64,000 bases of DNA from a virus (IMGVR_UViG_2920951204_000001:64001-128000), one strand, 5' to 3'. Positions 1-64,000 are shown, counted from the first letter of the stretch. Notes: generated by a model from the letters alone, not told the origin. Made by a program: numbers and translations.

Positions 1-157
1 AATCATTTAAGTCAACCAAACCTGAGCAAACGACATAATCATTTTCTGAATCATTTGGACATGTATCAATCCAAAGTGCTTGAATAAATTTATATCTTCT
101 TTCTCCTAATGGTTTACACCACTGCAAATCGTCTGTTTTGTACCATTCGTTTGACAT
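1..157 (-). CDS. hypothetical phage protein, truncated by window edge (MSNEWYKTDDLQWCKPLGERRYKF...)
   Basis: ATG at 157 with GGAGG RBS; frame stays open to position 1. Confidence 0.7.
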   Translation of the reverse strand, partial: MSNEWYKTDDLQWCKPLGERRYKFIQALWIDTCPNDSENDYVVCSGLVDLND

Positions 158-197
158 ATAATCGACCTCCATTCTGTCAAGAAATCCTCATTTCATT

Positions 198-665
198 CTA
201 TTCGGCAGGACATTCAAAACAACAAATGTTAGCCTCTTCATAAGTTAATGTAAATATCATATCCCTTTCTCCGTCTGTATTTTTTAATACAATATAGTCT
301 TCTTTTACATCGATAATTTTGCAGGTTTCCCCATCCATGCATACTAAACCGCTTGTGGTGTACAAATCGTAATATCCAACATCTCCGTTTTCATTATTTT
401 CTGTATTAATCCATCCACATTCAGTACCAAAATTGCTTTCGTATAATGTTTTAATGCTTACAGTTACTTCTTCGCCTGTTATATATCCAATCTTGCAGTT
501 GCAAATTTCGCTATAATCAAAGCAAGTTCCTGTGTATGATTCAAAGAAGTTATCACATAATCTTTTGATTCTTACATTGTAGTGTTCTCCCTTATAATCA
601 AAATCAACACGCATATTTTCTAAAAATTCCTTATTTCCATCTGTTAATATTTTTCTTAAATACAT
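198..665 (-). CDS. hypothetical phage protein
   Basis: ORF track; start moved to MYLRK at 665, behind a GGAGG RBS. Confidence 0.75.
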   Translation of the reverse strand: MYLRKILTDGNKEFLENMRVDFDYKGEHYNVRIKRLCDNFFESYTGTCFDYSEICNCKIGYITGEEVTVSIKTLYESNFGTECGWINTENNENGDVGYYDLYTTSGLVCMDGETCKIIDVKEDYIVLKNTDGERDMIFTLTYEEANICCFECPAE

Positions 666-699
666 AATAATTCCTCCATTCTTCCAAAGAAACTCTTGT

Positions 700-831
700 T
701 TACTCTTCTTTTTCTTCAACATCATAAGTACAATCAATTCCGTTGTTATCAAGCCCTGCACTAACTGCTCTTTCTACATCTTCTACTGATGAGTTATCAT
801 ATATTTCAATAGTTACTGTAATTGTTTTCAT
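700..831 (-). CDS. small acidic hypothetical protein (43 aa, MKTITVTIEIYDNSS...)
   Basis: Hand-translated ORF with AAGGAGTG RBS; fills the intergenic gap. Confidence 0.65.
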   Translation of the reverse strand: MKTITVTIEIYDNSSVEDVERAVSAGLDNNGIDCTYDVEEKEE

Positions 832-848
832 ATCTTATCACTCCTTTC

Positions 849-1196
849 TTATAATTTTATCTTTTCATAATTGGGAATCATCTGAATAAATTCATCATCA
901 AATTCGCTTAATCCACCACTTGCAAATACATATTTTGCTACATCTGGAACAAATATCATAAGATTATCAGGATATTTTCTTTCATCCTTAATTGCAAAAT
1001 ATCCTCTTTCTTTTACATCATCGTCTTCAAAGTAATAACCAAAAATCATTTCTATTAAATTTTTCATTGATGTTTCTGGTTCGTATTTCTGTTCTCGGAT
1101 CCATGCAGCCATATAATCGTAATCACACCATTTTTCTTTTGGGTATTTACTATAATCTTTTTCTTCCGTCCATTCACCTGTCCACTGATTTACCAT
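849..1196 (-). CDS. hypothetical phage protein
   Basis: ORF track; start MVNQW behind AAGGAGTG RBS. Confidence 0.7.
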   Translation of the reverse strand: MVNQWTGEWTEEKDYSKYPKEKWCDYDYMAAWIREQKYEPETSMKNLIEMIFGYYFEDDDVKERGYFAIKDERKYPDNLMIFVPDVAKYVFASGGLSEFDDEFIQMIPNYEKIKL

Positions 1197-1241
1197 ATTA
1201 ATCACTCCTTTCTCTTCAAGAAACAGTTCTTTCAACTGGGT

Positions 1242-1457
1242 TTAAATTTCTACAAATACACAATATTGTTTATTATCATTCATATATCTTTTTAAATCCT
1301 TTTCTGTTCCATTTCCTGCTTTAAATGCATTTTTAATTCTTTCTTTTGTCCATTTCATAAAATATCCATCTTTAATCGCTTTTTCTCTTGATTCTTTTGT
1401 ATCTCCACCATATACTTCATTTAATATTTTCTTGCTTATTTCACATATCATTATCAA
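1242..1457 (-). CDS. hypothetical phage protein
   Basis: ORF track; GAGGTG RBS; tightly packed with neighbours. Confidence 0.65.
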   Translation of the reverse strand: MIMICEISKKILNEVYGGDTKESREKAIKDGYFMKWTKERIKNAFKAGNGTEKDLKRYMNDNKQYCVFVEI

Positions 1458-1467
1458 TCACCTCATT

Positions 1468-1689
1468 TTAATCTTCATAAAAACTACGTTTCGCTTGCAT
1501 TAATTCACCATATCTCGCTTCTGATAATATCTGCCATCTACCTAAACTATGATCCGATCTCACATTCTTTGTGAATTTTCTAACGTCATCCCAAAATGTT
1601 TCCATATTGTGCAATGTATTCAATTTCTTAATTTTTGCATAATCTGCATTTTCCATAACATAACTTTCTAACATATCCCTCAACCTCAC
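1468..1689 (-). CDS. hypothetical phage protein
   Basis: ORF track; tightly packed. Confidence 0.65.
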   Translation of the reverse strand: MRLRDMLESYVMENADYAKIKKLNTLHNMETFWDDVRKFTKNVRSDHSLGRWQILSEARYGELMQAKRSFYED

Positions 1690-1692
1690 TTT

Positions 1693-2331
1693 CTATGCTA
1701 TCTGCCTTGCTATGTCTTCAATGTTTCCATCCATTACAATCACAGCATCTTTGTTGTCAGGATGTTTATCCATAAAATCTCTCAATCCTTCAAACTGCTT
1801 GTTGTCTGCGTTTTCAATCATCTGCCTTACATCTTTATTGTGCAGCTTAATCAGATAAACCTTTTCATAATACTGTTTGAATAACAGATTTTTCTTTTCA
1901 CAATACTGCTTAATCAAATCAATCTGTTTCTGTTCTTCTTCTCTGATTGCTTCAACTCTCGCCTTCTCATTGGCTTCTGCCTGTTCTTTTCGCTTACGAT
2001 TTCCAATCAGATGATTAAATAATGAGTTTGTTTCACACAGATCCTTAATAACTGCATTGTCAATGTCATATGTATCAGGATTATCTTTATCAATCCACCA
2101 TAAAAAATTATCAATCGTCCTATTGAAATTCTCTTCAAAGATACATCTGTTACCAAGATTTCTGTTGTAGATTTCCTCTCCGTTTCGCTCAATCCGTAAT
2201 GATGTATATACATTTTCATCCGGTTTATTATTATAGATAGTCCATTCATATCTATCCTGTCTGCCATATACGGTTAATCCATATGCACTGTATAACTGTT
2301 TCTTTTCATTCTTTAAATATAAAAGTCCCAT
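1693..2331 (-). CDS. hypothetical phage protein
   Basis: ORF track; start MGLLY behind AAGGAG RBS. Confidence 0.75.
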   Translation of the reverse strand: MGLLYLKNEKKQLYSAYGLTVYGRQDRYEWTIYNNKPDENVYTSLRIERNGEEIYNRNLGNRCIFEENFNRTIDNFLWWIDKDNPDTYDIDNAVIKDLCETNSLFNHLIGNRKRKEQAEANEKARVEAIREEEQKQIDLIKQYCEKKNLLFKQYYEKVYLIKLHNKDVRQMIENADNKQFEGLRDFMDKHPDNKDAVIVMDGNIEDIARQIA

Positions 2332-2396
2332 TCTGTTCTCCTTTCCAATAAATAAGACAGACACACTTGTTTACATCTGCCTTTATATTCTCCAAT

Positions 2397-2888
2397 TTAC
2401 CATTCATCTTCGTCCCAATATTCATCGTCATATTCATCATTGCTCCAACCCTGATAAGGATCACTTAATGATGGGGAAACATCTTTATATTCCATTTTTT
2501 TTGTGGTTATTTTAATTGGATATTTTAAAGTTGTGTTATCTTCATCGTAACAAGCCATTATAATTCCAAGATAACGGAGTTCACAATCAATTTCTTTTCC
2601 TTCGTAATATGCCTGTAAATTTTCAATATCCTTTTCGCATGTGTTACATTTCCATTTCCCTTCTTTAATTTTGTTGATAATCTCCGGTATAATTTCCTTG
2701 TTCCATTCAGGAATCAGATTATATACATCATATTCTCCGAAATCTCCATAGCCATCATAACAACTTTCATAGATTGCTTTTCCATATTTCTCCTGAAATG
2801 GTTTTGGTACAAGTAAATATGTCTCTGCATATACATTATCTAATAACTGTTTATTTGTATCTGAATAAATCCAACTAAATTGTCCCAT
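2397..2888 (-). CDS. hypothetical phage protein (MGQFSW... N-terminus, acidic C-terminus)
   Basis: ORF track; AAGGTGA RBS. Confidence 0.75.
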   Translation of the reverse strand: MGQFSWIYSDTNKQLLDNVYAETYLLVPKPFQEKYGKAIYESCYDGYGDFGEYDVYNLIPEWNKEIIPEIINKIKEGKWKCNTCEKDIENLQAYYEGKEIDCELRYLGIIMACYDEDNTTLKYPIKITTKKMEYKDVSPSLSDPYQGWSNDEYDDEYWDEDEW

Positions 2889-2938
2889 ATTATCACCTTT
2901 TACCTTTCTAAAATTTCACTGTAAATTACAATTTCCTG

Positions 2939-3127
2939 CTAATCTTCTAATATCCAATTACCAACTTTATTTCCGTTGATATCCATTATGTAACCAGCTT
3001 GATATCCGTATTCAAGTTTTTCTTCAATCTCTTTTAAATTTCGTCTTAACTCATATGCACTTCTATCAAGCTCGCCATCTTCATCTCTATAAGCTGCTCC
3101 ACCTGTTTTAATCTCAATTTTCAACAT
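2939..3127 (-). CDS. hypothetical phage protein (MLKIEIKTGGAAY...DINGNKVG)
   Basis: ORF track; start refined by RBS. Confidence 0.7.
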   Translation of the reverse strand: MLKIEIKTGGAAYRDEDGELDRSAYELRRNLKEIEEKLEYGYQAGYIMDINGNKVGNWILED

Positions 3128-3383
3128 AACACTCGACCTTCCTTTCAATTCTAAATCTCGTATTTTCTGGATGTATTTCATAAATCAATTTACACCAATT
3201 TTCATCCTTAATACATTCACTCAAATACTTGTTATCAGGCGTAAAATAATATGCCTTATGACCTTCCTTTGGTGAATCCTCTGTTGTATCTTTCCATTTT
3301 GTAATAATCACCATTTCATACTTTTTATTTCCGTCATATAAAGTACCAGCTAAATGAGCTGTATATAATTTGTATTTACTCAT
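3114..3383 (-). CDS. hypothetical phage protein
   Basis: ORF track; overlaps its neighbour. Confidence 0.65.
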   Translation of the reverse strand: MSKYKLYTAHLAGTLYDGNKKYEMVIITKWKDTTEDSPKEGHKAYYFTPDNKYLSECIKDENWCKLIYEIHPENTRFRIERKVECYVEN

Positions 3384-3384
3384 A

Positions 3385-3564
3385 TCAATTACCAATCCTT
3401 TCTCTCCATTTCTTAATTCTTACGGGATAATTCACATTCTCTTTGTATGTTTTTAACTGCACTTTTGCATCTGCTCTGTCTTCACAATTACATTCAATAT
3501 TCCATCCATAACCACAATTTCCTTCGATTGCGTAGCAATCTTTTGTTCTTCTCTTATATGCCAT
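3385..3564 (-). CDS. small hypothetical protein (59 aa, MAYKRRTKDCYAIEGNCGYGW...)
   Basis: Hand-translated; start overlaps the upstream stop codon. Confidence 0.7.
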   Translation of the reverse strand: MAYKRRTKDCYAIEGNCGYGWNIECNCEDRADAKVQLKTYKENVNYPVRIKKWRERIGN

Positions 3565-3725
3565 TATCGTAATCCCTCCTCTGTATATTCTGCATAACTA
3601 ATATGCCATCCTTCGTCTTTATGTCTCTCTAACAACTGCTTTAATTCATCATCCGAATATCCAGCTTTCCAACCTACAATATATCCATTCTTATCTCTTA
3701 TACATAATTCCACATCTTTTTTCAT
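3564..3725 (-). CDS. hypothetical phage protein (MKKDVELCIRDKNG...)
   Basis: ORF track; start refined by GAGGAGG RBS. Confidence 0.65.
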   Translation of the reverse strand: MKKDVELCIRDKNGYIVGWKAGYSDDELKQLLERHKDEGWHISYAEYTEEGLR

Positions 3726-3726
3726 A

Positions 3727-4140
3727 TCAATATTCCTCCTCATAAAATTTAATTGTTCTTTCCTTTTCAGCTTCATATTTCGCTTTATCAGTAAACAATG
3801 TGAGATAAATATCTCCCTCTGTATATGTAAACACTGCCATCTGTTCATCTGAATAAGCATAAGAACTATATCCGTCTACCTGAACTAAATCGAATTTGCA
3901 TTTCTTTGCAAACTGGTAACTTAAATCGGACATCCAATGTCCACCTAACATGTAATTACCATTTCTATCTTCTGTCTCTTCCATGAAGTTTACATTTGCA
4001 ATCCGTTTTGTATCTTCATTTAGTGAATATGCGGATAAATCTAAGTCTGCAATTTCATATTCGCTTTCTACTTTCTTCACTCCAAGTTTTCCAATTAATT
4101 CAAAATATTCATTTCTCGGAACATATTTCATACTAATCAA
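3727..4140 (-). CDS. hypothetical phage protein
   Basis: ORF track. Confidence 0.75.
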   Translation of the reverse strand: MISMKYVPRNEYFELIGKLGVKKVESEYEIADLDLSAYSLNEDTKRIANVNFMEETEDRNGNYMLGGHWMSDLSYQFAKKCKFDLVQVDGYSSYAYSDEQMAVFTYTEGDIYLTLFTDKAKYEAEKERTIKFYEEEY

Positions 4141-4149
4141 CCTGCCTTT

Positions 4150-4566
4150 CTAATCTCTCCAACTTCTTGTTACTGTGTCATATAAAGCTCCGTTTGCATC
4201 CTGGTATTCATCGTCTTCTGAATATGTGAATACATAGCATTTATGACCATTAATATTTTTTGTTTTTCTTTCACCATATAAGATTGCATATCTTTCTCTG
4301 AAACCTGCACTATCACACATTTCTCTCATTTCTTCATCTCTCTTTGGATTTCCGCAAGCTGCTTGCACACATCCGTATAACCATCCATTCAGATAATCAA
4401 TATTATAACAATACTGTCTCCATGAATCTGAATCATCAGTGAATACATAGAAGCTCTCTCCATCGTCTCCTCTTGTAATCCGTGGCTTGCCAAAGTTTGC
4501 AATAAATGCCTGTAAATTGTCTTTAACAATTTCCATTTCGTTTTTTGTAAAATCATACATAATCAT
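4150..4566 (-). CDS. hypothetical phage protein
   Basis: ORF track; AAGGAGG RBS. Confidence 0.75.
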   Translation of the reverse strand: MIMYDFTKNEMEIVKDNLQAFIANFGKPRITRGDDGESFYVFTDDSDSWRQYCYNIDYLNGWLYGCVQAACGNPKRDEEMREMCDSAGFRERYAILYGERKTKNINGHKCYVFTYSEDDEYQDANGALYDTVTRSWRD

Positions 4567-4638
4567 TTCCTCCTTGTAATAAAATAGGCAGCTAGGTATT
4601 TATTCTCCTAACTGCCTTTGCGTTTGCGTTATTTTTGT

Positions 4639-4899
4639 TTAGTTACTAAATTGAATTAATTCAAGATATTTTCTCTGTAGTTTTTCATTTGTAACTGTTC
4701 TGCCTGTCCGTGTTTCAAGTATATAATTCTTTTTATTTGATATACTTACATCAAATAACCTGTCCCCATTATTAAAATAATAGGTTTTCCCTTGAGTTCT
4801 AACAACTTTTAATCCATATTTCAAATAGTCATTATAATTATCTGCGTCAGCTTTATCTGTAAAATAGATTACTTTATTCTTATCTTTTACTTCATACAT
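4639..4899 (-). CDS. hypothetical phage protein
   Basis: ORF track; AAGGAG RBS. Confidence 0.7.
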   Translation of the reverse strand: MYEVKDKNKVIYFTDKADADNYNDYLKYGLKVVRTQGKTYYFNNGDRLFDVSISNKKNYILETRTGRTVTNEKLQRKYLELIQFSN

Positions 4900-4933
4900 T
4901 TATATCATCGCTCCTTCCAAAGAAATCTTAGTT

Positions 4934-5098
4934 TCAATTGTCGTCTCCATCTTCGATTAATTCTTCGCATTCAGGACAACACAAGCATTTCTCTTTTTCG
5001 TTAAATGCTAAGTCAACTATCCCAAAATTTGTGTCCCATCTATATCCACAAGCGGGACATTCTGATGTGTTTTCATCTATTATAATTTTGTAACCCAT
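4934..5098 (-). CDS. small zinc-ribbon protein (54 aa; CPACG...CPEC)
   Basis: Hand-translated; GGAGG RBS; two CxxC pairs. Confidence 0.7.
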   Translation of the reverse strand: MGYKIIIDENTSECPACGYRWDTNFGIVDLAFNEKEKCLCCPECEELIEDGDDN

Positions 5099-5134
5099 AT
5101 TTGCCTCCAATCTTCTAAAGAAATGCGAATTTTA

Positions 5135-5272
5135 TTACCAATTCATCACAGTACAACATTCTTCTGTTTTTAATCCGTTTTCTTTACAAAATCCCTCTGC
5201 TTCTTCCCACGCAGTAAAAGATATAACGTTTGGTTCTTCATCTTCTGTATCATTCCATGTTACATATACCAT
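5135..5272 (-). CDS. small hypothetical protein (45 aa, MVYVTWNDTEDEE...)
   Basis: Hand-translated; AAAGGTAGG RBS. Confidence 0.6.
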   Translation of the reverse strand: MVYVTWNDTEDEEPNVISFTAWEEAEGFCKENGLKTEECCTVMNW

Positions 5273-5309
5273 TTTTATACCTACCTTTCTAATCTAATGA
5301 AACACGCAT

Positions 5310-5423
5310 TTATTTAGTTATATTCTGGTAGTGTTTGCAATTCTTACACTCGCTACATTCACACCTAATTCCCTTATCTGCATTTATTTTGTAAATACAT
5401 TCAGGTTCTTTATCTAATGGCAT
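5310..5423 (-). CDS. small Cys-rich protein (37 aa, MPLDKEPECIY...CECSECKNC)
   Basis: Hand-translated; GGAGG RBS. Confidence 0.55.
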   Translation of the reverse strand: MPLDKEPECIYKINADKGIRCECSECKNCKHYQNITK

Positions 5424-5605
5424 TTTATACCTCCATTTCCCTTATTATAAGTGACTCTTGTATCAAAATGATATTCTTTTAATTTTGTTTCATCTAATTT
5501 CAATACACCGTAAGCAATCATATCGTTTAATTCATCCATTCTGATAAAACACCCGTTAGAATTGTTTTCAGATACATTAAAATCTGAAGGATACATTCTA
5601 TCCAT
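5414..5605 (-). CDS. hypothetical phage protein
   Basis: ORF track; AAGGAGG RBS. Confidence 0.65.
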   Translation of the reverse strand: MDRMYPSDFNVSENNSNGCFIRMDELNDMIAYGVLKLDETKLKEYHFDTRVTYNKGNGGIKCH

Positions 5606-5656
5606 AATTATTACCTCCTTATAAAATATCCATTTTATGATATTGTCTCCCTCCTT

Positions 5657-5980
5657 TTACTTAATAAATGCTAAAATGTTATCTTTTTTCCTGCCATATA
5701 ACCGGCAAGGTGTCTCATGTGCTTCTGCATTCTTAATGTCGATTAGTTCAACAGTTTCGATCCAATGCGGATACCTTCTATTACCCTGATTATACGACAC
5801 CTTTAAAGCTAAATATAAGGGTTTACCGGGCTTCCGCTCTCTTGCTTTTCTAATTCCTTCTATAACATTTTTTTCCTTTGCTTCCTGTAAAATTCTACAA
5901 TGTGAATATGGAATATTTTCCACTGATTTTTCCGCCATCTGATTAATTTTTTTATAATCTTTTAATGTTATTGTTTTCAT
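5657..5980 (-). CDS. hypothetical phage protein
   Basis: ORF track; start MKTITL behind GGAGG RBS. Confidence 0.7.
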   Translation of the reverse strand: MKTITLKDYKKINQMAEKSVENIPYSHCRILQEAKEKNVIEGIRKARERKPGKPLYLALKVSYNQGNRRYPHWIETVELIDIKNAEAHETPCRLYGRKKDNILAFIK

Positions 5981-5991
5981 TTTAAAACCTC

Positions 5992-6144
5992 CTACCATCT
6001 CAATATCTCTTCTTTCCGTTGTATCTGTATAAGTCTTTGAAAATCATTTTCACCCATCAAACAAGCTGCTTTATGTCCCAGTTTTACAATCACAAATAAC
6101 TTTCCATGTCTATAATAGCGATTAATAACTTTGATTTTATTCAT
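5992..6144 (-). CDS. small hypothetical protein (50 aa, MNKIKVINRYYRHGKL...)
   Basis: Hand-translated; GAGGAGG RBS. Confidence 0.6.
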   Translation of the reverse strand: MNKIKVINRYYRHGKLFVIVKLGHKAACLMGENDFQRLIQIQRKEEILRW

Positions 6145-6293
6145 TTTTACCTCCTCTTAACTTTTCTATTGTTTGATTTAACTTTCCAATGCCACAAATA
6201 TATTTTTTACCTTCCATAAAAATAGCATAGTGATCAGATTCTCTTTTTACTTCCATGTTTTCATTAATGTATATATGCATTGATTCCACCTCC

Positions 6294-6656
6294 TTATTTT
6301 TCCTTAACGCTTATAATTACATCATCTGTTATATTGTTTTTTGTTCCGTTGTCGTGTATTTTTAATATGTATGTTTTACCCTTTTTAAATTTTCCACTAT
6401 ATCCCCATGCGTTCCCATCCTCCGTATAAAAGGTATTTATTCCTTTTATTTTTCCAGCATATATGGCTTTTTCTGTGCGTTCTGTTACATATTTGTAATA
6501 ATTTCCTTCTGTTTTTATGTCGCTTTGAATTGCGTAAGTTGTGTTTTGAATATTTAAAAATTTTCCAATACATAGAATTAATAAAGCAGTGGCGGCGATC
6601 ATTCCTGCTGTCGCCGCCCTATTTACTAATTGATGTTTACGCTCTCTAACTGTCAT
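6294..6656 (-). CDS. secreted or membrane-anchored hypothetical protein
   Basis: Start MTVRERK with GGAGG RBS; N-terminal hydrophobic helix. Confidence 0.7.
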   Translation of the reverse strand: MTVRERKHQLVNRAATAGMIAATALLILCIGKFLNIQNTTYAIQSDIKTEGNYYKYVTERTEKAIYAGKIKGINTFYTEDGNAWGYSGKFKKGKTYILKIHDNGTKNNITDDVIISVKEK

Positions 6657-6684
6657 TTTTCTACCTCCTGACTCCTGAATTTTT

Positions 6685-6885
6685 TTATAAATTATATTTA
6701 TTAAGTGATAAATTTCCGTTTTTACAATATTCATTCATTAATTTAATCGCATCTAACTCATATAATTGTGTTGTATATATGCAAGTTACTAAAAAGTTTT
6801 TTATAGTTTTTGCCGTTATGTCATTGATTAAATTATATTTTTTTAAAATTTTATCCATCTTTTTTTCTGCTTGTATTGCATTCAT
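6685..6885 (-). CDS. hypothetical phage protein
   Basis: ORF track; AAGGAGG RBS. Confidence 0.6.
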   Translation of the reverse strand: MNAIQAEKKMDKILKKYNLINDITAKTIKNFLVTCIYTTQLYELDAIKLMNEYCKNGNLSLNKYNL

Positions 6886-6889
6886 GTTT

Positions 6890-7105
6890 TTACCTCCTTT
6901 TATAAAATTCATTCAATGCTTCATTTATCCATATAGATTTTACCTGCTGAAATTCTGAACCGTAAATAAAGTCTAAAGCGTCACAAAATGCTTCATATTG
7001 TGCCAATTCGGTACTATCAAAAATGCTTTTTTGGAAAGAATTATATTTTGAACAATTCAAATGCAATTCTTTAAAATATTCTTTACATTCATTTAATTTT
7101 TTCAT
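6890..7105 (-). CDS. hypothetical phage protein
   Basis: ORF track; GGAGG RBS. Confidence 0.65.
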   Translation of the reverse strand: MKKLNECKEYFKELHLNCSKYNSFQKSIFDSTELAQYEAFCDALDFIYGSEFQQVKSIWINEALNEFYKRR

Positions 7106-7192
7106 TTTTCTACCTCCAATTTTCAAAAAATAAAAAGCAACCTATAAAATTTATAGATTGCTTTATAAAGTGTTATTTAGTTGTTTTATTAA

Positions 7193-7549
7193 TTAAATGA
7201 AATACATTTCCCCATTGATCTCTAAAGCGATGGCATCCTGCTTTAACTCTTCCTTAAGTTCTGTACAAAGATCTATCACTTTATCGATTCCGTTTTGTAA
7301 GTCGTTCTCGTTACAATATGCGAAAACTGTTGTACTTTTTTCTTTAACTAATCCGGCTGTCGGTGACTTCCAATAGCCGAGTGTGGTCGTTGCTGTTGCT
7401 CCACCGAATAGATCAGACATTAGAGACGCTACACGGTCAACGTATGGAGTATTGTCTATTTCTTCATTAATATTGATGGTTGCCGGAACGATAACAGTTA
7501 CCTTGCTGCTAAGTTTAAATAAATTCTGAAGTTTTGAGTTTTTAATCAT
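7193..7549 (-). CDS. DUF3574-like (PII/ferredoxin-fold) phage protein
   Basis: Motifs FGGAT...GYW...LVKE...LKQDAIA resemble this family; terminator at ~7131-7165. Confidence 0.55.
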   Translation of the reverse strand: MIKNSKLQNLFKLSSKVTVIVPATININEEIDNTPYVDRVASLMSDLFGGATATTTLGYWKSPTAGLVKEKSTTVFAYCNENDLQNGIDKVIDLCTELKEELKQDAIALEINGEMYFI

Positions 7550-7956
7550 TGCTTGATCCTCCTAAATTGTTTTTATTATATAATTTTATTAGTTATTTAT
7601 GCAAGCGATTTATTAGCATTTTTCAAGGGATATGACTAATTTTTATATTGATATGTTTAATCTTTGCGATCCCTTCCATACAGTCAGGATATACCAGATA
7701 TAAAAACGTCTCACGTTTGTTACTTTTATAAATCGTTTGCATCTTATAATTAATAAAATTTGTTTAGTGCCATTAATTAGCTGTATTCTTATGGGGTTGT
7801 ATCTTATACTCTACCCGATGGACAGCTTGCCATGCCTATATTTTGATAACGGAGGTAGTTAGGCATCCTCCAAGCTATTAGGTTATCATTGTGCATAAAA
7901 GGCAAGTTGTAATTGAATACCACGGCTTGACCGCTTGCCTGATATATTATTCTCTC

Positions 7957-8139
7957 TTAGTGCTGTGTTAGCTTGCCGTTTAGATACTTGTATTCAACAC
8001 TGTTGATTGAGAATAAAACATAATCAATTGAGCTGTTAGAATCTGCCTCTAAAAGAGTGATACTTTTAAGAGTTGGCTCAAATCCATAGTTCTTTTTCAT
8101 TTCATTTTTAACAAATTTTTTAATATCGTTTTTTGTCAT
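7957..8139 (-). CDS. hypothetical phage protein; first gene of the leftward arm
   Basis: ORF track; AAGGAGG RBS. Confidence 0.65.
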   Translation of the reverse strand: MTKNDIKKFVKNEMKKNYGFEPTLKSITLLEADSNSSIDYVLFSINSVEYKYLNGKLTQH

Positions 8140-8183
8140 AGTGACGACCTCCTTTTATTGACACCTTGCAGCTTGTTTTTATA

Positions 8184-8352
8184 GAACAGCCGTTCGTTTT
8201 GGTGTGTTTCCCTTTCTTTATCTTATATAAGTATTATACTATACTTATATTGAAATATCAATACTTTTATTGATAAAATAGTATACAAAGATCAATACTT
8301 TTACCATTATATTTTTGTGCATATTGACATATTAAAAATAGTATTGTATAAT
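8184..8352. promoter_or_regulatory. divergent sigma-A promoter pair with a putative SOS (LexA/DinR) box
   Basis: Minus-strand TTGATA-N17-TATAAT (8261-8233); plus-strand TTGACA-N17-TATAAT (8324-8352); GAAC-AGCC-GTTC at 8184-8195; repeated TCAATACTTTTA between the promoters. Confidence 0.65.
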
Positions 8353-8387
8353 CAATATTAATTTTATATAAGAGGAGTAAAAGCAAT

Positions 8388-8609
8388 ATGAGATATAATG
8401 GTGATATAATGGAGATCATGAAAAAGATTGAACATATTAAAATTGACGAAAATATAACGAATAAAGATATTTCAGAAAAGACCGGAAAGAGCAAGCAAAC
8501 TGTAAGCAATTTATTAAATGGGCAATCTAAAAACATAACCTTAGACACCTTAAAAAACTTAAGCGATGCTGTGGGCTATGATCTTATTATTGATTTTAAG
8601 AAAAAATAA
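8388..8609 (+). CDS. XRE/Cro-CI family HTH transcriptional regulator
   Basis: ITNKDISEKTGKSKQTVSNLLNG...ITLDTLKNLSDAVG HTH signature. Confidence 0.85.
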   Translation: MRYNGDIMEIMKKIEHIKIDENITNKDISEKTGKSKQTVSNLLNGQSKNITLDTLKNLSDAVGYDLIIDFKKK

Positions 8610-9781
8610 ACAAATGGATCATATAAACATGATTAGATCAGATCATAGATAAAAATAAATTAATAATGACCTGCTGCGATTGTGAGCTAAGTTATGTTAA
8701 TAAGTTTATAAGCCGGCTTAAAGTTAAGCGGAAAAAATGTTAATAACTATGTTAATAACTATGTTGTGAAAAATGTTAATAATGTTAATAACTTTTGTTG
8801 CAAATGCAACGCTTGTATATCGAACTTTATATTGATTCACTACACCCCAGATCGCCATGGATCACCTAAAGACATTTACTTATATTACATAGTATTAAAA
8901 ACTACATTTCATAGTTTTATCTTTTATAAAATCGGTAAAAATAACATAAGTACCGATTTTTATATTTTTTTACTTAAAAACAAAGGTTTGTATTCTGGTT
9001 TTGTTTATTTTTTTGATTATGTCCGGGGGGGTGGGTTTACATTTTAAAAACCGACACAATCCCGGAAAAATCGCTTATCTGTTCCACTCACACATAACTC
9101 AAATTTTTCATCGTCATTTTGCACAAAATTTCTACCACCAACTTCGACAACTACTTCGATAATTCCATAGTATTTTTCAAAAACTTCATATAAATACCCA
9201 TTTTTTCATATTATGCAATTTGCACAAAACCTATCATAAAAATTTTGTATGTTCAGGGAATACGTAAAATTCCTTTAAAAATAAACAATTTATCGAACAA
9301 CGTTAAATTTATTTCAAAAGCCAAATCAAAAATCAACAACATTTCCTCTTCTGTCTTTTAAAATTACAAATATTTAAAGCTAAAATTAGATTCAAACCAT
9401 ATGTTCCATCGAACCATTATGCAAAACCACTAATAATAATCACGTCCAATTATGCAAAAATTACTCCAATTTCGCATAGAGATTTTTTTAAAAACGCCAC
9501 ATCTATCCACAAAGCAAAAATAACCTATTTTTTCACTTTTTAACCTTAATCAATAAAATACTCACTCGATTCATAAAAATCAAAATTAGGCACCATTTTT
9601 TACGTCACAAATATATTCCTACCAAATTATCTTTGTGTATGTTTCACAAATATATTTTATAATTAGATTTATTTTTGTATATTATGTACAATTCCATTCA
9701 CTTTGCGTAATACAACATCAAAAATAAAAGAAAAAAGAGAATAATTATATAAACAAAATAAATTTAAGGAGGTTCTTTTAA

Positions 9782-10630
9782 ATGGACTATAGTGAAACAT
9801 TTACTTATGTGGACAAAAATGATAGTATTGGAATAAATGATAAGGAGGTTAATAATTATATGGATATTTACGATTACATGTATTGGGAAGATTATAATGC
9901 TCAAATACAAGCACTTGCTGAAAAGGCTTTACCTGAAAAATGGAGTTTTGAAGATAAAGAAGACAACTCAATATTAAAAAATTATTTAAAAGACACGTTT
10001 AATAAATTACAAGATGAAGGAAAAGTTATTGAAACAGATACATATTGTGTATTTAATACCGGATTATTTTCACATTATTATGTTCCTATTTATGTTTATG
10101 GTGAGCTAAATAAAAATACAACAGAAAATGCTGCTAGATGGTACTTTAAAGGATTTAAAGATGAATACGAATTAGGAAACATGGACATAGAAAGTGATTT
10201 TCCTGAAAGAGCAGATTATTTTTCTAATCCTGATAGATTAGTATTCAATTGGCATTACAAAATAAATATTAATTATAAACATATTCTTGATGATTTAAAT
10301 ACATCTCAGCGTTTACCGGATTCAATTAAAAATAGTGACACTCCATTAGAGACATTAAGTGGAGTTATAACCAAAGCAATTCAGAAAGTAACTGCAAATT
10401 ATAAATTAGCTGTTCCACATTATTATCAAAATAAAATACAGCTTCTTATTCCATTATATTTTGGTAAAAATAAAAATCCTAGTATCGCATTAGTTTTAAA
10501 TTTAATGAAAAATGGATATTATCAAGCAACTACTTGTTTATCAATGGAAATGGCATATATGGATGCAAGGTTAATAGCAAAACCAGAATCCAATTGGTTA
10601 ATAGTTGAAAATATAATTGAAACAGAGTGA
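9782..10630 (+). CDS. DUF3825 domain protein
   Basis: Motifs FNTGL, NYKLAVPHYY, QLLIPL, T-L..MAY.DARLI. Confidence 0.75.
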   Translation: MDYSETFTYVDKNDSIGINDKEVNNYMDIYDYMYWEDYNAQIQALAEKALPEKWSFEDKEDNSILKNYLKDTFNKLQDEGKVIETDTYCVFNTGLFSHYYVPIYVYGELNKNTTENAARWYFKGFKDEYELGNMDIESDFPERADYFSNPDRLVFNWHYKININYKHILDDLNTSQRLPDSIKNSDTPLETLSGVITKAIQKVTANYKLAVPHYYQNKIQLLIPLYFGKNKNPSIALVLNLMKNGYYQATTCLSMEMAYMDARLIAKPESNWLIVENIIETE

Positions 10631-10658
10631 TAAAAGCAAATAAGTTTAAGTAAAATAG

Positions 10659-10690
10659 AAAGACAGGTTGATAATTCAGTCTGTCTTTTT
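10659..10690 (+). terminator. intrinsic terminator
   Basis: AAAGACAGG...TCTGTCTTTTT hairpin followed by a U-tract. Confidence 0.6.
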
Positions 10691-10768
10691 CTTTGCCAAA
10701 AAATATTAACAAATAGAGAATATATAAATATAAGAATAAAACTATGTAAAACAAAAGGAGAAAATCTT

Positions 10769-11584
10769 ATGAGTTTAAAATTAATCACAACGGAAACATT
10801 CAATAATTTACCATGTAACTTCTACAGAAATACAAATGATGACATACTTCTTACAAGAGAACAAATTGGGCAAGCATTGGAATATGCTAATCCACAGAAA
10901 GCAATTGATAATATTCACTCTAAACATAGAGATAGGCTAAATGAATTATCAGTTACCACCAAACTAAGGGCTACTGACGGAAAATGTTATAACACAATGC
11001 TTTATACAGAGCGAGGAATAATGGAAATATGCCGTTGGTCTCGACAAAGAAACGCTAACCTCTTCATGGATTGGGTATGGGATATTGTGGAAAATTATAG
11101 ACACAATAACTTTAATACAACTCCAAATATGCAACCATTAGTAGATAACTTGACTACTCTCACTTCTACTTTGTTGCAAATGCAACAAGATATAAACATA
11201 TTAAAAGAAGAATCTACAAAGAAAGCAATTCCTGAGAAGAAATATTCACGTTGGAAAACAAAAATATTTGAAAAACTAAGAGTTTTAATGGATTTCGTAA
11301 ATAGTAACTCTAATGAAGAATTAAAATTATCAGATATTATTCATTTAGTAATACAAGAAACAGAAGATACATATGACATTGAAGTTAATGATTATGTACA
11401 AATGTATAAACAGGAATTTGGATTGGAAACAAATCCTTATGCAATAGATGTTATTAATTATTATAAAGATATAAAAGATATGTTTGATTGTACTCTTCTA
11501 TCATTAATGAATAGATTTAATCTTCAGGTAGAACCAAATCAAAAAAGAGAAAATATATTTGATGTATTAGCAGCAAATATATAA
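10769..11584 (+). CDS. Bro-N domain (antirepressor-like) DNA-binding protein
   Basis: TREQIGQALEY...AIDNIH...LYTERGIMEICRWS...ANLFMDWV. Confidence 0.8.
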   Translation: MSLKLITTETFNNLPCNFYRNTNDDILLTREQIGQALEYANPQKAIDNIHSKHRDRLNELSVTTKLRATDGKCYNTMLYTERGIMEICRWSRQRNANLFMDWVWDIVENYRHNNFNTTPNMQPLVDNLTTLTSTLLQMQQDINILKEESTKKAIPEKKYSRWKTKIFEKLRVLMDFVNSNSNEELKLSDIIHLVIQETEDTYDIEVNDYVQMYKQEFGLETNPYAIDVINYYKDIKDMFDCTLLSLMNRFNLQVEPNQKRENIFDVLAANI

Positions 11585-11771
11585 CTATTGATGAAATGGA
11601 TGGAGAATAATATAAATGAAAAATAAAACAACTTATTGAATCAACCAACAACAATCAATTAAAAAATTAAAGAGTAAATGGGCGTTAGACCATTTACGAA
11701 GTTATTATACTTTTTTATATATTTATGCTTTTTTATATTACTCTTTATGCTTTTATACTATATACCTACTT

Positions 11772-11865
11772 TTTGGGAAAATTTTCACACAGAATTATAT
11801 ACCCCTTTGGGAAAATTTTCACACAAACTTAATGATAGCACTAAATTTTTGGGAAAATTTTCACA
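11772..11865 (+). repeat. three iterons (TTTGGGAAAATTTTCACA); putative replication origin
   Basis: 18-bp direct repeats at 11772, 11806 and 11848, after an AT-rich tract and directly upstream of a putative initiator gene. Confidence 0.7.
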
Positions 11866-11876
11866 TAGAATTTTTA

Positions 11877-12704
11877 ATGAAAGGAGCGATTGAAATAGAC
11901 ACTTATATTTACTTATCTGAAAAAGATAAACAAATAACCTCTGTTGGCTTTTCTAAAAAAGAAATTAAAAACCACAAAGGTATTTCAGGTCTTAAATATT
12001 ATCTCATTATTTTATATTTAAGAAAACATGTGCAAACATTTGGACAAATTACACTCACACTCAATGATTTATTACAGGAATTTGGTTATTCTACAAAGAC
12101 AAATAATAAATCTATTTATTCTGATTTTAGAGAAATCATTAAAACTGAAATTATAAATAAAGGATATGCAAGTTGTAATAAAGATATATTTATTATTAAA
12201 CCAAATGATTTATTCCATCTTCAAATGTCTTATGAAAACAATATTTTCTTCACAGAAGATAATTTTGTGCAGATTACTATTTTTGAATATGAAAATATTT
12301 GTTCCATTTCATCTAAAATAAATAAATCTGTTTTATTAGGCATTTATCTTTATATAAAACAGTTTATTATGGACTATTCAGGAGATATTACACCTGCTAA
12401 AATTTCTTTTCCGTCAAAATTGCAAATTGCAAAAGGACTAGATATTTCAGTTCAAACTGTCGAAAGCGGATTACTTGTATTGGAATCCAATAAATTAATT
12501 TATATACGTAGAGATATGTTTGTTGAGAACAAAAAAGAAGAAGGTATATATGTTCCTACACGAAATGTATATGCTCTTGATCCAAAAGAACTGGAAGGTA
12601 AATCTGTATTAATTGAATTAGAAAGAATATATGGAAAGAGAATATATAATAAGGAAGATGTACCTGGTGAAATAAGATATTTAACAAAGTCGAAAGGAGA
12701 ATAG
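11877..12704 (+). CDS. putative replication initiator (winged-helix) protein
   Basis: IYLYIK...SFPSKLQIAKGLDIS.QTV..L..LE...LI HTH motif; adjacent iterons; true start may be ATT/ATA at 11889/11895. Confidence 0.6.
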   Translation: MKGAIEIDTYIYLSEKDKQITSVGFSKKEIKNHKGISGLKYYLIILYLRKHVQTFGQITLTLNDLLQEFGYSTKTNNKSIYSDFREIIKTEIINKGYASCNKDIFIIKPNDLFHLQMSYENNIFFTEDNFVQITIFEYENICSISSKINKSVLLGIYLYIKQFIMDYSGDITPAKISFPSKLQIAKGLDISVQTVESGLLVLESNKLIYIRRDMFVENKKEEGIYVPTRNVYALDPKELEGKSVLIELERIYGKRIYNKEDVPGEIRYLTKSKGE

Positions 12705-12706
12705 GA

Positions 12707-13744
12707 TTGAACTTTACAAGTGGTAGACATTTAGCAAATTACATATTAAAAATTTTTAAAAATAACGAGATAAATATTCCTGATGAATGTGTTGAAGACA
12801 TTAAAGATTTATCAAAAATATTTACATATATAGAAAATCTTCCAAAAAATGTCAAGAATATTCTTGACCTATCAAATGAATATTACAATTGGATTGTATT
12901 ATCACAAAACGGAAAATATCAAGATTTATCTTCTATTTCCAAGGAAGGAAATGCAAATATTACAAAATTTACTAATAATCCTTCGATTATTTCTTTTAAT
13001 GAGGTATTTGAATCATTTGGATTGAATATGTCGTATGATTCATATTATTTACATCAAAAACCTAAACAAGATGATATTTATTACCCACATCATTTTAAGA
13101 TATTGGAAGGTACTCACAAAATGGCAAAATGGAATATTACATTTTATGATAAACCAATAATTCCTAAAGAAGAAAATTTTGGATGTTATTTCATCTATGA
13201 TAATAATGATCAGCTAGTTTATATTGGCAAAAGCAACATTCATCTTCTTGAACGTGCTTGCGAGTCTGCGAGAGAAAGAACAAATGGTAACTTTTCAAGA
13301 ATAGAATTATATCCGATGAAAACACAAGCTGATACAAATATATATGAATTATATTATATTGCACAATATGATCCAAAATACAATTCTGATTGTCGTTGCT
13401 TAGATAAACCTTCATTTATACTTCCAAAACAATTTCCAAAATATTCAGTTAATAGAGTTGGCACAGAAACATTTAATGTTGAACAAATATCTGTAAATCC
13501 AAAATATATTCCAGTTGAGGAATATTGGGAGAATCCACAAAAATATTATCTACAACTTGGTGAAAAAATTAATATGGAACATTTTTATCAATTTCATTCT
13601 CAGAATAAATATGGATTTATAAATGTTGAAGAATTTAGAAAACGTGTCACCGAGTTGCAAAATCAAGGTTATTTAACTTATGTATATAAGGATATAGGAA
13701 ATTGTTTTAGACAATTCTCAAATTCTCAACCAAGCAGAGAATAA
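12707..13744 (+). CDS. GIY-YIG nuclease domain protein
   Basis: GCYFIYDNNDQLVYIGKS...ER...E.YYI..Y.PKYN. Confidence 0.7.
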   Translation: MNFTSGRHLANYILKIFKNNEINIPDECVEDIKDLSKIFTYIENLPKNVKNILDLSNEYYNWIVLSQNGKYQDLSSISKEGNANITKFTNNPSIISFNEVFESFGLNMSYDSYYLHQKPKQDDIYYPHHFKILEGTHKMAKWNITFYDKPIIPKEENFGCYFIYDNNDQLVYIGKSNIHLLERACESARERTNGNFSRIELYPMKTQADTNIYELYYIAQYDPKYNSDCRCLDKPSFILPKQFPKYSVNRVGTETFNVEQISVNPKYIPVEEYWENPQKYYLQLGEKINMEHFYQFHSQNKYGFINVEEFRKRVTELQNQGYLTYVYKDIGNCFRQFSNSQPSRE

Positions 13745-13843
13745 TAATATGTAATCATCTACTACTTCTACAATCTCATCATCTTCACTTCGAAAAAAAT
13801 TTACAAAAAATAAAAATTAAATATAGAAAGGAAATTAAAAAAC

Positions 13844-14407
13844 TTGAAAAGACTTGAAAATAATAGACATAACAATTTTGGAGGAATTATTGATATAAAC
13901 GATTTCTCAACAAATACACCAAACAAAAAGAGAATAAATAATCAGATAGAAGCTGAATTACTTCAGAATGTTTTATTGAAAAAGAAAAAAGAAAAAGAAA
14001 TGGAGGAAAAATATAAACAAATGACACTTGAAGAATTAAAAGAAATGAGAATTATTTCAAATACTAACGGAAGACCCTCTTCTAATCTTACTAATGACAA
14101 ATGGCAAAAAGAATTTAATGTAAGAAAGCTGTTTATTAAGCCTTATCCTGCCAATATTAAAAAATTAACAGGAAAATATTCCAAGGAATCTGGAATGTGG
14201 AACGAAGAAACACAAGGTACGTATTGTGGTTGTACTAATTGGCAATCTTATTGTTCATTTATTAATGATATATTATCAAATATTCGAAGTGGACAAGTTG
14301 ACTATTGTTATTACATATATCAAATCGAAGAACTTCTTAAATTTCATTATAACAATTTAAAGACAAAATATTGTGACGGTTATTGGAAAGTGTGGTTAGA
14401 AAAGTAA
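13844..14407 (+). CDS. hypothetical phage protein
   Basis: ORF track; RBS; start uncertain. Confidence 0.65.
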   Translation: MKRLENNRHNNFGGIIDINDFSTNTPNKKRINNQIEAELLQNVLLKKKKEKEMEEKYKQMTLEELKEMRIISNTNGRPSSNLTNDKWQKEFNVRKLFIKPYPANIKKLTGKYSKESGMWNEETQGTYCGCTNWQSYCSFINDILSNIRSGQVDYCYYIYQIEELLKFHYNNLKTKYCDGYWKVWLEK

Positions 14408-14408
14408 T

Positions 14409-14630
14409 ATGTGTGAAATATGTCATCAAATACCGTGCGTACCGGGTTGTCCCAACTATGAACGACCACATAAAACTAGTAACCGCTGCCATTTTTGTAA
14501 TGATTATATCTGCGTTGGCGATGATTATGTTGTTAATTGGCTTGGAATGACAGCCCATTATCAATGTATGTCTACCACCAAAGATGAACTTGAATGGTTG
14601 GGTTATGAAGTTAAAACTATGGATGAATAA
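14409..14630 (+). CDS. small Cys/His-rich zinc-binding protein
   Basis: MCEICHQIPCVPGCPN...CHFC...HYQC. Confidence 0.7.
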   Translation: MCEICHQIPCVPGCPNYERPHKTSNRCHFCNDYICVGDDYVVNWLGMTAHYQCMSTTKDELEWLGYEVKTMDE

Positions 14631-14666
14631 TGTGTCGTTTTTGAAAAATGTAGAAAGGAATTAATC

Positions 14667-14987
14667 ATGTATTGTTTTCAAAAGAAAGATGGAACTATTA
14701 AGAAACGTTATAAAGAAACTTTAAAATATATCACTACTTCAAGAATTAGACATAGTAAGATTACTTGTGGAAATACTGAAGAAGTTGTCGATGAATATGA
14801 TTGTTATGCCACTATTCCAAAGAAATTTACAGAATCCAGTAAAACATCTGTTATTAAAAAGATCAATGAAATTTGTATGGAATTTAGTTGTCAATATAAA
14901 ATTTGGTACAGTCACGATGATATTCAAATTGAATTTAACGGTGATAATGTTGAATTCATGTTAAATAAAATAAAAAAATACTTATAA
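14667..14987 (+). CDS. hypothetical phage protein
   Basis: ORF track; GAAAGGA RBS. Confidence 0.7.
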   Translation: MYCFQKKDGTIKKRYKETLKYITTSRIRHSKITCGNTEEVVDEYDCYATIPKKFTESSKTSVIKKINEICMEFSCQYKIWYSHDDIQIEFNGDNVEFMLNKIKKYL

Positions 14988-15011
14988 AAGCATAACATAA
15001 AAGGAGGATAT

Positions 15012-17528
15012 ATGGCTGGTATTAGCGTACCTCAATACGAAATTTTTAAAATTGGAACAAATAAATTAAAATATTCTAATTGGGATTTACAGATTACAGA
15101 AAAGGAAGCCTTTAAATATCAAGAATTAATTTCATTGTTTCAAGGAAGACATTTCTTGATTATGGCAAATAAAATATTACATAAGAATATAAATGAAATA
15201 GATTTTTCAAAAATTTTTATTCAAATCGTAATAGATAGAAAAACAGATTTTACAAGAGCAACTGGTAAAAAAGGTATAACTGTTAATGGAATAAACTATA
15301 GACGTTTTGTTGGAACAACAGGAGGATTGAAAAATAATACTCTTCTCTTTTGTAATTCACAATATATAGACAAGTTAAATGAACTATGTGAATGTAAAAG
15401 AAACCCAAAAGTAAAATTAGTGCCAGCAAAATATGAAGCATACAAAGCATTAACATGTTCAGCTTCACAACCAATTTGTGATCCGCATGGGATTTTAGTT
15501 GTAAAAGATTGTATTACACAATATTTTGCAGATGTTATATCACTTGACGATAGCGATGGTTCAAAAGAACCAACAAGAGAATTTATTAAAAATAAACCTC
15601 TTGAAAATAATGTATCAGACGGTTTTAATCTTTGTACTATTCAATATATGCAGCGGGTAACTGAATCGTTAGGTCTTGATTATATTCCTGGTGGTGTATG
15701 TTTAAGAAATGCATGGCTCAAAGGAATGCTCTATCCGTTTCCTATTTATGAATTTATTGAAAAATATAATAATGGAAATTATATGATTGAAGATATTTGG
15801 GGTAATATTCAAGATATTCGTCAATGTGAGATGATTATTACAGAATCTTCTCTCAAATTATGGGGGGCGTATGATAACATTGAGCAATATGTGAATGCAT
15901 ATAAGGAATGTGGATACGGATTTTCCGTAACAAAAATTTCACCACATGTTCTTGAGGAACAGAGAGAATTGAATTACCAGTATCTTCAGTCGTATGAATT
16001 TACAGATGAAGATATTGAGGAGTTGTGTGCGCCAACGATCAAATATCTAAAAGATGCGATGTGTGGTGACTACTCTTCTACTATTAAGTTTCTTGGAATC
16101 AATGAAAACACAGATGTAAATTCATGGCAACATGCTTTATATACAAGTGAATATATGTTAGGAGATCCATATGTAATAGATTCAGTACATAGATACATCA
16201 AAAAGAAAATGAATGATGCAAAAATCGGCAAATTATTTGTAAACGGTAATTATCAGATCGCAAGTGGTGATCCATTTGCTCTTATGCAATCTATTTGTGG
16301 ATTGAAAGTTACTGGTTTATTAAAAGCAAATGAGTGTTATTCTAAATTCTGGATTGATAAAAATGAGGAAGAAATTGTTCTTTTTAGAAGTCCAATGACA
16401 AGTCACAATAATATTCGCATGTGTAGTGTTAATAACTCAGAAGAATGCCAATATTGGTATCAATACATGAACACTATAATGATTATAAATGGTTGGGATT
16501 CGTTCTGTATGGCTGAGAATGGGGAAGATTGGGACTCGGATCTGAATTTTTCTACTAATAATCCAATTATGAAAAGAAGGTATAGATATTTACCCGCTAT
16601 TGAATGTGTTCAAAGAAATGCAGAAAAAATTGTTGTTACCGAAGCTGCTGTTAAAAAGACAAATAAAGCAGGTATGGGAAATCAAGTTGGAACAATTACA
16701 AACTATGTCACATCTATGATGGAAGTTCAATCTCATTTCAAGAAAAATTCGCCTGAATATAAAGAATTGGAATACAGAATTGAATGTGGTCAGCTCTATC
16801 AACAGAATGAATTGGATAAAATCAAGGGAATCATTGCAAAGCCTATGGAAAGCAGTTGGTATAATTTAGGTGCTTGCGGAGAGAATAAATATTTGCAGTC
16901 CCTTTGTGCATACAGAAAACCATATTTTATGATTTATGTTTACGATGAGACTAAAAGACAATATAAGCAATATATCAAAGAGAGTAATGCCAAGTGTTAT
17001 GCTATCTATAAATGCTCTATTAAAGATTTGTATAATAATGACCATCTTACAGAAGATCAAGAAGATTTTCTTTTCTGGTACGAGAGAAAAATGCCAGTTG
17101 GTACAGGGAACTGTTCTATGAATCAAATTTGTAAATATGTTGAAAGTCAATTAGATGGTTACAAGTCTCAATTACATAAAGACTCTTCTTTTGACTATAA
17201 CGTGTTAAAGGTAAAAAGACGTTGCACTGAAGAACATAGACAAGCACTTCGAGAACTCGAACAATATTATTGTGAATGTGTTGCATCTTACAAAAAGAAA
17301 CAGCATTTGAATGATAAGATGACTGCAAACGAAAATCGGAAATATTTGTGTAATTTTATCAAAGAAAAGGCAAAAATAATTTGTCCAAACGATGATGAGC
17401 GTATGAACATTATTCTTGATATTACTTATGGATATAGGGGTAATCGGCAGTTTTGTTGGGACTGCATAGGAGAACTAATTATTAAACGTTTAGAAGAAAT
17501 GGAGGAAAATTTTGTATATACTGAATGA
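15012..17528 (+). CDS. YonO-like single-subunit two-barrel RNA polymerase (RdRP-like family)
   Basis: 838 aa; motifs K.EAY.AL..SAS, SDG, R..W.KGM, FRSP, catalytic NGEDWDSD, ELDKIKG; SPbeta-like position. Confidence 0.8.
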   Translation: MAGISVPQYEIFKIGTNKLKYSNWDLQITEKEAFKYQELISLFQGRHFLIMANKILHKNINEIDFSKIFIQIVIDRKTDFTRATGKKGITVNGINYRRFVGTTGGLKNNTLLFCNSQYIDKLNELCECKRNPKVKLVPAKYEAYKALTCSASQPICDPHGILVVKDCITQYFADVISLDDSDGSKEPTREFIKNKPLENNVSDGFNLCTIQYMQRVTESLGLDYIPGGVCLRNAWLKGMLYPFPIYEFIEKYNNGNYMIEDIWGNIQDIRQCEMIITESSLKLWGAYDNIEQYVNAYKECGYGFSVTKISPHVLEEQRELNYQYLQSYEFTDEDIEELCAPTIKYLKDAMCGDYSSTIKFLGINENTDVNSWQHALYTSEYMLGDPYVIDSVHRYIKKKMNDAKIGKLFVNGNYQIASGDPFALMQSICGLKVTGLLKANECYSKFWIDKNEEEIVLFRSPMTSHNNIRMCSVNNSEECQYWYQYMNTIMIINGWDSFCMAENGEDWDSDLNFSTNNPIMKRRYRYLPAIECVQRNAEKIVVTEAAVKKTNKAGMGNQVGTITNYVTSMMEVQSHFKKNSPEYKELEYRIECGQLYQQNELDKIKGIIAKPMESSWYNLGACGENKYLQSLCAYRKPYFMIYVYDETKRQYKQYIKESNAKCYAIYKCSIKDLYNNDHLTEDQEDFLFWYERKMPVGTGNCSMNQICKYVESQLDGYKSQLHKDSSFDYNVLKVKRRCTEEHRQALRELEQYYCECVASYKKKQHLNDKMTANENRKYLCNFIKEKAKIICPNDDERMNIILDITYGYRGNRQFCWDCIGELIIKRLEEMEENFVYTE

Positions 17529-18273
17529 AAAAAAATATATTAGAGAGGTATTAGCGTCTGGCAACAAACCAGACAATATCTCGAATGGATATCTAATAAC
17601 ACTGATTACCAAATATTATTTTGACAGAGGGAAAAATCCAAACGCGCTAATTGATATAGTCAAGCAAAAGATGCTTGAATTTAATATTGAAGGTTATCAA
17701 GAATATAGATATGCCAATAAAATCAAAAAATCATGCACTGAGCTATATGAATCAGAATCAAAGAATCTCTTTAGGGAACTTGAATACGTTCCTATCTATG
17801 AAAAAGAATTAAAAGTCGTGGAATCTCTTCCAAATGATCGCCAAAAGAAATTTATGTTTACATTATTTGCTATAGCAAGATATATGAATTGTGAAGGCTG
17901 GATAAATAAAAAAGACTCAAAAGGTCTTTCTGAAGTATTTAAACTTGCTAACGTTACTCTCTCATCTGAGAAAAAGAATAAATTACTATATGAATTATAT
18001 AGCAATGGGTATATTCATTTTGGTAAAAAGGTAAATAATCTTAATATAAGAGTTGATTTAAGCGACACTAATGATGACATCGCTTATAAAATCATTAAAT
18101 TTGAAAATATTGGAAATCAATATATAGGTAATTTTAAAAAGGGTTATAAGCAATGCAAATGCTGTGGAAAAAAGATAAAAGATACAGGAAATAAAAAAAT
18201 GTATTGTAAAAAATGTGCGGAAGAAAAACAATTAGAATCTGATAGAAAATATAAAAATAAGACGAGAAATTGA
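17512..18273 (+). CDS. conserved protein coupled to the RNAP gene, with a C-terminal zinc ribbon
   Basis: Overlaps the RNAP stop codon; CKCCG...YCKKC. Confidence 0.7.
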   Translation: MYILNEKKYIREVLASGNKPDNISNGYLITLITKYYFDRGKNPNALIDIVKQKMLEFNIEGYQEYRYANKIKKSCTELYESESKNLFRELEYVPIYEKELKVVESLPNDRQKKFMFTLFAIARYMNCEGWINKKDSKGLSEVFKLANVTLSSEKKNKLLYELYSNGYIHFGKKVNNLNIRVDLSDTNDDIAYKIIKFENIGNQYIGNFKKGYKQCKCCGKKIKDTGNKKMYCKKCAEEKQLESDRKYKNKTRN

Positions 18274-18630
18274 TTTTTGTCGATAAATAGAAAACTCCAT
18301 TTTCCCCTTAAAAACAAGGCTTTTTTGTGCATTTTTTACAAAAAATTCGTTTTTCTTTGAATGGTATATAGTAACATATATACAATTTCAAATACAAAAA
18401 CGATTGTCTTGGAAGAAACAAACCGACAATCTTTGTATGTCTGTTTTGCTACTTTTCAAGTAGCATTACAGACTAAAATTTATAGATAAAACTTTGCCTA
18501 TAGGGTATTAATTACATACTTTGTCTTAAGTGACATTAATTCACGCAATTATTCATATTGTGTACTCTTTTCTTGTTGGTGACTGTACTACTGTTCTGGT
18601 AGTATGGTTGCCGACTATTCAAAAAAATAT

Positions 18631-18701
18631 CGCAGACGAGTGTAAAGGAAGCATGCGTGGCTCATACTCACGAGGAATACGTTCAATTCGTATGTCTGCA
18701 A
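18631..18701 (+). tRNA. tRNA-Met(CAT), initiator-like (C1xA72)
   Basis: Acceptor CGCAGAC/GTCTGCA; anticodon arm CGTGG-CTCATAC-TCACG; T-arm ATACG-TTCAATT-CGTAT. Confidence 0.75.
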
Positions 18702-18702
18702 T

Positions 18703-19475
18703 TCTCCTACTATGTAGGAATGGCTGGTTTCGGGTCATGAGATGTAAATCTCAAAATAAGCGTGGTGACACGTATAAAGTGAGTATATCATGTATATATG
18801 CTTGCGACTACGGTTAGTAGTTTGACGGAAAACACATAGGATTTATACCTAATCTTCTATTCAAGGGCGACTGTTGGCGAATATGATTAGGTAGGTGTCA
18901 TGGAAAAGGCACTGAACATAGAAATATGGGGATGATCCGTGTATAAATGGTGCGAATTCCGCAAGAATTAGTGCTGTTTAAATTGTCATAAAAGCATCTC
19001 AAGTCGAAAGATAGGTGTTTTGTGATGAAGTGTTTCGATAGCAAGAAAGACAGGATGGTGATAACTGGGCTGTACTCAAAAGGTACGGATGGTTAAACGT
19101 ACACCTCATCGTCCATATTTAGGTACATACTTTAATGCTTTGTAAGTCTTGTAGAAGAATTAATATTTTATATACAGCAAAAGTGTGTGCGACTTTAGAG
19201 AAACAAACAACTTATTCATCTGCAATATGATGATATATAGCACTCGCAAGGTACTATATAAGAAAGTACAAGTAGACGCAACCGTAAGAGATTCGCATTC
19301 TCTGAACCTCGCAAGGGACGATGTATCAAAAGAAAATCTATAATACTCTAAAGTAAGAGTTTACCAATTTTCACAAAATTGGCGTTGTTGCTACCTACTG
19401 TCTAATCGACAGTGTGATAAGTTGTGTCCAACCACAATAAATGGTAGCGTAATGAGTCAATATCTCAGCTCATAT
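18703..19475 (+). ncRNA. large structured ncRNA, GOLLD-like (ROOL not excluded)
   Basis: ~770 nt with no credible ORF, GC-enriched, many GNRA-capped hairpins (GCAA, GAAA, GTAA); flanked by tRNAs; terminator at 19481-19509. Confidence 0.6.
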
Positions 19476-19515
19476 TAAATAAAAGTCTCGTGTTTTACAC
19501 GGGATTTTTCATTTT

Positions 19516-19587
19516 TGGCATATAGAACAATGGTAGTTCAGCGCACTGTTAATGCGAAAGTTGCAGGTTCAAATCCTGCTATGCCAG
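19516..19587 (+). tRNA. tRNA-Asn(GTT)
   Basis: TGGCATA/TATGCCA acceptor; CT-GTT-AA loop; GGTTCAAATCC T-arm. Confidence 0.9.
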
Positions 19588-19636
19588 TTCTCTTCCACTA
19601 CTTGTGGAAAATATATTATAAAGGATGTGAATTAAC

Positions 19637-19810
19637 ATAATTCAGATTAGTAAAAACGAAGCCTTAGAATTAAATTCTATGGGATTTAAATTTGGTGACA
19701 GCGAAATGCTTCATAAGTCAAAAACACGTCATCCAAAGTATTATCTTACAGAAAATCCAAGAGCCTTGAGAACTTTAAATAAAATCAGAAAAAACAAAAT
19801 CGTCAGATAG
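19637..19810 (+). CDS. small basic protein (IIQISKNEALELNSMGFKFG...YYLTE...) with a non-AUG start
   Basis: Hand-translated; AAGGATGTGA RBS followed only by ATT/ATA codons. Confidence 0.55.
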   Translation: MIQISKNEALELNSMGFKFGDSEMLHKSKTRHPKYYLTENPRALRTLNKIRKNKIVR

Positions 19811-19842
19811 ACGAAATATATAAGGAAAGGTGGTCGAAAACC

Positions 19843-21075
19843 ATCGGAAAGAAATTTTTCTTAGATACAAATGCTATCTTAAAATTAAAAGATAATGCAT
19901 TTGAAAATCATTTTATTATTAGTTCTGTAACATTAGAAGAACTAGAATCTATTAAAATATCTTCAAAAAAAGACGAAGAAGTCAAATATAGTTCCAGAAA
20001 AGTTTTACATTTATTAGACGAAAATACTGATAAATATGATGTAATTATTTATGACAACACAATTGAAAACCACATACTTGCTAACAATATGGAAATTACA
20101 CCAGATACAAAAATAGTTGGATGTTGTTCTTTTGCCGAAAAAATATATCCAAATGATGAACTAGTTTTTGTTACTAATGATATTGCGTGCAAAATGATTG
20201 CAAGTAAGATATTTAATTTATCTGTTGAAAGTATTTCTGAGAATAATACAGATATTTATAAAGGTTATCGTGAAGTAACTTTAAATGAAGAAAAAATGGC
20301 TCATTTTTATGAAAACTTAAATGAGAACACGTTAAATTTATTAACAAACGAATATGTCATTCTCAAAGATTTAAACAATAACGTTGTTGATAAATTAAAA
20401 TGGGATGGAGAAACTTATCAAACAATCAGGTGTAAACCTTATAAATCAAACTCGTTTGGGACGCTTAAACCATTAGACGATATCCAAGCTTTTGCCATGG
20501 ATTCAATCAACACTAATGATATTACTGTGTTATATGGCAAAGCAGGAAGTGGTAAAACTACTCTTCCACTTAATTATATTATGCAGGAAATTGAAAAAGG
20601 CAGATATAAAAAATGTTATATAATTTATTCTTATGAACCATTAAAGGGTGCCAAAACACTTGGGTTTGAAAAGGGCGACCATATTACAAAATTAATTTAC
20701 TCTGCTTCTATTGGCAACATACTTTCATCTAAATTCGGAGATATTCAGCAAGTTGAATATATGATAGATAGAGATATGTTAGAGATTATTCCTACTGCAA
20801 ATATACGTGGTTGGGAGTGTCCAGAAAACAGTATTTTACTCTCCACAGAAAGTCAGAACTTAGATGTTTATACTCTCAAAACAATTATTCAGCGTTGCAA
20901 GTCTGGTTGTAAACAGATTTATGAAGGGGATGTAATTGAACAGAAAGATACTAATGTTCAAAACATTGGTATGAATCGTTTAATCGAAGTATTTAAAGGA
21001 CACAAAAGTTTTGGCTGCGTTAAGTTAAAAAATAATTATAGATCAGAACTCAGTGAGTTGGCTGATTTGATGTAA
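19843..21075 (+). CDS. phoH: PIN-PhoH (PhoH2/YlaK-like) protein
   Basis: Frame extends 82 codons upstream of the tracked ATG to a PIN motif (KKFFLDTNAIL...TLEELE); Walker A GKAGSGKT; ESQN; start is ATC behind GAAAGGTGGT. Confidence 0.85.
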   Translation: MGKKFFLDTNAILKLKDNAFENHFIISSVTLEELESIKISSKKDEEVKYSSRKVLHLLDENTDKYDVIIYDNTIENHILANNMEITPDTKIVGCCSFAEKIYPNDELVFVTNDIACKMIASKIFNLSVESISENNTDIYKGYREVTLNEEKMAHFYENLNENTLNLLTNEYVILKDLNNNVVDKLKWDGETYQTIRCKPYKSNSFGTLKPLDDIQAFAMDSINTNDITVLYGKAGSGKTTLPLNYIMQEIEKGRYKKCYIIYSYEPLKGAKTLGFEKGDHITKLIYSASIGNILSSKFGDIQQVEYMIDRDMLEIIPTANIRGWECPENSILLSTESQNLDVYTLKTIIQRCKSGCKQIYEGDVIEQKDTNVQNIGMNRLIEVFKGHKSFGCVKLKNNYRSELSELADLM

Positions 21076-22580
21076 CTGTGAACGCACACTCGTGACTTTA
21101 GTCATGAGTAAGTGAGCGAAATAGAGAATAATATAATGAGAGGAGGATATTTGTCAATGAAAGTATATTCATCGTATAAAGTAAAAATCAAAAATTACAA
21201 CAAGATATTTAATGATACAGTAAAGATATATCGTGAAGCAGTATCCTTCTTTATAAATATTTGTGATAAAGAATGGGTCATATTGAAAGACATAAAGAAT
21301 CTTGAGCGTTGCAGAGAAATTGAGAGATTATCTCTATCTACTAAAAAGAATCCGAATCCAAAATACGATTTCAATGCAATGTTTTATAAGATGCCATCTT
21401 ATCTAAGGCGCTCCGCTATTAATATAGCTACAGGATGTTATTCTTCTTATTATTCTAATTTTCAGAATTGGGAAGAAAACACAACAGGTAAAAAACCAAT
21501 CTTACAATTGGACAGAAGTGTTATGCCAGTATTATATAAAGATAATATGTATATTCGTACTGATGAAACTCATGCTCAAATCAAAATCTTTCACAAGAAT
21601 GATTGGGTTTGGTTGAATGTGGAATTAAAAAATCAGGATGTGAAATACATTCAGAAACATTGTAAATTGAAAAAAGAATATGTTCCAACGTTAAAGAAAC
21701 AAGGAAAATGTTGGTATCTTGTATTTCCATTTTCAGACGATGCGAAATTTCAAAAAGTAGATATTCAAGATCAGATTATTTGTGCAGTTGATTTAGGATT
21801 AAATAATAATGCAACCTGTTCAATAATGCAGAGTGATGGAACTGTCGTTGGAAGAAAATTTATCAATCTTGCAACAGAAAAAGACCATTTATACAAAGCA
21901 TTAAACAGAATTAAGAAAGCACAACAAAATGGTACAAGAAAATGTCCTACTCTTTGGAAACACGTAAATGATTTAAACACAGATATTAGTCGTAAGGCGG
22001 CAAAAGGAATTATAGACTTTGCAGTTCTATACAATGCGGATGTTATTGTATTTGAGTTCTTAGATACACAAGGTAAGAAATCTGGAAAAGGTAAACAAAA
22101 ACTTGCTTTGTGGCGTAAGAAAGAAATTCAAAGAATCGTGGAACATCATGCTCACATTTTAGGAATAAGAATTAGTAGGATTTGTGCTTGGAACACAAGT
22201 AGATTAGCATTTGATGGTTCTGGCAGAGTAGAAAGAGGAACTTATATTCAAAATGGTAAAGAAAAGTATAACTACTCTATCTGTACTTTTCAAAATGGTA
22301 AACAATACCATTGTGATTTAAACGCAACTTATAATATTGGAGCAAGATATTTTATAAGAGAACTTTTAAAATCCGACTCAGTGATGAGAAGGTTGCCTAG
22401 TCAGACAAAAGATTCTGATTATGGTACGGGAACAACACGCACTTTGTCTACGTTAATTAGACTTAATGCGGATTTATGTGGTATAGCTGCATAATATCTG
22501 AGTTAAGAACTGTATAGTAGATAAGTAATCCGATTTCTAAAGAATTGGAAGCACGTCACTTTAGTGGTGTGAGTGCTCAC
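21072..22580 (+). mobile_element. IS200/IS605-family (IS1341-type, tnpB-only) element
   Basis: TTGAT target motif at 21067-21071; subterminal hairpins CTCGTGACTTTAGTCATGAG and CACGTCACTTTAGTGGTGTG; right end ...TCAC; no tnpA. Confidence 0.8.
21157..22494 (+). CDS. tnpB: RNA-guided endonuclease TnpB
   Basis: RuvC I CAVDLG, RuvC II IVFEFL, RuvC III HCDLNATYNIG. Confidence 0.88.
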   Translation: MKVYSSYKVKIKNYNKIFNDTVKIYREAVSFFINICDKEWVILKDIKNLERCREIERLSLSTKKNPNPKYDFNAMFYKMPSYLRRSAINIATGCYSSYYSNFQNWEENTTGKKPILQLDRSVMPVLYKDNMYIRTDETHAQIKIFHKNDWVWLNVELKNQDVKYIQKHCKLKKEYVPTLKKQGKCWYLVFPFSDDAKFQKVDIQDQIICAVDLGLNNNATCSIMQSDGTVVGRKFINLATEKDHLYKALNRIKKAQQNGTRKCPTLWKHVNDLNTDISRKAAKGIIDFAVLYNADVIVFEFLDTQGKKSGKGKQKLALWRKKEIQRIVEHHAHILGIRISRICAWNTSRLAFDGSGRVERGTYIQNGKEKYNYSICTFQNGKQYHCDLNATYNIGARYFIRELLKSDSVMRRLPSQTKDSDYGTGTTRTLSTLIRLNADLCGIAA

Positions 22581-22596
22581 GTAGAGGTAATTGCCT

Positions 22597-22830
22597 ATGA
22601 AGAAATATATTTTAGGTTTTGTAACAGGTGTGTGCTTATTGCCAATTTGGGATTCTCTCACAGAACTATTGCAAGTGGCATTGGAAGTACCAAAAGGTAA
22701 GTTAAGCAAAAAAGTTATAAAAATAAACAATGAACTTCAAGATATTCAAGAACAGTCTGAGCCGGTTAATACTTGCGCTATTGGTTTTCAGATTCCTGAT
22801 GAAGAATATTATGAAGATGATGATTTTTAG
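22597..22830 (+). CDS. small membrane-associated hypothetical protein
   Basis: ORF; GAGGT RBS; hydrophobic N-terminus, acidic tail. Confidence 0.7.
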   Translation: MKKYILGFVTGVCLLPIWDSLTELLQVALEVPKGKLSKKVIKINNELQDIQEQSEPVNTCAIGFQIPDEEYYEDDDF

Positions 22831-22866
22831 AGAGTTGTTCTACTCTCTTATTTTAGTTGTGAAAGG

Positions 22867-23076
22867 ATGAAAAGGATGAATTTTACATATAAAAAGACTA
22901 CAACTACTGCAATGAAAATAGCAGGAATTATAAATACAGACACAATGACAATTGATGTAGATGGTGAAGAAAAGAAACTTTCTACTCTTCTTTCAGATTT
23001 TGATGGTGCTGCCATTGAAATTAATGTGAAAGTTAAAGACGAAGAAGAACTTGATGAGCCTATAGAAGAAGAATAG
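22867..23076 (+). CDS. YonK-like small acidic protein
   Basis: G.I....MTI.....E..L..LL.DFDG..I.I pattern; synteny with the phosphoesterase gene as in SPbeta. Confidence 0.6.
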   Translation: MKRMNFTYKKTTTTAMKIAGIINTDTMTIDVDGEEKKLSTLLSDFDGAAIEINVKVKDEEELDEPIEEE

Positions 23077-23091
23077 AGAGTTGGTGAGTAA

Positions 23092-24324
23092 TTGTATAAT
23101 TTCGAAGAAGAATTAGCAAAATATGGACTAACTCAGGAGAAATATGAACAACTATTAAAAGATTGTTCCAATAAAGTTCAACATATAACAGATGATGACT
23201 GGTCTGAAATTTGTGCAAGATATGGACTTGAATTTAATCCTGATACAATTCGTAAAGGCTCACAGCCACCACTTATAGGTTCTGCTTTCGTATCAGAATA
23301 CTACAAATGGAAAGAAAGTTTAAACCAGTCTGAAAATAAAGATGATGAATATTTTGAAAAACTGCGTTTAGAAAAACAGGAAATTCAAAAAGAAAAACGT
23401 AAGTTGTATGATGAGCGTCTTGATATTAATCGTAGACTCCGTGAAGAAGCTAGATTGGAAACAACTATTGAAAAAATTGATGATATGCTCAATAGTATTG
23501 CTGACAATAGATATATTACATATAATAATAATTTTTCTATTGAACAATCTGATAATGATATGATTGTTTGTTTATCAGACCTACATTTGGGTGCAACATA
23601 CTATAATTTTGACGGATATTATGATTCGAATATTGCAAAAGAACGACTTAATCAATATCTTGCAGAAATTATTGAAATTCAGAAAACACACAACGCTGAA
23701 AATTGTGTTGTGTTATTACTTGGAGATCTCATAAGTGGTAACATCCATTCCACGATTTCTGTTACAAACAAAGAAAACGTAATTGAACAGGTAAAGTTAG
23801 CTTGTGAGTATATTTCTGATTTTGTGTATGAACTTGGTAAACATTTTAACAATGTTGAACTTCGTGGAGTTTCAGGTAATCATAGTAGGATTCAAGAGAA
23901 AAAGGAAAATGCCCTTTTGGGTGAACGTTTAGATTCACTTATTGTCTGGTTTATTAAATCTATGTTAAAAAACGCAGACAACATTATAGTATATGATGAA
24001 AATATTGACGAAACGGTATCCACGTTTATTATAAGAGATAAATTATATTTTGGTGTACATGGAGATTTTGATTCTACAAATAGTACCTCTATTGCTAAAT
24101 TAGCCCTTTGGGTAAAAATGACACCATATTGTATACTTTGTGGACATAAACACTTTCCTGCTATGACAGATGTATCTGGCATCAAAGTTGTACAGTCCGG
24201 TAGTCTTGGAGGCAGTGGAGATGAATATACAAGACAGAAACGTTTAACGGGCAAACCATCACAAACAGTATTGATTGTTAATAATAAAGGGATTAAATGC
24301 TGTTATCCTATTGAATTAGATTGA
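23092..24324 (+). CDS. calcineurin-like metallophosphoesterase (YonJ-like)
   Basis: SDLHLG, LGDLISG, GNHSR, HGD, GHKH motifs. Confidence 0.85.
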   Translation: MYNFEEELAKYGLTQEKYEQLLKDCSNKVQHITDDDWSEICARYGLEFNPDTIRKGSQPPLIGSAFVSEYYKWKESLNQSENKDDEYFEKLRLEKQEIQKEKRKLYDERLDINRRLREEARLETTIEKIDDMLNSIADNRYITYNNNFSIEQSDNDMIVCLSDLHLGATYYNFDGYYDSNIAKERLNQYLAEIIEIQKTHNAENCVVLLLGDLISGNIHSTISVTNKENVIEQVKLACEYISDFVYELGKHFNNVELRGVSGNHSRIQEKKENALLGERLDSLIVWFIKSMLKNADNIIVYDENIDETVSTFIIRDKLYFGVHGDFDSTNSTSIAKLALWVKMTPYCILCGHKHFPAMTDVSGIKVVQSGSLGGSGDEYTRQKRLTGKPSQTVLIVNNKGIKCCYPIELD

Positions 24325-24403
24325 AAGAAAGGTCATCAGTCATCAAGAAAAGATAATCAAAATAACGAGAGTTTGATCACTGTTCAGGATGAAAAATTAT
24401 AAA

Positions 24404-24514
24404 TTATCTATTCGGTAATTTACGCCAATACTGAGACACATGTTCCCATCTATTAAGACGAAAGCGGTCATAGGCATTGACAAATACGATATAAGGATAA
24501 ACACACTTATTCAT
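24404..24514 (-). CDS. 36-aa peptide MNKCVYPYIVFVNAYDRFRLNRWEHVSQYWRKLPNR
   Basis: Own promoter TGGACT-N17-(TG)TATAAT (24619-24591); GAAAGGGG RBS; lies antisense within the late operon. Confidence 0.65.
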   Translation of the reverse strand: MNKCVYPYIVFVNAYDRFRLNRWEHVSQYWRKLPNR

Positions 24515-24804
24515 ATCTTCATCCCCTTTCTTCAGAATTAATTCTTAGGGAAGGCTGATGACCTAGAATGTGGAGAATCCCACGAATATTATTATACCAT
24601 TAAACAATATTGCAGTCCACCATTCGGCTTGGTTTGGCTAAGTAAGATACGCAGAGATATACTTAACTGCAATTATATAAAACAGAAACAATTTTGGTTA
24701 TATGAGGGAGTAGACTCTTTTGAGCTACTACCCTCTTTTTAGTTGATAAAATTATAAAATAAAAATGCTGAAAAAGGCAAAAAAAGATTAAAAGGAGATA
24801 TAAA

Positions 24805-25080
24805 ATGAATAAAGATATGTTATTAAAAGAAATTGCAAATAGAATTGAAGGTGCAACAAAGTCAGATATTAATGTCGTGTTAGACACTTTTGAAGACGTT
24901 ATTTTTGATACATTAAAAGCTGATTCAAGTGAAAAAGTTAAATTCGGAAAATTAGGTGCGTTCTCAGTGAAGGCAGTTCCTGCAAAAGACGGTATAAGTG
25001 CTATTAATGGTAAGCCTTGGCATACAGATGCCCATAATGAAATCAAGTTTACAATGAGTAAAACAAATAAGAATATCTAG
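24805..25080 (+). CDS. hup: HU family DNA-binding protein
   Basis: MNKDMLLKEIA...V.FGKLGAFSV...PAKDG...ING...IKF..SK. Confidence 0.9.
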   Translation: MNKDMLLKEIANRIEGATKSDINVVLDTFEDVIFDTLKADSSEKVKFGKLGAFSVKAVPAKDGISAINGKPWHTDAHNEIKFTMSKTNKNI

Positions 25081-25099
25081 TCTGAAAGGTCGTGAGATT

Positions 25100-25678
25100 T
25101 TGAAGAAAAAGAATAAATATGAAGATATTAAAATGATAGACCTTGATGACAAAGCTGACATTTCTAATATTTATATTGAACATTTATATAATACAGACAA
25201 AACTGTTGGATTTGTCGCTAGTAAAGAACTTGCAGAATATGTTTTACAAAATGTCATTAACCTTGATGAAACAAGTGTTAAGGAAATAAATTTTATTGAT
25301 CTATATGATATTAATGAATATCTTATATCTGTCAATGATGAAGGACACATTGTTGCTACTCCAATTGATGAACTTTATAACGTCTTTGATGATGTTGATA
25401 TTGTTTACATTGATATGGATGGAGATATTGAACAGGATGTTATTGATTATTGTGTAAATGAAAACAAAGAAGTAATTTTGTTTGGCGAAACAGATGATAA
25501 AGACTGTGAATGTTGTGATTATACAAATTGTAAACATACTTCTTCTACTACTAATTATTTTATAAATGATAAAGCTGTTAGTAAAGAAGAATACGAAGAT
25601 GCTATGGCTGAAATAGATTTAAAATATAAGGAATTTCATGATGAAATGAATAGATGGATAGATTTGTTAAGTTGGTAA
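25100..25678 (+). CDS. acidic hypothetical phage protein
   Basis: ORF track. Confidence 0.75.
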   Translation: MKKKNKYEDIKMIDLDDKADISNIYIEHLYNTDKTVGFVASKELAEYVLQNVINLDETSVKEINFIDLYDINEYLISVNDEGHIVATPIDELYNVFDDVDIVYIDMDGDIEQDVIDYCVNENKEVILFGETDDKDCECCDYTNCKHTSSTTNYFINDKAVSKEEYEDAMAEIDLKYKEFHDEMNRWIDLLSW

Positions 25679-25735
25679 GATGTTAAATCTTGAATTTATA
25701 GAGAGTGTGTAGTTTACTATGCACTCTTTTGTTTT

Positions 25736-25809
25736 GGGTATGTAGTTCAGTTGGTTAGAACAACCGGCTTTTAACCGGTAGATCAGGGGTTCGAGTCCCT
25801 TTATGCCCA
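25736..25809 (+). tRNA. tRNA-Lys(TTT)
   Basis: GGGTATG/TATGCCC acceptor; ACCGG-CTTTTAA-CCGGT; GGTTCGAGTCC. Confidence 0.9.
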
Positions 25810-25990
25810 TTGATTTGATGTTTCTGTGAATGGAAACAGAGAATATAAATATGTGCTCATAATTGGTGTCATAGCTGATTGTGGGATTTATGGAGAGATA
25901 GTTAGGAAGTCATGAGCCTGACGAAAGTGTAACCTCATTCGCACTTCTCTCCTATTTTTATGGAATGAGGGGAAATGAGGAAAATAAATT

Positions 25991-27301
25991 ATGGGAAAAG
26001 GAAAATCAACAGAGGAACGTATCAAATATTTTAAAGATATGTTTCCTATTAAATTTAATGACGAAATTACTTTATATTTATTAGATGAAAACGTTGATGT
26101 TGTCATTGATAATCAAAATTTACGCAATTATTATTTTAATGTGATTGATAATGATGGATATAAATATAGACAAAACATTCATCATATCCTGTCTTCAAGA
26201 AAAAATTATAAATGTCCAGCAAGATTTTTCGCCAACAATCCATATACGTATGAAAACATAAATAATTTCTTTAAAATTAATGATATTGATTTATTTATTA
26301 ATGGCATAAATCTTCCAATATCAGGATGTGCAAGAGAAAAATTTGATTTTGTAAAAAGTAATGGTGAAATAGTTAGTACCACATGGAATCAAATTCAACA
26401 TCATACATTCAGATACAAAAAGGATTATGATGAAGCAAAACAAAAGAAATTTGATGATACACATATGACAAAAGATAAGGCTATTCCTATTATATTAAAA
26501 AAATCAGAGGAATTAAAAAGACCTTTGTTACAAAGTGATTTTGAAGGTGTTGAAACAACGGATACTTCCATTGGAATTCGTGTAATTTGGCGTATATGGG
26601 GAACTTTTACAAATATGATTAAAGATTTAGGACTTCAAGAACATGATGGATATTTCAGACCTAATGATAAAAATTATCATTCACATGATGAAGTAATAAA
26701 TTCTGTAAAAAGTGTTTGTGATAAAGTAAAGACAGAAGGACGCGCTATTGTAATGTATCCAGATTTTAAAGGATATATTGATATTGAAATATCTACAATT
26801 AGAAGACATTGCGAATTAGATGGAACTACTCTTAACAAATTGGTAGAAAAATATGGTTGCAAGCTACAACAAGCAGGAAATGGACTTAACCATACATTTT
26901 CCGATGGCGAGCGAATTGTTTCAAAATATGAGTATGATTTTAGCAATTTTCTTAGAACACACGGATTAAACTTTAATGTAGATTATTTTAGAAATATTCC
27001 ATACAAATCTATAGATAGTTCTTACAGTGGTAAAATGAATTGCGATTATCTTATTATTTTCAATAATAAAAAAGTCTATATAGAACTTGCTGGCATACTT
27101 GGAAATAAAGGTCATCAAGAAGCTTATCGAAATAATACCCCAATAAAATCAAAATCAAAAGAATTGTATCGACAGAAATTATACCAAAAGCGTGACATTT
27201 TTGAACGAAATGGACTTGATTATTATATTTTATTAAAAGATGAAATGAATGAAGAAACATATAATAATATATTGAATAAATATTTGAAAGAAGTGACTTA
27301 G
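25991..27301 (+). CDS. putative free-standing homing endonuclease (PD-(D/E)XK-type C-terminus)
   Basis: C-terminal SKYE...CDYLI....VYIELAG; WGTFTNMIKDLG helix repeat; inserted after a tRNA with its own leader. Confidence 0.55.
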   Translation: MGKGKSTEERIKYFKDMFPIKFNDEITLYLLDENVDVVIDNQNLRNYYFNVIDNDGYKYRQNIHHILSSRKNYKCPARFFANNPYTYENINNFFKINDIDLFINGINLPISGCAREKFDFVKSNGEIVSTTWNQIQHHTFRYKKDYDEAKQKKFDDTHMTKDKAIPIILKKSEELKRPLLQSDFEGVETTDTSIGIRVIWRIWGTFTNMIKDLGLQEHDGYFRPNDKNYHSHDEVINSVKSVCDKVKTEGRAIVMYPDFKGYIDIEISTIRRHCELDGTTLNKLVEKYGCKLQQAGNGLNHTFSDGERIVSKYEYDFSNFLRTHGLNFNVDYFRNIPYKSIDSSYSGKMNCDYLIIFNNKKVYIELAGILGNKGHQEAYRNNTPIKSKSKELYRQKLYQKRDIFERNGLDYYILLKDEMNEETYNNILNKYLKEVT

Positions 27302-27338
27302 TATTTACTACTATCTCACTTTTTTTGTTTGAAAGGAA

Positions 27339-28388
27339 GTGAGAAAAATGTCAAGATTTACAGTCTATAATCATATTGTAACAGATGAAAAATATGCAAA
27401 AATTAATAAGGATAATATTGATTTGATGGATGATTGGATAGAATATTTGCAATCAATTGATAGAGCACCACAGACGCTCCACGCTTATCGGAACGACTTA
27501 AAGGTATTCTTTACATGGAATCTTGAGTTCAATGGGAACAAATTCTTTCCTGATTTAACTAAACGTGAAGTTGCAAAGTTTCAAAATCACGCATTAAATA
27601 CATGGGGATGGAGTTCAAATAGAATTAGACGAGTAAAGTCAACACTCTCTTCATTATCAAATTATATAAGAGATATTCTTGATGATGAACCTGAATTTGA
27701 AAACTACAAACCTATTATTAGAAAAATTGCAAATCCAGCCAAGGAAGTTGTAAGAGAAAAAACAATACTTTCTGATGAACAAGTAGAACTATTGTTAAAT
27801 ACACTTGTTGAAAGGAAAGAATATGAAGCAGCTTGTGCAGTAGCCGTACTTGCCTTTTCTGGAATGAGACATGCAGAGTTATTACAAATGAAAGTTGAAT
27901 ATTTCAATGACGATCATTTTGTCTATGATTCTATGTGGAAAACAGATAAGGTAAGAGCAAAAGGTTTCGGGAAAAATGGTAAGCAAATTAACAAATTTAT
28001 ATTATATAGTGCAAAACCATATTTGGATTTATGGTTAAAAGAACGTGAAAGACTAGGAATTGAAAGTGAATGGTTGTTTGTGACAGTTTCTGTTGATAAA
28101 GAAACAAAACAAAGAACATATCATCAGCGAAGAGATGTAAGCTCATGGATTCAAATGATGGAAGATATTTTAGGTGTTGACGCATATTGTCATATGTTTA
28201 GACATTATACATGTACACGCTTACATAGATTAAATTTGCCAGCTCACGTAATTCAAGAATTTTTCGCATGGTCTAGTGCAGAAATGCTCAGTATCTACAA
28301 CGACCTGACTGCCGAAGATGAATTTGGAAAATATTTCGATAGAGATGGTGTAAAAGAAGTTAAACAGGGTTCTTTAACAGACGCATAA
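27339..28388 (+). CDS. tyrosine recombinase/integrase
   Basis: SAM-like N-terminus; catalytic SGMR, K, HMFRH, W, Y. Confidence 0.9.
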   Translation: MRKMSRFTVYNHIVTDEKYAKINKDNIDLMDDWIEYLQSIDRAPQTLHAYRNDLKVFFTWNLEFNGNKFFPDLTKREVAKFQNHALNTWGWSSNRIRRVKSTLSSLSNYIRDILDDEPEFENYKPIIRKIANPAKEVVREKTILSDEQVELLLNTLVERKEYEAACAVAVLAFSGMRHAELLQMKVEYFNDDHFVYDSMWKTDKVRAKGFGKNGKQINKFILYSAKPYLDLWLKERERLGIESEWLFVTVSVDKETKQRTYHQRRDVSSWIQMMEDILGVDAYCHMFRHYTCTRLHRLNLPAHVIQEFFAWSSAEMLSIYNDLTAEDEFGKYFDRDGVKEVKQGSLTDA

Positions 28389-28712
28389 TTAATATCATTC
28401 TTGAAGACACCTCAAGCCCGATGAAGCTTTCGTCTAACATCATTCTTCTACTATCAAACAGAGAATATATAAGTAACACATCTTGACATTTGCTATTCAT
28501 GTAGCATTGTAAGTCCAATCTTCTATTCTATCGACATCTAGATTCTTTGGTTATTCTCATCCTTCAAAATGAGAAGATGTCCGTGATTGTCTACGTTAAT
28601 GAGAAACGATAATGAACAAAAATCTTTGGATTTTTACTTGGTGAGGTGCTTGCACCTAGCCTTGATTTTTATGTGGCTGGTGTCCGGTCTGGCAATCTGG
28701 AAAGACAGATAT

Positions 28713-28786
28713 GACTCTATAGAAGAATTGGTTAATTCGTCTGACTGTCTATCAGAAGATTATGGGTTCGAGTCTCGTTAGAGTCA
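28713..28786 (+). tRNA. tRNA-Asp(GTC), atypical
   Basis: GACTCTA/TAGAGTC acceptor; TCTGA-CTGTCTA-TCAGA; GGTTCGAGTC. Confidence 0.8.
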
Positions 28787-28883
28787 CTACTATGCGAGAA
28801 GTCCTGAAGATGAAAGTCTATTAGTGGGATGCATACAACTTTTAGATGTGAGTAGCTCATCACTACTCTCTCGCTTTATTAAA

Positions 28884-29200
28884 AATAAGACTGTCAAGCA
28901 CATCACTTTGACAGTCTTATTCCCAATTTGTTTTTCTAAGACCTTGGTGCAATTTACATGACGACAAACGCCGTACCATCATAGCGTTTATTATCCTTTT
29001 ATTCCTGATGGTGTCGTGTACACATTTTATGCCTTCACTGCAAATGGATTGATGTGAAATCCTATCTTACCCAAGGCAGTCTCACTTTAGCAGTTGGGAT
29101 CTGCAATACTATTATTGCCATCGCATTGACTTTTACTCAGAACGGGCATATTCAAAACGGCTTTTAACATAATCACCATTCCTTTCTGCCAATTATGGCA
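28884..29200 (-). ncRNA. antisense transcript with a 27-aa ORF (29087-29170) and a structured 3' region
   Basis: TTGACT-N17-TATAAT (29234-29206); RBS; bidirectional terminator AATAAGACTGTCAA/TTGACAGTCTTATT (28884-28921). Confidence 0.5.
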
Positions 29201-29246
29201 GATATATTATAGTCTGTTTGATTAGCGAAGTCAATGTGATGATTTT

Positions 29247-29319
29247 ACACCTTTAGCTTAATTGGTAGAGCAACGATCTCCAAAATCGTCAGGTCTATGT
29301 TCAAATCGTAGAAGGTGTG
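29247..29319 (+). tRNA. tRNA-Trp(CCA)
   Basis: ACACCTT/AAGGTGT acceptor; ACGAT-CTCCAAA-ATCGT; GTTCAAATC. Confidence 0.88.
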
Positions 29320-29591
29320 CTAAGTGAAGTGAATTGCACTTTCATTGGAAATTTAATATTGGAAATTATGAGAAGTCATTTCGTATAAAGTGGCTTCTTT
29401 TTATGTTGTGATGGAATAAAAAAGAGAATAAATATATAGCCAACTATGAGAGGATTGTTACTGTTTCGGTTGCAGGTAGTTGGATTATGGAGTGAGAAGC
29501 CTTTGACTGATCATCTTAGGTACAGTAGATACTCGCACTACTCTCTCACTCTGTTTTAATTGGTTTTTGCGAGTGGAAAGCGAGAAATGAT

Positions 29592-30698
29592 ATGGGAAGA
29601 AAATTAACTGACGAAGAATACAAACAAAAATTAAAAGAAACAAATCCTGAGTATGAAAGTCTTGCTCCATATCAAGGAAACAAAATTAAAATACCACATA
29701 GACACATTAAATGTGGGTATATTTGGGATGTAAAACCAAATGTATTGGATCAAAACACATATGGATGTCCTTTTTGTTCAGGAAAAGTGAGAAAAGATAT
29801 TACATATTTTAAAGATGAAGTATATAAACTTGTTGGTGATGAATACGAAGTTATTGGTGATTATGTAAACACTCATACTAAAACTACGTTTAGACATAAT
29901 GTCTGTGGACATATTTTTGATATGACACCACATAACTTTATTTCTGGTCAAAGATGTAAATATTGTCAACATAGAAGTTATGTAAAAACAACTGAAGAGT
30001 TTAAACAGGAACTGTTTGATCTTGTTGAGGAAGAATATATATTAGAAGATGAATATATAAATAATCATACAAAAGTAAATTTTAGACATAAAATTTGTGG
30101 TCACTTATGGAACACTACGCCATCTGAAATTTTGAATGGATATAGATGTATTTATTGTTATGGGAATAAAAAACTCACTCAAAATGATTTTGAAGATAAA
30201 GTTTATGAACAACGTGGTAATGAATATAGTGTTGTTGGAAAATATATAAACTATTCTACAAAAGTGTCAATGAGACACAACAAATGCGGATGTATTTGGA
30301 ATGTTATTCCTGGTGCATTCTTTAGTAAAATGTCTGGATGTCCTAAATGCAACCAATCAAAAGGAGAATCAAGGATTGAGACGTATTTGCAGAAAAATAA
30401 AATTTCATATATTTCACAGATGAAATATGAAGATTTACGTGGCGATAGAAATATACCATTGTCTTACGATTTTTACTTAGAGGATTTTAATATTCTTATC
30501 GAATATCAAGGACAACAACATAAATACTCTGTCGATTGGTTTGGTGGTGAAGAAAAGTTTAAACGCCAACAAGAAATTGACATGATGAAAAAGAATTATG
30601 CAGAAGAACATAATATTGAATTATTAGAAATTTGGTATTATGACTTTGACAATATAGAAAACATTTTAGGAAGTCGGCTGTTAAAACAGTCGGCTTAA
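29592..30698 (+). CDS. zinc-ribbon-repeat endonuclease (Vsr/DUF2726-like PD-(D/E)XK), probable homing endonuclease
   Basis: Four repeats of H..CG..W...P......GCP.C; SKGE...YDFYL....ILIEYQGQQH. Confidence 0.75.
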   Translation: MGRKLTDEEYKQKLKETNPEYESLAPYQGNKIKIPHRHIKCGYIWDVKPNVLDQNTYGCPFCSGKVRKDITYFKDEVYKLVGDEYEVIGDYVNTHTKTTFRHNVCGHIFDMTPHNFISGQRCKYCQHRSYVKTTEEFKQELFDLVEEEYILEDEYINNHTKVNFRHKICGHLWNTTPSEILNGYRCIYCYGNKKLTQNDFEDKVYEQRGNEYSVVGKYINYSTKVSMRHNKCGCIWNVIPGAFFSKMSGCPKCNQSKGESRIETYLQKNKISYISQMKYEDLRGDRNIPLSYDFYLEDFNILIEYQGQQHKYSVDWFGGEEKFKRQQEIDMMKKNYAEEHNIELLEIWYYDFDNIENILGSRLLKQSA

Positions 30699-30728
30699 TT
30701 TAGTTGTAAATAAAGGAGGTGTGGCTTC

Positions 30729-31934
30729 GTGCCAAGAACTAAATCTGCTGGTACTAAGCCATTACCAGCGAATAAACAAAAAGGTAAAAAAATATGCTCT
30801 TGTTGTTCTAAAGAAAAAAAATTAACTGATTTTTATTTATCATATAGTCCAATGTATTCTTTAGATAAAAGAGTTCCAGTTTGTAAAGATTGTTGCAAAT
30901 CTTCTATTCTTAATACAGATGGTACGATAAATTATGATAAGCTAAAAGAACTTTTAAGAAGCATAGACAAACCTCTCTATATAGACTTAATTATGTCTTC
31001 AGAACAAAGTGTTGCAAAAGAAAACAGTTATTTAGAAGATGAAGAGATTCAATATCATGGAAAGGAAATATTACAAAAATATTTTACTTTAATTGCCATG
31101 AGGCAAGATAGAGCAAAATCATATTCAGATTCAGAAAGAGAGGGATTTCTTCATAAAAACAATAATAGAAATTCTGATGAAAAGAATAAGATTTTAAACA
31201 AATATGGGTTTTTAATAAAAAATGTAGATAAATCTAAGATTGAACAATATGCTCCTGATTCACAATTATCAGAAACAGTTAGATGGTCAAAAAAAGATAA
31301 ACAAAATATGAAATACGCTATTTCTATAATTGGTTATGACCCATTTGAAGATGTTGGATTATCCGAGTCTGATAGAAAATATTGTTTTAATATTTTAGCA
31401 GGTTATTGTGATACTGATGGGATTGCTGAAGATGGACATAAAATACAGGGAGTAATTGAAATGTCTATGCTATATTGTCAATGTAAAAAGATTACAGAAG
31501 CAATGAATATAGAATTATCAAATGATGATGTAGATGACAAAAAGGTGCAAAAACTTTCTTCCTCTAAATCTACTCTCTTATCTTCTATTGCCACAATTGC
31601 AAAAGATAATAATATTGCATCAAACTATAACAAAAATTCAAAACAAGGTCAAAGTTCGTTATCATCAAAAATGAAAGAAATGGCTGATAATGGTTTTCAA
31701 GAAATACAAGTCAACTTATTTGATATAAAAACATCTGAGGCTTTTAAACAAATTGACAAAATAAGTAATGAGAATATTGCCAATCAGCTTACATTAGATA
31801 ATAGTGAGTATTCAGAAATTGTAAAAGAACAACGAGAAACATTAAAAGTTCAAGAACAAAAAATTGATGAACTGACTGAAGAAAATAGAAATTTAAAAAA
31901 TAAAATAATTGACTTAGAGAACAGAAAGAGGTAG
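30729..31934 (+). CDS. zinc-finger protein upstream of the terminase (YonG-like; candidate small terminase)
   Basis: CSCC...FY.S......PVCKDC; position directly before terL. Confidence 0.55.
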   Translation: MPRTKSAGTKPLPANKQKGKKICSCCSKEKKLTDFYLSYSPMYSLDKRVPVCKDCCKSSILNTDGTINYDKLKELLRSIDKPLYIDLIMSSEQSVAKENSYLEDEEIQYHGKEILQKYFTLIAMRQDRAKSYSDSEREGFLHKNNNRNSDEKNKILNKYGFLIKNVDKSKIEQYAPDSQLSETVRWSKKDKQNMKYAISIIGYDPFEDVGLSESDRKYCFNILAGYCDTDGIAEDGHKIQGVIEMSMLYCQCKKITEAMNIELSNDDVDDKKVQKLSSSKSTLLSSIATIAKDNNIASNYNKNSKQGQSSLSSKMKEMADNGFQEIQVNLFDIKTSEAFKQIDKISNENIANQLTLDNSEYSEIVKEQRETLKVQEQKIDELTEENRNLKNKIIDLENRKR

Positions 31935-31939
31935 ATGCT

Positions 31940-33772
31940 ATGGAAATATATATACCAATATCCTCAAAAGAGCTAAGTCAACGAAAAATTGAAGAATATC
32001 AAAAAATGTCAAAAATAATAAATTGGGGGCGTTGTAACCCAGTTAGATTTTGTGAAACATTTTTTGGTCTTAAATTGATAGACTATCAGGCTTATTGCTT
32101 TATGAGAACATGGGCTGTTCAATATGCTTTATGGGCTGAGTGTCGTGGTGCCGGTAAGGATACCCTTGCGGCAGCATATTTTATGACACGGTTACTTCTT
32201 ATCCCTGACTATTCATTATATATAAGTAGTAATACATATGCTCAGTCCGTTGAATCATTCAATAAATTGCGTGACATTGCTTTGAAACGTATTCCTTCTT
32301 TCGCAAGTGCAACGGACGTATTCGCAAGAGAAGTTGATAAAACTGGTAGCAATAGTGAAACAGGATTTTTACAAGCACCAACTTGCAAGTTTAGACTATA
32401 TAATAATTCTAAGATGGAAGCATTATCTTCTAATCTGGAAGCCATTAGAGGTAAGCGCGGCGCCGTTTGGCTGAATGAAACGGCGTGGAAAACTGCGGAA
32501 GAATTAGCGGTTGTAGAAAATTACGCAAACGTTGACACAAGCTTCTCTACATCTACTGAAAAGGTTCAGTATTACAAACCTCAACAAATGCCACTTCAAA
32601 TTTTATATACATCTTCTGTCGGAGATGTAACATACCCATTCTTTGATAAATACAAGACATTCTATAAAAAGATGCTCGTTGGGAATAGTAATTATTTTTG
32701 TTTTGATATGAATGCTTATGATATTTTATATCACTCTTCTATTGATGGCGAACCAATCAAATCTCATTTGACAGAAGATCAGATTAAAAAAGCAATTGAG
32801 GAAGATCCTGATAATGCGGATGTTGAATTATTTAATAAATTCAGAAAAGGTGGCGGTCATAATGCTGTTGTAACTATGGATGAGTTAATTCGGAATTCGT
32901 CAAATAGAAAACCTCTATTATACAATGATACTGGAAAGAAAAAGTTTGTTTTCACATATGATCCAGCAAGAAATTTTGATGGAAGTGTTCTTAGTATTTT
33001 CGAAGTAATAGATGACAAAGAAGTTGGGTACAAATTAAGATTTGTAAATTGTGTATCAATGGTTGACACAAATTCTAAAAATAAAACTCCTCTTCCAATG
33101 CCTGCTCAGTTAGAGATTATTAAAGATTTGATGATTAAGTATAACGGTGAACGTTCTGCTGAATGGGAAAATATCGAATTTTACATTGATGCTGGGTCAG
33201 GAGGTGGCGGCATATCCGCAGTTGCAGATCAACTTATGGAAGATTGGGTAGATAAATTTGGTAAAAAACATAGGGGAATTATTGATCCAAACCATAAACA
33301 ATATGAAACTGCCAGGAAAAAATATACAAATGCTATGCCTATTGTTCATTTAGTAGATCCACAAGGATATAAAAAGATAATGTATGACGCTGTTTCAAAA
33401 ATGGTTAAATTGAATCTTATTGAATTTGCTAATTATGATAAAAAAGATTATATCTTATTGCCTAATAAAGATGGCAGTTTTGATAAAGTAGATTTAACTC
33501 AAGAAGAACAAATTGCTTTGGCAAATATGGAAATTGCTAAATTACAATTATCATATATGTGTAGATACGACACATCTAATGGTGGAGTTACGTATGAATT
33601 GGCAAAGGATAAGAAAAATTTTCATGACGATGCAGCTTATACTCTTGCAGAAGGAGCATATGCATTAGCAATTTTAAGACGTGAAGACTTATTGAAGAAA
33701 CCTAAGAGAGATTCATCTTTTGATCCATCACAATTTGTAATGGCACGTCAACCACAAATTAGAAAAATATAA
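31940..33772 (+). CDS. terL: terminase large subunit
   Basis: Walker A CRGAGKD, RGKRG, Walker B-like VWLNE, RNase H-like YDPA and HDD. Confidence 0.88.
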   Translation: MEIYIPISSKELSQRKIEEYQKMSKIINWGRCNPVRFCETFFGLKLIDYQAYCFMRTWAVQYALWAECRGAGKDTLAAAYFMTRLLLIPDYSLYISSNTYAQSVESFNKLRDIALKRIPSFASATDVFAREVDKTGSNSETGFLQAPTCKFRLYNNSKMEALSSNLEAIRGKRGAVWLNETAWKTAEELAVVENYANVDTSFSTSTEKVQYYKPQQMPLQILYTSSVGDVTYPFFDKYKTFYKKMLVGNSNYFCFDMNAYDILYHSSIDGEPIKSHLTEDQIKKAIEEDPDNADVELFNKFRKGGGHNAVVTMDELIRNSSNRKPLLYNDTGKKKFVFTYDPARNFDGSVLSIFEVIDDKEVGYKLRFVNCVSMVDTNSKNKTPLPMPAQLEIIKDLMIKYNGERSAEWENIEFYIDAGSGGGGISAVADQLMEDWVDKFGKKHRGIIDPNHKQYETARKKYTNAMPIVHLVDPQGYKKIMYDAVSKMVKLNLIEFANYDKKDYILLPNKDGSFDKVDLTQEEQIALANMEIAKLQLSYMCRYDTSNGGVTYELAKDKKNFHDDAAYTLAEGAYALAILRREDLLKKPKRDSSFDPSQFVMARQPQIRKI

Positions 33773-33782
33773 GGAAAGGTAG

Positions 33783-35303
33783 GTGGCAAATACGGAAGTA
33801 AAAGATTTAACTGAAGAGGAACGTGAAAAAGTAATGACGCAATATACACAACTACTCTTTGCAAACTTGAAAAAAAATATTGTACAAGACTTAATAAATG
33901 ATCGTAATGAAAGCGTTATTTATAAAAAATACAAAAAAGAAGAAATTGTAAAAATGCTTGAAAGTCCACAGAGAAACGAAGATAAAATTCGTGAACTTAG
34001 TAATTTTATATATCTTGTTTCAAGCCATTATCGAAGACTTGTAGACTACTATTCTACTATCCTTCTTTATAACTATTTAGTTGTTCCAATAAAAATTTCT
34101 ACAAAAAAACCCAATAAAACAAAGTATAAAGAAAGTTATTATTATACTATTAATGAGTGCGAAAAATATAATCTTCGTCACGAATCAACAAAAGCTATTA
34201 AAATTGCTATTCGTGATGGAGTGTATTATGGTATTCCTTATGAAACAGAAGATTCATTTTACATTAAACCTTTTGATGCCAAATATGCAAGAATTTCTAC
34301 TATCGAGGACGGTGCATTTAAATTTTCTGTTGATTTAAATTATTTTAATGGCAAAACATATTTATTGCCTATGTATGGAATTGATTTTCAAATTGCTTAT
34401 GAAAAATATAAAGGAAATAGAGATAAGGGACTTAAAGGCGATAAAACCAAACGATGGTATGAACCTCCAAACGGCATTTGTATTAAAGTGGACGAATCTG
34501 ATCCCATTTATTCTCTTCCACTATTCTGTGGATTACTCCTCGACATATTATCTATTGAAGATTATAAAATGCTTCAAAAATCAAAAGCAGAAAATGATAA
34601 TTATAAAGTATTATCAGCAAAAATGGAAACTGATGAAGATGGTGTTCCGAAAATGGATTTTCCTACTGCTCAAAAATATTATGGGCAGATGGCACAAAAC
34701 TTACCATTAGGTATAGGTTTGTTGATGAGTCCTTTTGATATGTCAGATTATTCTTTCCAGACTTCTACTGCTTCTGAAAGAAACAATGTTACGGAGTCGA
34801 TTAATACGTTTTGGCAAGGTGCAGGAACATCGCCTGCATTATTCGGCGGAGGAAATATTTCTTCTTCCGGTGCTATAACGTTGGCAGTTAAACCAGATGA
34901 AGCTATTGCTTTTTCATTGTTGCAACAGATAGAAAGATTTTTTAATAAGAAATTAAAATTAATGAATCTTCCTTATTCATTTAAAATACAGTTTTTAAAT
35001 CAGTCCATTTTTAATTCTGATGAAATCGCAAACAGAATTTCTAAGGCTGCTGATAAAGGTATGCCAGTAAAAATGAAATATAGTTCTGTATTAGGATTAT
35101 CGCCTAGCGATACTCTTGGTCTTACATATCTAGAAGAGGATATTCTTGAATTGTCTAATAAAGTTTGGAAAAACACTTTGATTTCATCAAATACTCAAAG
35201 TGTTTCTAATGACGAAGGTGGTAGACCTACTAATTCTGAACAAGGAAAAACGCTTGACGATACGGGACAACAGACGGTTGATAATGATGGAAATGACAGG
35301 TAG
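33783..35303 (+). CDS. portal protein
   Basis: 506 aa after terL; C-terminal SSNTQS...GGRP motif typical of the YonE family. Confidence 0.8.
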   Translation: MANTEVKDLTEEEREKVMTQYTQLLFANLKKNIVQDLINDRNESVIYKKYKKEEIVKMLESPQRNEDKIRELSNFIYLVSSHYRRLVDYYSTILLYNYLVVPIKISTKKPNKTKYKESYYYTINECEKYNLRHESTKAIKIAIRDGVYYGIPYETEDSFYIKPFDAKYARISTIEDGAFKFSVDLNYFNGKTYLLPMYGIDFQIAYEKYKGNRDKGLKGDKTKRWYEPPNGICIKVDESDPIYSLPLFCGLLLDILSIEDYKMLQKSKAENDNYKVLSAKMETDEDGVPKMDFPTAQKYYGQMAQNLPLGIGLLMSPFDMSDYSFQTSTASERNNVTESINTFWQGAGTSPALFGGGNISSSGAITLAVKPDEAIAFSLLQQIERFFNKKLKLMNLPYSFKIQFLNQSIFNSDEIANRISKAADKGMPVKMKYSSVLGLSPSDTLGLTYLEEDILELSNKVWKNTLISSNTQSVSNDEGGRPTNSEQGKTLDDTGQQTVDNDGNDR

Positions 35304-35316
35304 GTGGATTTGTGGA

Positions 35317-35511
35317 ATGGAAAATAATTTAATAAAGTTGTTTGATCCATTAAAAGCTAAAATGTTAGCAGATAATGGATTTGAATATATGTTAGAGGAC
35401 ATAGGTGGTAAAAAAGCCTATGTCTTTTGTGTTTCAGAAGAACTTTTGTCCTTTTCTCAGAAGTGCTTTGAAAAGAACAGTTTCTTTTTAGACAACACCT
35501 TACGATTCTGA
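35317..35511 (+). CDS. small hypothetical protein
   Basis: MENNLIKLFDP... between portal and protease genes. Confidence 0.6.
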   Translation: MENNLIKLFDPLKAKMLADNGFEYMLEDIGGKKAYVFCVSEELLSFSQKCFEKNSFFLDNTLRF

Positions 35512-35533
35512 GGAAAGGAGGTAACAACATTTT

Positions 35534-37075
35534 ATGGAAAAGGAAAAAATGTCATTATTATTCAAATCAAAATTTAAATGTTTTGAAAAATTGAATGATA
35601 ATTTTTTAAAAGCAAAATGCTATGTGCTTGCACTGGGAAAGAATATAAATAGATCACATTTTAGTAAAGAAAATGTAGACAGGGCATATTCATCACTTTT
35701 CTATGTTCCTGTAGTCGGACATTTGATGTGCGATGAAAATGGGAATCATTATCTCGGTGGGCATGATGTTAAATTGGACTTAGAAACATTAACTATAAAA
35801 AGTGTTTGTGTCCCATTTGGAGTTGCTATTCCATCAGAAGAACCAGTTTATGAAGATGTAACTGAAGAAGATGGAACTGTTTCAACATATTTGGTCAGTG
35901 ATGTGATTCTTTGGATAGGTAGATATCCAGAATTAGCTGAGGCAATATATGACGAATCAACGTATTTTGGTCAAAGTATGGAAATACTGTATTCAAAATC
36001 AGAACCATTAAAAGATGATAATAAATATACAGATATTATTGATTTTTCTTTTGATGCATTATGTCTATTAAACAAATCTGATGATCCTAAATTTAATATT
36101 CAACCATGTTTTCCAAGTGCGTCCGTAAAACCTTTAAATTATTCAATTGATAAAGATGAATTTTCACAGCTTATGGAAGAAATGAAATCTCAATTGAATT
36201 TTTGTTTGAATAAAAATGACACAGAACAAGGAGGAAAAATTTTGGAAGAAAAAAATGCAATTCTTCAGAAGTATGGAAAGTCTGTTGAGGACTTAGATTT
36301 TTCTATTGATGATTTATCAGTTGAAGAGTTTGAGAAAAAGATGGACGAGCTTTTTGGAGAGAAAAATGAACCTGTAGCTTTTTCTGCTACATATAATCAG
36401 AAACGAGAGGCATTAAGAAATGCTTTAGATCCAATTATTGTAAAAGATGCAGAGGGAAATTATGTTGAGGAAACACATTTCTACGTGTCCGATTTCGATG
36501 ATGAATATGTCTATGTAGAGGTAGATCATTGGAACGCAACCGGTGATTACACATGTAAGTATGGTAGAAAATCTTACACATTTGACGAGACAACACTAAC
36601 TGCTACTATTTCTGATGAATTTGAGGAAATGGTAAAAGTATGGCTCACACTTAATGAAAAAGAAAAACTTGATACTGATAGAGCAAATTACGAATCTATT
36701 TCTACTGAATTTGATGCTTACAAATCTGAACACTCATATACCAATTCTGAATATGAGACTCTCAAAGAATTTGAAGAAAAAGTAAATAAAGAAAAACGTA
36801 AAGCAGATGAAAATTCTGTATTTGCGGAATATGAAAATGAAATTGGAGATACACCGGAATTTTCTGAGTTAAAAGAAAAGGCAAGTGAATTTTCAATTGA
36901 AGAATTAAAAAAGGAATGTTTATGTATCGTTGGTCTTTATGCAAGAGCAAATAAGTCTAACGAAACTAAAGTTGAGAAACCAAAGGAAATTAAATTTTCA
37001 GTAGAAACACCATCTAATGACGATGAAAATGAAAAACCTTACGGTGGCTTAATGGAAAAATATCTTAACAAATAA
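35534..37075 (+). CDS. prohead protease/scaffold fusion (YonD-like)
   Basis: G.N.NRS.F, PVVG, QSMEI, ALCLL, PCF motifs followed by an acidic coiled-coil. Confidence 0.75.
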   Translation: MEKEKMSLLFKSKFKCFEKLNDNFLKAKCYVLALGKNINRSHFSKENVDRAYSSLFYVPVVGHLMCDENGNHYLGGHDVKLDLETLTIKSVCVPFGVAIPSEEPVYEDVTEEDGTVSTYLVSDVILWIGRYPELAEAIYDESTYFGQSMEILYSKSEPLKDDNKYTDIIDFSFDALCLLNKSDDPKFNIQPCFPSASVKPLNYSIDKDEFSQLMEEMKSQLNFCLNKNDTEQGGKILEEKNAILQKYGKSVEDLDFSIDDLSVEEFEKKMDELFGEKNEPVAFSATYNQKREALRNALDPIIVKDAEGNYVEETHFYVSDFDDEYVYVEVDHWNATGDYTCKYGRKSYTFDETTLTATISDEFEEMVKVWLTLNEKEKLDTDRANYESISTEFDAYKSEHSYTNSEYETLKEFEEKVNKEKRKADENSVFAEYENEIGDTPEFSELKEKASEFSIEELKKECLCIVGLYARANKSNETKVEKPKEIKFSVETPSNDDENEKPYGGLMEKYLNK

Positions 37076-37103
37076 AAGTTTATGAAAGTGAGGAAATTTA
37101 ATT

Positions 37104-37598
37104 ATGGCAAAAGCAATGATCAGATTAGATAATGTGCAGTTTACTCATGATGGTTCTCTTATAAAGAGTGCTAAATATATGGGAAGTGGTGATACTGCTA
37201 CTGCAATTGAAAACGCCAATTTTGTTGAAATTGGTGGACTTATGGATGGAGAGAGAGAAATTCATAAGGCTACAACTCCAACAGCAGAAAGTACATATTT
37301 TGGTGTTGTTTGTACACCAGAAGTCGAATATGAGGAAAGAGGCTACCACGGTTTAGACACTTTTGAAAATAAAGCCGGTGAACCTATTCGTGTAGGAATT
37401 CTTTCTAAGGGTGATATTTTCTCTGTTACTAAAGAAGCTCTTGATACAGTTCCTACTGTTGAGAAGCTTGTTGAATTACAGGCAGGCACAAAAGGCAAGG
37501 TTGTAGATACTCCTACTGCCAAATCAACACAGGTTGGTAAGGTAATCGAAGTTGAAGTATCAGGAAGATTTACATGGTATGTAATTGAGGTTCAGTAA
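37104..37598 (+). CDS. head decoration/cement protein (YonC-like)
   Basis: Position before the capsid gene; IEN..FV..G, F.N.AG...R motif. Confidence 0.65.
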   Translation: MAKAMIRLDNVQFTHDGSLIKSAKYMGSGDTATAIENANFVEIGGLMDGEREIHKATTPTAESTYFGVVCTPEVEYEERGYHGLDTFENKAGEPIRVGILSKGDIFSVTKEALDTVPTVEKLVELQAGTKGKVVDTPTAKSTQVGKVIEVEVSGRFTWYVIEVQ

Positions 37599-37646
37599 TT
37601 ACGACAATTCAAATTTTAAAATATAGAAAGTGAGGAAAATAATATT

Positions 37647-38648
37647 ATGGCAGACGCAAATTTAATAAAATTAGCCGTAGATTCATATAAGGGACATATT
37701 GCTGGAAATTATTCTACAGAAGATTCTATGGAAGTATTAAGAAAAGCACTTATAGAAGCCAATGGTGGCTCTACTACATTAGATTTTAGAGCAATTAGAG
37801 ATGGAAAATGCAATGGTCTTTTCTCTATTGTAGAACAGATTATTAACAAAACTGTTATCGAAGGACTTCCTGAGAGTTGTCCTCTTTTTAATTATGTAGA
37901 ATGGAGAAACCTTAAAGAAGGAGATTCAAATATTTTTGAACTTCGTGATAATGGTGTATTTGTAGTATCAGATATTGCACAGGGTACACAGGGGCTTCGT
38001 AGACAGAGATTGACAGGTGGTGAAGAAATCACTGTTAAAACACAGTTAAAGGGTGTTAAAATTTACGAAGAACTTCGTAGAGTTCTTGCAGGTCGTGTTG
38101 ATTTCAACGATTTAATTGACAAGGTATCTGAATCTTTTCAGAAGAAGATGAGAAATGATATGTATGATGCTGTTGTAAGTGCATTTGCTGGACTTGCTGC
38201 CCCTTATTCAAATGGAACCGCTGGTTCTTTTGACGAAGGAAAACTTACAACTATCATTGATCATGTTGAAGCAGCAACTGGTAAAAAGGCTGTTGTTATT
38301 GGTTCTAAGCAGGCTGTAAGAAAGATTACAGGTGTTAAGGGTGCAGATGCTAATACTGCAAAAGAGGAGCTTTTCTCAATGGGATATTATGGACATTTTT
38401 ATACAACACCTATTATTGTAATGGAAAATGCTCATAAAGTAGGTTCTACTGATTTTATTCTTGGAAATGATCTTTATATTGTAACTGGCGATGACAAGTT
38501 TATCAAAGGTGTAATCGAGGGGGATACTCTCATCATTGATGGAAAGGCAATTGATAATGCCGATTTATCACAGGAATATCTTATGGCTGAAGCTTGGGGC
38601 TTAAAAGCAGTTATCTCAGAACAGATGGGTATTTATAAATTATCATAA
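37647..38648 (+). CDS. major capsid protein
   Basis: 333 aa; highly expressed codon bias; synteny; downstream terminator. Confidence 0.8.
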   Translation: MADANLIKLAVDSYKGHIAGNYSTEDSMEVLRKALIEANGGSTTLDFRAIRDGKCNGLFSIVEQIINKTVIEGLPESCPLFNYVEWRNLKEGDSNIFELRDNGVFVVSDIAQGTQGLRRQRLTGGEEITVKTQLKGVKIYEELRRVLAGRVDFNDLIDKVSESFQKKMRNDMYDAVVSAFAGLAAPYSNGTAGSFDEGKLTTIIDHVEAATGKKAVVIGSKQAVRKITGVKGADANTAKEELFSMGYYGHFYTTPIIVMENAHKVGSTDFILGNDLYIVTGDDKFIKGVIEGDTLIIDGKAIDNADLSQEYLMAEAWGLKAVISEQMGIYKLS

Positions 38649-38709
38649 TTAATATTAGGAGAAGATACTTGTGGTCTTCTCCTATTTTTGAATAAAAGGA
38701 GGTTTTGTT

Positions 38710-39363
38710 GTGGCTTATACTAAAGAACAACGACAAAAGAAAGAAGCTGAAAAGGAAGCTAAGTTAAAGGCTGAAATTGAGGCTAAGATTCGTGCAGAAT
38801 ATGAAGAAAAATTTAAAATGGAATCTGTTAATAATTCTAAAGTTAACACAGATGATAAAAAGATAGAAAATACAACCAGTGTTGCAAAAAGAATTCAAAA
38901 AGCAATAAGAATTCCACTTGATACTATTGTCCCTGTCGTATGCAATACAGTTGGTGGTGCAATATATGTATCTAAAAAAATTATGGGATATCAGATTGAG
39001 TGGGATGATATTGGCTCAGTTGAATATATGGAATTAGGAGAACTTGCTTCTATGAGAAACACTGATAGAAGATTTTTTGAAGATAATTGGATTGTATTGG
39101 AAGATACCGAAGAATATACGGCTATGCAGTTATATGATTTTTTAAAGGTATCCAAATATTATAAAAATGTTTTTACCCCTGAAAACATAGATGAAATTTT
39201 TACTTATTCAAAAGATAAAATAATCAAAACCATTTCTACTCTATCTAAGGGGTTAAAAGAAACTATTGCGGCTAGAGCAAGACAGAAACTTGATGAAGAT
39301 ACATTAGATAAAAATATTATTGATACTCTTGAAACCGCATTAAATATTCAGTTTTCACTTTAA
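38710..39363 (+). CDS. head-associated hypothetical protein (YonA-like)
   Basis: Synteny after the capsid gene. Confidence 0.6.
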   Translation: MAYTKEQRQKKEAEKEAKLKAEIEAKIRAEYEEKFKMESVNNSKVNTDDKKIENTTSVAKRIQKAIRIPLDTIVPVVCNTVGGAIYVSKKIMGYQIEWDDIGSVEYMELGELASMRNTDRRFFEDNWIVLEDTEEYTAMQLYDFLKVSKYYKNVFTPENIDEIFTYSKDKIIKTISTLSKGLKETIAARARQKLDEDTLDKNIIDTLETALNIQFSL

Positions 39364-39377
39364 AAAAGGAGAATAAA

Positions 39378-39809
39378 ATGGCGACAACATATAATGAAAT
39401 ATTTGCCTCTTTTAAAGATGATATTACGGATACTGATTTGATATTATTATCAAAAGATTTACAGGACGAGACTTTAGTTTCACTGTTAAATAAAGCTATA
39501 ACAAAATGTGAAAGAATTTGTGATATAAATATGTCCAGAGATGATGTTGTACAAACTTTTGAGGAAGATATTCCTAATGATGTTATAGATATTATTGTAG
39601 AGTGGATGACTGTATTTTGGTTAAAGCCTTATTTGAATAATATGGAAAATTTAAGAAATGCTTTAAATACAAAAGATTTCACCTCCTTTTCTCCTGCTAA
39701 TTTATTAGAAAAAATTAGTAATAGGTATGAATTAGCTCGTAAGCACGCAAGAAGTTTAACAAACGAGTATTCATTTATTTATGCTGATATGTCGGGGTTG
39801 AAAACTTGA
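39378..39809 (+). CDS. head-tail adaptor
   Basis: MATTYNEIF..F...I, M...W, KDF..FSPANLL; synteny. Confidence 0.6.
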   Translation: MATTYNEIFASFKDDITDTDLILLSKDLQDETLVSLLNKAITKCERICDINMSRDDVVQTFEEDIPNDVIDIIVEWMTVFWLKPYLNNMENLRNALNTKDFTSFSPANLLEKISNRYELARKHARSLTNEYSFIYADMSGLKT

Positions 39810-40135
39810 TTGAAGTTAAATATGGGCTTATACCAAAGGAAAGTTTCTGTAACTATTTTAGATTTCTTATTAACAGAACTTATAAAATACTACCTCTTAA
39901 AGAGGAGAATTCAGAAACTTTAAATTCTTATCTCGAAAGTTTTTTGCGTGAACTTATCGGAAATAAAGAGTTGGTTACAGTTCTAATTAATGAGCCTCGT
40001 TTTATAACTGTATTAAATACTATTCAGTATCTCATATCAGAGGACTATTCTATAGAAACATGTAAAAGTGAAGTATTCAAATGCATTCACATCTTAGAAG
40101 AAATTAACGCCCGTTATTTTAAAGGTGGTGATTGA
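39806..40135 (+). CDS. hypothetical protein in the head-tail module
   Basis: YKILPLKEE...EVFKCI; overlaps its neighbour. Confidence 0.6.
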   Translation: MIEVKYGLIPKESFCNYFRFLINRTYKILPLKEENSETLNSYLESFLRELIGNKELVTVLINEPRFITVLNTIQYLISEDYSIETCKSEVFKCIHILEEINARYFKGGD

Positions 40136-40138
40136 TAA

Positions 40139-41128
40139 ATGGATAGATATGAAGCAAGAATAAAACTTTTTGGTTCTACTCAAAGAGAACGAAATGTTAA
40201 TAAATTAAAACAATCAATTTGGGCAAAGCTACCTGATAACCCTTCATATAAAAGCGTAAAGATAAACGATAAAGAAAGATTTCTTTGTATTAATACTGGT
40301 ACTCAACCTTATTATAAAGAATTTGAAACTTTACCAAATGAAGACATTAATATTGGAGACTATGTGGATTTTGCTAATTCTAAATGGATTGTTGTTACAT
40401 GCGATAGTGATAATGAAATTTATCGTGATGGAAAATTATATCAATGTAATTATTTATTAAAATGGCAAAATGACATTGGAGAAATTATTGAACGTTGGGC
40501 TTTTATTGCTAGTGCAAGTAAATATAATGACGGAACTACTGGAAATAATGTTATTACACTTGGTTCTGATCAATTGTCTGTTGTAATACCATTGGACGAA
40601 GAATCGTTAAGGTTAAAGAAAAACCAAAGTAGAAAATTCTTTATTGACAATAACAAAACAAATCCAACGACATATGAATTGACTGGTACAGGAAATGTAC
40701 CCGATACATATGATGGTCATGGTGTAACTTCGTGGATTGTGAAAGAGTGTGAATATACACCAACGACAGACGATTTAAAATATGGTGTCTGTAATTATCA
40801 TTCTACTCTATCTATATCTGATATTTCAACGGAAGAAATGACTGTTTCAATTGTTGGTTCAGATATTATTAAAATCGGCAAAACAAAAACCTGGACTGTC
40901 AAATTTAGAGATAGAAATGGAAATGATTTAGAATATCTTGATTGGAAATGGAATATCAAATCAGATTTTGATATTTCTGAACTTGTCATACAAGAATCGG
41001 GGTCGGATATTAAAATAACTACTCAAGATGATGACTCGTTAGTAAATGGGTATTTCTTATTGCAAATTTTAAAAAATGATGAAACTGTAATAACTGAAAA
41101 ACAAATTAATATTGGGGAGGTGTATTAG
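40139..41128 (+). CDS. head closure/connector-like protein with Ig-like C-terminus
   Basis: GD.V.....W.V, CNYLLKW; synteny. Confidence 0.55.
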   Translation: MDRYEARIKLFGSTQRERNVNKLKQSIWAKLPDNPSYKSVKINDKERFLCINTGTQPYYKEFETLPNEDINIGDYVDFANSKWIVVTCDSDNEIYRDGKLYQCNYLLKWQNDIGEIIERWAFIASASKYNDGTTGNNVITLGSDQLSVVIPLDEESLRLKKNQSRKFFIDNNKTNPTTYELTGTGNVPDTYDGHGVTSWIVKECEYTPTTDDLKYGVCNYHSTLSISDISTEEMTVSIVGSDIIKIGKTKTWTVKFRDRNGNDLEYLDWKWNIKSDFDISELVIQESGSDIKITTQDDDSLVNGYFLLQILKNDETVITEKQINIGEVY

Positions 41129-41129
41129 T

Positions 41130-41606
41130 ATGTCACAGATATTAAAAGACATTGGAGCTTGTAAATCTGTTATCATTAATTCTCTCCTTGATAATACAGA
41201 AATAATGGAATTGATGTTGGGTAAAAATTTCACCGAAACCCAAGTAGATAATATTGTTTATGAGCAGATATTTCCATATTTATATATAGATGAAACACAA
41301 ATAGAAACAAAATCTTATATATGTTGTGAGGTCAATATTCCTAAAATACCCACTTCTACAATTAAAAATATTTCTATTTGTTTGTGGGCTTTCTGCCATA
41401 AAGATATAATGAAATATTCTAAGAAGGGATATAAAGGGTCAAGAGCGGATATTCTTGCTGATATGGTGGAACGTTGTTTAAGAAATTCGAATAAATTTGG
41501 TATTGGTAAATTACATTTAGATTCTGTAACTAATATCTACCCTAACAATAAAACATACGGAAGAGAAATGATATTTACTATTCCAGATTTTAAGATAAAG
41601 GAGTAA
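41130..41606 (+). CDS. tail terminator/completion-like protein
   Basis: IFPY.YI, R.DIL...V, GIG.L; synteny. Confidence 0.55.
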   Translation: MSQILKDIGACKSVIINSLLDNTEIMELMLGKNFTETQVDNIVYEQIFPYLYIDETQIETKSYICCEVNIPKIPTSTIKNISICLWAFCHKDIMKYSKKGYKGSRADILADMVERCLRNSNKFGIGKLHLDSVTNIYPNNKTYGREMIFTIPDFKIKE

Positions 41607-41610
41607 CATT

Positions 41611-42369
41611 ATGAGATTAGATTATTTTACTCTTTTATCTCCAACTTCTTTTTATATAGAAAATGTTGGGAACATATTTTCACCTAAATTAAAGGACATT
41701 TCTAAAATTGGAATTGATGTTTATAATTTTTATATTTCTCTTCTCCTATTCAATCCTAAAACTTATTTTGGAATTATTGGGAAATTAAAAGAATATGAAG
41801 AAAATAATATTGAATTAACCAGTCAAGAAACTTATGAGCTTTTTGTTTCGAGTGAGTATATAGCAACTCTATTGCAAAATGCATTTAATTTCTTTTTTAT
41901 ACAAAATGTAGTGTTCTATCAAGAAGAGAAATGTTTTTTAGTAGCTAAAGATTTAAATGATATAAAAAATACAGTTATAGGTGTTATTAATGTGAGTAAT
42001 TACCAATATGTTACTGACTTAATATTACAGTTTAATAATATACATAAATCTGAAGAATATGATATGAATAAAATTAAAAGCAAAAAGGCATTAGAGATAG
42101 TAAAGAAAATACAAAAAGCAAAAAAGCAAATAAAATCTCAAAAAGAAAATAATGAAAATGTTGATTTGGGAAATATAGTTTCTGTTGTTGCGAATAAGCA
42201 TCCAAGTATAAATATGACAAATATTTATGATTTGACAATATATCAACTTTGGGATTCTTACATTCGATTAATTAACAACAATATCTATAATATTCAATCA
42301 ACCAATATGGCTGTATGGGGAAATAAAGACTTTGATATTTCTTCATGGACAAAAAAAATAGATAACTAA
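41611..42369 (+). CDS. hypothetical tail-module protein
   Basis: ORF track; DLTIYQL motif. Confidence 0.6.
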   Translation: MRLDYFTLLSPTSFYIENVGNIFSPKLKDISKIGIDVYNFYISLLLFNPKTYFGIIGKLKEYEENNIELTSQETYELFVSSEYIATLLQNAFNFFFIQNVVFYQEEKCFLVAKDLNDIKNTVIGVINVSNYQYVTDLILQFNNIHKSEEYDMNKIKSKKALEIVKKIQKAKKQIKSQKENNENVDLGNIVSVVANKHPSINMTNIYDLTIYQLWDSYIRLINNNIYNIQSTNMAVWGNKDFDISSWTKKIDN

Positions 42370-42428
42370 TTATAAAGACCTATTTATTGGGTCTTTTTTA
42401 TTTTACATAAAATAAAGGAGGATTTAAT

Positions 42429-43160
42429 ATGTCTAATAAAAATATGGCAAATAGAGAAGTTTGTGATCTTATTTTTGTAGATTATTCTACAAAGAAACCT
42501 TTTTTAAATTTAGATTTTGCCAATGTTACTACTACTGAACTTACAGGTGAAAATGTATATGCTTATGGTGGAAAGGGACATCCTAAAAGAGTGTCCTTCA
42601 GTGGCGAAAAAGGTGGAACTCTTACAGTTGAAACACAGATTCAGACAGTTAAGTTATGGCAGTTAATTACTGGCGGTGAAGTTTCTAAGACTGCAAAGTT
42701 TATGACTAGAGAAGAACTTGTTGTTGGTACAGGTGGAACAGAAATAACATTATCTGATACACCTGTTGCTGGTTCAGTTGTCATTTATAAAGCAGATGAT
42801 GATTGCGGTACAGAGCTTGCTAACTCAGTTGATGCAAAGAAAGCGACTCTTACTCAAGCTCTTACAGAAGGCGATAAAGTAATCGCTTATTACATTAAAG
42901 AACTTACGGATAAAGTTGAAAGAATCAATATTAAGTCTACAAGTTTTCCTAAGAATTTCATTGTTTATGGTGATACTATTATGAAGACAGAAGATGATGA
43001 GATTCTTCCGATGAAGATGACTGCATATAAATGTGCTCCTCAGAGCAATATTTCTCTTGGTTTCTCAAATAATGGAGACCCACAGACAGTTACAATTACT
43101 GCTGATTTAATGGCAGATGAAGATGACAATATGTTAGATCTTGCTCTTATTGAGGAATAA
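42429..43160 (+). CDS. major tail (tube) protein
   Basis: Highly expressed codon bias; YA.GG.G.P, F...GDP....IT.DLM; synteny. Confidence 0.7.
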   Translation: MSNKNMANREVCDLIFVDYSTKKPFLNLDFANVTTTELTGENVYAYGGKGHPKRVSFSGEKGGTLTVETQIQTVKLWQLITGGEVSKTAKFMTREELVVGTGGTEITLSDTPVAGSVVIYKADDDCGTELANSVDAKKATLTQALTEGDKVIAYYIKELTDKVERINIKSTSFPKNFIVYGDTIMKTEDDEILPMKMTAYKCAPQSNISLGFSNNGDPQTVTITADLMADEDDNMLDLALIEE

Positions 43161-43211
43161 TTTTTGAAGAGTGCAACTTGCACTCTTCTTTTACTTGGAG
43201 GAATTAAAAAA

Positions 43212-43451
43212 ATGATACAGAAATGCAAAGTTACATATCACAACAAGTTCCTCAATATTATTGTTTTTGAATTTAAGGGAAAAGAAATTCAGATGACATT
43301 GGATATTCCTGACGAAACAAAAGTTGTGTATATAAAACATGAAAATGGCAAATATTCTGCTGCATCTGAACAGGAATATAATAACTCTAAAATTTCCACA
43401 AAAAATGTTCAGAAGATAGTGAAAGGAAAACCATTGGAAAAATCAGAATAA
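43212..43451 (+). CDS. hypothetical protein
   Basis: GGAGGA RBS before MIQKCK. Confidence 0.6.
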   Translation: MIQKCKVTYHNKFLNIIVFEFKGKEIQMTLDIPDETKVVYIKHENGKYSAASEQEYNNSKISTKNVQKIVKGKPLEKSE

Positions 43452-43544
43452 ATATTGTAGTTAGTTTTAATTATTATACCTATAGGGATAGCATTACTAC
43501 AATATTTGTTTCTTGCTATCCCTATTTTTTACGATTTAAGGTTG

Positions 43545-43793
43545 GTGATTAAAATTAACAAAATATTTAACTCTTTAGATGAGGTATATGAATGCTATGG
43601 AAAAGAAAATATTATACCCATAACTCAATTACCTCAGATAATTTTTTACACATCTAAGTGGCATATTCAACCCAAATGGATACAAGAAAGTGACAAAAAT
43701 GCTGGTCATTTATGTTGCTTTTTTCATAAGGGCGAAACAAAAAAATGCTACGAAGAATGGACAAAAAATCGTCCAAGCAATGAGGTGAAGTGA
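43545..43793 (+). CDS. hypothetical protein (possible ATT start at 43554)
   Basis: ORF track; AAGGTTGGTG RBS. Confidence 0.55.
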   Translation: MIKINKIFNSLDEVYECYGKENIIPITQLPQIIFYTSKWHIQPKWIQESDKNAGHLCCFFHKGETKKCYEEWTKNRPSNEVK

Positions 43794-44068
43794 TGAATAT
43801 AGATAACATTTCAAAAAAGACACCATTAGAACCATACATAGAGCTTGATGGTGGGTATGCGGTTTGTGTACGTTGTGGTGAAGAAATATCGCCTCGGCAA
43901 AAAGTTTGTTCTTGTGGACAAATTCAAGATTGGTCTTGGTTAAATAAAAACAAGGAGGGAAAAAATGAAGAAAATAAATTTAAAGGGAATTACTCCCGAA
44001 GCGATTACAAGAATAGTTGTTTTACTTATAGCATTAATCAATGCAGTATTACAGATATTCGGAATTAA
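43790..44068 (+). CDS. small zinc-finger protein
   Basis: CVRCG...CSCGQ..DW; 3' end overlaps the holin gene. Confidence 0.5.
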   Translation: MMNIDNISKKTPLEPYIELDGGYAVCVRCGEEISPRQKVCSCGQIQDWSWLNKNKEGKNEENKFKGNYSRSDYKNSCFTYSINQCSITDIRN

Positions 44069-44273
44069 TACAATTCCTGTTACAAATGATGAAGCATCAG
44101 AAATCGTGTCAATTGTATTTTTAATTATAATGACATTGTATAATACATATAAAAACTTCAATGTAACGCCTGCTTCTCAGATTGCCCAGAATATCACCGA
44201 TTCAATTAAGAATGGCGAATTAGTTGCTGAAGATATTGAAGAAATATTAAAGAAGATTAAAGAAAGCAGGTAA
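43965..44273 (+). CDS. SPP1-family phage holin
   Basis: TRIVVLLIALINAVL..FG...IP...YKNFNVT.A. Confidence 0.8.
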   Translation: MKKINLKGITPEAITRIVVLLIALINAVLQIFGINTIPVTNDEASEIVSIVFLIIMTLYNTYKNFNVTPASQIAQNITDSIKNGELVAEDIEEILKKIKESR

Positions 44274-44281
44274 TAGTATGA

Positions 44282-44806
44282 ATGGATGCAATAAAGGAAC
44301 TTACACAGATTAATTATGGTACTTTAATTATTGCCATTTGTACTATTTTATTAGCATTTAAATTTATGTGGACGTTATTTGATTGGTTCATTAAATTGTT
44401 AGGTTTGGAAACGAGGTCTATGCGACTAAAACGTGAAGAACATGAATTGTTAATTGCTACGTCTAAAGCACTTAATGAATTAAAAGAAAAAGAATGCGAA
44501 GATACTAAACAAGCAATCAAACATGACCAAATGATTAAAAATGATTTGGTAAAATTATCCGAAACTGTTGATAATATTGCCGTCACTCTTAATGAAATGA
44601 AAGAAAAAGATAATATTACGGAAGTTAAGAAACTTAAAGAAAAACTTGTAGCTTATTATAATAAATACAAAAATTCAGAAGGATGGACAAAAGTTGAAAA
44701 AGATGTCTTTTGGGATTTATTTGATGACTATGAAAAAAGAGGTGGAGACGGATTTATACATTCAATAGTTGAACCCGTTATGCGAGAAATGAAAGAAATT
44801 GATTAA
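44282..44806 (+). CDS. membrane-anchored coiled-coil protein (lysis-module associated)
   Basis: N-terminal TM helix; C-terminal Y...GG.G..H motif. Confidence 0.55.
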   Translation: MDAIKELTQINYGTLIIAICTILLAFKFMWTLFDWFIKLLGLETRSMRLKREEHELLIATSKALNELKEKECEDTKQAIKHDQMIKNDLVKLSETVDNIAVTLNEMKEKDNITEVKKLKEKLVAYYNKYKNSEGWTKVEKDVFWDLFDDYEKRGGDGFIHSIVEPVMREMKEID

Positions 44807-44863
44807 GTTTGAAAGAGCGGTTTCTTCGGGAATCGCTTTTTCATTTAATGTATAAAGAGGTGA

Positions 44864-45307
44864 ATGAAAATACAAGAAATAAAATTAGTGATTGATAATT
44901 TATCACTTGAAGAATATGAAAAATATTATTTTGAAAAACATCCGAGAGCAAGTAAAAAGCCAATAGATAATCCATATCATCCTACTATAAACCAGTGGAT
45001 GATAATGAAAAGACCTATGATGAATGCCCTTAAACAAAAATGGAAAGATTTCATACGATGGTTTATTGATAATCAAGGTTATTCTAACCTACACATTGAA
45101 AAATGCGAAATGAAATTTATTACATATTATAAGACAAATCGTAGACATGACATAGACAATAGTTGTCCTAAATTTATCTTGGATGGATTTTCAGAAAGCG
45201 GATTTATCATTGATGACGATAGTAAACATATAACAAAGATAACAATGGAATGTCATGTAGATAAAGAAAATCCAAGAACAGAAATTGAAGTAATAATACG
45301 ACAGTAG
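44864..45307 (+). CDS. rusA: RusA-like Holliday junction resolvase
   Basis: RRHDIDN...K.ILDG....G.I.DDD...I...DKENPRTEI. Confidence 0.8.
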   Translation: MKIQEIKLVIDNLSLEEYEKYYFEKHPRASKKPIDNPYHPTINQWMIMKRPMMNALKQKWKDFIRWFIDNQGYSNLHIEKCEMKFITYYKTNRRHDIDNSCPKFILDGFSESGFIIDDDSKHITKITMECHVDKENPRTEIEVIIRQ

Positions 45308-45422
45308 CAAGTAAGCTAATCACACAAAATAATATTATACTATAACTAATTTTACACGAATGTAAATTTTTCCATTATATAATTCATGTATAAACAATAA
45401 GCATATTGAACACATTAAAATT

Positions 45423-45617
45423 ATGGAAAATAAATTATGGTATTATAGAAATAAAAATAATATAACATTACAAGAGCTATCTCGATTAAGTGGAATTTCT
45501 GTTGCAGAGTTAAATCGCATCGAGAATGGATACACAAATGATATTATGTTGAGTAACGCCATTACTCTTTCCAAAATTTTACACGTAGATCTTTATGAAT
45601 TGTTTTGTATTAAATAA
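45423..45617 (+). CDS. XRE family HTH regulator
   Basis: L.YYR....ITLQELSRLSGIS..ELNRIENG. Confidence 0.85.
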   Translation: MENKLWYYRNKNNITLQELSRLSGISVAELNRIENGYTNDIMLSNAITLSKILHVDLYELFCIK

Positions 45618-45826
45618 TGGAAAGGGGTGACAGTATGGGAAACTCGACATTCTTTAAACTTGTATGTGTTGATGAAAATGACGTGTTTGAGTATAAGGTT
45701 TTGGAAGATGTAAATAAGGCAACTTTAGATGAAGTTCACATCTTTGTTGAACAAAATATACATAAACACAAAAATGCAAAGTGGTTGTTATTGCCTTGCG
45801 AAGTCGCATTAAAAACAAAAAACTAA
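45617..45826 (+). CDS. hypothetical protein
   Basis: Translationally coupled to the HTH gene. Confidence 0.6.
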   Translation: MERGDSMGNSTFFKLVCVDENDVFEYKVLEDVNKATLDEVHIFVEQNIHKHKNAKWLLLPCEVALKTKN

Positions 45827-45900
45827 ATAATTAAATTATCTAAAGGAGACTGGTTTTGTGACCAGTCTCTTTTTTGTATTGGAAAGAAAGGAATAAATTT

Positions 45901-46260
45901 ATGATAAAGAAAGTTAAGGAATATTTTGAATATAAGAAAAATTTGAGAACAGTTAAAAGAAACATTGTAAAATTCGGTTCTACTGCTCTTCCATTGGTGA
46001 ATTTAATAACTAAAAACGCTTTAGATTTGATTAATTTTGCTACAAGAGTTTTAGATGAATGTAACAACCTTAAAGAAGATGAATTGTTAGATAGGTTACA
46101 GTCAATTATTAAGGAGTCTACTTCTGTTCTTGCTGATAAATTTGAAACTGATGAAGCAAGATTATTCGAAATTGTAAAATATATTGTTACACTGGATAAA
46201 GCCGATATACAGAAAATCATTACTGATGCACAGGTTGAAACATTGAATAAGGACAAGTAG
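45901..46260 (+). CDS. hypothetical protein
   Basis: ORF track; GAAAGGA RBS. Confidence 0.6.
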   Translation: MIKKVKEYFEYKKNLRTVKRNIVKFGSTALPLVNLITKNALDLINFATRVLDECNNLKEDELLDRLQSIIKESTSVLADKFETDEARLFEIVKYIVTLDKADIQKIITDAQVETLNKDK

Positions 46261-46263
46261 AAA

Positions 46264-46749
46264 ATGTCAATAAAAAATTTAAAAGATTTAAAAAAGGTTT
46301 TAGAACCATACTTAGTAAAGGCTTTAGAATTAACACGAGATGATATTTATGATGTTTTTTCAAAAATGCTAAATGATTATTATACTGAACCTGTGTTTAA
46401 TAATCCCAATGATCCTACTCAACCAGTTGTATATAAAAGAACTGATAAATTAAGAGACTCATTTACGGCAAGCGAGATAATTAAATTTGATGGTATCTAT
46501 TCTTTTCGTGTGGGATACTGGGACGATTATTTAACTTTTCGATATCCAGGAAATAGCAAATGGAAGAATAATGTTCCTGCTACGGGTCAAGATGTCTTAG
46601 AGTGGTTTAATTCTGGCTCGCACGGTGGAACTGTGAAGGGTTCTTTTAATTTTTGGGATATGGGACTTGATTACATACAAACTGAATATGGCGGTATACA
46701 AAGAATGTTTATATCCAATTGTAAAAAAGTTGGTCTAAACATACATTAA
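46264..46749 (+). CDS. conserved virion-module protein upstream of the tape measure gene
   Basis: Y..P..Y.RT..L..S motif; synteny. Confidence 0.55.
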   Translation: MSIKNLKDLKKVLEPYLVKALELTRDDIYDVFSKMLNDYYTEPVFNNPNDPTQPVVYKRTDKLRDSFTASEIIKFDGIYSFRVGYWDDYLTFRYPGNSKWKNNVPATGQDVLEWFNSGSHGGTVKGSFNFWDMGLDYIQTEYGGIQRMFISNCKKVGLNIH

Positions 46750-46828
46750 AAAACTAAATTTTATTAACGCTTCCTTCGAGGCGTTATTTTTGTGTAAAAA
46801 ATAAAACTTTGAAAGGAGAATAATAAAA

Positions 46829-49387
46829 ATGGATAATAACGAATTTGGTTTGAGACTGATTGCTGAATTAGATGGAACTAAATCTAAACAGCAACTCAAT
46901 CAAGATATTGAAGCCTTAAAAAAGCAACTTGGGAATATTGAAATTCAAGCAAAACTCGGTAAAAATGTAGTTGCAAATTTAACAAAACAGTTAAATGCTA
47001 CACAAATTAGTTTACAGAATGTAGATATTGATAAAAATGCCATCAATAGAATGGTGTCTCAGATTAACGGTGCTTTAAATCAAATTAATATAAATATTGG
47101 TGGTAATCTGAACAGTGGTGGGAATGTTCAGAATGCACAAAGGACTGGTCAACAAATTGGACAACAGATTCAGAATGGTGTCAACTCTGTTATTCAAAAA
47201 GGTGGATTCAATAAAATATTTAAAGATTCTGGAAATGGGCTTAACAATGTTTCTAAAGATGCAGAAAAATATTTTCAAACATTATCAAACACTGTTTCGG
47301 TTCAAGAAAAACTTGGTCAAAATAATAATTTAACGAGTTTTATTGTTTCATTAAAAAATGCAGAAGGCGTAACTGAACAACTCAATTATAGGTTACAAAC
47401 ATTAAAAGATAATAATGGAAATATTATAGAACGTTTTTTTGAATATTCTGGTGGTTCAATTAATAACAATGGCGTTATCAAGCAAATTGATATGATAGAA
47501 TCTAAAGCCGATAGTTTGCAAAGAACACTTGATAAACTAAAAAGTGAATACTCAGATCCTAATACAACAAAACCTATTAAAGATTCTGATCATATATCGC
47601 AATTAGAAGCACAGTATCTAAAAGTACAATCTGCTATTGATGGAGTGAGAAATGCAGATAACTCTACACTTTCCTCAATGGTAAACAATGCAAACAATGA
47701 AATAAATGCTTTAGAAATAATGGGCAGAGAATTTCAAAATGCTGAAACAACAGCTACGCAATTTAAAAATATTGACATCTCTTCAGGCATTGAACAGGCT
47801 TCAAATAGATTTGATAAATTGAAAGCTAATTCGAAAGACATTAAAGAGATGTCCACAACCTTAAAAGATCTTGAAACTTCTTTTGCCGATGTTAATGATA
47901 AAGCTTCTCTAGATAAATTTATTAATCAGCTTCGAGTCGGAGAAAGTCAGCTTAGTTCTATAAAAGCAGAACAAAGACAATTTGTTTCTGAAACTTCACG
48001 TTTAGCCACATCCGAAGCATGGAAAAAATGGGCAGATAATAATACTAAAGCATTAAAAAAATATGGTGATCAAATAGATAATCTTATTTCCAAAATGAAA
48101 AATTTAGATGATCCAATGACAAAAGCTGAGAAAAACAATCTTATTTCACAGTGGAATCAGATGAAAAATAATATCAGAACCGATGGATTACTTGGTATGT
48201 CGTCTGTGGATAAAATAAAAAATGCTTGGGAAAAATTTGGTGGTTGGTCTATAGCTACTGGCAGCTTAATGAAAGGCGTTAATGAAATAAGAAAGGCTAT
48301 TTCAGAATTAAAAGATGTTGACGATATTCTTACGGAAATTAGCAAAACTTCTAACAGAACAAAAGAAGAGTTAAAATCTTTAGGGAATGAATCTTACGAT
48401 AGAGCAAGTAAATTTGGTCGTACTGCTCCTGATTGGTTAACCGGTGTTCAGGAAATGAATCGAAGTGGGTTTTATGGTGAACAAGGCAATGCGTTAGCAG
48501 ATACATCTACTCTTGCTCAGTCTGCTGGCGATATGACCGCCGAAGTTGCCAATAATTGGATTTTAGCAACTAATGCTGCTTATAAATATCAAGCACAGAC
48601 TGAAAAATTAAATGCTGTATTGGATGGAACCAATGAGATCACCAATCGGAACAGCGTAAATATGACAGACATTGCAAATGCGATGACAACGGTTGGTTCA
48701 AATGCTGCAAATGCAGGCGTTCAAATTAATGAATTATCAGCTCTTATTGGTACTGCTGTTGCAACTACTAAAAAAGAAGGTAATGAAGTTGGTACTGCTT
48801 ATAAGTCTATTTTTGTTAATTTACAGAATACTTCTTCTAGTAAAATTCAAGCAACCTTAGAAAAAGCAGGAACTTCAATGACTGAAATTGTGAATGGAGC
48901 AGAACAATTACGTTCTCCTATTGCAATTCTTAAAGATTTGGCAAAAACCTATAATGAGTTAGACCAAAAAGATCCATTAAGATCAGAGATAACGAGGAAT
49001 ATTGGTGGTAAACATTATGCTAACATTTTAGGTAGCACTTTAGATGGGTGGAATCAATATGAAAAGATGCTTAAAGATTATTCTGAAGGTTCGGGATCAG
49101 CTATGGAGGAAGCTGAGAAGTCAGCCAATAACTGGACAGGATCGCTTAATAAACTGTCTAATAGTTGGACGAAATTAGTATCTAACTTTGCCGATTCTGA
49201 CGGAATTACAAAAGGAATTCAAGCTTTAGCGTCTTTGACAGATGGAGCAAGTTCTTTTGTCAAAGTAATAGATTCCATTAGCAAAAGCGTTAGTAATTTA
49301 TTTGGAATTTTAGGAGGAGAGGGTTCTTCTCTTGGTGGAACTATCGGTATTTTTACTGGTTTAATACAAAGTTTAACAGGTCATGGT
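46829..49387 (+). CDS. tail tape measure protein, exon 1 (853 codons)
   Basis: TP901-type TMP core (D..LTEISKTS, G..VG.A.KSIF.NL, GSAMEE); ends ...LTGHG at the predicted 5' splice site. Confidence 0.85.
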
Positions 49388-49922
49388 GAAAATGTACTGC
49401 GCCCTTTGTTATAAGATTGAAAATAATGTCTTTCAATTAACGTAGCGAATGCAGACCTTTTGTGTACTTTAAAACACAATAAATCTCGAATAATGCTGGG
49501 AATCCCTAAAGCCAACAACCACAATTATCAAGGAAACGAAGATAATACGGTGTTAATAGCAAAACAAATGTTGGATGTCATACCCATGAAAATTGGTTAA
49601 AATGACATAGTATGTTAAGTCGTACAGTATGAGTGCTGAAATGTACTCCTCTACTACAATGGGTGGTCTATAGGTAGGTTTAATAACCGAAAGCAGTCGT
49701 TGGCTAAGTCGTATATACGATAGTTGTCTTGTAGTGACGCACAAGAATGTCAACGGTTCAGAGACTGGCAAGAGCAGGCAGATTTACAGACTAATGTTCT
49801 TCTGCTTGGATATACAGTCCCGATTTGCGAAAGCAAACGTAATGCGTTAAATAATATTATGCTGACTTCTGAAAACAGATAGTATTATTTTAAAATTAAA
49901 TTAAAAGAAAGGAATTTTAAAT

Positions 49923-50072
49923 ATGAAAAAATTTATTTATACATTAAAACAAATATTACCATTAACTTATTATTCAAAGTATAAAGTCCAGAATGGAGTT
50001 AAAGAACTCGCAATCTGGACTCAGTGGTTTGGTAAACCATTTAATATTAAGCGATATACTTTAGCCGACTAA
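49923..50072 (+). CDS. small hypothetical protein (49 aa, MKKFIYTLKQILPLTYYS...W.QWFG); intron cargo
   Basis: Hand-translated; GAAAGGA RBS. Confidence 0.6.
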   Translation: MKKFIYTLKQILPLTYYSKYKVQNGVKELAIWTQWFGKPFNIKRYTLAD

Positions 50073-50200
50073 TGGAATTTAGTCCCATTGCATTTTGGGC
50101 ATGGTGGCATTGTATCGGTATCATCATCTAATACAATCACCTGTCCACAATTGTCACAAGTATATTGACCTTTACCAGGCTTTTCTCCTGTGTTTGGCAT
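50069..50200 (-). CDS. small zinc-ribbon protein (43 aa, MPNTGEKPGKGQYTCDNCG...PPCPKC); intron cargo
   Basis: Hand-translated; AAAGGAGG RBS; two CxxC pairs. Confidence 0.75.
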   Translation of the reverse strand: MPNTGEKPGKGQYTCDNCGQVIVLDDDTDTMPPCPKCNGTKFH

Positions 50201-50366
50201 AAGTCCATCCTCCTTTCTTAATCGTACATAATGTTATGGTAATATTATAGCACTATGTTTGTAAGATTAATAGAACAAATCTATGGTTTATAAATATTTT
50301 AAATTTTAGTATTGACAATTAACTTACGACATTGTATAATCAAACTTGCAAACGGGAGGTATATAG

Positions 50367-50555
50367 ATGTCAGATGTCAGAGAGGTCTATGTTACTGCTG
50401 AAGTTGCTAAAATTTTAGATATTACTCCTGCTTATTTAATACGATTGGCAAAAGGTTTGAATTTATCAAATAGCCAATTTAGAGAAGCAGGAAAACGCAA
50501 TTATCTTTTTAGTAAAGAATCAGTAGCAATAATCAGAGCTAATTTAAAAAAATAA
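50367..50555 (+). CDS. small MerR-like HTH DNA-binding protein; intron cargo
   Basis: Y.TAEVAKILDI....L; upstream TTGACA-N17-TATAAT at 50312-50340. Confidence 0.7.
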   Translation: MSDVREVYVTAEVAKILDITPAYLIRLAKGLNLSNSQFREAGKRNYLFSKESVAIIRANLKK

Positions 50556-50673
50556 AACAAACACTCATCGCTCCGACCAAAGAACAAATGAGTGTTTTAC
50601 ATATGAGATTTCTCTCAACTCTTATTCTACTATACTTTCAAAATTTTATCAAATGAATTTTGGAGGAATTAAT

Positions 50674-51420
50674 ATGAATGAAGTATTATCAGTTATTCAA
50701 GAGACTGAGATTCTTGGAAAGAAAGTGAATTTGTATCGCAGTATTGAAGAACCATTATTTGAAGCGAATGAAGTTGCAAAATGGTTAGATGTAAAAAATG
50801 TAAGTCAAATGATAAAACAAGCCGATATTGACGATTCTGAAAAGGCTATATTTTTAAAATATACCCTTGGTGGAAATCAAAATTCTTTGTTTGTTTCAGA
50901 AGATGCGATGTATGAAATATTAATGCGTTCTCGAAAGAAAGAAGCAAAGCCTTTTAGAAAAGAAATAAAGAAATATCTTAAGTCTATTCGTCTTACTGGT
51001 GCTGCCATTCCTAAAGGACGTGAGCAAGAAATGGTTCAGAAATATTTCCCATCATTCTCGAAGGAAGTTCAAACTGAAATGATTAATGACTTAATTAAAC
51101 AGAATAACAAATTAAAAGAATTCTATGACGATTTAATAAATACCGAAGGTCTTATGAGTATTAATACCATGGCAAAAGAACTTGCAATTGGAGAATATAC
51201 ATTGTTTGCTTATCTCAGAGGTAAGAAAGTATTTTTCTATGATAAGGATAAGGTAAATGTTCCTTATGAACGTTTTAGAAAAGAAGGAAAATTTGCCGTA
51301 AAAGAAACTCCTTGTCACGATGGTAATATTCGTTCTGTGACATTTGCAACAAAAAAGGGATTAGACTATGTTAGAAAACTTCTTCGCAAAGATGGTTACT
51401 ACACTGCGGAGGTTGTATAA
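50674..51420 (+). CDS. phage antirepressor (Bro-N plus KilA-C/ANT); intron cargo
   Basis: PLFEA.EVA.WL...SRK.EAK.F; AKEL.IGE..LF.YLR...T..T.KG. Confidence 0.85.
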   Translation: MNEVLSVIQETEILGKKVNLYRSIEEPLFEANEVAKWLDVKNVSQMIKQADIDDSEKAIFLKYTLGGNQNSLFVSEDAMYEILMRSRKKEAKPFRKEIKKYLKSIRLTGAAIPKGREQEMVQKYFPSFSKEVQTEMINDLIKQNNKLKEFYDDLINTEGLMSINTMAKELAIGEYTLFAYLRGKKVFFYDKDKVNVPYERFRKEGKFAVKETPCHDGNIRSVTFATKKGLDYVRKLLRKDGYYTAEVV

Positions 51421-51594
51421 ATGGAATACATAAGACTTATAGCATTAAAAGTAGATGATTTCTCTTCTTCTATTTTCTTTGAAAACAATTATAAAATTGA
51501 TGACAAGGAAATTTTAGATGTAGATAAAAAGTGTTTAGAAAATGATGGGTGTATTTGTGTTGTTTTAAAAATGACGAGTAATATAAAAATCTAA
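51421..51594 (+). CDS. small hypothetical protein (57 aa); intron cargo
   Basis: Hand-translated; GGAGG RBS; starts right after the antirepressor stop. Confidence 0.55.
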   Translation: MEYIRLIALKVDDFSSSIFFENNYKIDDKEILDVDKKCLENDGCICVVLKMTSNIKI

Positions 51595-51844
51595 TAGTGC
51601 ATAATAAAAGAGAATGGTTTAAATAATCATTCTCTTTTAGAATTAGCAATGTAAGATTCAAAAAAACAAAGCCCACAGAATTAAATCTATGGACTTTCGT
51701 TCTCCCCCTAAATAATTATATAATACTTTGCAAAAATGCGATACAATTTTTCGTCGTATTTTTTCGACTTTTATTGACTTAAAAAATTTAAAAGTTTTTC
51801 AAAAAAGCATAGATTTTTTCTCATAATTGTGTATAATATAAGTA

Positions 51845-52035
51845 AGAAATTAGAAATGATTTCACTTATCTTCTCATTTCTTCGTAAGAAGATGTTTGTC
51901 GTAGGATAACGAAACGTTAATTAAAAAAATATCCAATTGGAAGACTGGTTCGTAGAGCCACGAACAGGGTAAACTAAAAAAAGCTCAACGAGAAGATAAC
52001 ATCTACTCCTACTCTTGCTAGTAGGAGTATTTTAT
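51845..52035 (+). ncRNA. type III antitoxin RNA array (tenpI-like) with terminator
   Basis: 52-nt periodic units (GAAGA at 51888, 51940, 51992), each an H-type pseudoknot; hairpin TACTCCTAC/GTAGGAGTA plus U-tract before the toxin gene. Confidence 0.7.
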
Positions 52036-52050
52036 TATACGGAGGAGAAT

Positions 52051-52506
52051 ATGTTATTTACACGTTTGTCAGAAAAGTTTTATAATGATTATCCATCAGA
52101 TCAATATCCAGAAATGATGTTAAAAGAAAATCGTCCATATACTCAAGTTATTACAGAGGTGAATGGATTAAAGTTTGCAGTTCCATTGCGTTCAGATATC
52201 TCACATCGCACAGATGTATTATGGACAGATAAACAAGCAAAGCATGGACTGGATTTCACAAAAGCAGTATTGATTCTTGATGATGAATATATTTCTGATA
52301 AACGTGCATATATAAGAGATAAGGAATATCAACATCTTCTTGGAAAAGAAAGACGTGTTAAAGAAAAGATGGAGAAATGTATTGGCAATTACAAAAAAGC
52401 AAAAGAAAATATTGAAGAAGAACATAATGCTGAGTATTGTGGTTTTTCTACACTTCAATATTTTGAGGAATACATATATCCAGATACAAACAAAGACACC
52501 AACTAA
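52051..52506 (+). CDS. tenpN: type III toxin-antitoxin endoribonuclease toxin (TenpN-like); intron cargo
   Basis: FY.DY...E...K..RPY, FAVPLRS.I.H, GLDFTKAV, FSTLQYF; preceded by pseudoknot repeats and a terminator. Confidence 0.8.
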   Translation: MLFTRLSEKFYNDYPSDQYPEMMLKENRPYTQVITEVNGLKFAVPLRSDISHRTDVLWTDKQAKHGLDFTKAVLILDDEYISDKRAYIRDKEYQHLLGKERRVKEKMEKCIGNYKKAKENIEEEHNAEYCGFSTLQYFEEYIYPDTNKDTN

Positions 52507-52706
52507 GGTGTCTTTTTATATTACAGGGTTAATCTCCTGCTCTTTTACTATTCTCATTACTTCTCTATCCAAGTCCATTCTGGTATAGTCTGAACATGTG
52601 TTTTATTATTCTTTCCTATTTCATAAAATTGTAGAATATACGTTCTAATAGAAATATGTAATATTCTGTCGTATAATATTTGGTATAAATTACCAAAGGA
52701 GGTACT

Positions 52707-53504
52707 ATGGATAAAGATTTAGATATTTCATTATTGGAATTCAAATACTTAGACCTAGTTGCTTGTTATACACATAATACTCAAACAAACAAGGGAATGA
52801 CCGCAATCGGTCGTTCAAAAATAATAGATGGTCTAATCCAACTTGAAGAAAATATACATCGAATATTAAGACAGTTAAATGCTTATGATGCTTCTTCTAT
52901 TCTAATTGCAGAAACAAATTGGATGAAACGAAACCATTTTGGTAAATATATGCCAAAGAAAGGTAATAAAAAGAAAGTTGCTTTCGGACAGGTATGCACA
53001 ATTGATTATGGGAAAAGTTATAAGGGTGAAATCGGGTATGTTCATCCTGGTCTTTGTATAGGAAAAAAGGATGATAAATATTTAATTGTACCAATGACAA
53101 CAGGTAAGAACTGGAGGGATACTTGTTATCATCCTACGCTTAATCCAAATATGACAAAGGAACATCGTCAATGTTGTACCTCCGAAGGATTTGAAAAAGA
53201 TGGTGTATTATTGATAAATGATTCAAAGTTTATGTCTGGTGGACGTATTTTAGAATTACATGAAGTAATACCTTCTGAAATTTTAGAAGAGATACAATTG
53301 CAGTTATTGTATATTATGTTTCCAGATATTTATAGAATTTTCAATAAAGACAAAAATAAAATTACTCGTCTTGAAAATTCAGCAAGTGATAGAGAACGAC
53401 AAATTGCAAATTTAAAACTCAAAAATGAAAAATTGTCAAACAGAATTCGTGACCTAGAGTGCGAAATTAATAACATTACATCTTCTACGGAAAATCACGA
53501 ATAA
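52707..53504 (+). CDS. PemK/MazF-fold protein with C-terminal coiled-coil; intron cargo
   Basis: GQVCTIDYG....GEIG..HPGL.I......LIVPMTT. Confidence 0.65.
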   Translation: MDKDLDISLLEFKYLDLVACYTHNTQTNKGMTAIGRSKIIDGLIQLEENIHRILRQLNAYDASSILIAETNWMKRNHFGKYMPKKGNKKKVAFGQVCTIDYGKSYKGEIGYVHPGLCIGKKDDKYLIVPMTTGKNWRDTCYHPTLNPNMTKEHRQCCTSEGFEKDGVLLINDSKFMSGGRILELHEVIPSEILEEIQLQLLYIMFPDIYRIFNKDKNKITRLENSASDRERQIANLKLKNEKLSNRIRDLECEINNITSSTENHE

Positions 53505-53544
53505 AACTGTTGACAAAAGCATATGCTTTACATATAATACTAAG

Positions 53545-53693
53545 TAACGGAACAGGAAGTTCCACGGAACAGTATTATATTTTTACAGAGTCCTGCTTAT
53601 AAATTGCCGTGCCACTGGGTTAATGGCAGAATTTAAGTGTGAGGCTCACGGAGTTAAAGAGCACTATCATTATGGGATGATAATGCTCTTTTT
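53545..53693 (+). ncRNA. putative sRNA downstream of PemK-like gene 1
   Basis: TTGACA-N17-TATAAT (53510-53538); no ORF; hairpins; strong terminator at 53656-53693. Confidence 0.55.
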
Positions 53694-53828
53694 CAATATA
53701 AAAGATTTAGGAGAGTATTACTACTCTCCTTTCCTATTCACCTATAAACATATGTTCTGATAGTATTCTGTCGATTATTGGTATATAACGGTAATATTAA
53801 ATACTAATGCTTGGGAGGATATTAGTTT

Positions 53829-54433
53829 TTGAGAGAATTAAAAGATGAAAAATTACGATATAAATTGGATATAATTTATAAAAACATAAAAAAATTAAAA
53901 AGATTAGATATTGATAATTATTATTGTGCCAACTTATTAGATTGGTTTAATGAAATTATTTTAAAGAATATTGCAATATTTAAGAGCAAAAATGATATTA
54001 ATCAAATGGATCAAGAACTTTTTAAAAAAGAAAGACAATATGTTTATTGGATTGATTTCGGTAGAAATATAGGAAGTGAATTTAGAGATTTACATTTTGC
54101 GGTTGTAATATTTGAATCAAAATATACAGCTCTAGTGATTCCATTAACATCTAAAAAAGATCATGATCCAACATGGATTGAAGAAAATAAAGAAGCGATT
54201 GTTGATTTAGGAATCATAAATGGCTTTCCTGATGAAACAAAAGAATGTTATGCCTGTACTTTTATGATACAATCTGTTAGTAAAAACGCCTTTCACGATA
54301 TGGAGATAACCAAAAAGGATATTTTGATATTAAACTTTCTAATAATCAAATGAGAAAAATATGTAATAATTTATCTCAAATTGCATATAATAGTATATCA
54401 GAAAACATTGTTGACACAAACGAATTGATGTGA
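53829..54433 (+). pseudogene. PemK/MazF-fold protein with an apparent 1-nt frameshift at A5 (54282-54286); intron cargo
   Basis: VYWIDFG.NIGSEF...HFAVVI.....LVIPLTSKK; adding one A restores QSVSKKRL...LSNNQMRKI to a stop at 54433. Confidence 0.65.
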
Positions 54434-54445
54434 TATAGTTAAATA

Positions 54446-54573
54446 GTCAATAAGGACAGTGAATTGATATGTTAGGATTACCATTTTCCTAACGCTATTT
54501 GGCATTGAGCCAGTGAATTATATAAAAAGATATTTCTTTTATGAGCAACTATAAACATATAGTTGCTCTTTTT
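54446..54573 (+). ncRNA. putative sRNA downstream of PemK-like gene 2
   Basis: TTGACA-N17-TATAGT (54411-54439); CAGTGAATT repeated 54 nt apart; terminator GAGCAACTAT/ATAGTTGCTC plus U-tract. Confidence 0.55.
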
Positions 54574-54634
54574 TGTCTAAAAAAAGAGTAGTAATTTCTC
54601 ACTACTCTTCTATTCTATAGTCGGAACATTTCTT

Positions 54635-55042
54635 CTACCATTTTGCACCGCAATTTTTACAATGCATAGTCTTTCTAATGTCAGAACTAAATAATCCAAA
54701 TAATGCACCTCCAACTGCTTTCTTTCCTAAAGAAATTTTTTCTATATTTGATGAACCACAAGTTGGACATTTAGGTATATTATCCTCTTTCTGTTTTTTA
54801 AATTGCATCATACGTGATTCAAACTCAATAATATCATTTCGTTTTAAGTCGTCCATTGCTTTTAAAAATACTTTGTTATGGTTGGTTGCGTCTCCTAGAA
54901 TATTAATTTCTTTTCCTGTCAAAGCAGAATCAATTAATCCTTCCGAATGACAATTTGGGCATATTTGTGTGTCAGCATTAAAAAAAGGTAAAAACCCTGT
55001 ACGGTCAGTATTTTCATAACAATTTTTACAAAATTTTGGCAT
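54635..55042 (-). CDS. double zinc-ribbon protein with a glycine-rich hydrophobic segment; intron cargo
   Basis: Start MPKFCKNC behind GGAGG; CPNC, CPTCGS, GGALFGLFS, CKNCG. Confidence 0.75.
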   Translation of the reverse strand: MPKFCKNCYENTDRTGFLPFFNADTQICPNCHSEGLIDSALTGKEINILGDATNHNKVFLKAMDDLKRNDIIEFESRMMQFKKQKEDNIPKCPTCGSSNIEKISLGKKAVGGALFGLFSSDIRKTMHCKNCGAKW

Positions 55043-55154
55043 AATCAAAAACCTCCAATTTAACTTTAATATATTTGTTGTTATATTATTTTTTATTCTA
55101 TCTATTATTATAACATTTATCAGAAGTAAATGATAGTCTATTTCTATCTCTAAG

Positions 55155-58100
55155 GCAGTACGTTGGGATAAAGAAAATGGACTTACCACATGGATAGATT
55201 CATTTAAGAATTTAAATATAGAAAATATAAAAGAATTAAAGAATTTGTTTTCCGACAGTAGGTTATTAACCTCTGACGACAATGAGTTAGATGCTCTTTT
55301 CGACACAAAAGGGATTACTAAATATCGTCAAAACATAAAAGATTTTCTTACTGATACTAAATACGGAACAAAAGACTTATCAACTTTCAAACAGTATCTT
55401 AAAGATAATAACATAGCCTTTTCGGGTTTTTCGAAAGTAGTTAACGCCGGTAAAACAGCAATAAAATCATTTGGTGCTTCTCTCGCTTCTATGGCTGCTA
55501 TGTGGGCAATTATGGAAGTTGTTTCTTGGGCAGCTACAGCAATTGATAATTACGTTAATCGTGTTAAATATGCAAAAGAAGCCCTTGATGACTTCTCTTC
55601 TTCTGTTAAAGACCAAGAGAGTTCATTATCTTCAAATAATCAATGGATTCAACAAAATGGAGATAGGTATGCTAAATTGGCTAAAGGTGTTAATGAATAC
55701 GGTCATAATATTTCATTAACTAGCGATGAATTTAGTGAATATAGAAATATTACTAAAGAAATTGCCAATATGTTTCCTGAAATGGTATCGGGTTATAACG
55801 ACCAAAATGACGCTATTATTAAGAATAAAGGTAGCGTTGAAGCATTAACTAAGGCTTATGAAGATCAAAAGAAGGCTTATTATGCTACGATTAGAGGTAA
55901 ATCAGACGAAACCTTTAGTGACTTTAAAACAGCTACAGAAGACGATTATAAAAAAATAACAGAATTAAGAAACATGATGAAAAATGGTTTTCGCACACCG
56001 GGTTATTCAAGTCCTGCTGTTGGCAATGCTCCTTCTGTATGGGACGTATTAGATAATGATACTGTTTATGCTTTACAAGAGGAACAAAGGCAATTAAAGT
56101 CTGAAGGAAAAGTTGGCATGTATACTGATTTTTCTCAATTAACTCCGCAACTTCAACAGAAAATTCGTGATGTATTTACTAATCTAAATAACACAATTGA
56201 TGCCGAATCAGAAAAAGTGCGTCCAATTTTAACTGCGTATTTATATAGTGATACATCTGGTTATGACAAGTTAGATGACGATGCTAAAAATGCTGTTCAA
56301 TCTTTTATTCAAAATGTAGACAATACATTCTTTGAAAGTTTTGATTCTGATATTGATATGGAAACGTGGATAACAGAAAATGTTATTAATCCATTAAAAG
56401 ATGGAATTAACAGTGAAGATTTAGCAGTTCGTATACAAACATTATTTTCTTTAAATAAGAAAGATTATGATAGTTATGCCGATTATGTTAAAGCAGTTTT
56501 AGATTTAATTAATTCTTTACAAAATCAAACTGGCAAAGATGGGAAAAAGATTTATTCTAAAACCCAAATTGATAATTTAAAAACAAAATTTGGTGTAGGT
56601 GATGTTGATTCTGAGGGTAATGTTTCAGGAAACAAACTTATAGAACAAACTCAAAAGAAGTATTCTCAAATCAAAGGGGCTAATGAATATATTAAAACCT
56701 TAAATGAAGATGAGTTACGTTATGTTAATAATGTTAAAGGTGAAGTAAAAACACTTGAAGATTTAAAAAATAAAGTTAAATCTTTAAATGCGAAAAACCA
56801 AGATACTTCTGATTCCAAAAAGAAATCTTTTAAACAAGCATGGAAAGACCTCGATAATGTAGATAGCAAGTCTGATATGAAGAATACCAAGAAAGACCTT
56901 CTTGCCCTTGCACAAGCTGGTAAACTTACAGAAAAAACTTTTAAAAGGACTAAAGGCACTAAGACTTGGTTATCACAAATGGGAATTGATGCGACTACTG
57001 CGGTTAAAAAAATCAATAAATTGATTGATGCTTCTAAACAACTTGCAACATTAAAATCTAGTGTAAAGTCTTTACAAACTGCTCTTAATGAAAAGAAAGA
57101 GAATGGTGTTGTTGGTGCAGATACTCTTAGTAGTATGGAATCAGAATTTAGTAATCTAAAATCTTGGGACGATTATAGAAATAAACTTGGTTCTACTACT
57201 TCTACTATTGAACAATGCCGTGAAGCACAAAATAAATTAGCAACAGAGTATATTAATAGTAATGATTTTTTATCACAGCTTGTCGATACAAATGGAAAAG
57301 TTAAAGAATCAACTAAACAATATTATATCGAACAGCTTAAAGAGTTGGGTGTAAAAAATGCTATTGAGGTTGTAGAGGCTCAAATAAAAAAACAAAAACT
57401 TGAATTGCTTATAGCTGATGCTAAGTTAGACACATCTTTTAAAACGGAAATTAATAATTTAATAAATGAGGGGATTCAACTTGGCTATAATGAAAATGCT
57501 ATAAAAAAATATGTTCTCAAAAAGGCTTTGGCTAATAAAAATTCATTAAAAACATCAGATAGTATTAAAAACCTTAAAGCTTTGGCTAAACAGTTGGGTA
57601 TTACTGGGGAAGCCATGTTGTCGTTTGTAACGTTAGAGGGTTTAAAAAAAACGTATGAAAATATTACGAAATCTGGTAATGCAGACACTCAACACGCTTT
57701 GCCTTCTCTTCAAAAACAAATAAGTGCTGAAGAAAAAAATTTAAAAAAACTTATAAAGAAAGATGTTCGCATTACAGATGCAGATATAGGCGATGCTGGT
57801 AAATATGGTGGGGTTAATATTGGAAACGGAAAAGGCTCTGGTTCTTCTTCCTCTTCTTCTAACAAGGTATTTGACTGGATTGAAGTTCGTTTAAAACGAT
57901 TGGAAAATAAAGTTAAGAAAACGGTTGACAATATAAACGATTATGCTTCTAAGAAAACTAAAAACGGATTATTTAAACAGGCGAAAAAACAGTATGATGA
58001 CTTATTACACGGATATGAAATTGCAGCAAAGAAATACAAGAAAAAACTCGACAGGATTAATCTTTCTTCTGACTTAAAAAAGAAGATTCAGAGCGGTGAT

Positions 58101-59828
58101 TATTCTATCCAGACAATTAAAGAGTCTGCTAAAAAGGGAAAAAGTAAAAAGTCACAAAAATCTGTATTGGACGCAATTGACAGTTATCAGGAGTATTGGG
58201 ACAAGTATACTGGTGCAAGAGATAATATTATTGAAACTAAGAATAATAAACGTGAGCTTATCAAAAAACAATTAGAGGACGATATTTCTGACTTAGAAGA
58301 TGATTTAGACCTCTTGCAATATGAGGCAGATAAAACACAGAGTCGAATTGACAAAAACGAGACAAAAGGCTTTATTGCAACCAAGAGTGATTATAAGGAA
58401 GAAATCTCTAATTCTAAGAAACAGATTAACAAATGGAATCAGGAGAAAAAGGCATATCAGGCATATCTTAAAGATAATAAGATTGCTTCTTCTTCAGATG
58501 AATATCAGGATATTAAGCAGAAAATTCGTGATATTGATAAAAATATATCCGATGCTGAGAAAAACCAGTTAGAATGGAATAAGTCAATATCTGAATTACC
58601 ATATCAAAGTCTCGAAAAGTTTAAAAATATTCTTGACGCTATTTCTAGTCGCTATGAAAAGATAATCTCATTCTGGGAGTCACAGGGACATACTAAAAAC
58701 GAATCGCAAATCACAAAACAGATTTCCATCGGTCTTAATGGGTTATCTCAGCTTAAAAAAGAACGTGATGAAAAATGGAGTCAAATTAACAAAACGTTAT
58801 CAGACAAAGGATTGAATTCTTCTCAGAAGAAGCAGTTTAAGGCTTTGTACGAAGGAATGCGTGAAGGTACTATTACTGTTGACCAATTTTATAAGAGTAT
58901 CAGCAAACTTGGTATCTCTAAAAAGACTTTTGATTCATGGGATGGACTTCGGGATAAACTTCAAGAAGTTGATGGTCTTGACGGAGATATTCTTGATAAA
59001 CAGGCAGAAATCGAAAACAATTATGACGATTTGTTGACACCTTGGATTAATTCAATTCAAGATTTAATTGACAAAATTAATGACCTTAATGATGCTCAGT
59101 CTAAAGCCGTTGAACTTGAAAAACTTCAACAGGCATTACAGAGTGTTAAACAAAATAAAAAGAATTTAATCTATCACGAGGATTATGCTTTTAATTATGA
59201 GGCTGATAATAGTGCAGTTAAGGAAGCACAAGACAATCTTGACGACTATTATAATCAGGAACAACTCGATACGTTAAACAAGATTCTTGATTGGCTAAAT
59301 GACCACAAAGATGATGTAAACTTCTTTGACGAAAATGGCAAACCTCTGTATAAGACCGTGGATGAAGCAGTTAGAGCTGTAACTAAGGGAATGACTGAGG
59401 GAATGTCAGATAGTGTCAAGAAAATGTTTGACAGTCTTACTTTTTCTATTGATAAGAATGGTAAGATTACAGCCAGTGTTCCTAAATATGTAGCCGGTAC
59501 AAAATATGCCAAGGGTGGAATGTCTATAGTTGGTGAAAAAGGTGCTGAGTTAAGATTACTTAATTCTGGTGACCAGATATTACCACATGATGTTACAGAT
59601 AACTTGTGGAAATTTGGTGTTAATCCAACAAAAATGATATTAGACAATATTCAAATACCTGATATGAGCAACTTGGTTAAAAATACTGGTGGTGAAGTGG
59701 TTAATAATAATGTTTCTATTGGAACAGTTAGTATTCCACATATCAATGACTTATCAAAAGCTAATGATGTATTTAACGCGTTGGCTGGTCTTAGTTCATA
59801 TGCTCATCAACAAGCAAATAAAAGATAA
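55155..59828 (+). CDS. tail tape measure protein, exon 2 (spliced product ~2410 aa)
   Basis: Open frame from GCA GTA CGT TGG; long coiled-coil, FDWIE motif, C-terminal Y..GT......VGEKG.EL; no RBS of its own. Confidence 0.85.
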   Translation, partial: AVRWDKENGLTTWIDSFKNLNIENIKELKNLFSDSRLLTSDDNELDALFDTKGITKYRQNIKDFLTDTKYGTKDLSTFKQYLKDNNIAFSGFSKVVNAGKTAIKSFGASLASMAAMWAIMEVVSWAATAIDNYVNRVKYAKEALDDFSSSVKDQESSLSSNNQWIQQNGDRYAKLAKGVNEYGHNISLTSDEFSEYRNITKEIANMFPEMVSGYNDQNDAIIKNKGSVEALTKAYEDQKKAYYATIRGKSDETFSDFKTATEDDYKKITELRNMMKNGFRTPGYSSPAVGNAPSVWDVLDNDTVYALQEEQRQLKSEGKVGMYTDFSQLTPQLQQKIRDVFTNLNNTIDAESEKVRPILTAYLYSDTSGYDKLDDDAKNAVQSFIQNVDNTFFESFDSDIDMETWITENVINPLKDGINSEDLAVRIQTLFSLNKKDYDSYADYVKAVLDLINSLQNQTGKDGKKIYSKTQIDNLKTKFGVGDVDSEGNVSGNKLIEQTQKKYSQIKGANEYIKTLNEDELRYVNNVKGEVKTLEDLKNKVKSLNAKNQDTSDSKKKSFKQAWKDLDNVDSKSDMKNTKKDLLALAQAGKLTEKTFKRTKGTKTWLSQMGIDATTAVKKINKLIDASKQLATLKSSVKSLQTALNEKKENGVVGADTLSSMESEFSNLKSWDDYRNKLGSTTSTIEQCREAQNKLATEYINSNDFLSQLVDTNGKVKESTKQYYIEQLKELGVKNAIEVVEAQIKKQKLELLIADAKLDTSFKTEINNLINEGIQLGYNENAIKKYVLKKALANKNSLKTSDSIKNLKALAKQLGITGEAMLSFVTLEGLKKTYENITKSGNADTQHALPSLQKQISAEEKNLKKLIKKDVRITDADIGDAGKYGGVNIGNGKGSGSSSSSSNKVFDWIEVRLKRLENKVKKTVDNINDYASKKTKNGLFKQAKKQYDDLLHGYEIAAKKYKKKLDRINLSSDLKKKIQSGDYSIQTIKESAKKGKSKKSQKSVLDAIDSYQEYWDKYTGARDNIIETKNNKRELIKKQLEDDISDLEDDLDLLQYEADKTQSRIDKNETKGFIATKSDYKEEISNSKKQINKWNQEKKAYQAYLKDNKIASSSDEYQDIKQKIRDIDKNISDAEKNQLEWNKSISELPYQSLEKFKNILDAISSRYEKIISFWESQGHTKNESQITKQISIGLNGLSQLKKERDEKWSQINKTLSDKGLNSSQKKQFKALYEGMREGTITVDQFYKSISKLGISKKTFDSWDGLRDKLQEVDGLDGDILDKQAEIENNYDDLLTPWINSIQDLIDKINDLNDAQSKAVELEKLQQALQSVKQNKKNLIYHEDYAFNYEADNSAVKEAQDNLDDYYNQEQLDTLNKILDWLNDHKDDVNFFDENGKPLYKTVDEAVRAVTKGMTEGMSDSVKKMFDSLTFSIDKNGKITASVPKYVAGTKYAKGGMSIVGEKGAELRLLNSGDQILPHDVTDNLWKFGVNPTKMILDNIQIPDMSNLVKNTGGEVVNNNVSIGTVSIPHINDLSKANDVFNALAGLSSYAHQQANKR

Positions 59829-59885
59829 TTAACATAGGCTGTGTTGCAGAAATGTGGCACAGCCTTATTAAAAAGGAGGATTTTA

Positions 59886-60158
59886 GTGGATTCAAAAGAT
59901 TTACAGAATGAACTTATTAAGGCAATTAATACCATAATAAGTAACGAAAAACTTAATAAACTTCCCTTTGATAGAACATACTTGACGAGGATAATTAACA
60001 AAACACAAACTTCTTCCACTTCCTATAAATATACTGTCATAATTGAAAAAGACAGATATAATATAATTTCTACAGAAAATTATTCAATTGGTAACAAAGT
60101 GAGAGTTAGAATCCCACGCAACAATTGGAATGAAATATATATCGAAAGTAAAGCATAG
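59886..60158 (+). CDS. small OB-fold-like tail/baseplate protein
   Basis: AAGGAGG RBS before GTG; FDRT....I...Y.V.I...G..V.V.IP.NN. Confidence 0.55.
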   Translation: MDSKDLQNELIKAINTIISNEKLNKLPFDRTYLTRIINKTQTSSTSYKYTVIIEKDRYNIISTENYSIGNKVRVRIPRNNWNEIYIESKA

Positions 60159-60175
60159 AAAGGCGGTGATTATTA

Positions 60176-61633
60176 TTGAAACCTATAATTAGTGGTACTC
60201 TGACCGCTTGGGATGTTGGTATATCAACCTGTACGATTAATTTTAGTTGGAATGGTGGCTTAGTTGCAGGTAATAGGTTGACAATTGTTGAAACCGGGTT
60301 ATATCATGATACAACTGGAATATCTACAACTTATCATATCATCACTCCCGAAGTTGCTAAAGAACTAGGTCTAAAAAATGGAACAACTTATCACGCAACA
60401 ATTACAATGATTAATTATGACGGAATTGCAGTAAGTGAAACCAGTCAACAATTCATATTGAAATGTTATGCTACTCCTTTATTTAGGATTAATAACTTAT
60501 ATGATGGAATTATTCTAAATTCATCGAGTTGTACGGTTGCAATAGATTATTCAGGAAATGGAATGGATTTATCAACCTATAAATTCAATTTATATGATTC
60601 TTCTGGACTTACGGTGGTTGAAAGCAGCAAAGTCTTCTATTATAACAACGATAATTCTTCTTATACTTTTAGAAATCTTAATGATGGCACTGATTATTAT
60701 ATTGAAGCAATCGGTGAAACTGTGTATGGTATGGAATTAAGAGTTATATATAAAGTATCTGTTCGGACTAATACTGCACCAGTAAAAAATACAGTATCAG
60801 CCTTTCCAACAAAGGATGGAAATATTACAATCAATACAACGTGTTTAAGATTGCATACTAAATCATCTGATAATCTGGAATTTATTAATAATGAAGAAGT
60901 TAGTCTCCTTAATAATAAATATATTAAGTATTCCTTTTACAATAAATTAGATGACTTTAATGTTGTTACTACATTAAGAAATGTTCAATGTTTCGAAAAC
61001 ATGTTTACCGATATTCTGACGATTGGTAATGATATTGTTTTGTCTACAGAAATGGTTAAAGAATATATTGACTATCCATTGATTTTAGAGAATTTTCAGT
61101 GGGTAACTGGTACTTCTGAATGTGTGGAAAGTAGTTCTGGTACATATTATGTTGATACCAATTATTGTATAGCACCACCTAAAATAGCTGTTTCTCGTAA
61201 ATACGATGGGGACTTTTTAATACTTTGTTACGACAGTGAATATAACAAAGTTAATACACTGATTATAAACGCAATTAACACAGAATACGATACATCTAAT
61301 TATTCTTTTATTCGTTTTGCTTTTCCCAAAAATAAAGCAGATTCGGACTTAAATGAAAAGATAGTAATTTCATTTAATTATAACGAAAAGACTAATATAG
61401 AGCCAAATTTGTTTACTAGAGTGGATTCTGTGTATATCAATGCTGTTGATTCTGCTTCTCTTCGATTTGTTTTACACGATAAGAATAATCATTATACGTG
61501 TATTTCTGACCAAACGTATCCGTTGAATTATGACTTTACGACCAAAAAATTTAAAATAGATGAAAATAAGAAATTTAAGATAAATATAAAAAGAAAAGAT
61601 TCAAACTATTCATTAAGAATTAAAGAAATTTAG
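60176..61633 (+). CDS. tail protein with Fn3/Ig-like domains
   Basis: Beta-rich; L.NG.TY, Y.F.LYD, L.DG..Y.IE motifs. Confidence 0.6.
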   Translation: MKPIISGTLTAWDVGISTCTINFSWNGGLVAGNRLTIVETGLYHDTTGISTTYHIITPEVAKELGLKNGTTYHATITMINYDGIAVSETSQQFILKCYATPLFRINNLYDGIILNSSSCTVAIDYSGNGMDLSTYKFNLYDSSGLTVVESSKVFYYNNDNSSYTFRNLNDGTDYYIEAIGETVYGMELRVIYKVSVRTNTAPVKNTVSAFPTKDGNITINTTCLRLHTKSSDNLEFINNEEVSLLNNKYIKYSFYNKLDDFNVVTTLRNVQCFENMFTDILTIGNDIVLSTEMVKEYIDYPLILENFQWVTGTSECVESSSGTYYVDTNYCIAPPKIAVSRKYDGDFLILCYDSEYNKVNTLIINAINTEYDTSNYSFIRFAFPKNKADSDLNEKIVISFNYNEKTNIEPNLFTRVDSVYINAVDSASLRFVLHDKNNHYTCISDQTYPLNYDFTTKKFKIDENKKFKINIKRKDSNYSLRIKEI

Positions 61634-61646
61634 AAAGGGGATTTTT

Positions 61647-62657
61647 ATGGCAATTGAATTTATTGAATCTCCTTTTGGAGAAGACATTGATAGTGTAAAA
61701 CTATCAAATGCTATTTTTGATGAAATCGTGCTTTCAAGTGATTCGGATATTGATTATTTTGACGAATATCCTGATGAATGGACTGACGATATTCAGCTAC
61801 ATTCTACTTTTAATGGTACTATCATTGGAGGAGGCATTGACTTTAAAGAAGGTGATTCTCCACAAGACGCAGCTTTTTTAATAAAAAGACGACTAGTATC
61901 GGATATTGCATGGGATGTTGTTGGATATGTGCCGGGGAATGAAATCATTCGAGATAAAAATTTTGTTAAGATTAATTATACGGACAAAACAACTATTCCT
62001 AATGAAGAATATGAATATATGGTTGTTCCCATGTTGTATGGAATTGAAACAAGTGGCTCAACAACGGAATATAGTGTTAAATGTACTTTAGACGGATTAG
62101 TTATTGAAGATCAAGACATATCTTTTTATACGATACTAGAAGCGAAATTAAGTGGTATTACTCAGAACAGTGGTACTACTGTTGTTAATCCATTTAACAG
62201 TAAATATGCTTATGCTTTTAAAGGTGGAGAGAAAAACTATGTTAGTGGCACGGCAACAGGTATGTTTGTGCCGGGAGATATATGTGACTACGATTATAGT
62301 ACATCAAACAATACAACATGGAGATATAGAAAATACTTACGAGAATGGTTGTGTAATGGAAAACCTAAAATTCTTAAATATTATGACGGACGTAACTTTA
62401 TTGTAACAGTTAATGGCGAAGTTCAAGAAGATGATTCTGAGCACATTTCTAAGAATATAGTAACATTCAATTGGTCTGAAATTGGCTCATTAGAATCAAC
62501 AAATGATTTATACGAAAACGGATTTATTAATTATTATTCTTCTGATGATAAGGCTAATCAGTCAGATACGCTCGTTATTAATAAAACCATATTACAAAAT
62601 TATATTAATGATAGTATTAATAATGTGTACGATGAAATTCTTAGACGTAAATATTAG
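61647..62657 (+). CDS. distal tail-like protein (YomH C-terminal-like)
   Basis: KRR...W, D......YEY..VP, WL.NGKPKILK..DGR, F.W.EIG. Confidence 0.6.
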   Translation: MAIEFIESPFGEDIDSVKLSNAIFDEIVLSSDSDIDYFDEYPDEWTDDIQLHSTFNGTIIGGGIDFKEGDSPQDAAFLIKRRLVSDIAWDVVGYVPGNEIIRDKNFVKINYTDKTTIPNEEYEYMVVPMLYGIETSGSTTEYSVKCTLDGLVIEDQDISFYTILEAKLSGITQNSGTTVVNPFNSKYAYAFKGGEKNYVSGTATGMFVPGDICDYDYSTSNNTTWRYRKYLREWLCNGKPKILKYYDGRNFIVTVNGEVQEDDSEHISKNIVTFNWSEIGSLESTNDLYENGFINYYSSDDKANQSDTLVINKTILQNYINDSINNVYDEILRRKY

Positions 62658-62672
62658 TGAAAGGAGATTGAG

Positions 62673-64000
62673 ATGAATTACGAAATACAACAGATTGATA
62701 TTGATATGTTGAAGGCTCGTGTTTCTACTGTTTGGGTTAAATTTGAAATTGCTAATATTTATAATTATGAAAACGGTAAGAAAGTCTTCAACTCTTCTTT
62801 CAAACCAATTGCTGATATCAGTGGAGAATTATTAAATGGCTCGTATTCATCTGATTCTACCTCTGATATTCGGAGAACTTTTAGCACAACCTTTTATGCA
62901 CAAAATGACAATTTTCAAATTGCCAGCAATAAAAATATGTGGCTAAATAAGTTTGTAATTGCTTACATTGGGGTTTTAAACCACTATGTTGAGAATATGA
63001 AATTCTATCCATTAGGCGTATATATAATTCAGGATGCGAGTTATAGTTACTCTGCCACTGAAAATACAGTATCGTTCAATTGTGATGATTTGGTTACGAT
63101 GTTAAATGGTGACAGATCTGGAATAATCCCCGGAGTTCAAGATATGGAAATTAACTGTGTCCCGGCTATCAATGATGTATCAATTACAGAAAACGATTCG
63201 CATAAAATTATTAATATCAACATTATTAATAAAGATTATACTCCATTGACAGATAGCGATACTGCTCCATACTTTGATTTGGAAGTTGGATTTAATATAC
63301 CAAAAGAAAAAATGAAATATATTCAGTCCTATTATGAGGGTTGGAATGTAACAGTATCAATTAATAATTCTAAGTCTTACTTTTTAACAGATTATAAAAC
63401 ACATCAAAAAGTTAAATTTACTGATTTAACATTAGGACAAGATTATACGACTAATTTCTATGGAAATAATTCTTCTTCATATGCCTTCATTTTACTTGGA
63501 AAGCCCAATACCATCTCTGGTGCGATGACTAATGTCATTACACAGTTTAGTCCATTCAACTATATAATTGATGATATTGGTGCCGATGTTACTAACGTTG
63601 ACGGAAGCAATGCTACATATATTCCATATGATTTGACATTTTCTACAGGCGTAACAAATTGGGAAGTTATTTCAAAATTGAGAGATTTGTACTCAGGTTG
63701 GGAAGCATTTTTTGATGTTTATGGTAATTTTATTTGTTCTAAAATTCCGACCTGTGAGGATAATGAATGTTTACTTACAGCAGATGTATTTGATAGCATA
63801 GTAATTTCAGAAAAGGATACATATGAGTTAAATTCAATCAAAAATGTAGTTGAAGTCTGGGGTAAAAATCAGGAAACCGATAGATATGATGACACCCCTA
63901 CTTATACTCTCGATTTAATAAACAATAAATGTATCCTTGATTTATCACTATCCTTGTATGCTTGTGATTCAACGGGCAAGCATAATTCTCCATATGTATA
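62673..64000 (+). CDS. DUF5048/YomG-like tail protein, truncated by window edge
   Basis: ATG at 62673 behind AAGGAG; S.SDIRRT, W.NK....YIG, PLGVY, PYDL.F..G. Confidence 0.65.
   Translation, partial: MNYEIQQIDIDMLKARVSTVWVKFEIANIYNYENGKKVFNSSFKPIADISGELLNGSYSSDSTSDIRRTFSTTFYAQNDNFQIASNKNMWLNKFVIAYIGVLNHYVENMKFYPLGVYIIQDASYSYSATENTVSFNCDDLVTMLNGDRSGIIPGVQDMEINCVPAINDVSITENDSHKIININIINKDYTPLTDSDTAPYFDLEVGFNIPKEKMKYIQSYYEGWNVTVSINNSKSYFLTDYKTHQKVKFTDLTLGQDYTTNFYGNNSSSYAFILLGKPNTISGAMTNVITQFSPFNYIIDDIGADVTNVDGSNATYIPYDLTFSTGVTNWEVISKLRDLYSGWEAFFDVYGNFICSKIPTCEDNECLLTADVFDSIVISEKDTYELNSIKNVVEVWGKNQETDRYDDTPTYTLDLINNKCILDLSLSLYACDSTGKHNSPYV

What the first reader, a model, noticed from the sequence alone, without database searches (positions are those of the whole stretch)
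49840..55154. Internal terminators and RNase sites suggest trans-splicing or RNAP read-through
Seen: at least four plus-strand intrinsic terminators lie inside the intron (52004-52035, 52492-52518, 53656-53693, 54543-54573), along with several sigma-A promoters and the repeat substrate of a type III endoribonuclease. Inference: a continuous precursor needs either terminator read-through (possibly by the phage's own YonO-like RNAP or an antiterminator) or assembly of two RNA halves through the long-range helices, i.e. a split group I intron. Either route would tie TMP synthesis, and so virion assembly, to the phage RNAP or to the state of the toxin.
Basis: inference. Interest (0 to 1): 0.8.

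Follow-up and report, generated by a model that had tools for sequence, protein, structure and literature searches.

The report
Terminator-studded giant intron in tail gene
A gut-bacterium prophage has its tail tape-measure gene split by a 5.7-kb self-splicing-type (group I) intron whose middle is a swappable island of defence and toxin genes with their own promoters and terminators, so the phage polymerase most likely has to read straight through those terminators to make its tail.

Summary
All four plus-strand terminators are stable hairpins with U tails (-12 to -17.5 kcal/mol). Four strong sigma-A promoters lie in the insert. A TenpIN type III toxin-antitoxin unit, with two RNA repeats, lies inside it.

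The insert is best read as a group I intron, although Rfam does not detect it:
- The ribozyme core is at 49410-49895. Across 15 copies, 31 of 138 base pairs show compensatory changes.
- The variable cargo is at about 49896-55094.
- The remote 3' splice site is at about 55155/55158.
- An invariant loop (ACUUCUGA) is complementary to an invariant 3' tail (UCAGAAGU).

I found 26 copies in phage contigs, with inserts of 1.9 to 5.7 kb. Exon 2 never has its own start codon.

The read-through versus trans-splicing dilemma is real, but the evidence favours read-through:
- The late operon upstream has six equally strong terminator-like hairpins and no strong sigma-A promoter.
- A YonO homologue is encoded at 15012-17528.
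- The downstream tail genes need the same polymerase to pass.

The terminators are ordinary ends of host-transcribed cargo modules. Nothing specific supports trans-splicing, but the tether would permit it. No RNA data could be obtained. Earlier first-reader notes of this scan cover this same stretch of this genome.

The parts
15012..17528 (+). YonO-type single-chain RNA polymerase homologue (838 aa). It is the candidate late-gene polymerase that reads through the terminators.
   Evidence: tblastn matches yonO of SPBc2 (E 4e-15) and a gene annotated 'yonO: DNA-directed RNA polymerase' in Goe12. It is 49% identical to Enterocloster phage genes. It also matches phrog_8308.
46829..49409 (+). Tape-measure exon 1. 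The unspliced frame stops at TAA 49412-49414.
   Evidence: ORF. It is homologous to the N-terminal part of uninterrupted tape-measure proteins of 2200-2900 aa.
49405..49449 (+). P1 helix, 49405-12 pairing with 49442-49, with an extension hairpin at 49415-38. U.G wobbles at U49409.G49446 and U49412.G49442 are the candidate 5' splice sites.
   Evidence: Eight pairs, two of them with compensatory changes. Both U.G pairs are invariant in 15 copies.
49410..49895 (+). Group I ribozyme core, P1 to P9.1. Helices: P3 49495-97/49772-74; P4 49504-07/49692-95; P6 49696-704/49749-57; P7 49763-67/49815-19; P8 49775-82/49801-08; P9 49824-37 with a GAAA loop.
   Evidence: 99.6% of cells are paired. 31 of 138 pairs show double changes, against 14.9 +/- 2.4 in shuffles (0/500) and 1-3 in slid controls. 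MFE z-score is -2.8. Copies are 82-97% identical in nucleotides, although the exons are only 24-52% identical in amino acids.
49849..49890 (+). P9.1 hairpin. Its 11-nt loop (49865-49875, ACUUCUGAAAA) is invariant while the stem covaries.
   Evidence: Six of 16 stem pairs show compensatory changes, and the loop is identical in 15 copies.
50312..51594 (+). Cargo unit 1: a perfect sigma-A promoter at 50312-40, an HTH_17 gene at 50367-555, a BRO-N/KilAC antirepressor-like gene at 50653-51420, and a 57-aa ORF.
51890..52518 (+). TenpIN type III toxin-antitoxin unit: two tenpI-like repeats (51890-51993), an attenuator terminator (52004-35), tenpN (52051-52506) and a terminator (52492-518).
   Evidence: Rfam 6A scores 60.3 and 27.9 bits. 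NF047358 scores 154 bits. Hairpins are -13.9 and -12.3 kcal/mol. A terminator before the toxin gene is a defining part of type III operons (PMC12283969).
52707..53504 (+). 265-aa cargo gene of unknown family. It is also present in the cargo of L036.
   Evidence: No family hit.
53510..53693 (+). Perfect sigma-A promoter followed by a terminator at 53656-93: a unit for a small RNA of about 150 nt.
   Evidence: -17.5 kcal/mol.
53829..54353 (+). PemK/MazF-like cargo gene.
   Evidence: Pfam PF02452 at E 1e-5 and phrog_1936.
54411..54573 (+). Promoter (11/12, with TG) followed by the strongest terminator, 54543-73. This is the last sense terminator before exon 2.
   Evidence: -14.8 kcal/mol, followed by UUUUUU.
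54635..55042 (-). Antisense double zinc-ribbon gene (135 aa). It sits next to the 3' tail in every copy of the element.
   Evidence: Conserved family with 24 invariant columns. No family or fold match.
55117..55158 (+). Intron 3' tail. UCAGAAGU at 55120-27 is complementary to the P9.1 loop. The candidate terminal G is G55158 (GCAG|UAC) or G55155.
   Evidence: The motif is invariant 35-45 nt before exon 2 in all 12 loci in which the 3' end was located (10 printed), while the rest of the tail varies. Duplex energy is -11.0 kcal/mol, matched by 15 of 5000 shuffles.
55159..59828 (+). Tape-measure exon 2. It has no start codon of its own.
   Evidence: The first in-frame ATG/GTG/TTG comes 30 codons in here and 34-152 codons in for seven other copies, never with a Shine-Dalgarno. 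Its head, DKENGL, aligns with internal tape-measure sequence of uninterrupted relatives.

Best explanation
What the element is. The tape-measure gene is interrupted by a group I intron built in three parts. A 480-nt ribozyme core lies at the 5' end. A short 3' tail carries the terminal G. Between them, downstream of P9.1, is an open slot filled with exchangeable cargo.

In the lysogen (inferred). Host sigma-A RNA polymerase transcribes the cargo as separate short units: an antirepressor-like operon, TenpIN, a PemK-like gene and small RNAs. The internal terminators are the normal ends of these units. They also keep host transcription out of exon 2 and the tail and lysis genes.

In lytic growth (inferred, by analogy with SPbeta YonO). 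The phage's YonO-type polymerase transcribes the whole late operon as one RNA and ignores hairpin terminators, both those between the structural genes and those in the cargo. When the 3' tail emerges it pairs with the P9.1 loop. That pairing brings the terminal G to the core, and the intron splices in cis to give one 2.4-kaa tape-measure reading frame.

What is shown: the RNA structure, its conservation, the split frame, the promoters and the terminators. What is inferred: splicing itself, the polymerase that does the reading, and the role of the tether.
For: Split gene.
- Uninterrupted relatives run straight across the break (G200 locus, same frame; P0005 and P0031).
- Exon 2 has no usable start in 8 distinct copies.

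Ribozyme.
- The helices follow the canonical order P1-P2-P3-P4-P5-P6-P7-P3'-P8-P7'-P9.
- Junctions resemble the group I consensus: GGUUCAGAGACUG before P7 and GAUAUACAGUCC before P7'.
- The U.G pair in P1 is invariant.
- 31 pairs carry compensatory changes.

Remote 3' end.
- An invariant loop is complementary to an invariant tail motif in every copy.

Cargo as host-transcribed modules.
- Two perfect and two 11/12 sigma-A promoters lie in the cargo. There are none in 19.9 kb of late operon upstream.
- Cargo differs between copies, and insert length runs from 1.9 to 5.7 kb.
- Sense terminators occur in 8 of 9 cargos.

Read-through.
- Six hairpin-plus-U sites of -10.4 to -19.9 kcal/mol follow late genes upstream of the tape-measure gene.
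- A YonO homologue is present.
- YonO transcribes the 37 SPbeta late genes as one operon, pauses little, and lacks the flap domain used in hairpin termination (PMC5467207).
Against:
- Rfam's group I model does not match, even at E 10 on 541 bases.
- P3 and P4 are only 3 and 4 bp as drawn.
- P10 is weak in copies with A at the guide position.
- The loop-tail helix shows no covariation, because both sides are invariant.
- The UCAGAAG motif could also serve the antisense gene's 5' leader or promoter.
- Terminator insensitivity has not been measured for YonO, let alone for this homologue.
- No homing endonuclease or transposase was found that would explain how the element spread.
Confidence: 0.58

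Rival explanations
1. Bimolecular (trans) splicing. The precursor is severed inside the cargo by termination, by TenpN cutting at the tenpI repeats, or by RNase III acting on sense/antisense duplexes. Alternatively the halves are made separately. The 5' half (exon 1 plus core) and the 3' half (tail plus exon 2) then reassemble through the P9.1 loop-tail helix and splice.
For: - An 8-bp tether of -11 kcal/mol is conserved in all copies.
- The tenpI repeats lie between core and tail in the window and in L035.
- Sense terminators occur in most cargos.
- From my own knowledge, group I introns split in peripheral loops can trans-splice in vitro (T4 td) and do so naturally in some mitochondria.
Against: - No sense promoter of 11/12 or better lies after 54573; only 9/12 matches do.
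- An antisense gene fills that space in every copy.
- If transcription stopped in the cargo, the tail genes after exon 2 would also go untranscribed.
- TenpIN is absent from 7 of 9 cargos, so severing by it cannot be the general route.
- Both halves lie on one strand in the right order, which is the cis arrangement.
Confidence: 0.15
2. No joining. The two halves are made as separate proteins, and the ribozyme-like RNA has some other role or is a relic.
For: - Exon 1 ends at a stop codon that is conserved in all copies.
- Rfam does not call an intron.
- In a distant relative (L006) the second gene begins with ATG close to the equivalent point.
Against: - In 8 copies exon 2 stays open for 30-152 codons before any start codon, and none has a Shine-Dalgarno.
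- The head of exon 2 is homologous to internal sequence of uninterrupted tape-measure proteins.
- The ribozyme is under strong structural selection.
Confidence: 0.1
3. Host RNA polymerase with a phage antiterminator, rather than the YonO-type enzyme, makes the cis precursor.
For: The late operon needs some way past its own six hairpins. Antitermination is the common phage solution (my own knowledge).
Against: - No strong sigma-A promoter lies on the sense strand in 19.9 kb of late operon.
- A YonO homologue is encoded.
- I did not look for an antiterminator, and none turned up.
Confidence: 0.12
4. The island is removed at the DNA level on induction, or the prophage is defective because of an insertion in its tail gene.
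For: An HTH_17 (excisionase-like fold) gene is in the cargo.
Against: - No recombinase is in the cargo.
- There are no direct repeats at the borders.
- The same interruption sits in 26 phage contigs of about 100-175 kb, and both exon frames are intact in every copy in which they could be read.
Confidence: 0.03

Closest known systems
IStrons (CdISt1, BcISt1; Tourasse et al. 2014, PMC4227781)
   Same: A group I ribozyme sits at the 5' end. Kilobase-scale protein-coding cargo is placed downstream of the P9 subdomains. A remote 3' splice site is brought back by pairing across the cargo. Coding content varies between copies. IStrons are found in Clostridia, including Lachnospiraceae.
   Different: The cargo here is promoter-and-terminator-bounded defence and toxin modules plus an antisense zinc-ribbon gene, not IS200/605 or IS607 transposases. 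The size is 1.9-5.7 kb, against 0.48-2.58 kb for IStrons. There is no P7.1/P7.2: only 7 nt lie between P7 and P8. Every copy found sits at one site in one phage gene, rather than at many genomic sites. The bridge is a loop-tail helix rather than an inverted-repeat stem.
Phage T4 nrdD (sunY) intron (my own knowledge: Xu and Shub 1989; Michel et al. 1992, Genes Dev 6:1373)
   Same: The whole catalytic core lies 5' of the coding insert. The 3' splice site is remote, and the 3'-terminal sequences pair with the core to activate it.
   Different: The sunY insert is a single homing-endonuclease ORF of under 1 kb, without internal promoters or terminators. Here the insert holds up to eight genes in at least four transcription units on both strands.
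Morons and defence hotspots of temperate phages
   Same: Self-contained promoter-gene-terminator units are expressed from the prophage and vary between related phages at a fixed position.
   Different: The hotspot here is inside an intron, inside an essential structural gene, and not between genes.
Natural trans-spliced group I introns (organelle cox1 in placozoans, lycophytes and fungi; my own knowledge)
   Same: A large separation between the core and the 3' exon, with complementary segments that could hold two RNAs together.
   Different: Those halves are encoded at separate loci or on different strands. Here they are collinear on one strand within one operon.
SPbeta late transcription by YonO (Forrest et al. 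2017, PMC5467207)
   Same: A YonO homologue is present. The late structural operon, which includes the yomI-like tape-measure gene, has no sigma-A promoters.
   Different: SPbeta yomI is uninterrupted. Terminator bypass by YonO has not been measured.

Membership tests
Group I intron | P1 helix between the 5' exon end and an internal guide sequence, with a U.G wobble at the splice site | tested here: met
   49405-12 pairs with 49442-49. The U.G pairs are invariant in 15 copies, and two pairs have compensatory changes.
Group I intron | Core helices P3-P9 in canonical order, with the P3/P7 pseudoknot | tested here: met
   The curated structure is 99.6% paired, with 31 covarying pairs against 14.9 in shuffles. 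P3, P4 and P5 each carry one compensatory pair, but they are short (3-4 bp).
Group I intron | Conserved junction sequences (J6/7-P7 'UCAGAGACU', J8/7-P7' 'GAUAUA.AGUC') and a GNRA-capped P9 | tested here: met
   Read directly at 49756-67, 49809-20 and 49824-37. They are nearly invariant in alignment A3, and they resemble the consensus printed for the Rfam hit in L004.
Group I intron | Terminal G immediately before the 3' exon | tested here: met
   Every copy reads ..G|GC(A/U)G|UAC. Which G is used is not resolved.
Group I intron | Match to the Rfam RF00028 covariance model at gathering score | tested here: not met
   No hit at E<=1 on 7 kb, or at E<=10 on 541 bases. A neighbouring intron in L004 scores 48.4 bits, so the tool does work on this material.
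Group I intron | Self-splicing that joins the exons | not testable with these tools
IStron | IS200/605 or IS607 transposase or TnpB genes as the cargo | tested here: not met
   Pfam and PADLOC on the window's cargo proteins, with NCBIfam and PHROGs on some of them, show none. None is visible among cargo ORFs of other copies either; those were not scanned with profiles.
IStron | IA2-type ribozyme with P7.1/P7.2 | tested here: not met
   Only 7 nt (49768-74) separate P7 from P8.
Split (trans-spliced) group I intron | The two halves are transcribed as separate RNAs | tested here: inconclusive
   No strong sense promoter lies after the last terminator. The promoter type of the phage polymerase is unknown.
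Split (trans-spliced) group I intron | Complementary segments able to reassemble the halves | tested here: met
   An 8-bp loop-tail duplex of -11.0 kcal/mol, matched by 15 of 5000 shuffles and invariant in all copies.
TenpIN type III toxin-antitoxin | TenpN toxin, upstream tandem RNA repeats, and a terminator between them | tested here: met
   NF047358 scores 154 bits against a cut-off of 90. Rfam 6A matches twice. The hairpin at 52004-35 is -13.9 kcal/mol. The layout is as described in PMC12283969.
Intrinsic (rho-independent) terminator | G+C-containing hairpin directly followed by a U run | tested here: met
   Termination efficiency cannot be tested here.
YonO-type RNA polymerase | Sequence homology to SPbeta YonO | tested here: met
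   E 4e-15 to SPBc2 yonO over residues 87-483. Catalytic residues were not checked.

The most novel reading that the evidence does not exclude
The intron RNA is routinely broken inside its cargo, by termination or by TenpN-type processing. Tape-measure mRNA is then made by bimolecular splicing of two RNAs held together by the conserved P9.1 loop-tail helix. That would be the first natural trans-splicing group I intron in a phage or bacterium, and tail length protein output would then depend on the state of the cargo defence genes.
Probability: 0.15. Interest if true: 0.85.

Novelty: new variant of a known kind. Interest (0 to 1): 0.68.

Why it matters
If the reading holds, this family shows that a self-splicing intron can serve as a portable docking bay for defence and toxin genes inside an essential virion gene. 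The cargo is expressed by the host polymerase in the lysogen. The whole bay is spliced out of the late transcript in lytic growth.

It would be the largest and most gene-rich bacterial group I intron architecture described so far, as far as the held literature and collections show.

It also gives a natural test bed for three questions:
- How far a 3' splice site can lie from its ribozyme.
- How a two-barrel single-chain polymerase treats intrinsic terminators.
- Whether intron RNA cut by a resident RNase can still splice.

For annotation, it explains why tape-measure genes of these 100-175-kb gut phages are called as two fragments.

Tried and rejected
- Rfam gave no intron in the window, at gathering score or at permissive E-values.
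- The MFE pairing of exon bases 49396-400 with 49693-97 looked like P4. I rejected it because six copies break it. P4 was reassigned to 49504-07/49692-95, which has a G-C to A-U compensation.
- I first read AUAGUCU at 55132-38 as the 3' strand of P7. I rejected this because a complete P7/P8/P9 lies in the 5' module and that motif is not conserved in other copies.
- I looked for an intron-less allele carrying the conserved exon flank. There is none in IMG/VR (all 8 hits carry the intron) and none in the species-representative genomes. None of the 120 uninterrupted tape-measure proteins has the flank motifs at that place.
- The ribozyme is not in GenBank phages. It is not in 400 genomes sampled from the host family or in the 33 other species of the genus.
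- There are no direct repeats at the borders that would suggest DNA excision.
- The antisense zinc-ribbon protein has no family in Pfam, PADLOC, NCBIfam or PHROGs and no fold match (AF2 pLDDT 72). I have no basis for calling it a homing endonuclease or a maturase.
- A covariance model of the ribozyme could not be built, because the 540-column alignment exceeds the 400-column limit.

Full report
WHAT IS THERE

The window is an SPbeta-like prophage in a 2.93-Mb genome. The genome belongs to a large family of gut Firmicutes, and the closest named proteins come from Lachnospiraceae.

The yomI-like tape-measure gene is in two pieces:
- An ORF at 46829-49414 (861 aa).
- A frame that is open from 55137 to 59828.

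Relatives carry both pieces as one uninterrupted gene of 2200-2900 aa in a single frame (G200 locus; 120 long proteins). The tail of piece 1 (..GTIGIFTGLIQSL..) and the head of piece 2 (..DKENGLTTWID..) align to adjacent internal sequence of those proteins.

Piece 2 has no start of its own. The first in-frame ATG/GTG/TTG lies 30 codons in here, and 34-152 codons in for seven other copies. None is preceded by a Shine-Dalgarno. The two pieces must therefore be joined.

THE OBSERVATION

Two more lie at 53709-30 and 54584-609.

The promoters are real. Two perfect TTGACA-17-TATAAT sites and two 11/12 sites fall in 5.2 kb, and none of 300 shuffles reaches either count.

The 'type III RNase substrate' is a TenpIN unit:
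- two tandem matches to Rfam 6A (60.3 and 27.9 bits);
- the attenuator terminator at 52004-35;
- a TenpN toxin at 154 bits against a cut-off of 90.

A terminator between the repeats and the toxin gene is a standard part of every type III operon. Non-identical tenpI repeats are also common (PMC12283969).

IS THE INSERT AN INTRON?

Rfam says nothing, even on 541 bases at E 10. Comparative data say yes.

A pattern scan of metagenomes and of IMG/VR found 25 further copies of the 5' 480 nt. These are 82-97% identical in nucleotides, although the flanking tape-measure exons are only 24-52% identical in protein. All copies found sit at the same point of the gene.

RNAalifold on 15 copies gave 138 pairs. 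I curated that structure to add P3 as a pseudoknot and to add P4. Counted on the same alignment, the curated structure gave these figures:

| measure | observed | control |
|---|---|---|
| cells paired | 99.6% | 33-48% when slid |
| pairs with changes on both sides | 31 | 14.9 +/- 2.4 in shuffles (0/500); 1-3 when slid |

The helices come in the canonical group I order. The junctions resemble the consensus (GGUUCAGAGACUG before P7, GAUAUACAGUCC before P7', and a GAAA-capped P9). P1 has invariant U.G wobbles. The unspliced frame stops at a TAA placed 0-3 nt after the splice site, as is usual in phage introns.

The best P1/P10 geometry puts the 5' splice site after U49409 and the 3' splice site after G55158 (GCAG|UAC). 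That rebuilds a Leu codon in frame. U49412 with G55155 (giving Ser) is also in frame.

A separate intron that Rfam does detect lies in the same gene of relative L004 (48.4 bits). Tape-measure genes of this phage group are therefore intron-prone.

THE REMOTE 3' END

In every copy whose 3' end could be located (12 loci), UCAGAAG(U/C) lies 35-45 nt before the 3' exon. The rest of the tail varies.

It is the exact complement of the 11-nt loop of P9.1. That loop is identical in 15 copies, while six pairs of its stem covary. The duplex is -11.0 kcal/mol, and 15 of 5000 shuffled tails do as well.

This is the 'long-range helix' of the finding. It has no covariation because both sides are invariant. 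The motif also lies in the leader of the antisense gene, so its role as a tether is inferred and not shown.

THE CARGO

The insert runs from 1.87 kb (L035: only TenpIN plus the antisense gene) to 5.74 kb (this window). Contents are shuffled between copies:
- TenpIN;
- PemK-like genes;
- BRO/KilAC antirepressor-like genes;
- by eye only, genes that look DUF262-like or DUF3800-like;
- a 265-aa gene shared by the window and L036.

Every copy examined ends with a conserved double zinc-ribbon gene on the opposite strand, right next to the 3' tail. Its function is unknown. No homing endonuclease, transposase or recombinase was seen.

READ-THROUGH OR TRANS-SPLICING?

Three controls bear on this.

1. 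Terminator-like hairpins are not special to the intron. Six sites of -10.4 to -19.9 kcal/mol lie in the late operon at 29.5-49.4 kb, five of them just after a listed gene end. One lies 43 nt before the tape-measure start. Whatever transcribes the late genes already passes such sites.

2. Strong sense sigma-A promoters are special to the cargo. There are four in 5.2 kb, none in the 19.9 kb upstream and one in the 8.8 kb downstream. This fits a late operon read by a non-sigma-A enzyme.
   - That enzyme is plausibly the YonO homologue at 15012-17528.
   - In SPbeta, YonO makes the 37 late genes as one transcript, pauses little, and lacks the flap domain involved in hairpin termination (PMC5467207).

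3. If transcription stopped in the cargo, the tail genes after exon 2 would be lost as well. Sense terminators occur in 8 of 9 distinct cargos, so every copy has the same need.

For trans-splicing there is a tether. There is no strong sense promoter after the last terminator, and the antisense gene fills that space in all copies.

TenpN could cut a read-through intron at the tenpI repeats, and the tether might then hold the halves. That remains possible. It cannot be general, because TenpIN is in only two of nine cargos.

VERDICT

The dilemma is real. The ordinary answer is the best supported: the cargo terminators serve host polymerase in the lysogen, and the phage polymerase reads through them in lytic growth. 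I give this 0.58.

Bimolecular splicing gets 0.15. No step of RNA behaviour has been observed.

The architecture is closest to IStrons (PMC4227781) and to the T4 nrdD intron. It fails the IStron tests for transposase cargo and for P7.1/P7.2. I file it as a new variant of a known kind.

Other first-reader notes of this scan describe this same stretch of this genome. They are not independent evidence.

Noticed in passing
L004:8797-9556 (equivalent to window 49010): The closest relative carries a second intron of about 750 nt in exon 1 of the same tape-measure gene. Rfam recognises it as group I (48.4 bits, E 8e-10). The window lacks it.
   Followed up: partly
L035:6644-7841 and L035:8338-9115: Another copy-bearing contig has two more interruptions (1.2 and 0.8 kb) inside the exon 1 homologue. 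That tape-measure gene may therefore hold three introns.
   Followed up: no
window 49378-49404: About 26 nt of exon 1 just before P1 (GGTCATGGTGAAAATGTACTGCGCCC) are almost invariant in 26 copies. Further upstream, the sequence drifts as ordinary coding sequence (for example AGT/TCA serine codons). This could be a homing site, a co-conversion tract, or an RNA pairing partner. RNAalifold proposed pairing of 49399-402 with 49844-47, without covariation.
   Followed up: partly
window 54635-55042 (-) and homologues in all copies: A conserved double zinc-ribbon protein is always encoded antisense next to the 3' tail. It has the central motif DPIEYQLKMSQFKANLKQQE. Its leader would contain ACUUCUGA, the same sequence as the P9.1 loop.
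   Followed up: partly
window 53510-53693 and 54411-54573: Two promoter-to-terminator units of about 130-150 nt, without ORFs, flank the PemK-like gene. They are candidate small RNAs, possibly RNA antitoxins. Window 53743-53814 is also conserved next to the PemK-like gene of L004.
   Followed up: no
Enterocloster phages CB457P1/P2, CB473P1-3 (hits H24-H29): The YonO-type polymerase gene of these cultured relatives matches in 2-3 pieces spread over about 3.5 kb, where 2.5 kb would be expected. That gene is probably also interrupted by introns.
   Followed up: no
window 19516-29319: Four tRNA genes lie in the prophage, at 19516, 25736, 28713 and 29247.
   Followed up: no
L006 (MT835469, reverse complement) 880-8701: A distant 176-kb gut phage has its tape-measure homologue split at a similar place by 7.8 kb of genes. 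There the second part starts with ATG, and no ribozyme was detected.
   Followed up: partly
many 3' tails (for example L036, L044, L046): A second UAUCAGAA copy lies about 14 nt before the 3' splice site in six of the ten tails shown. The window lacks it.
   Followed up: no
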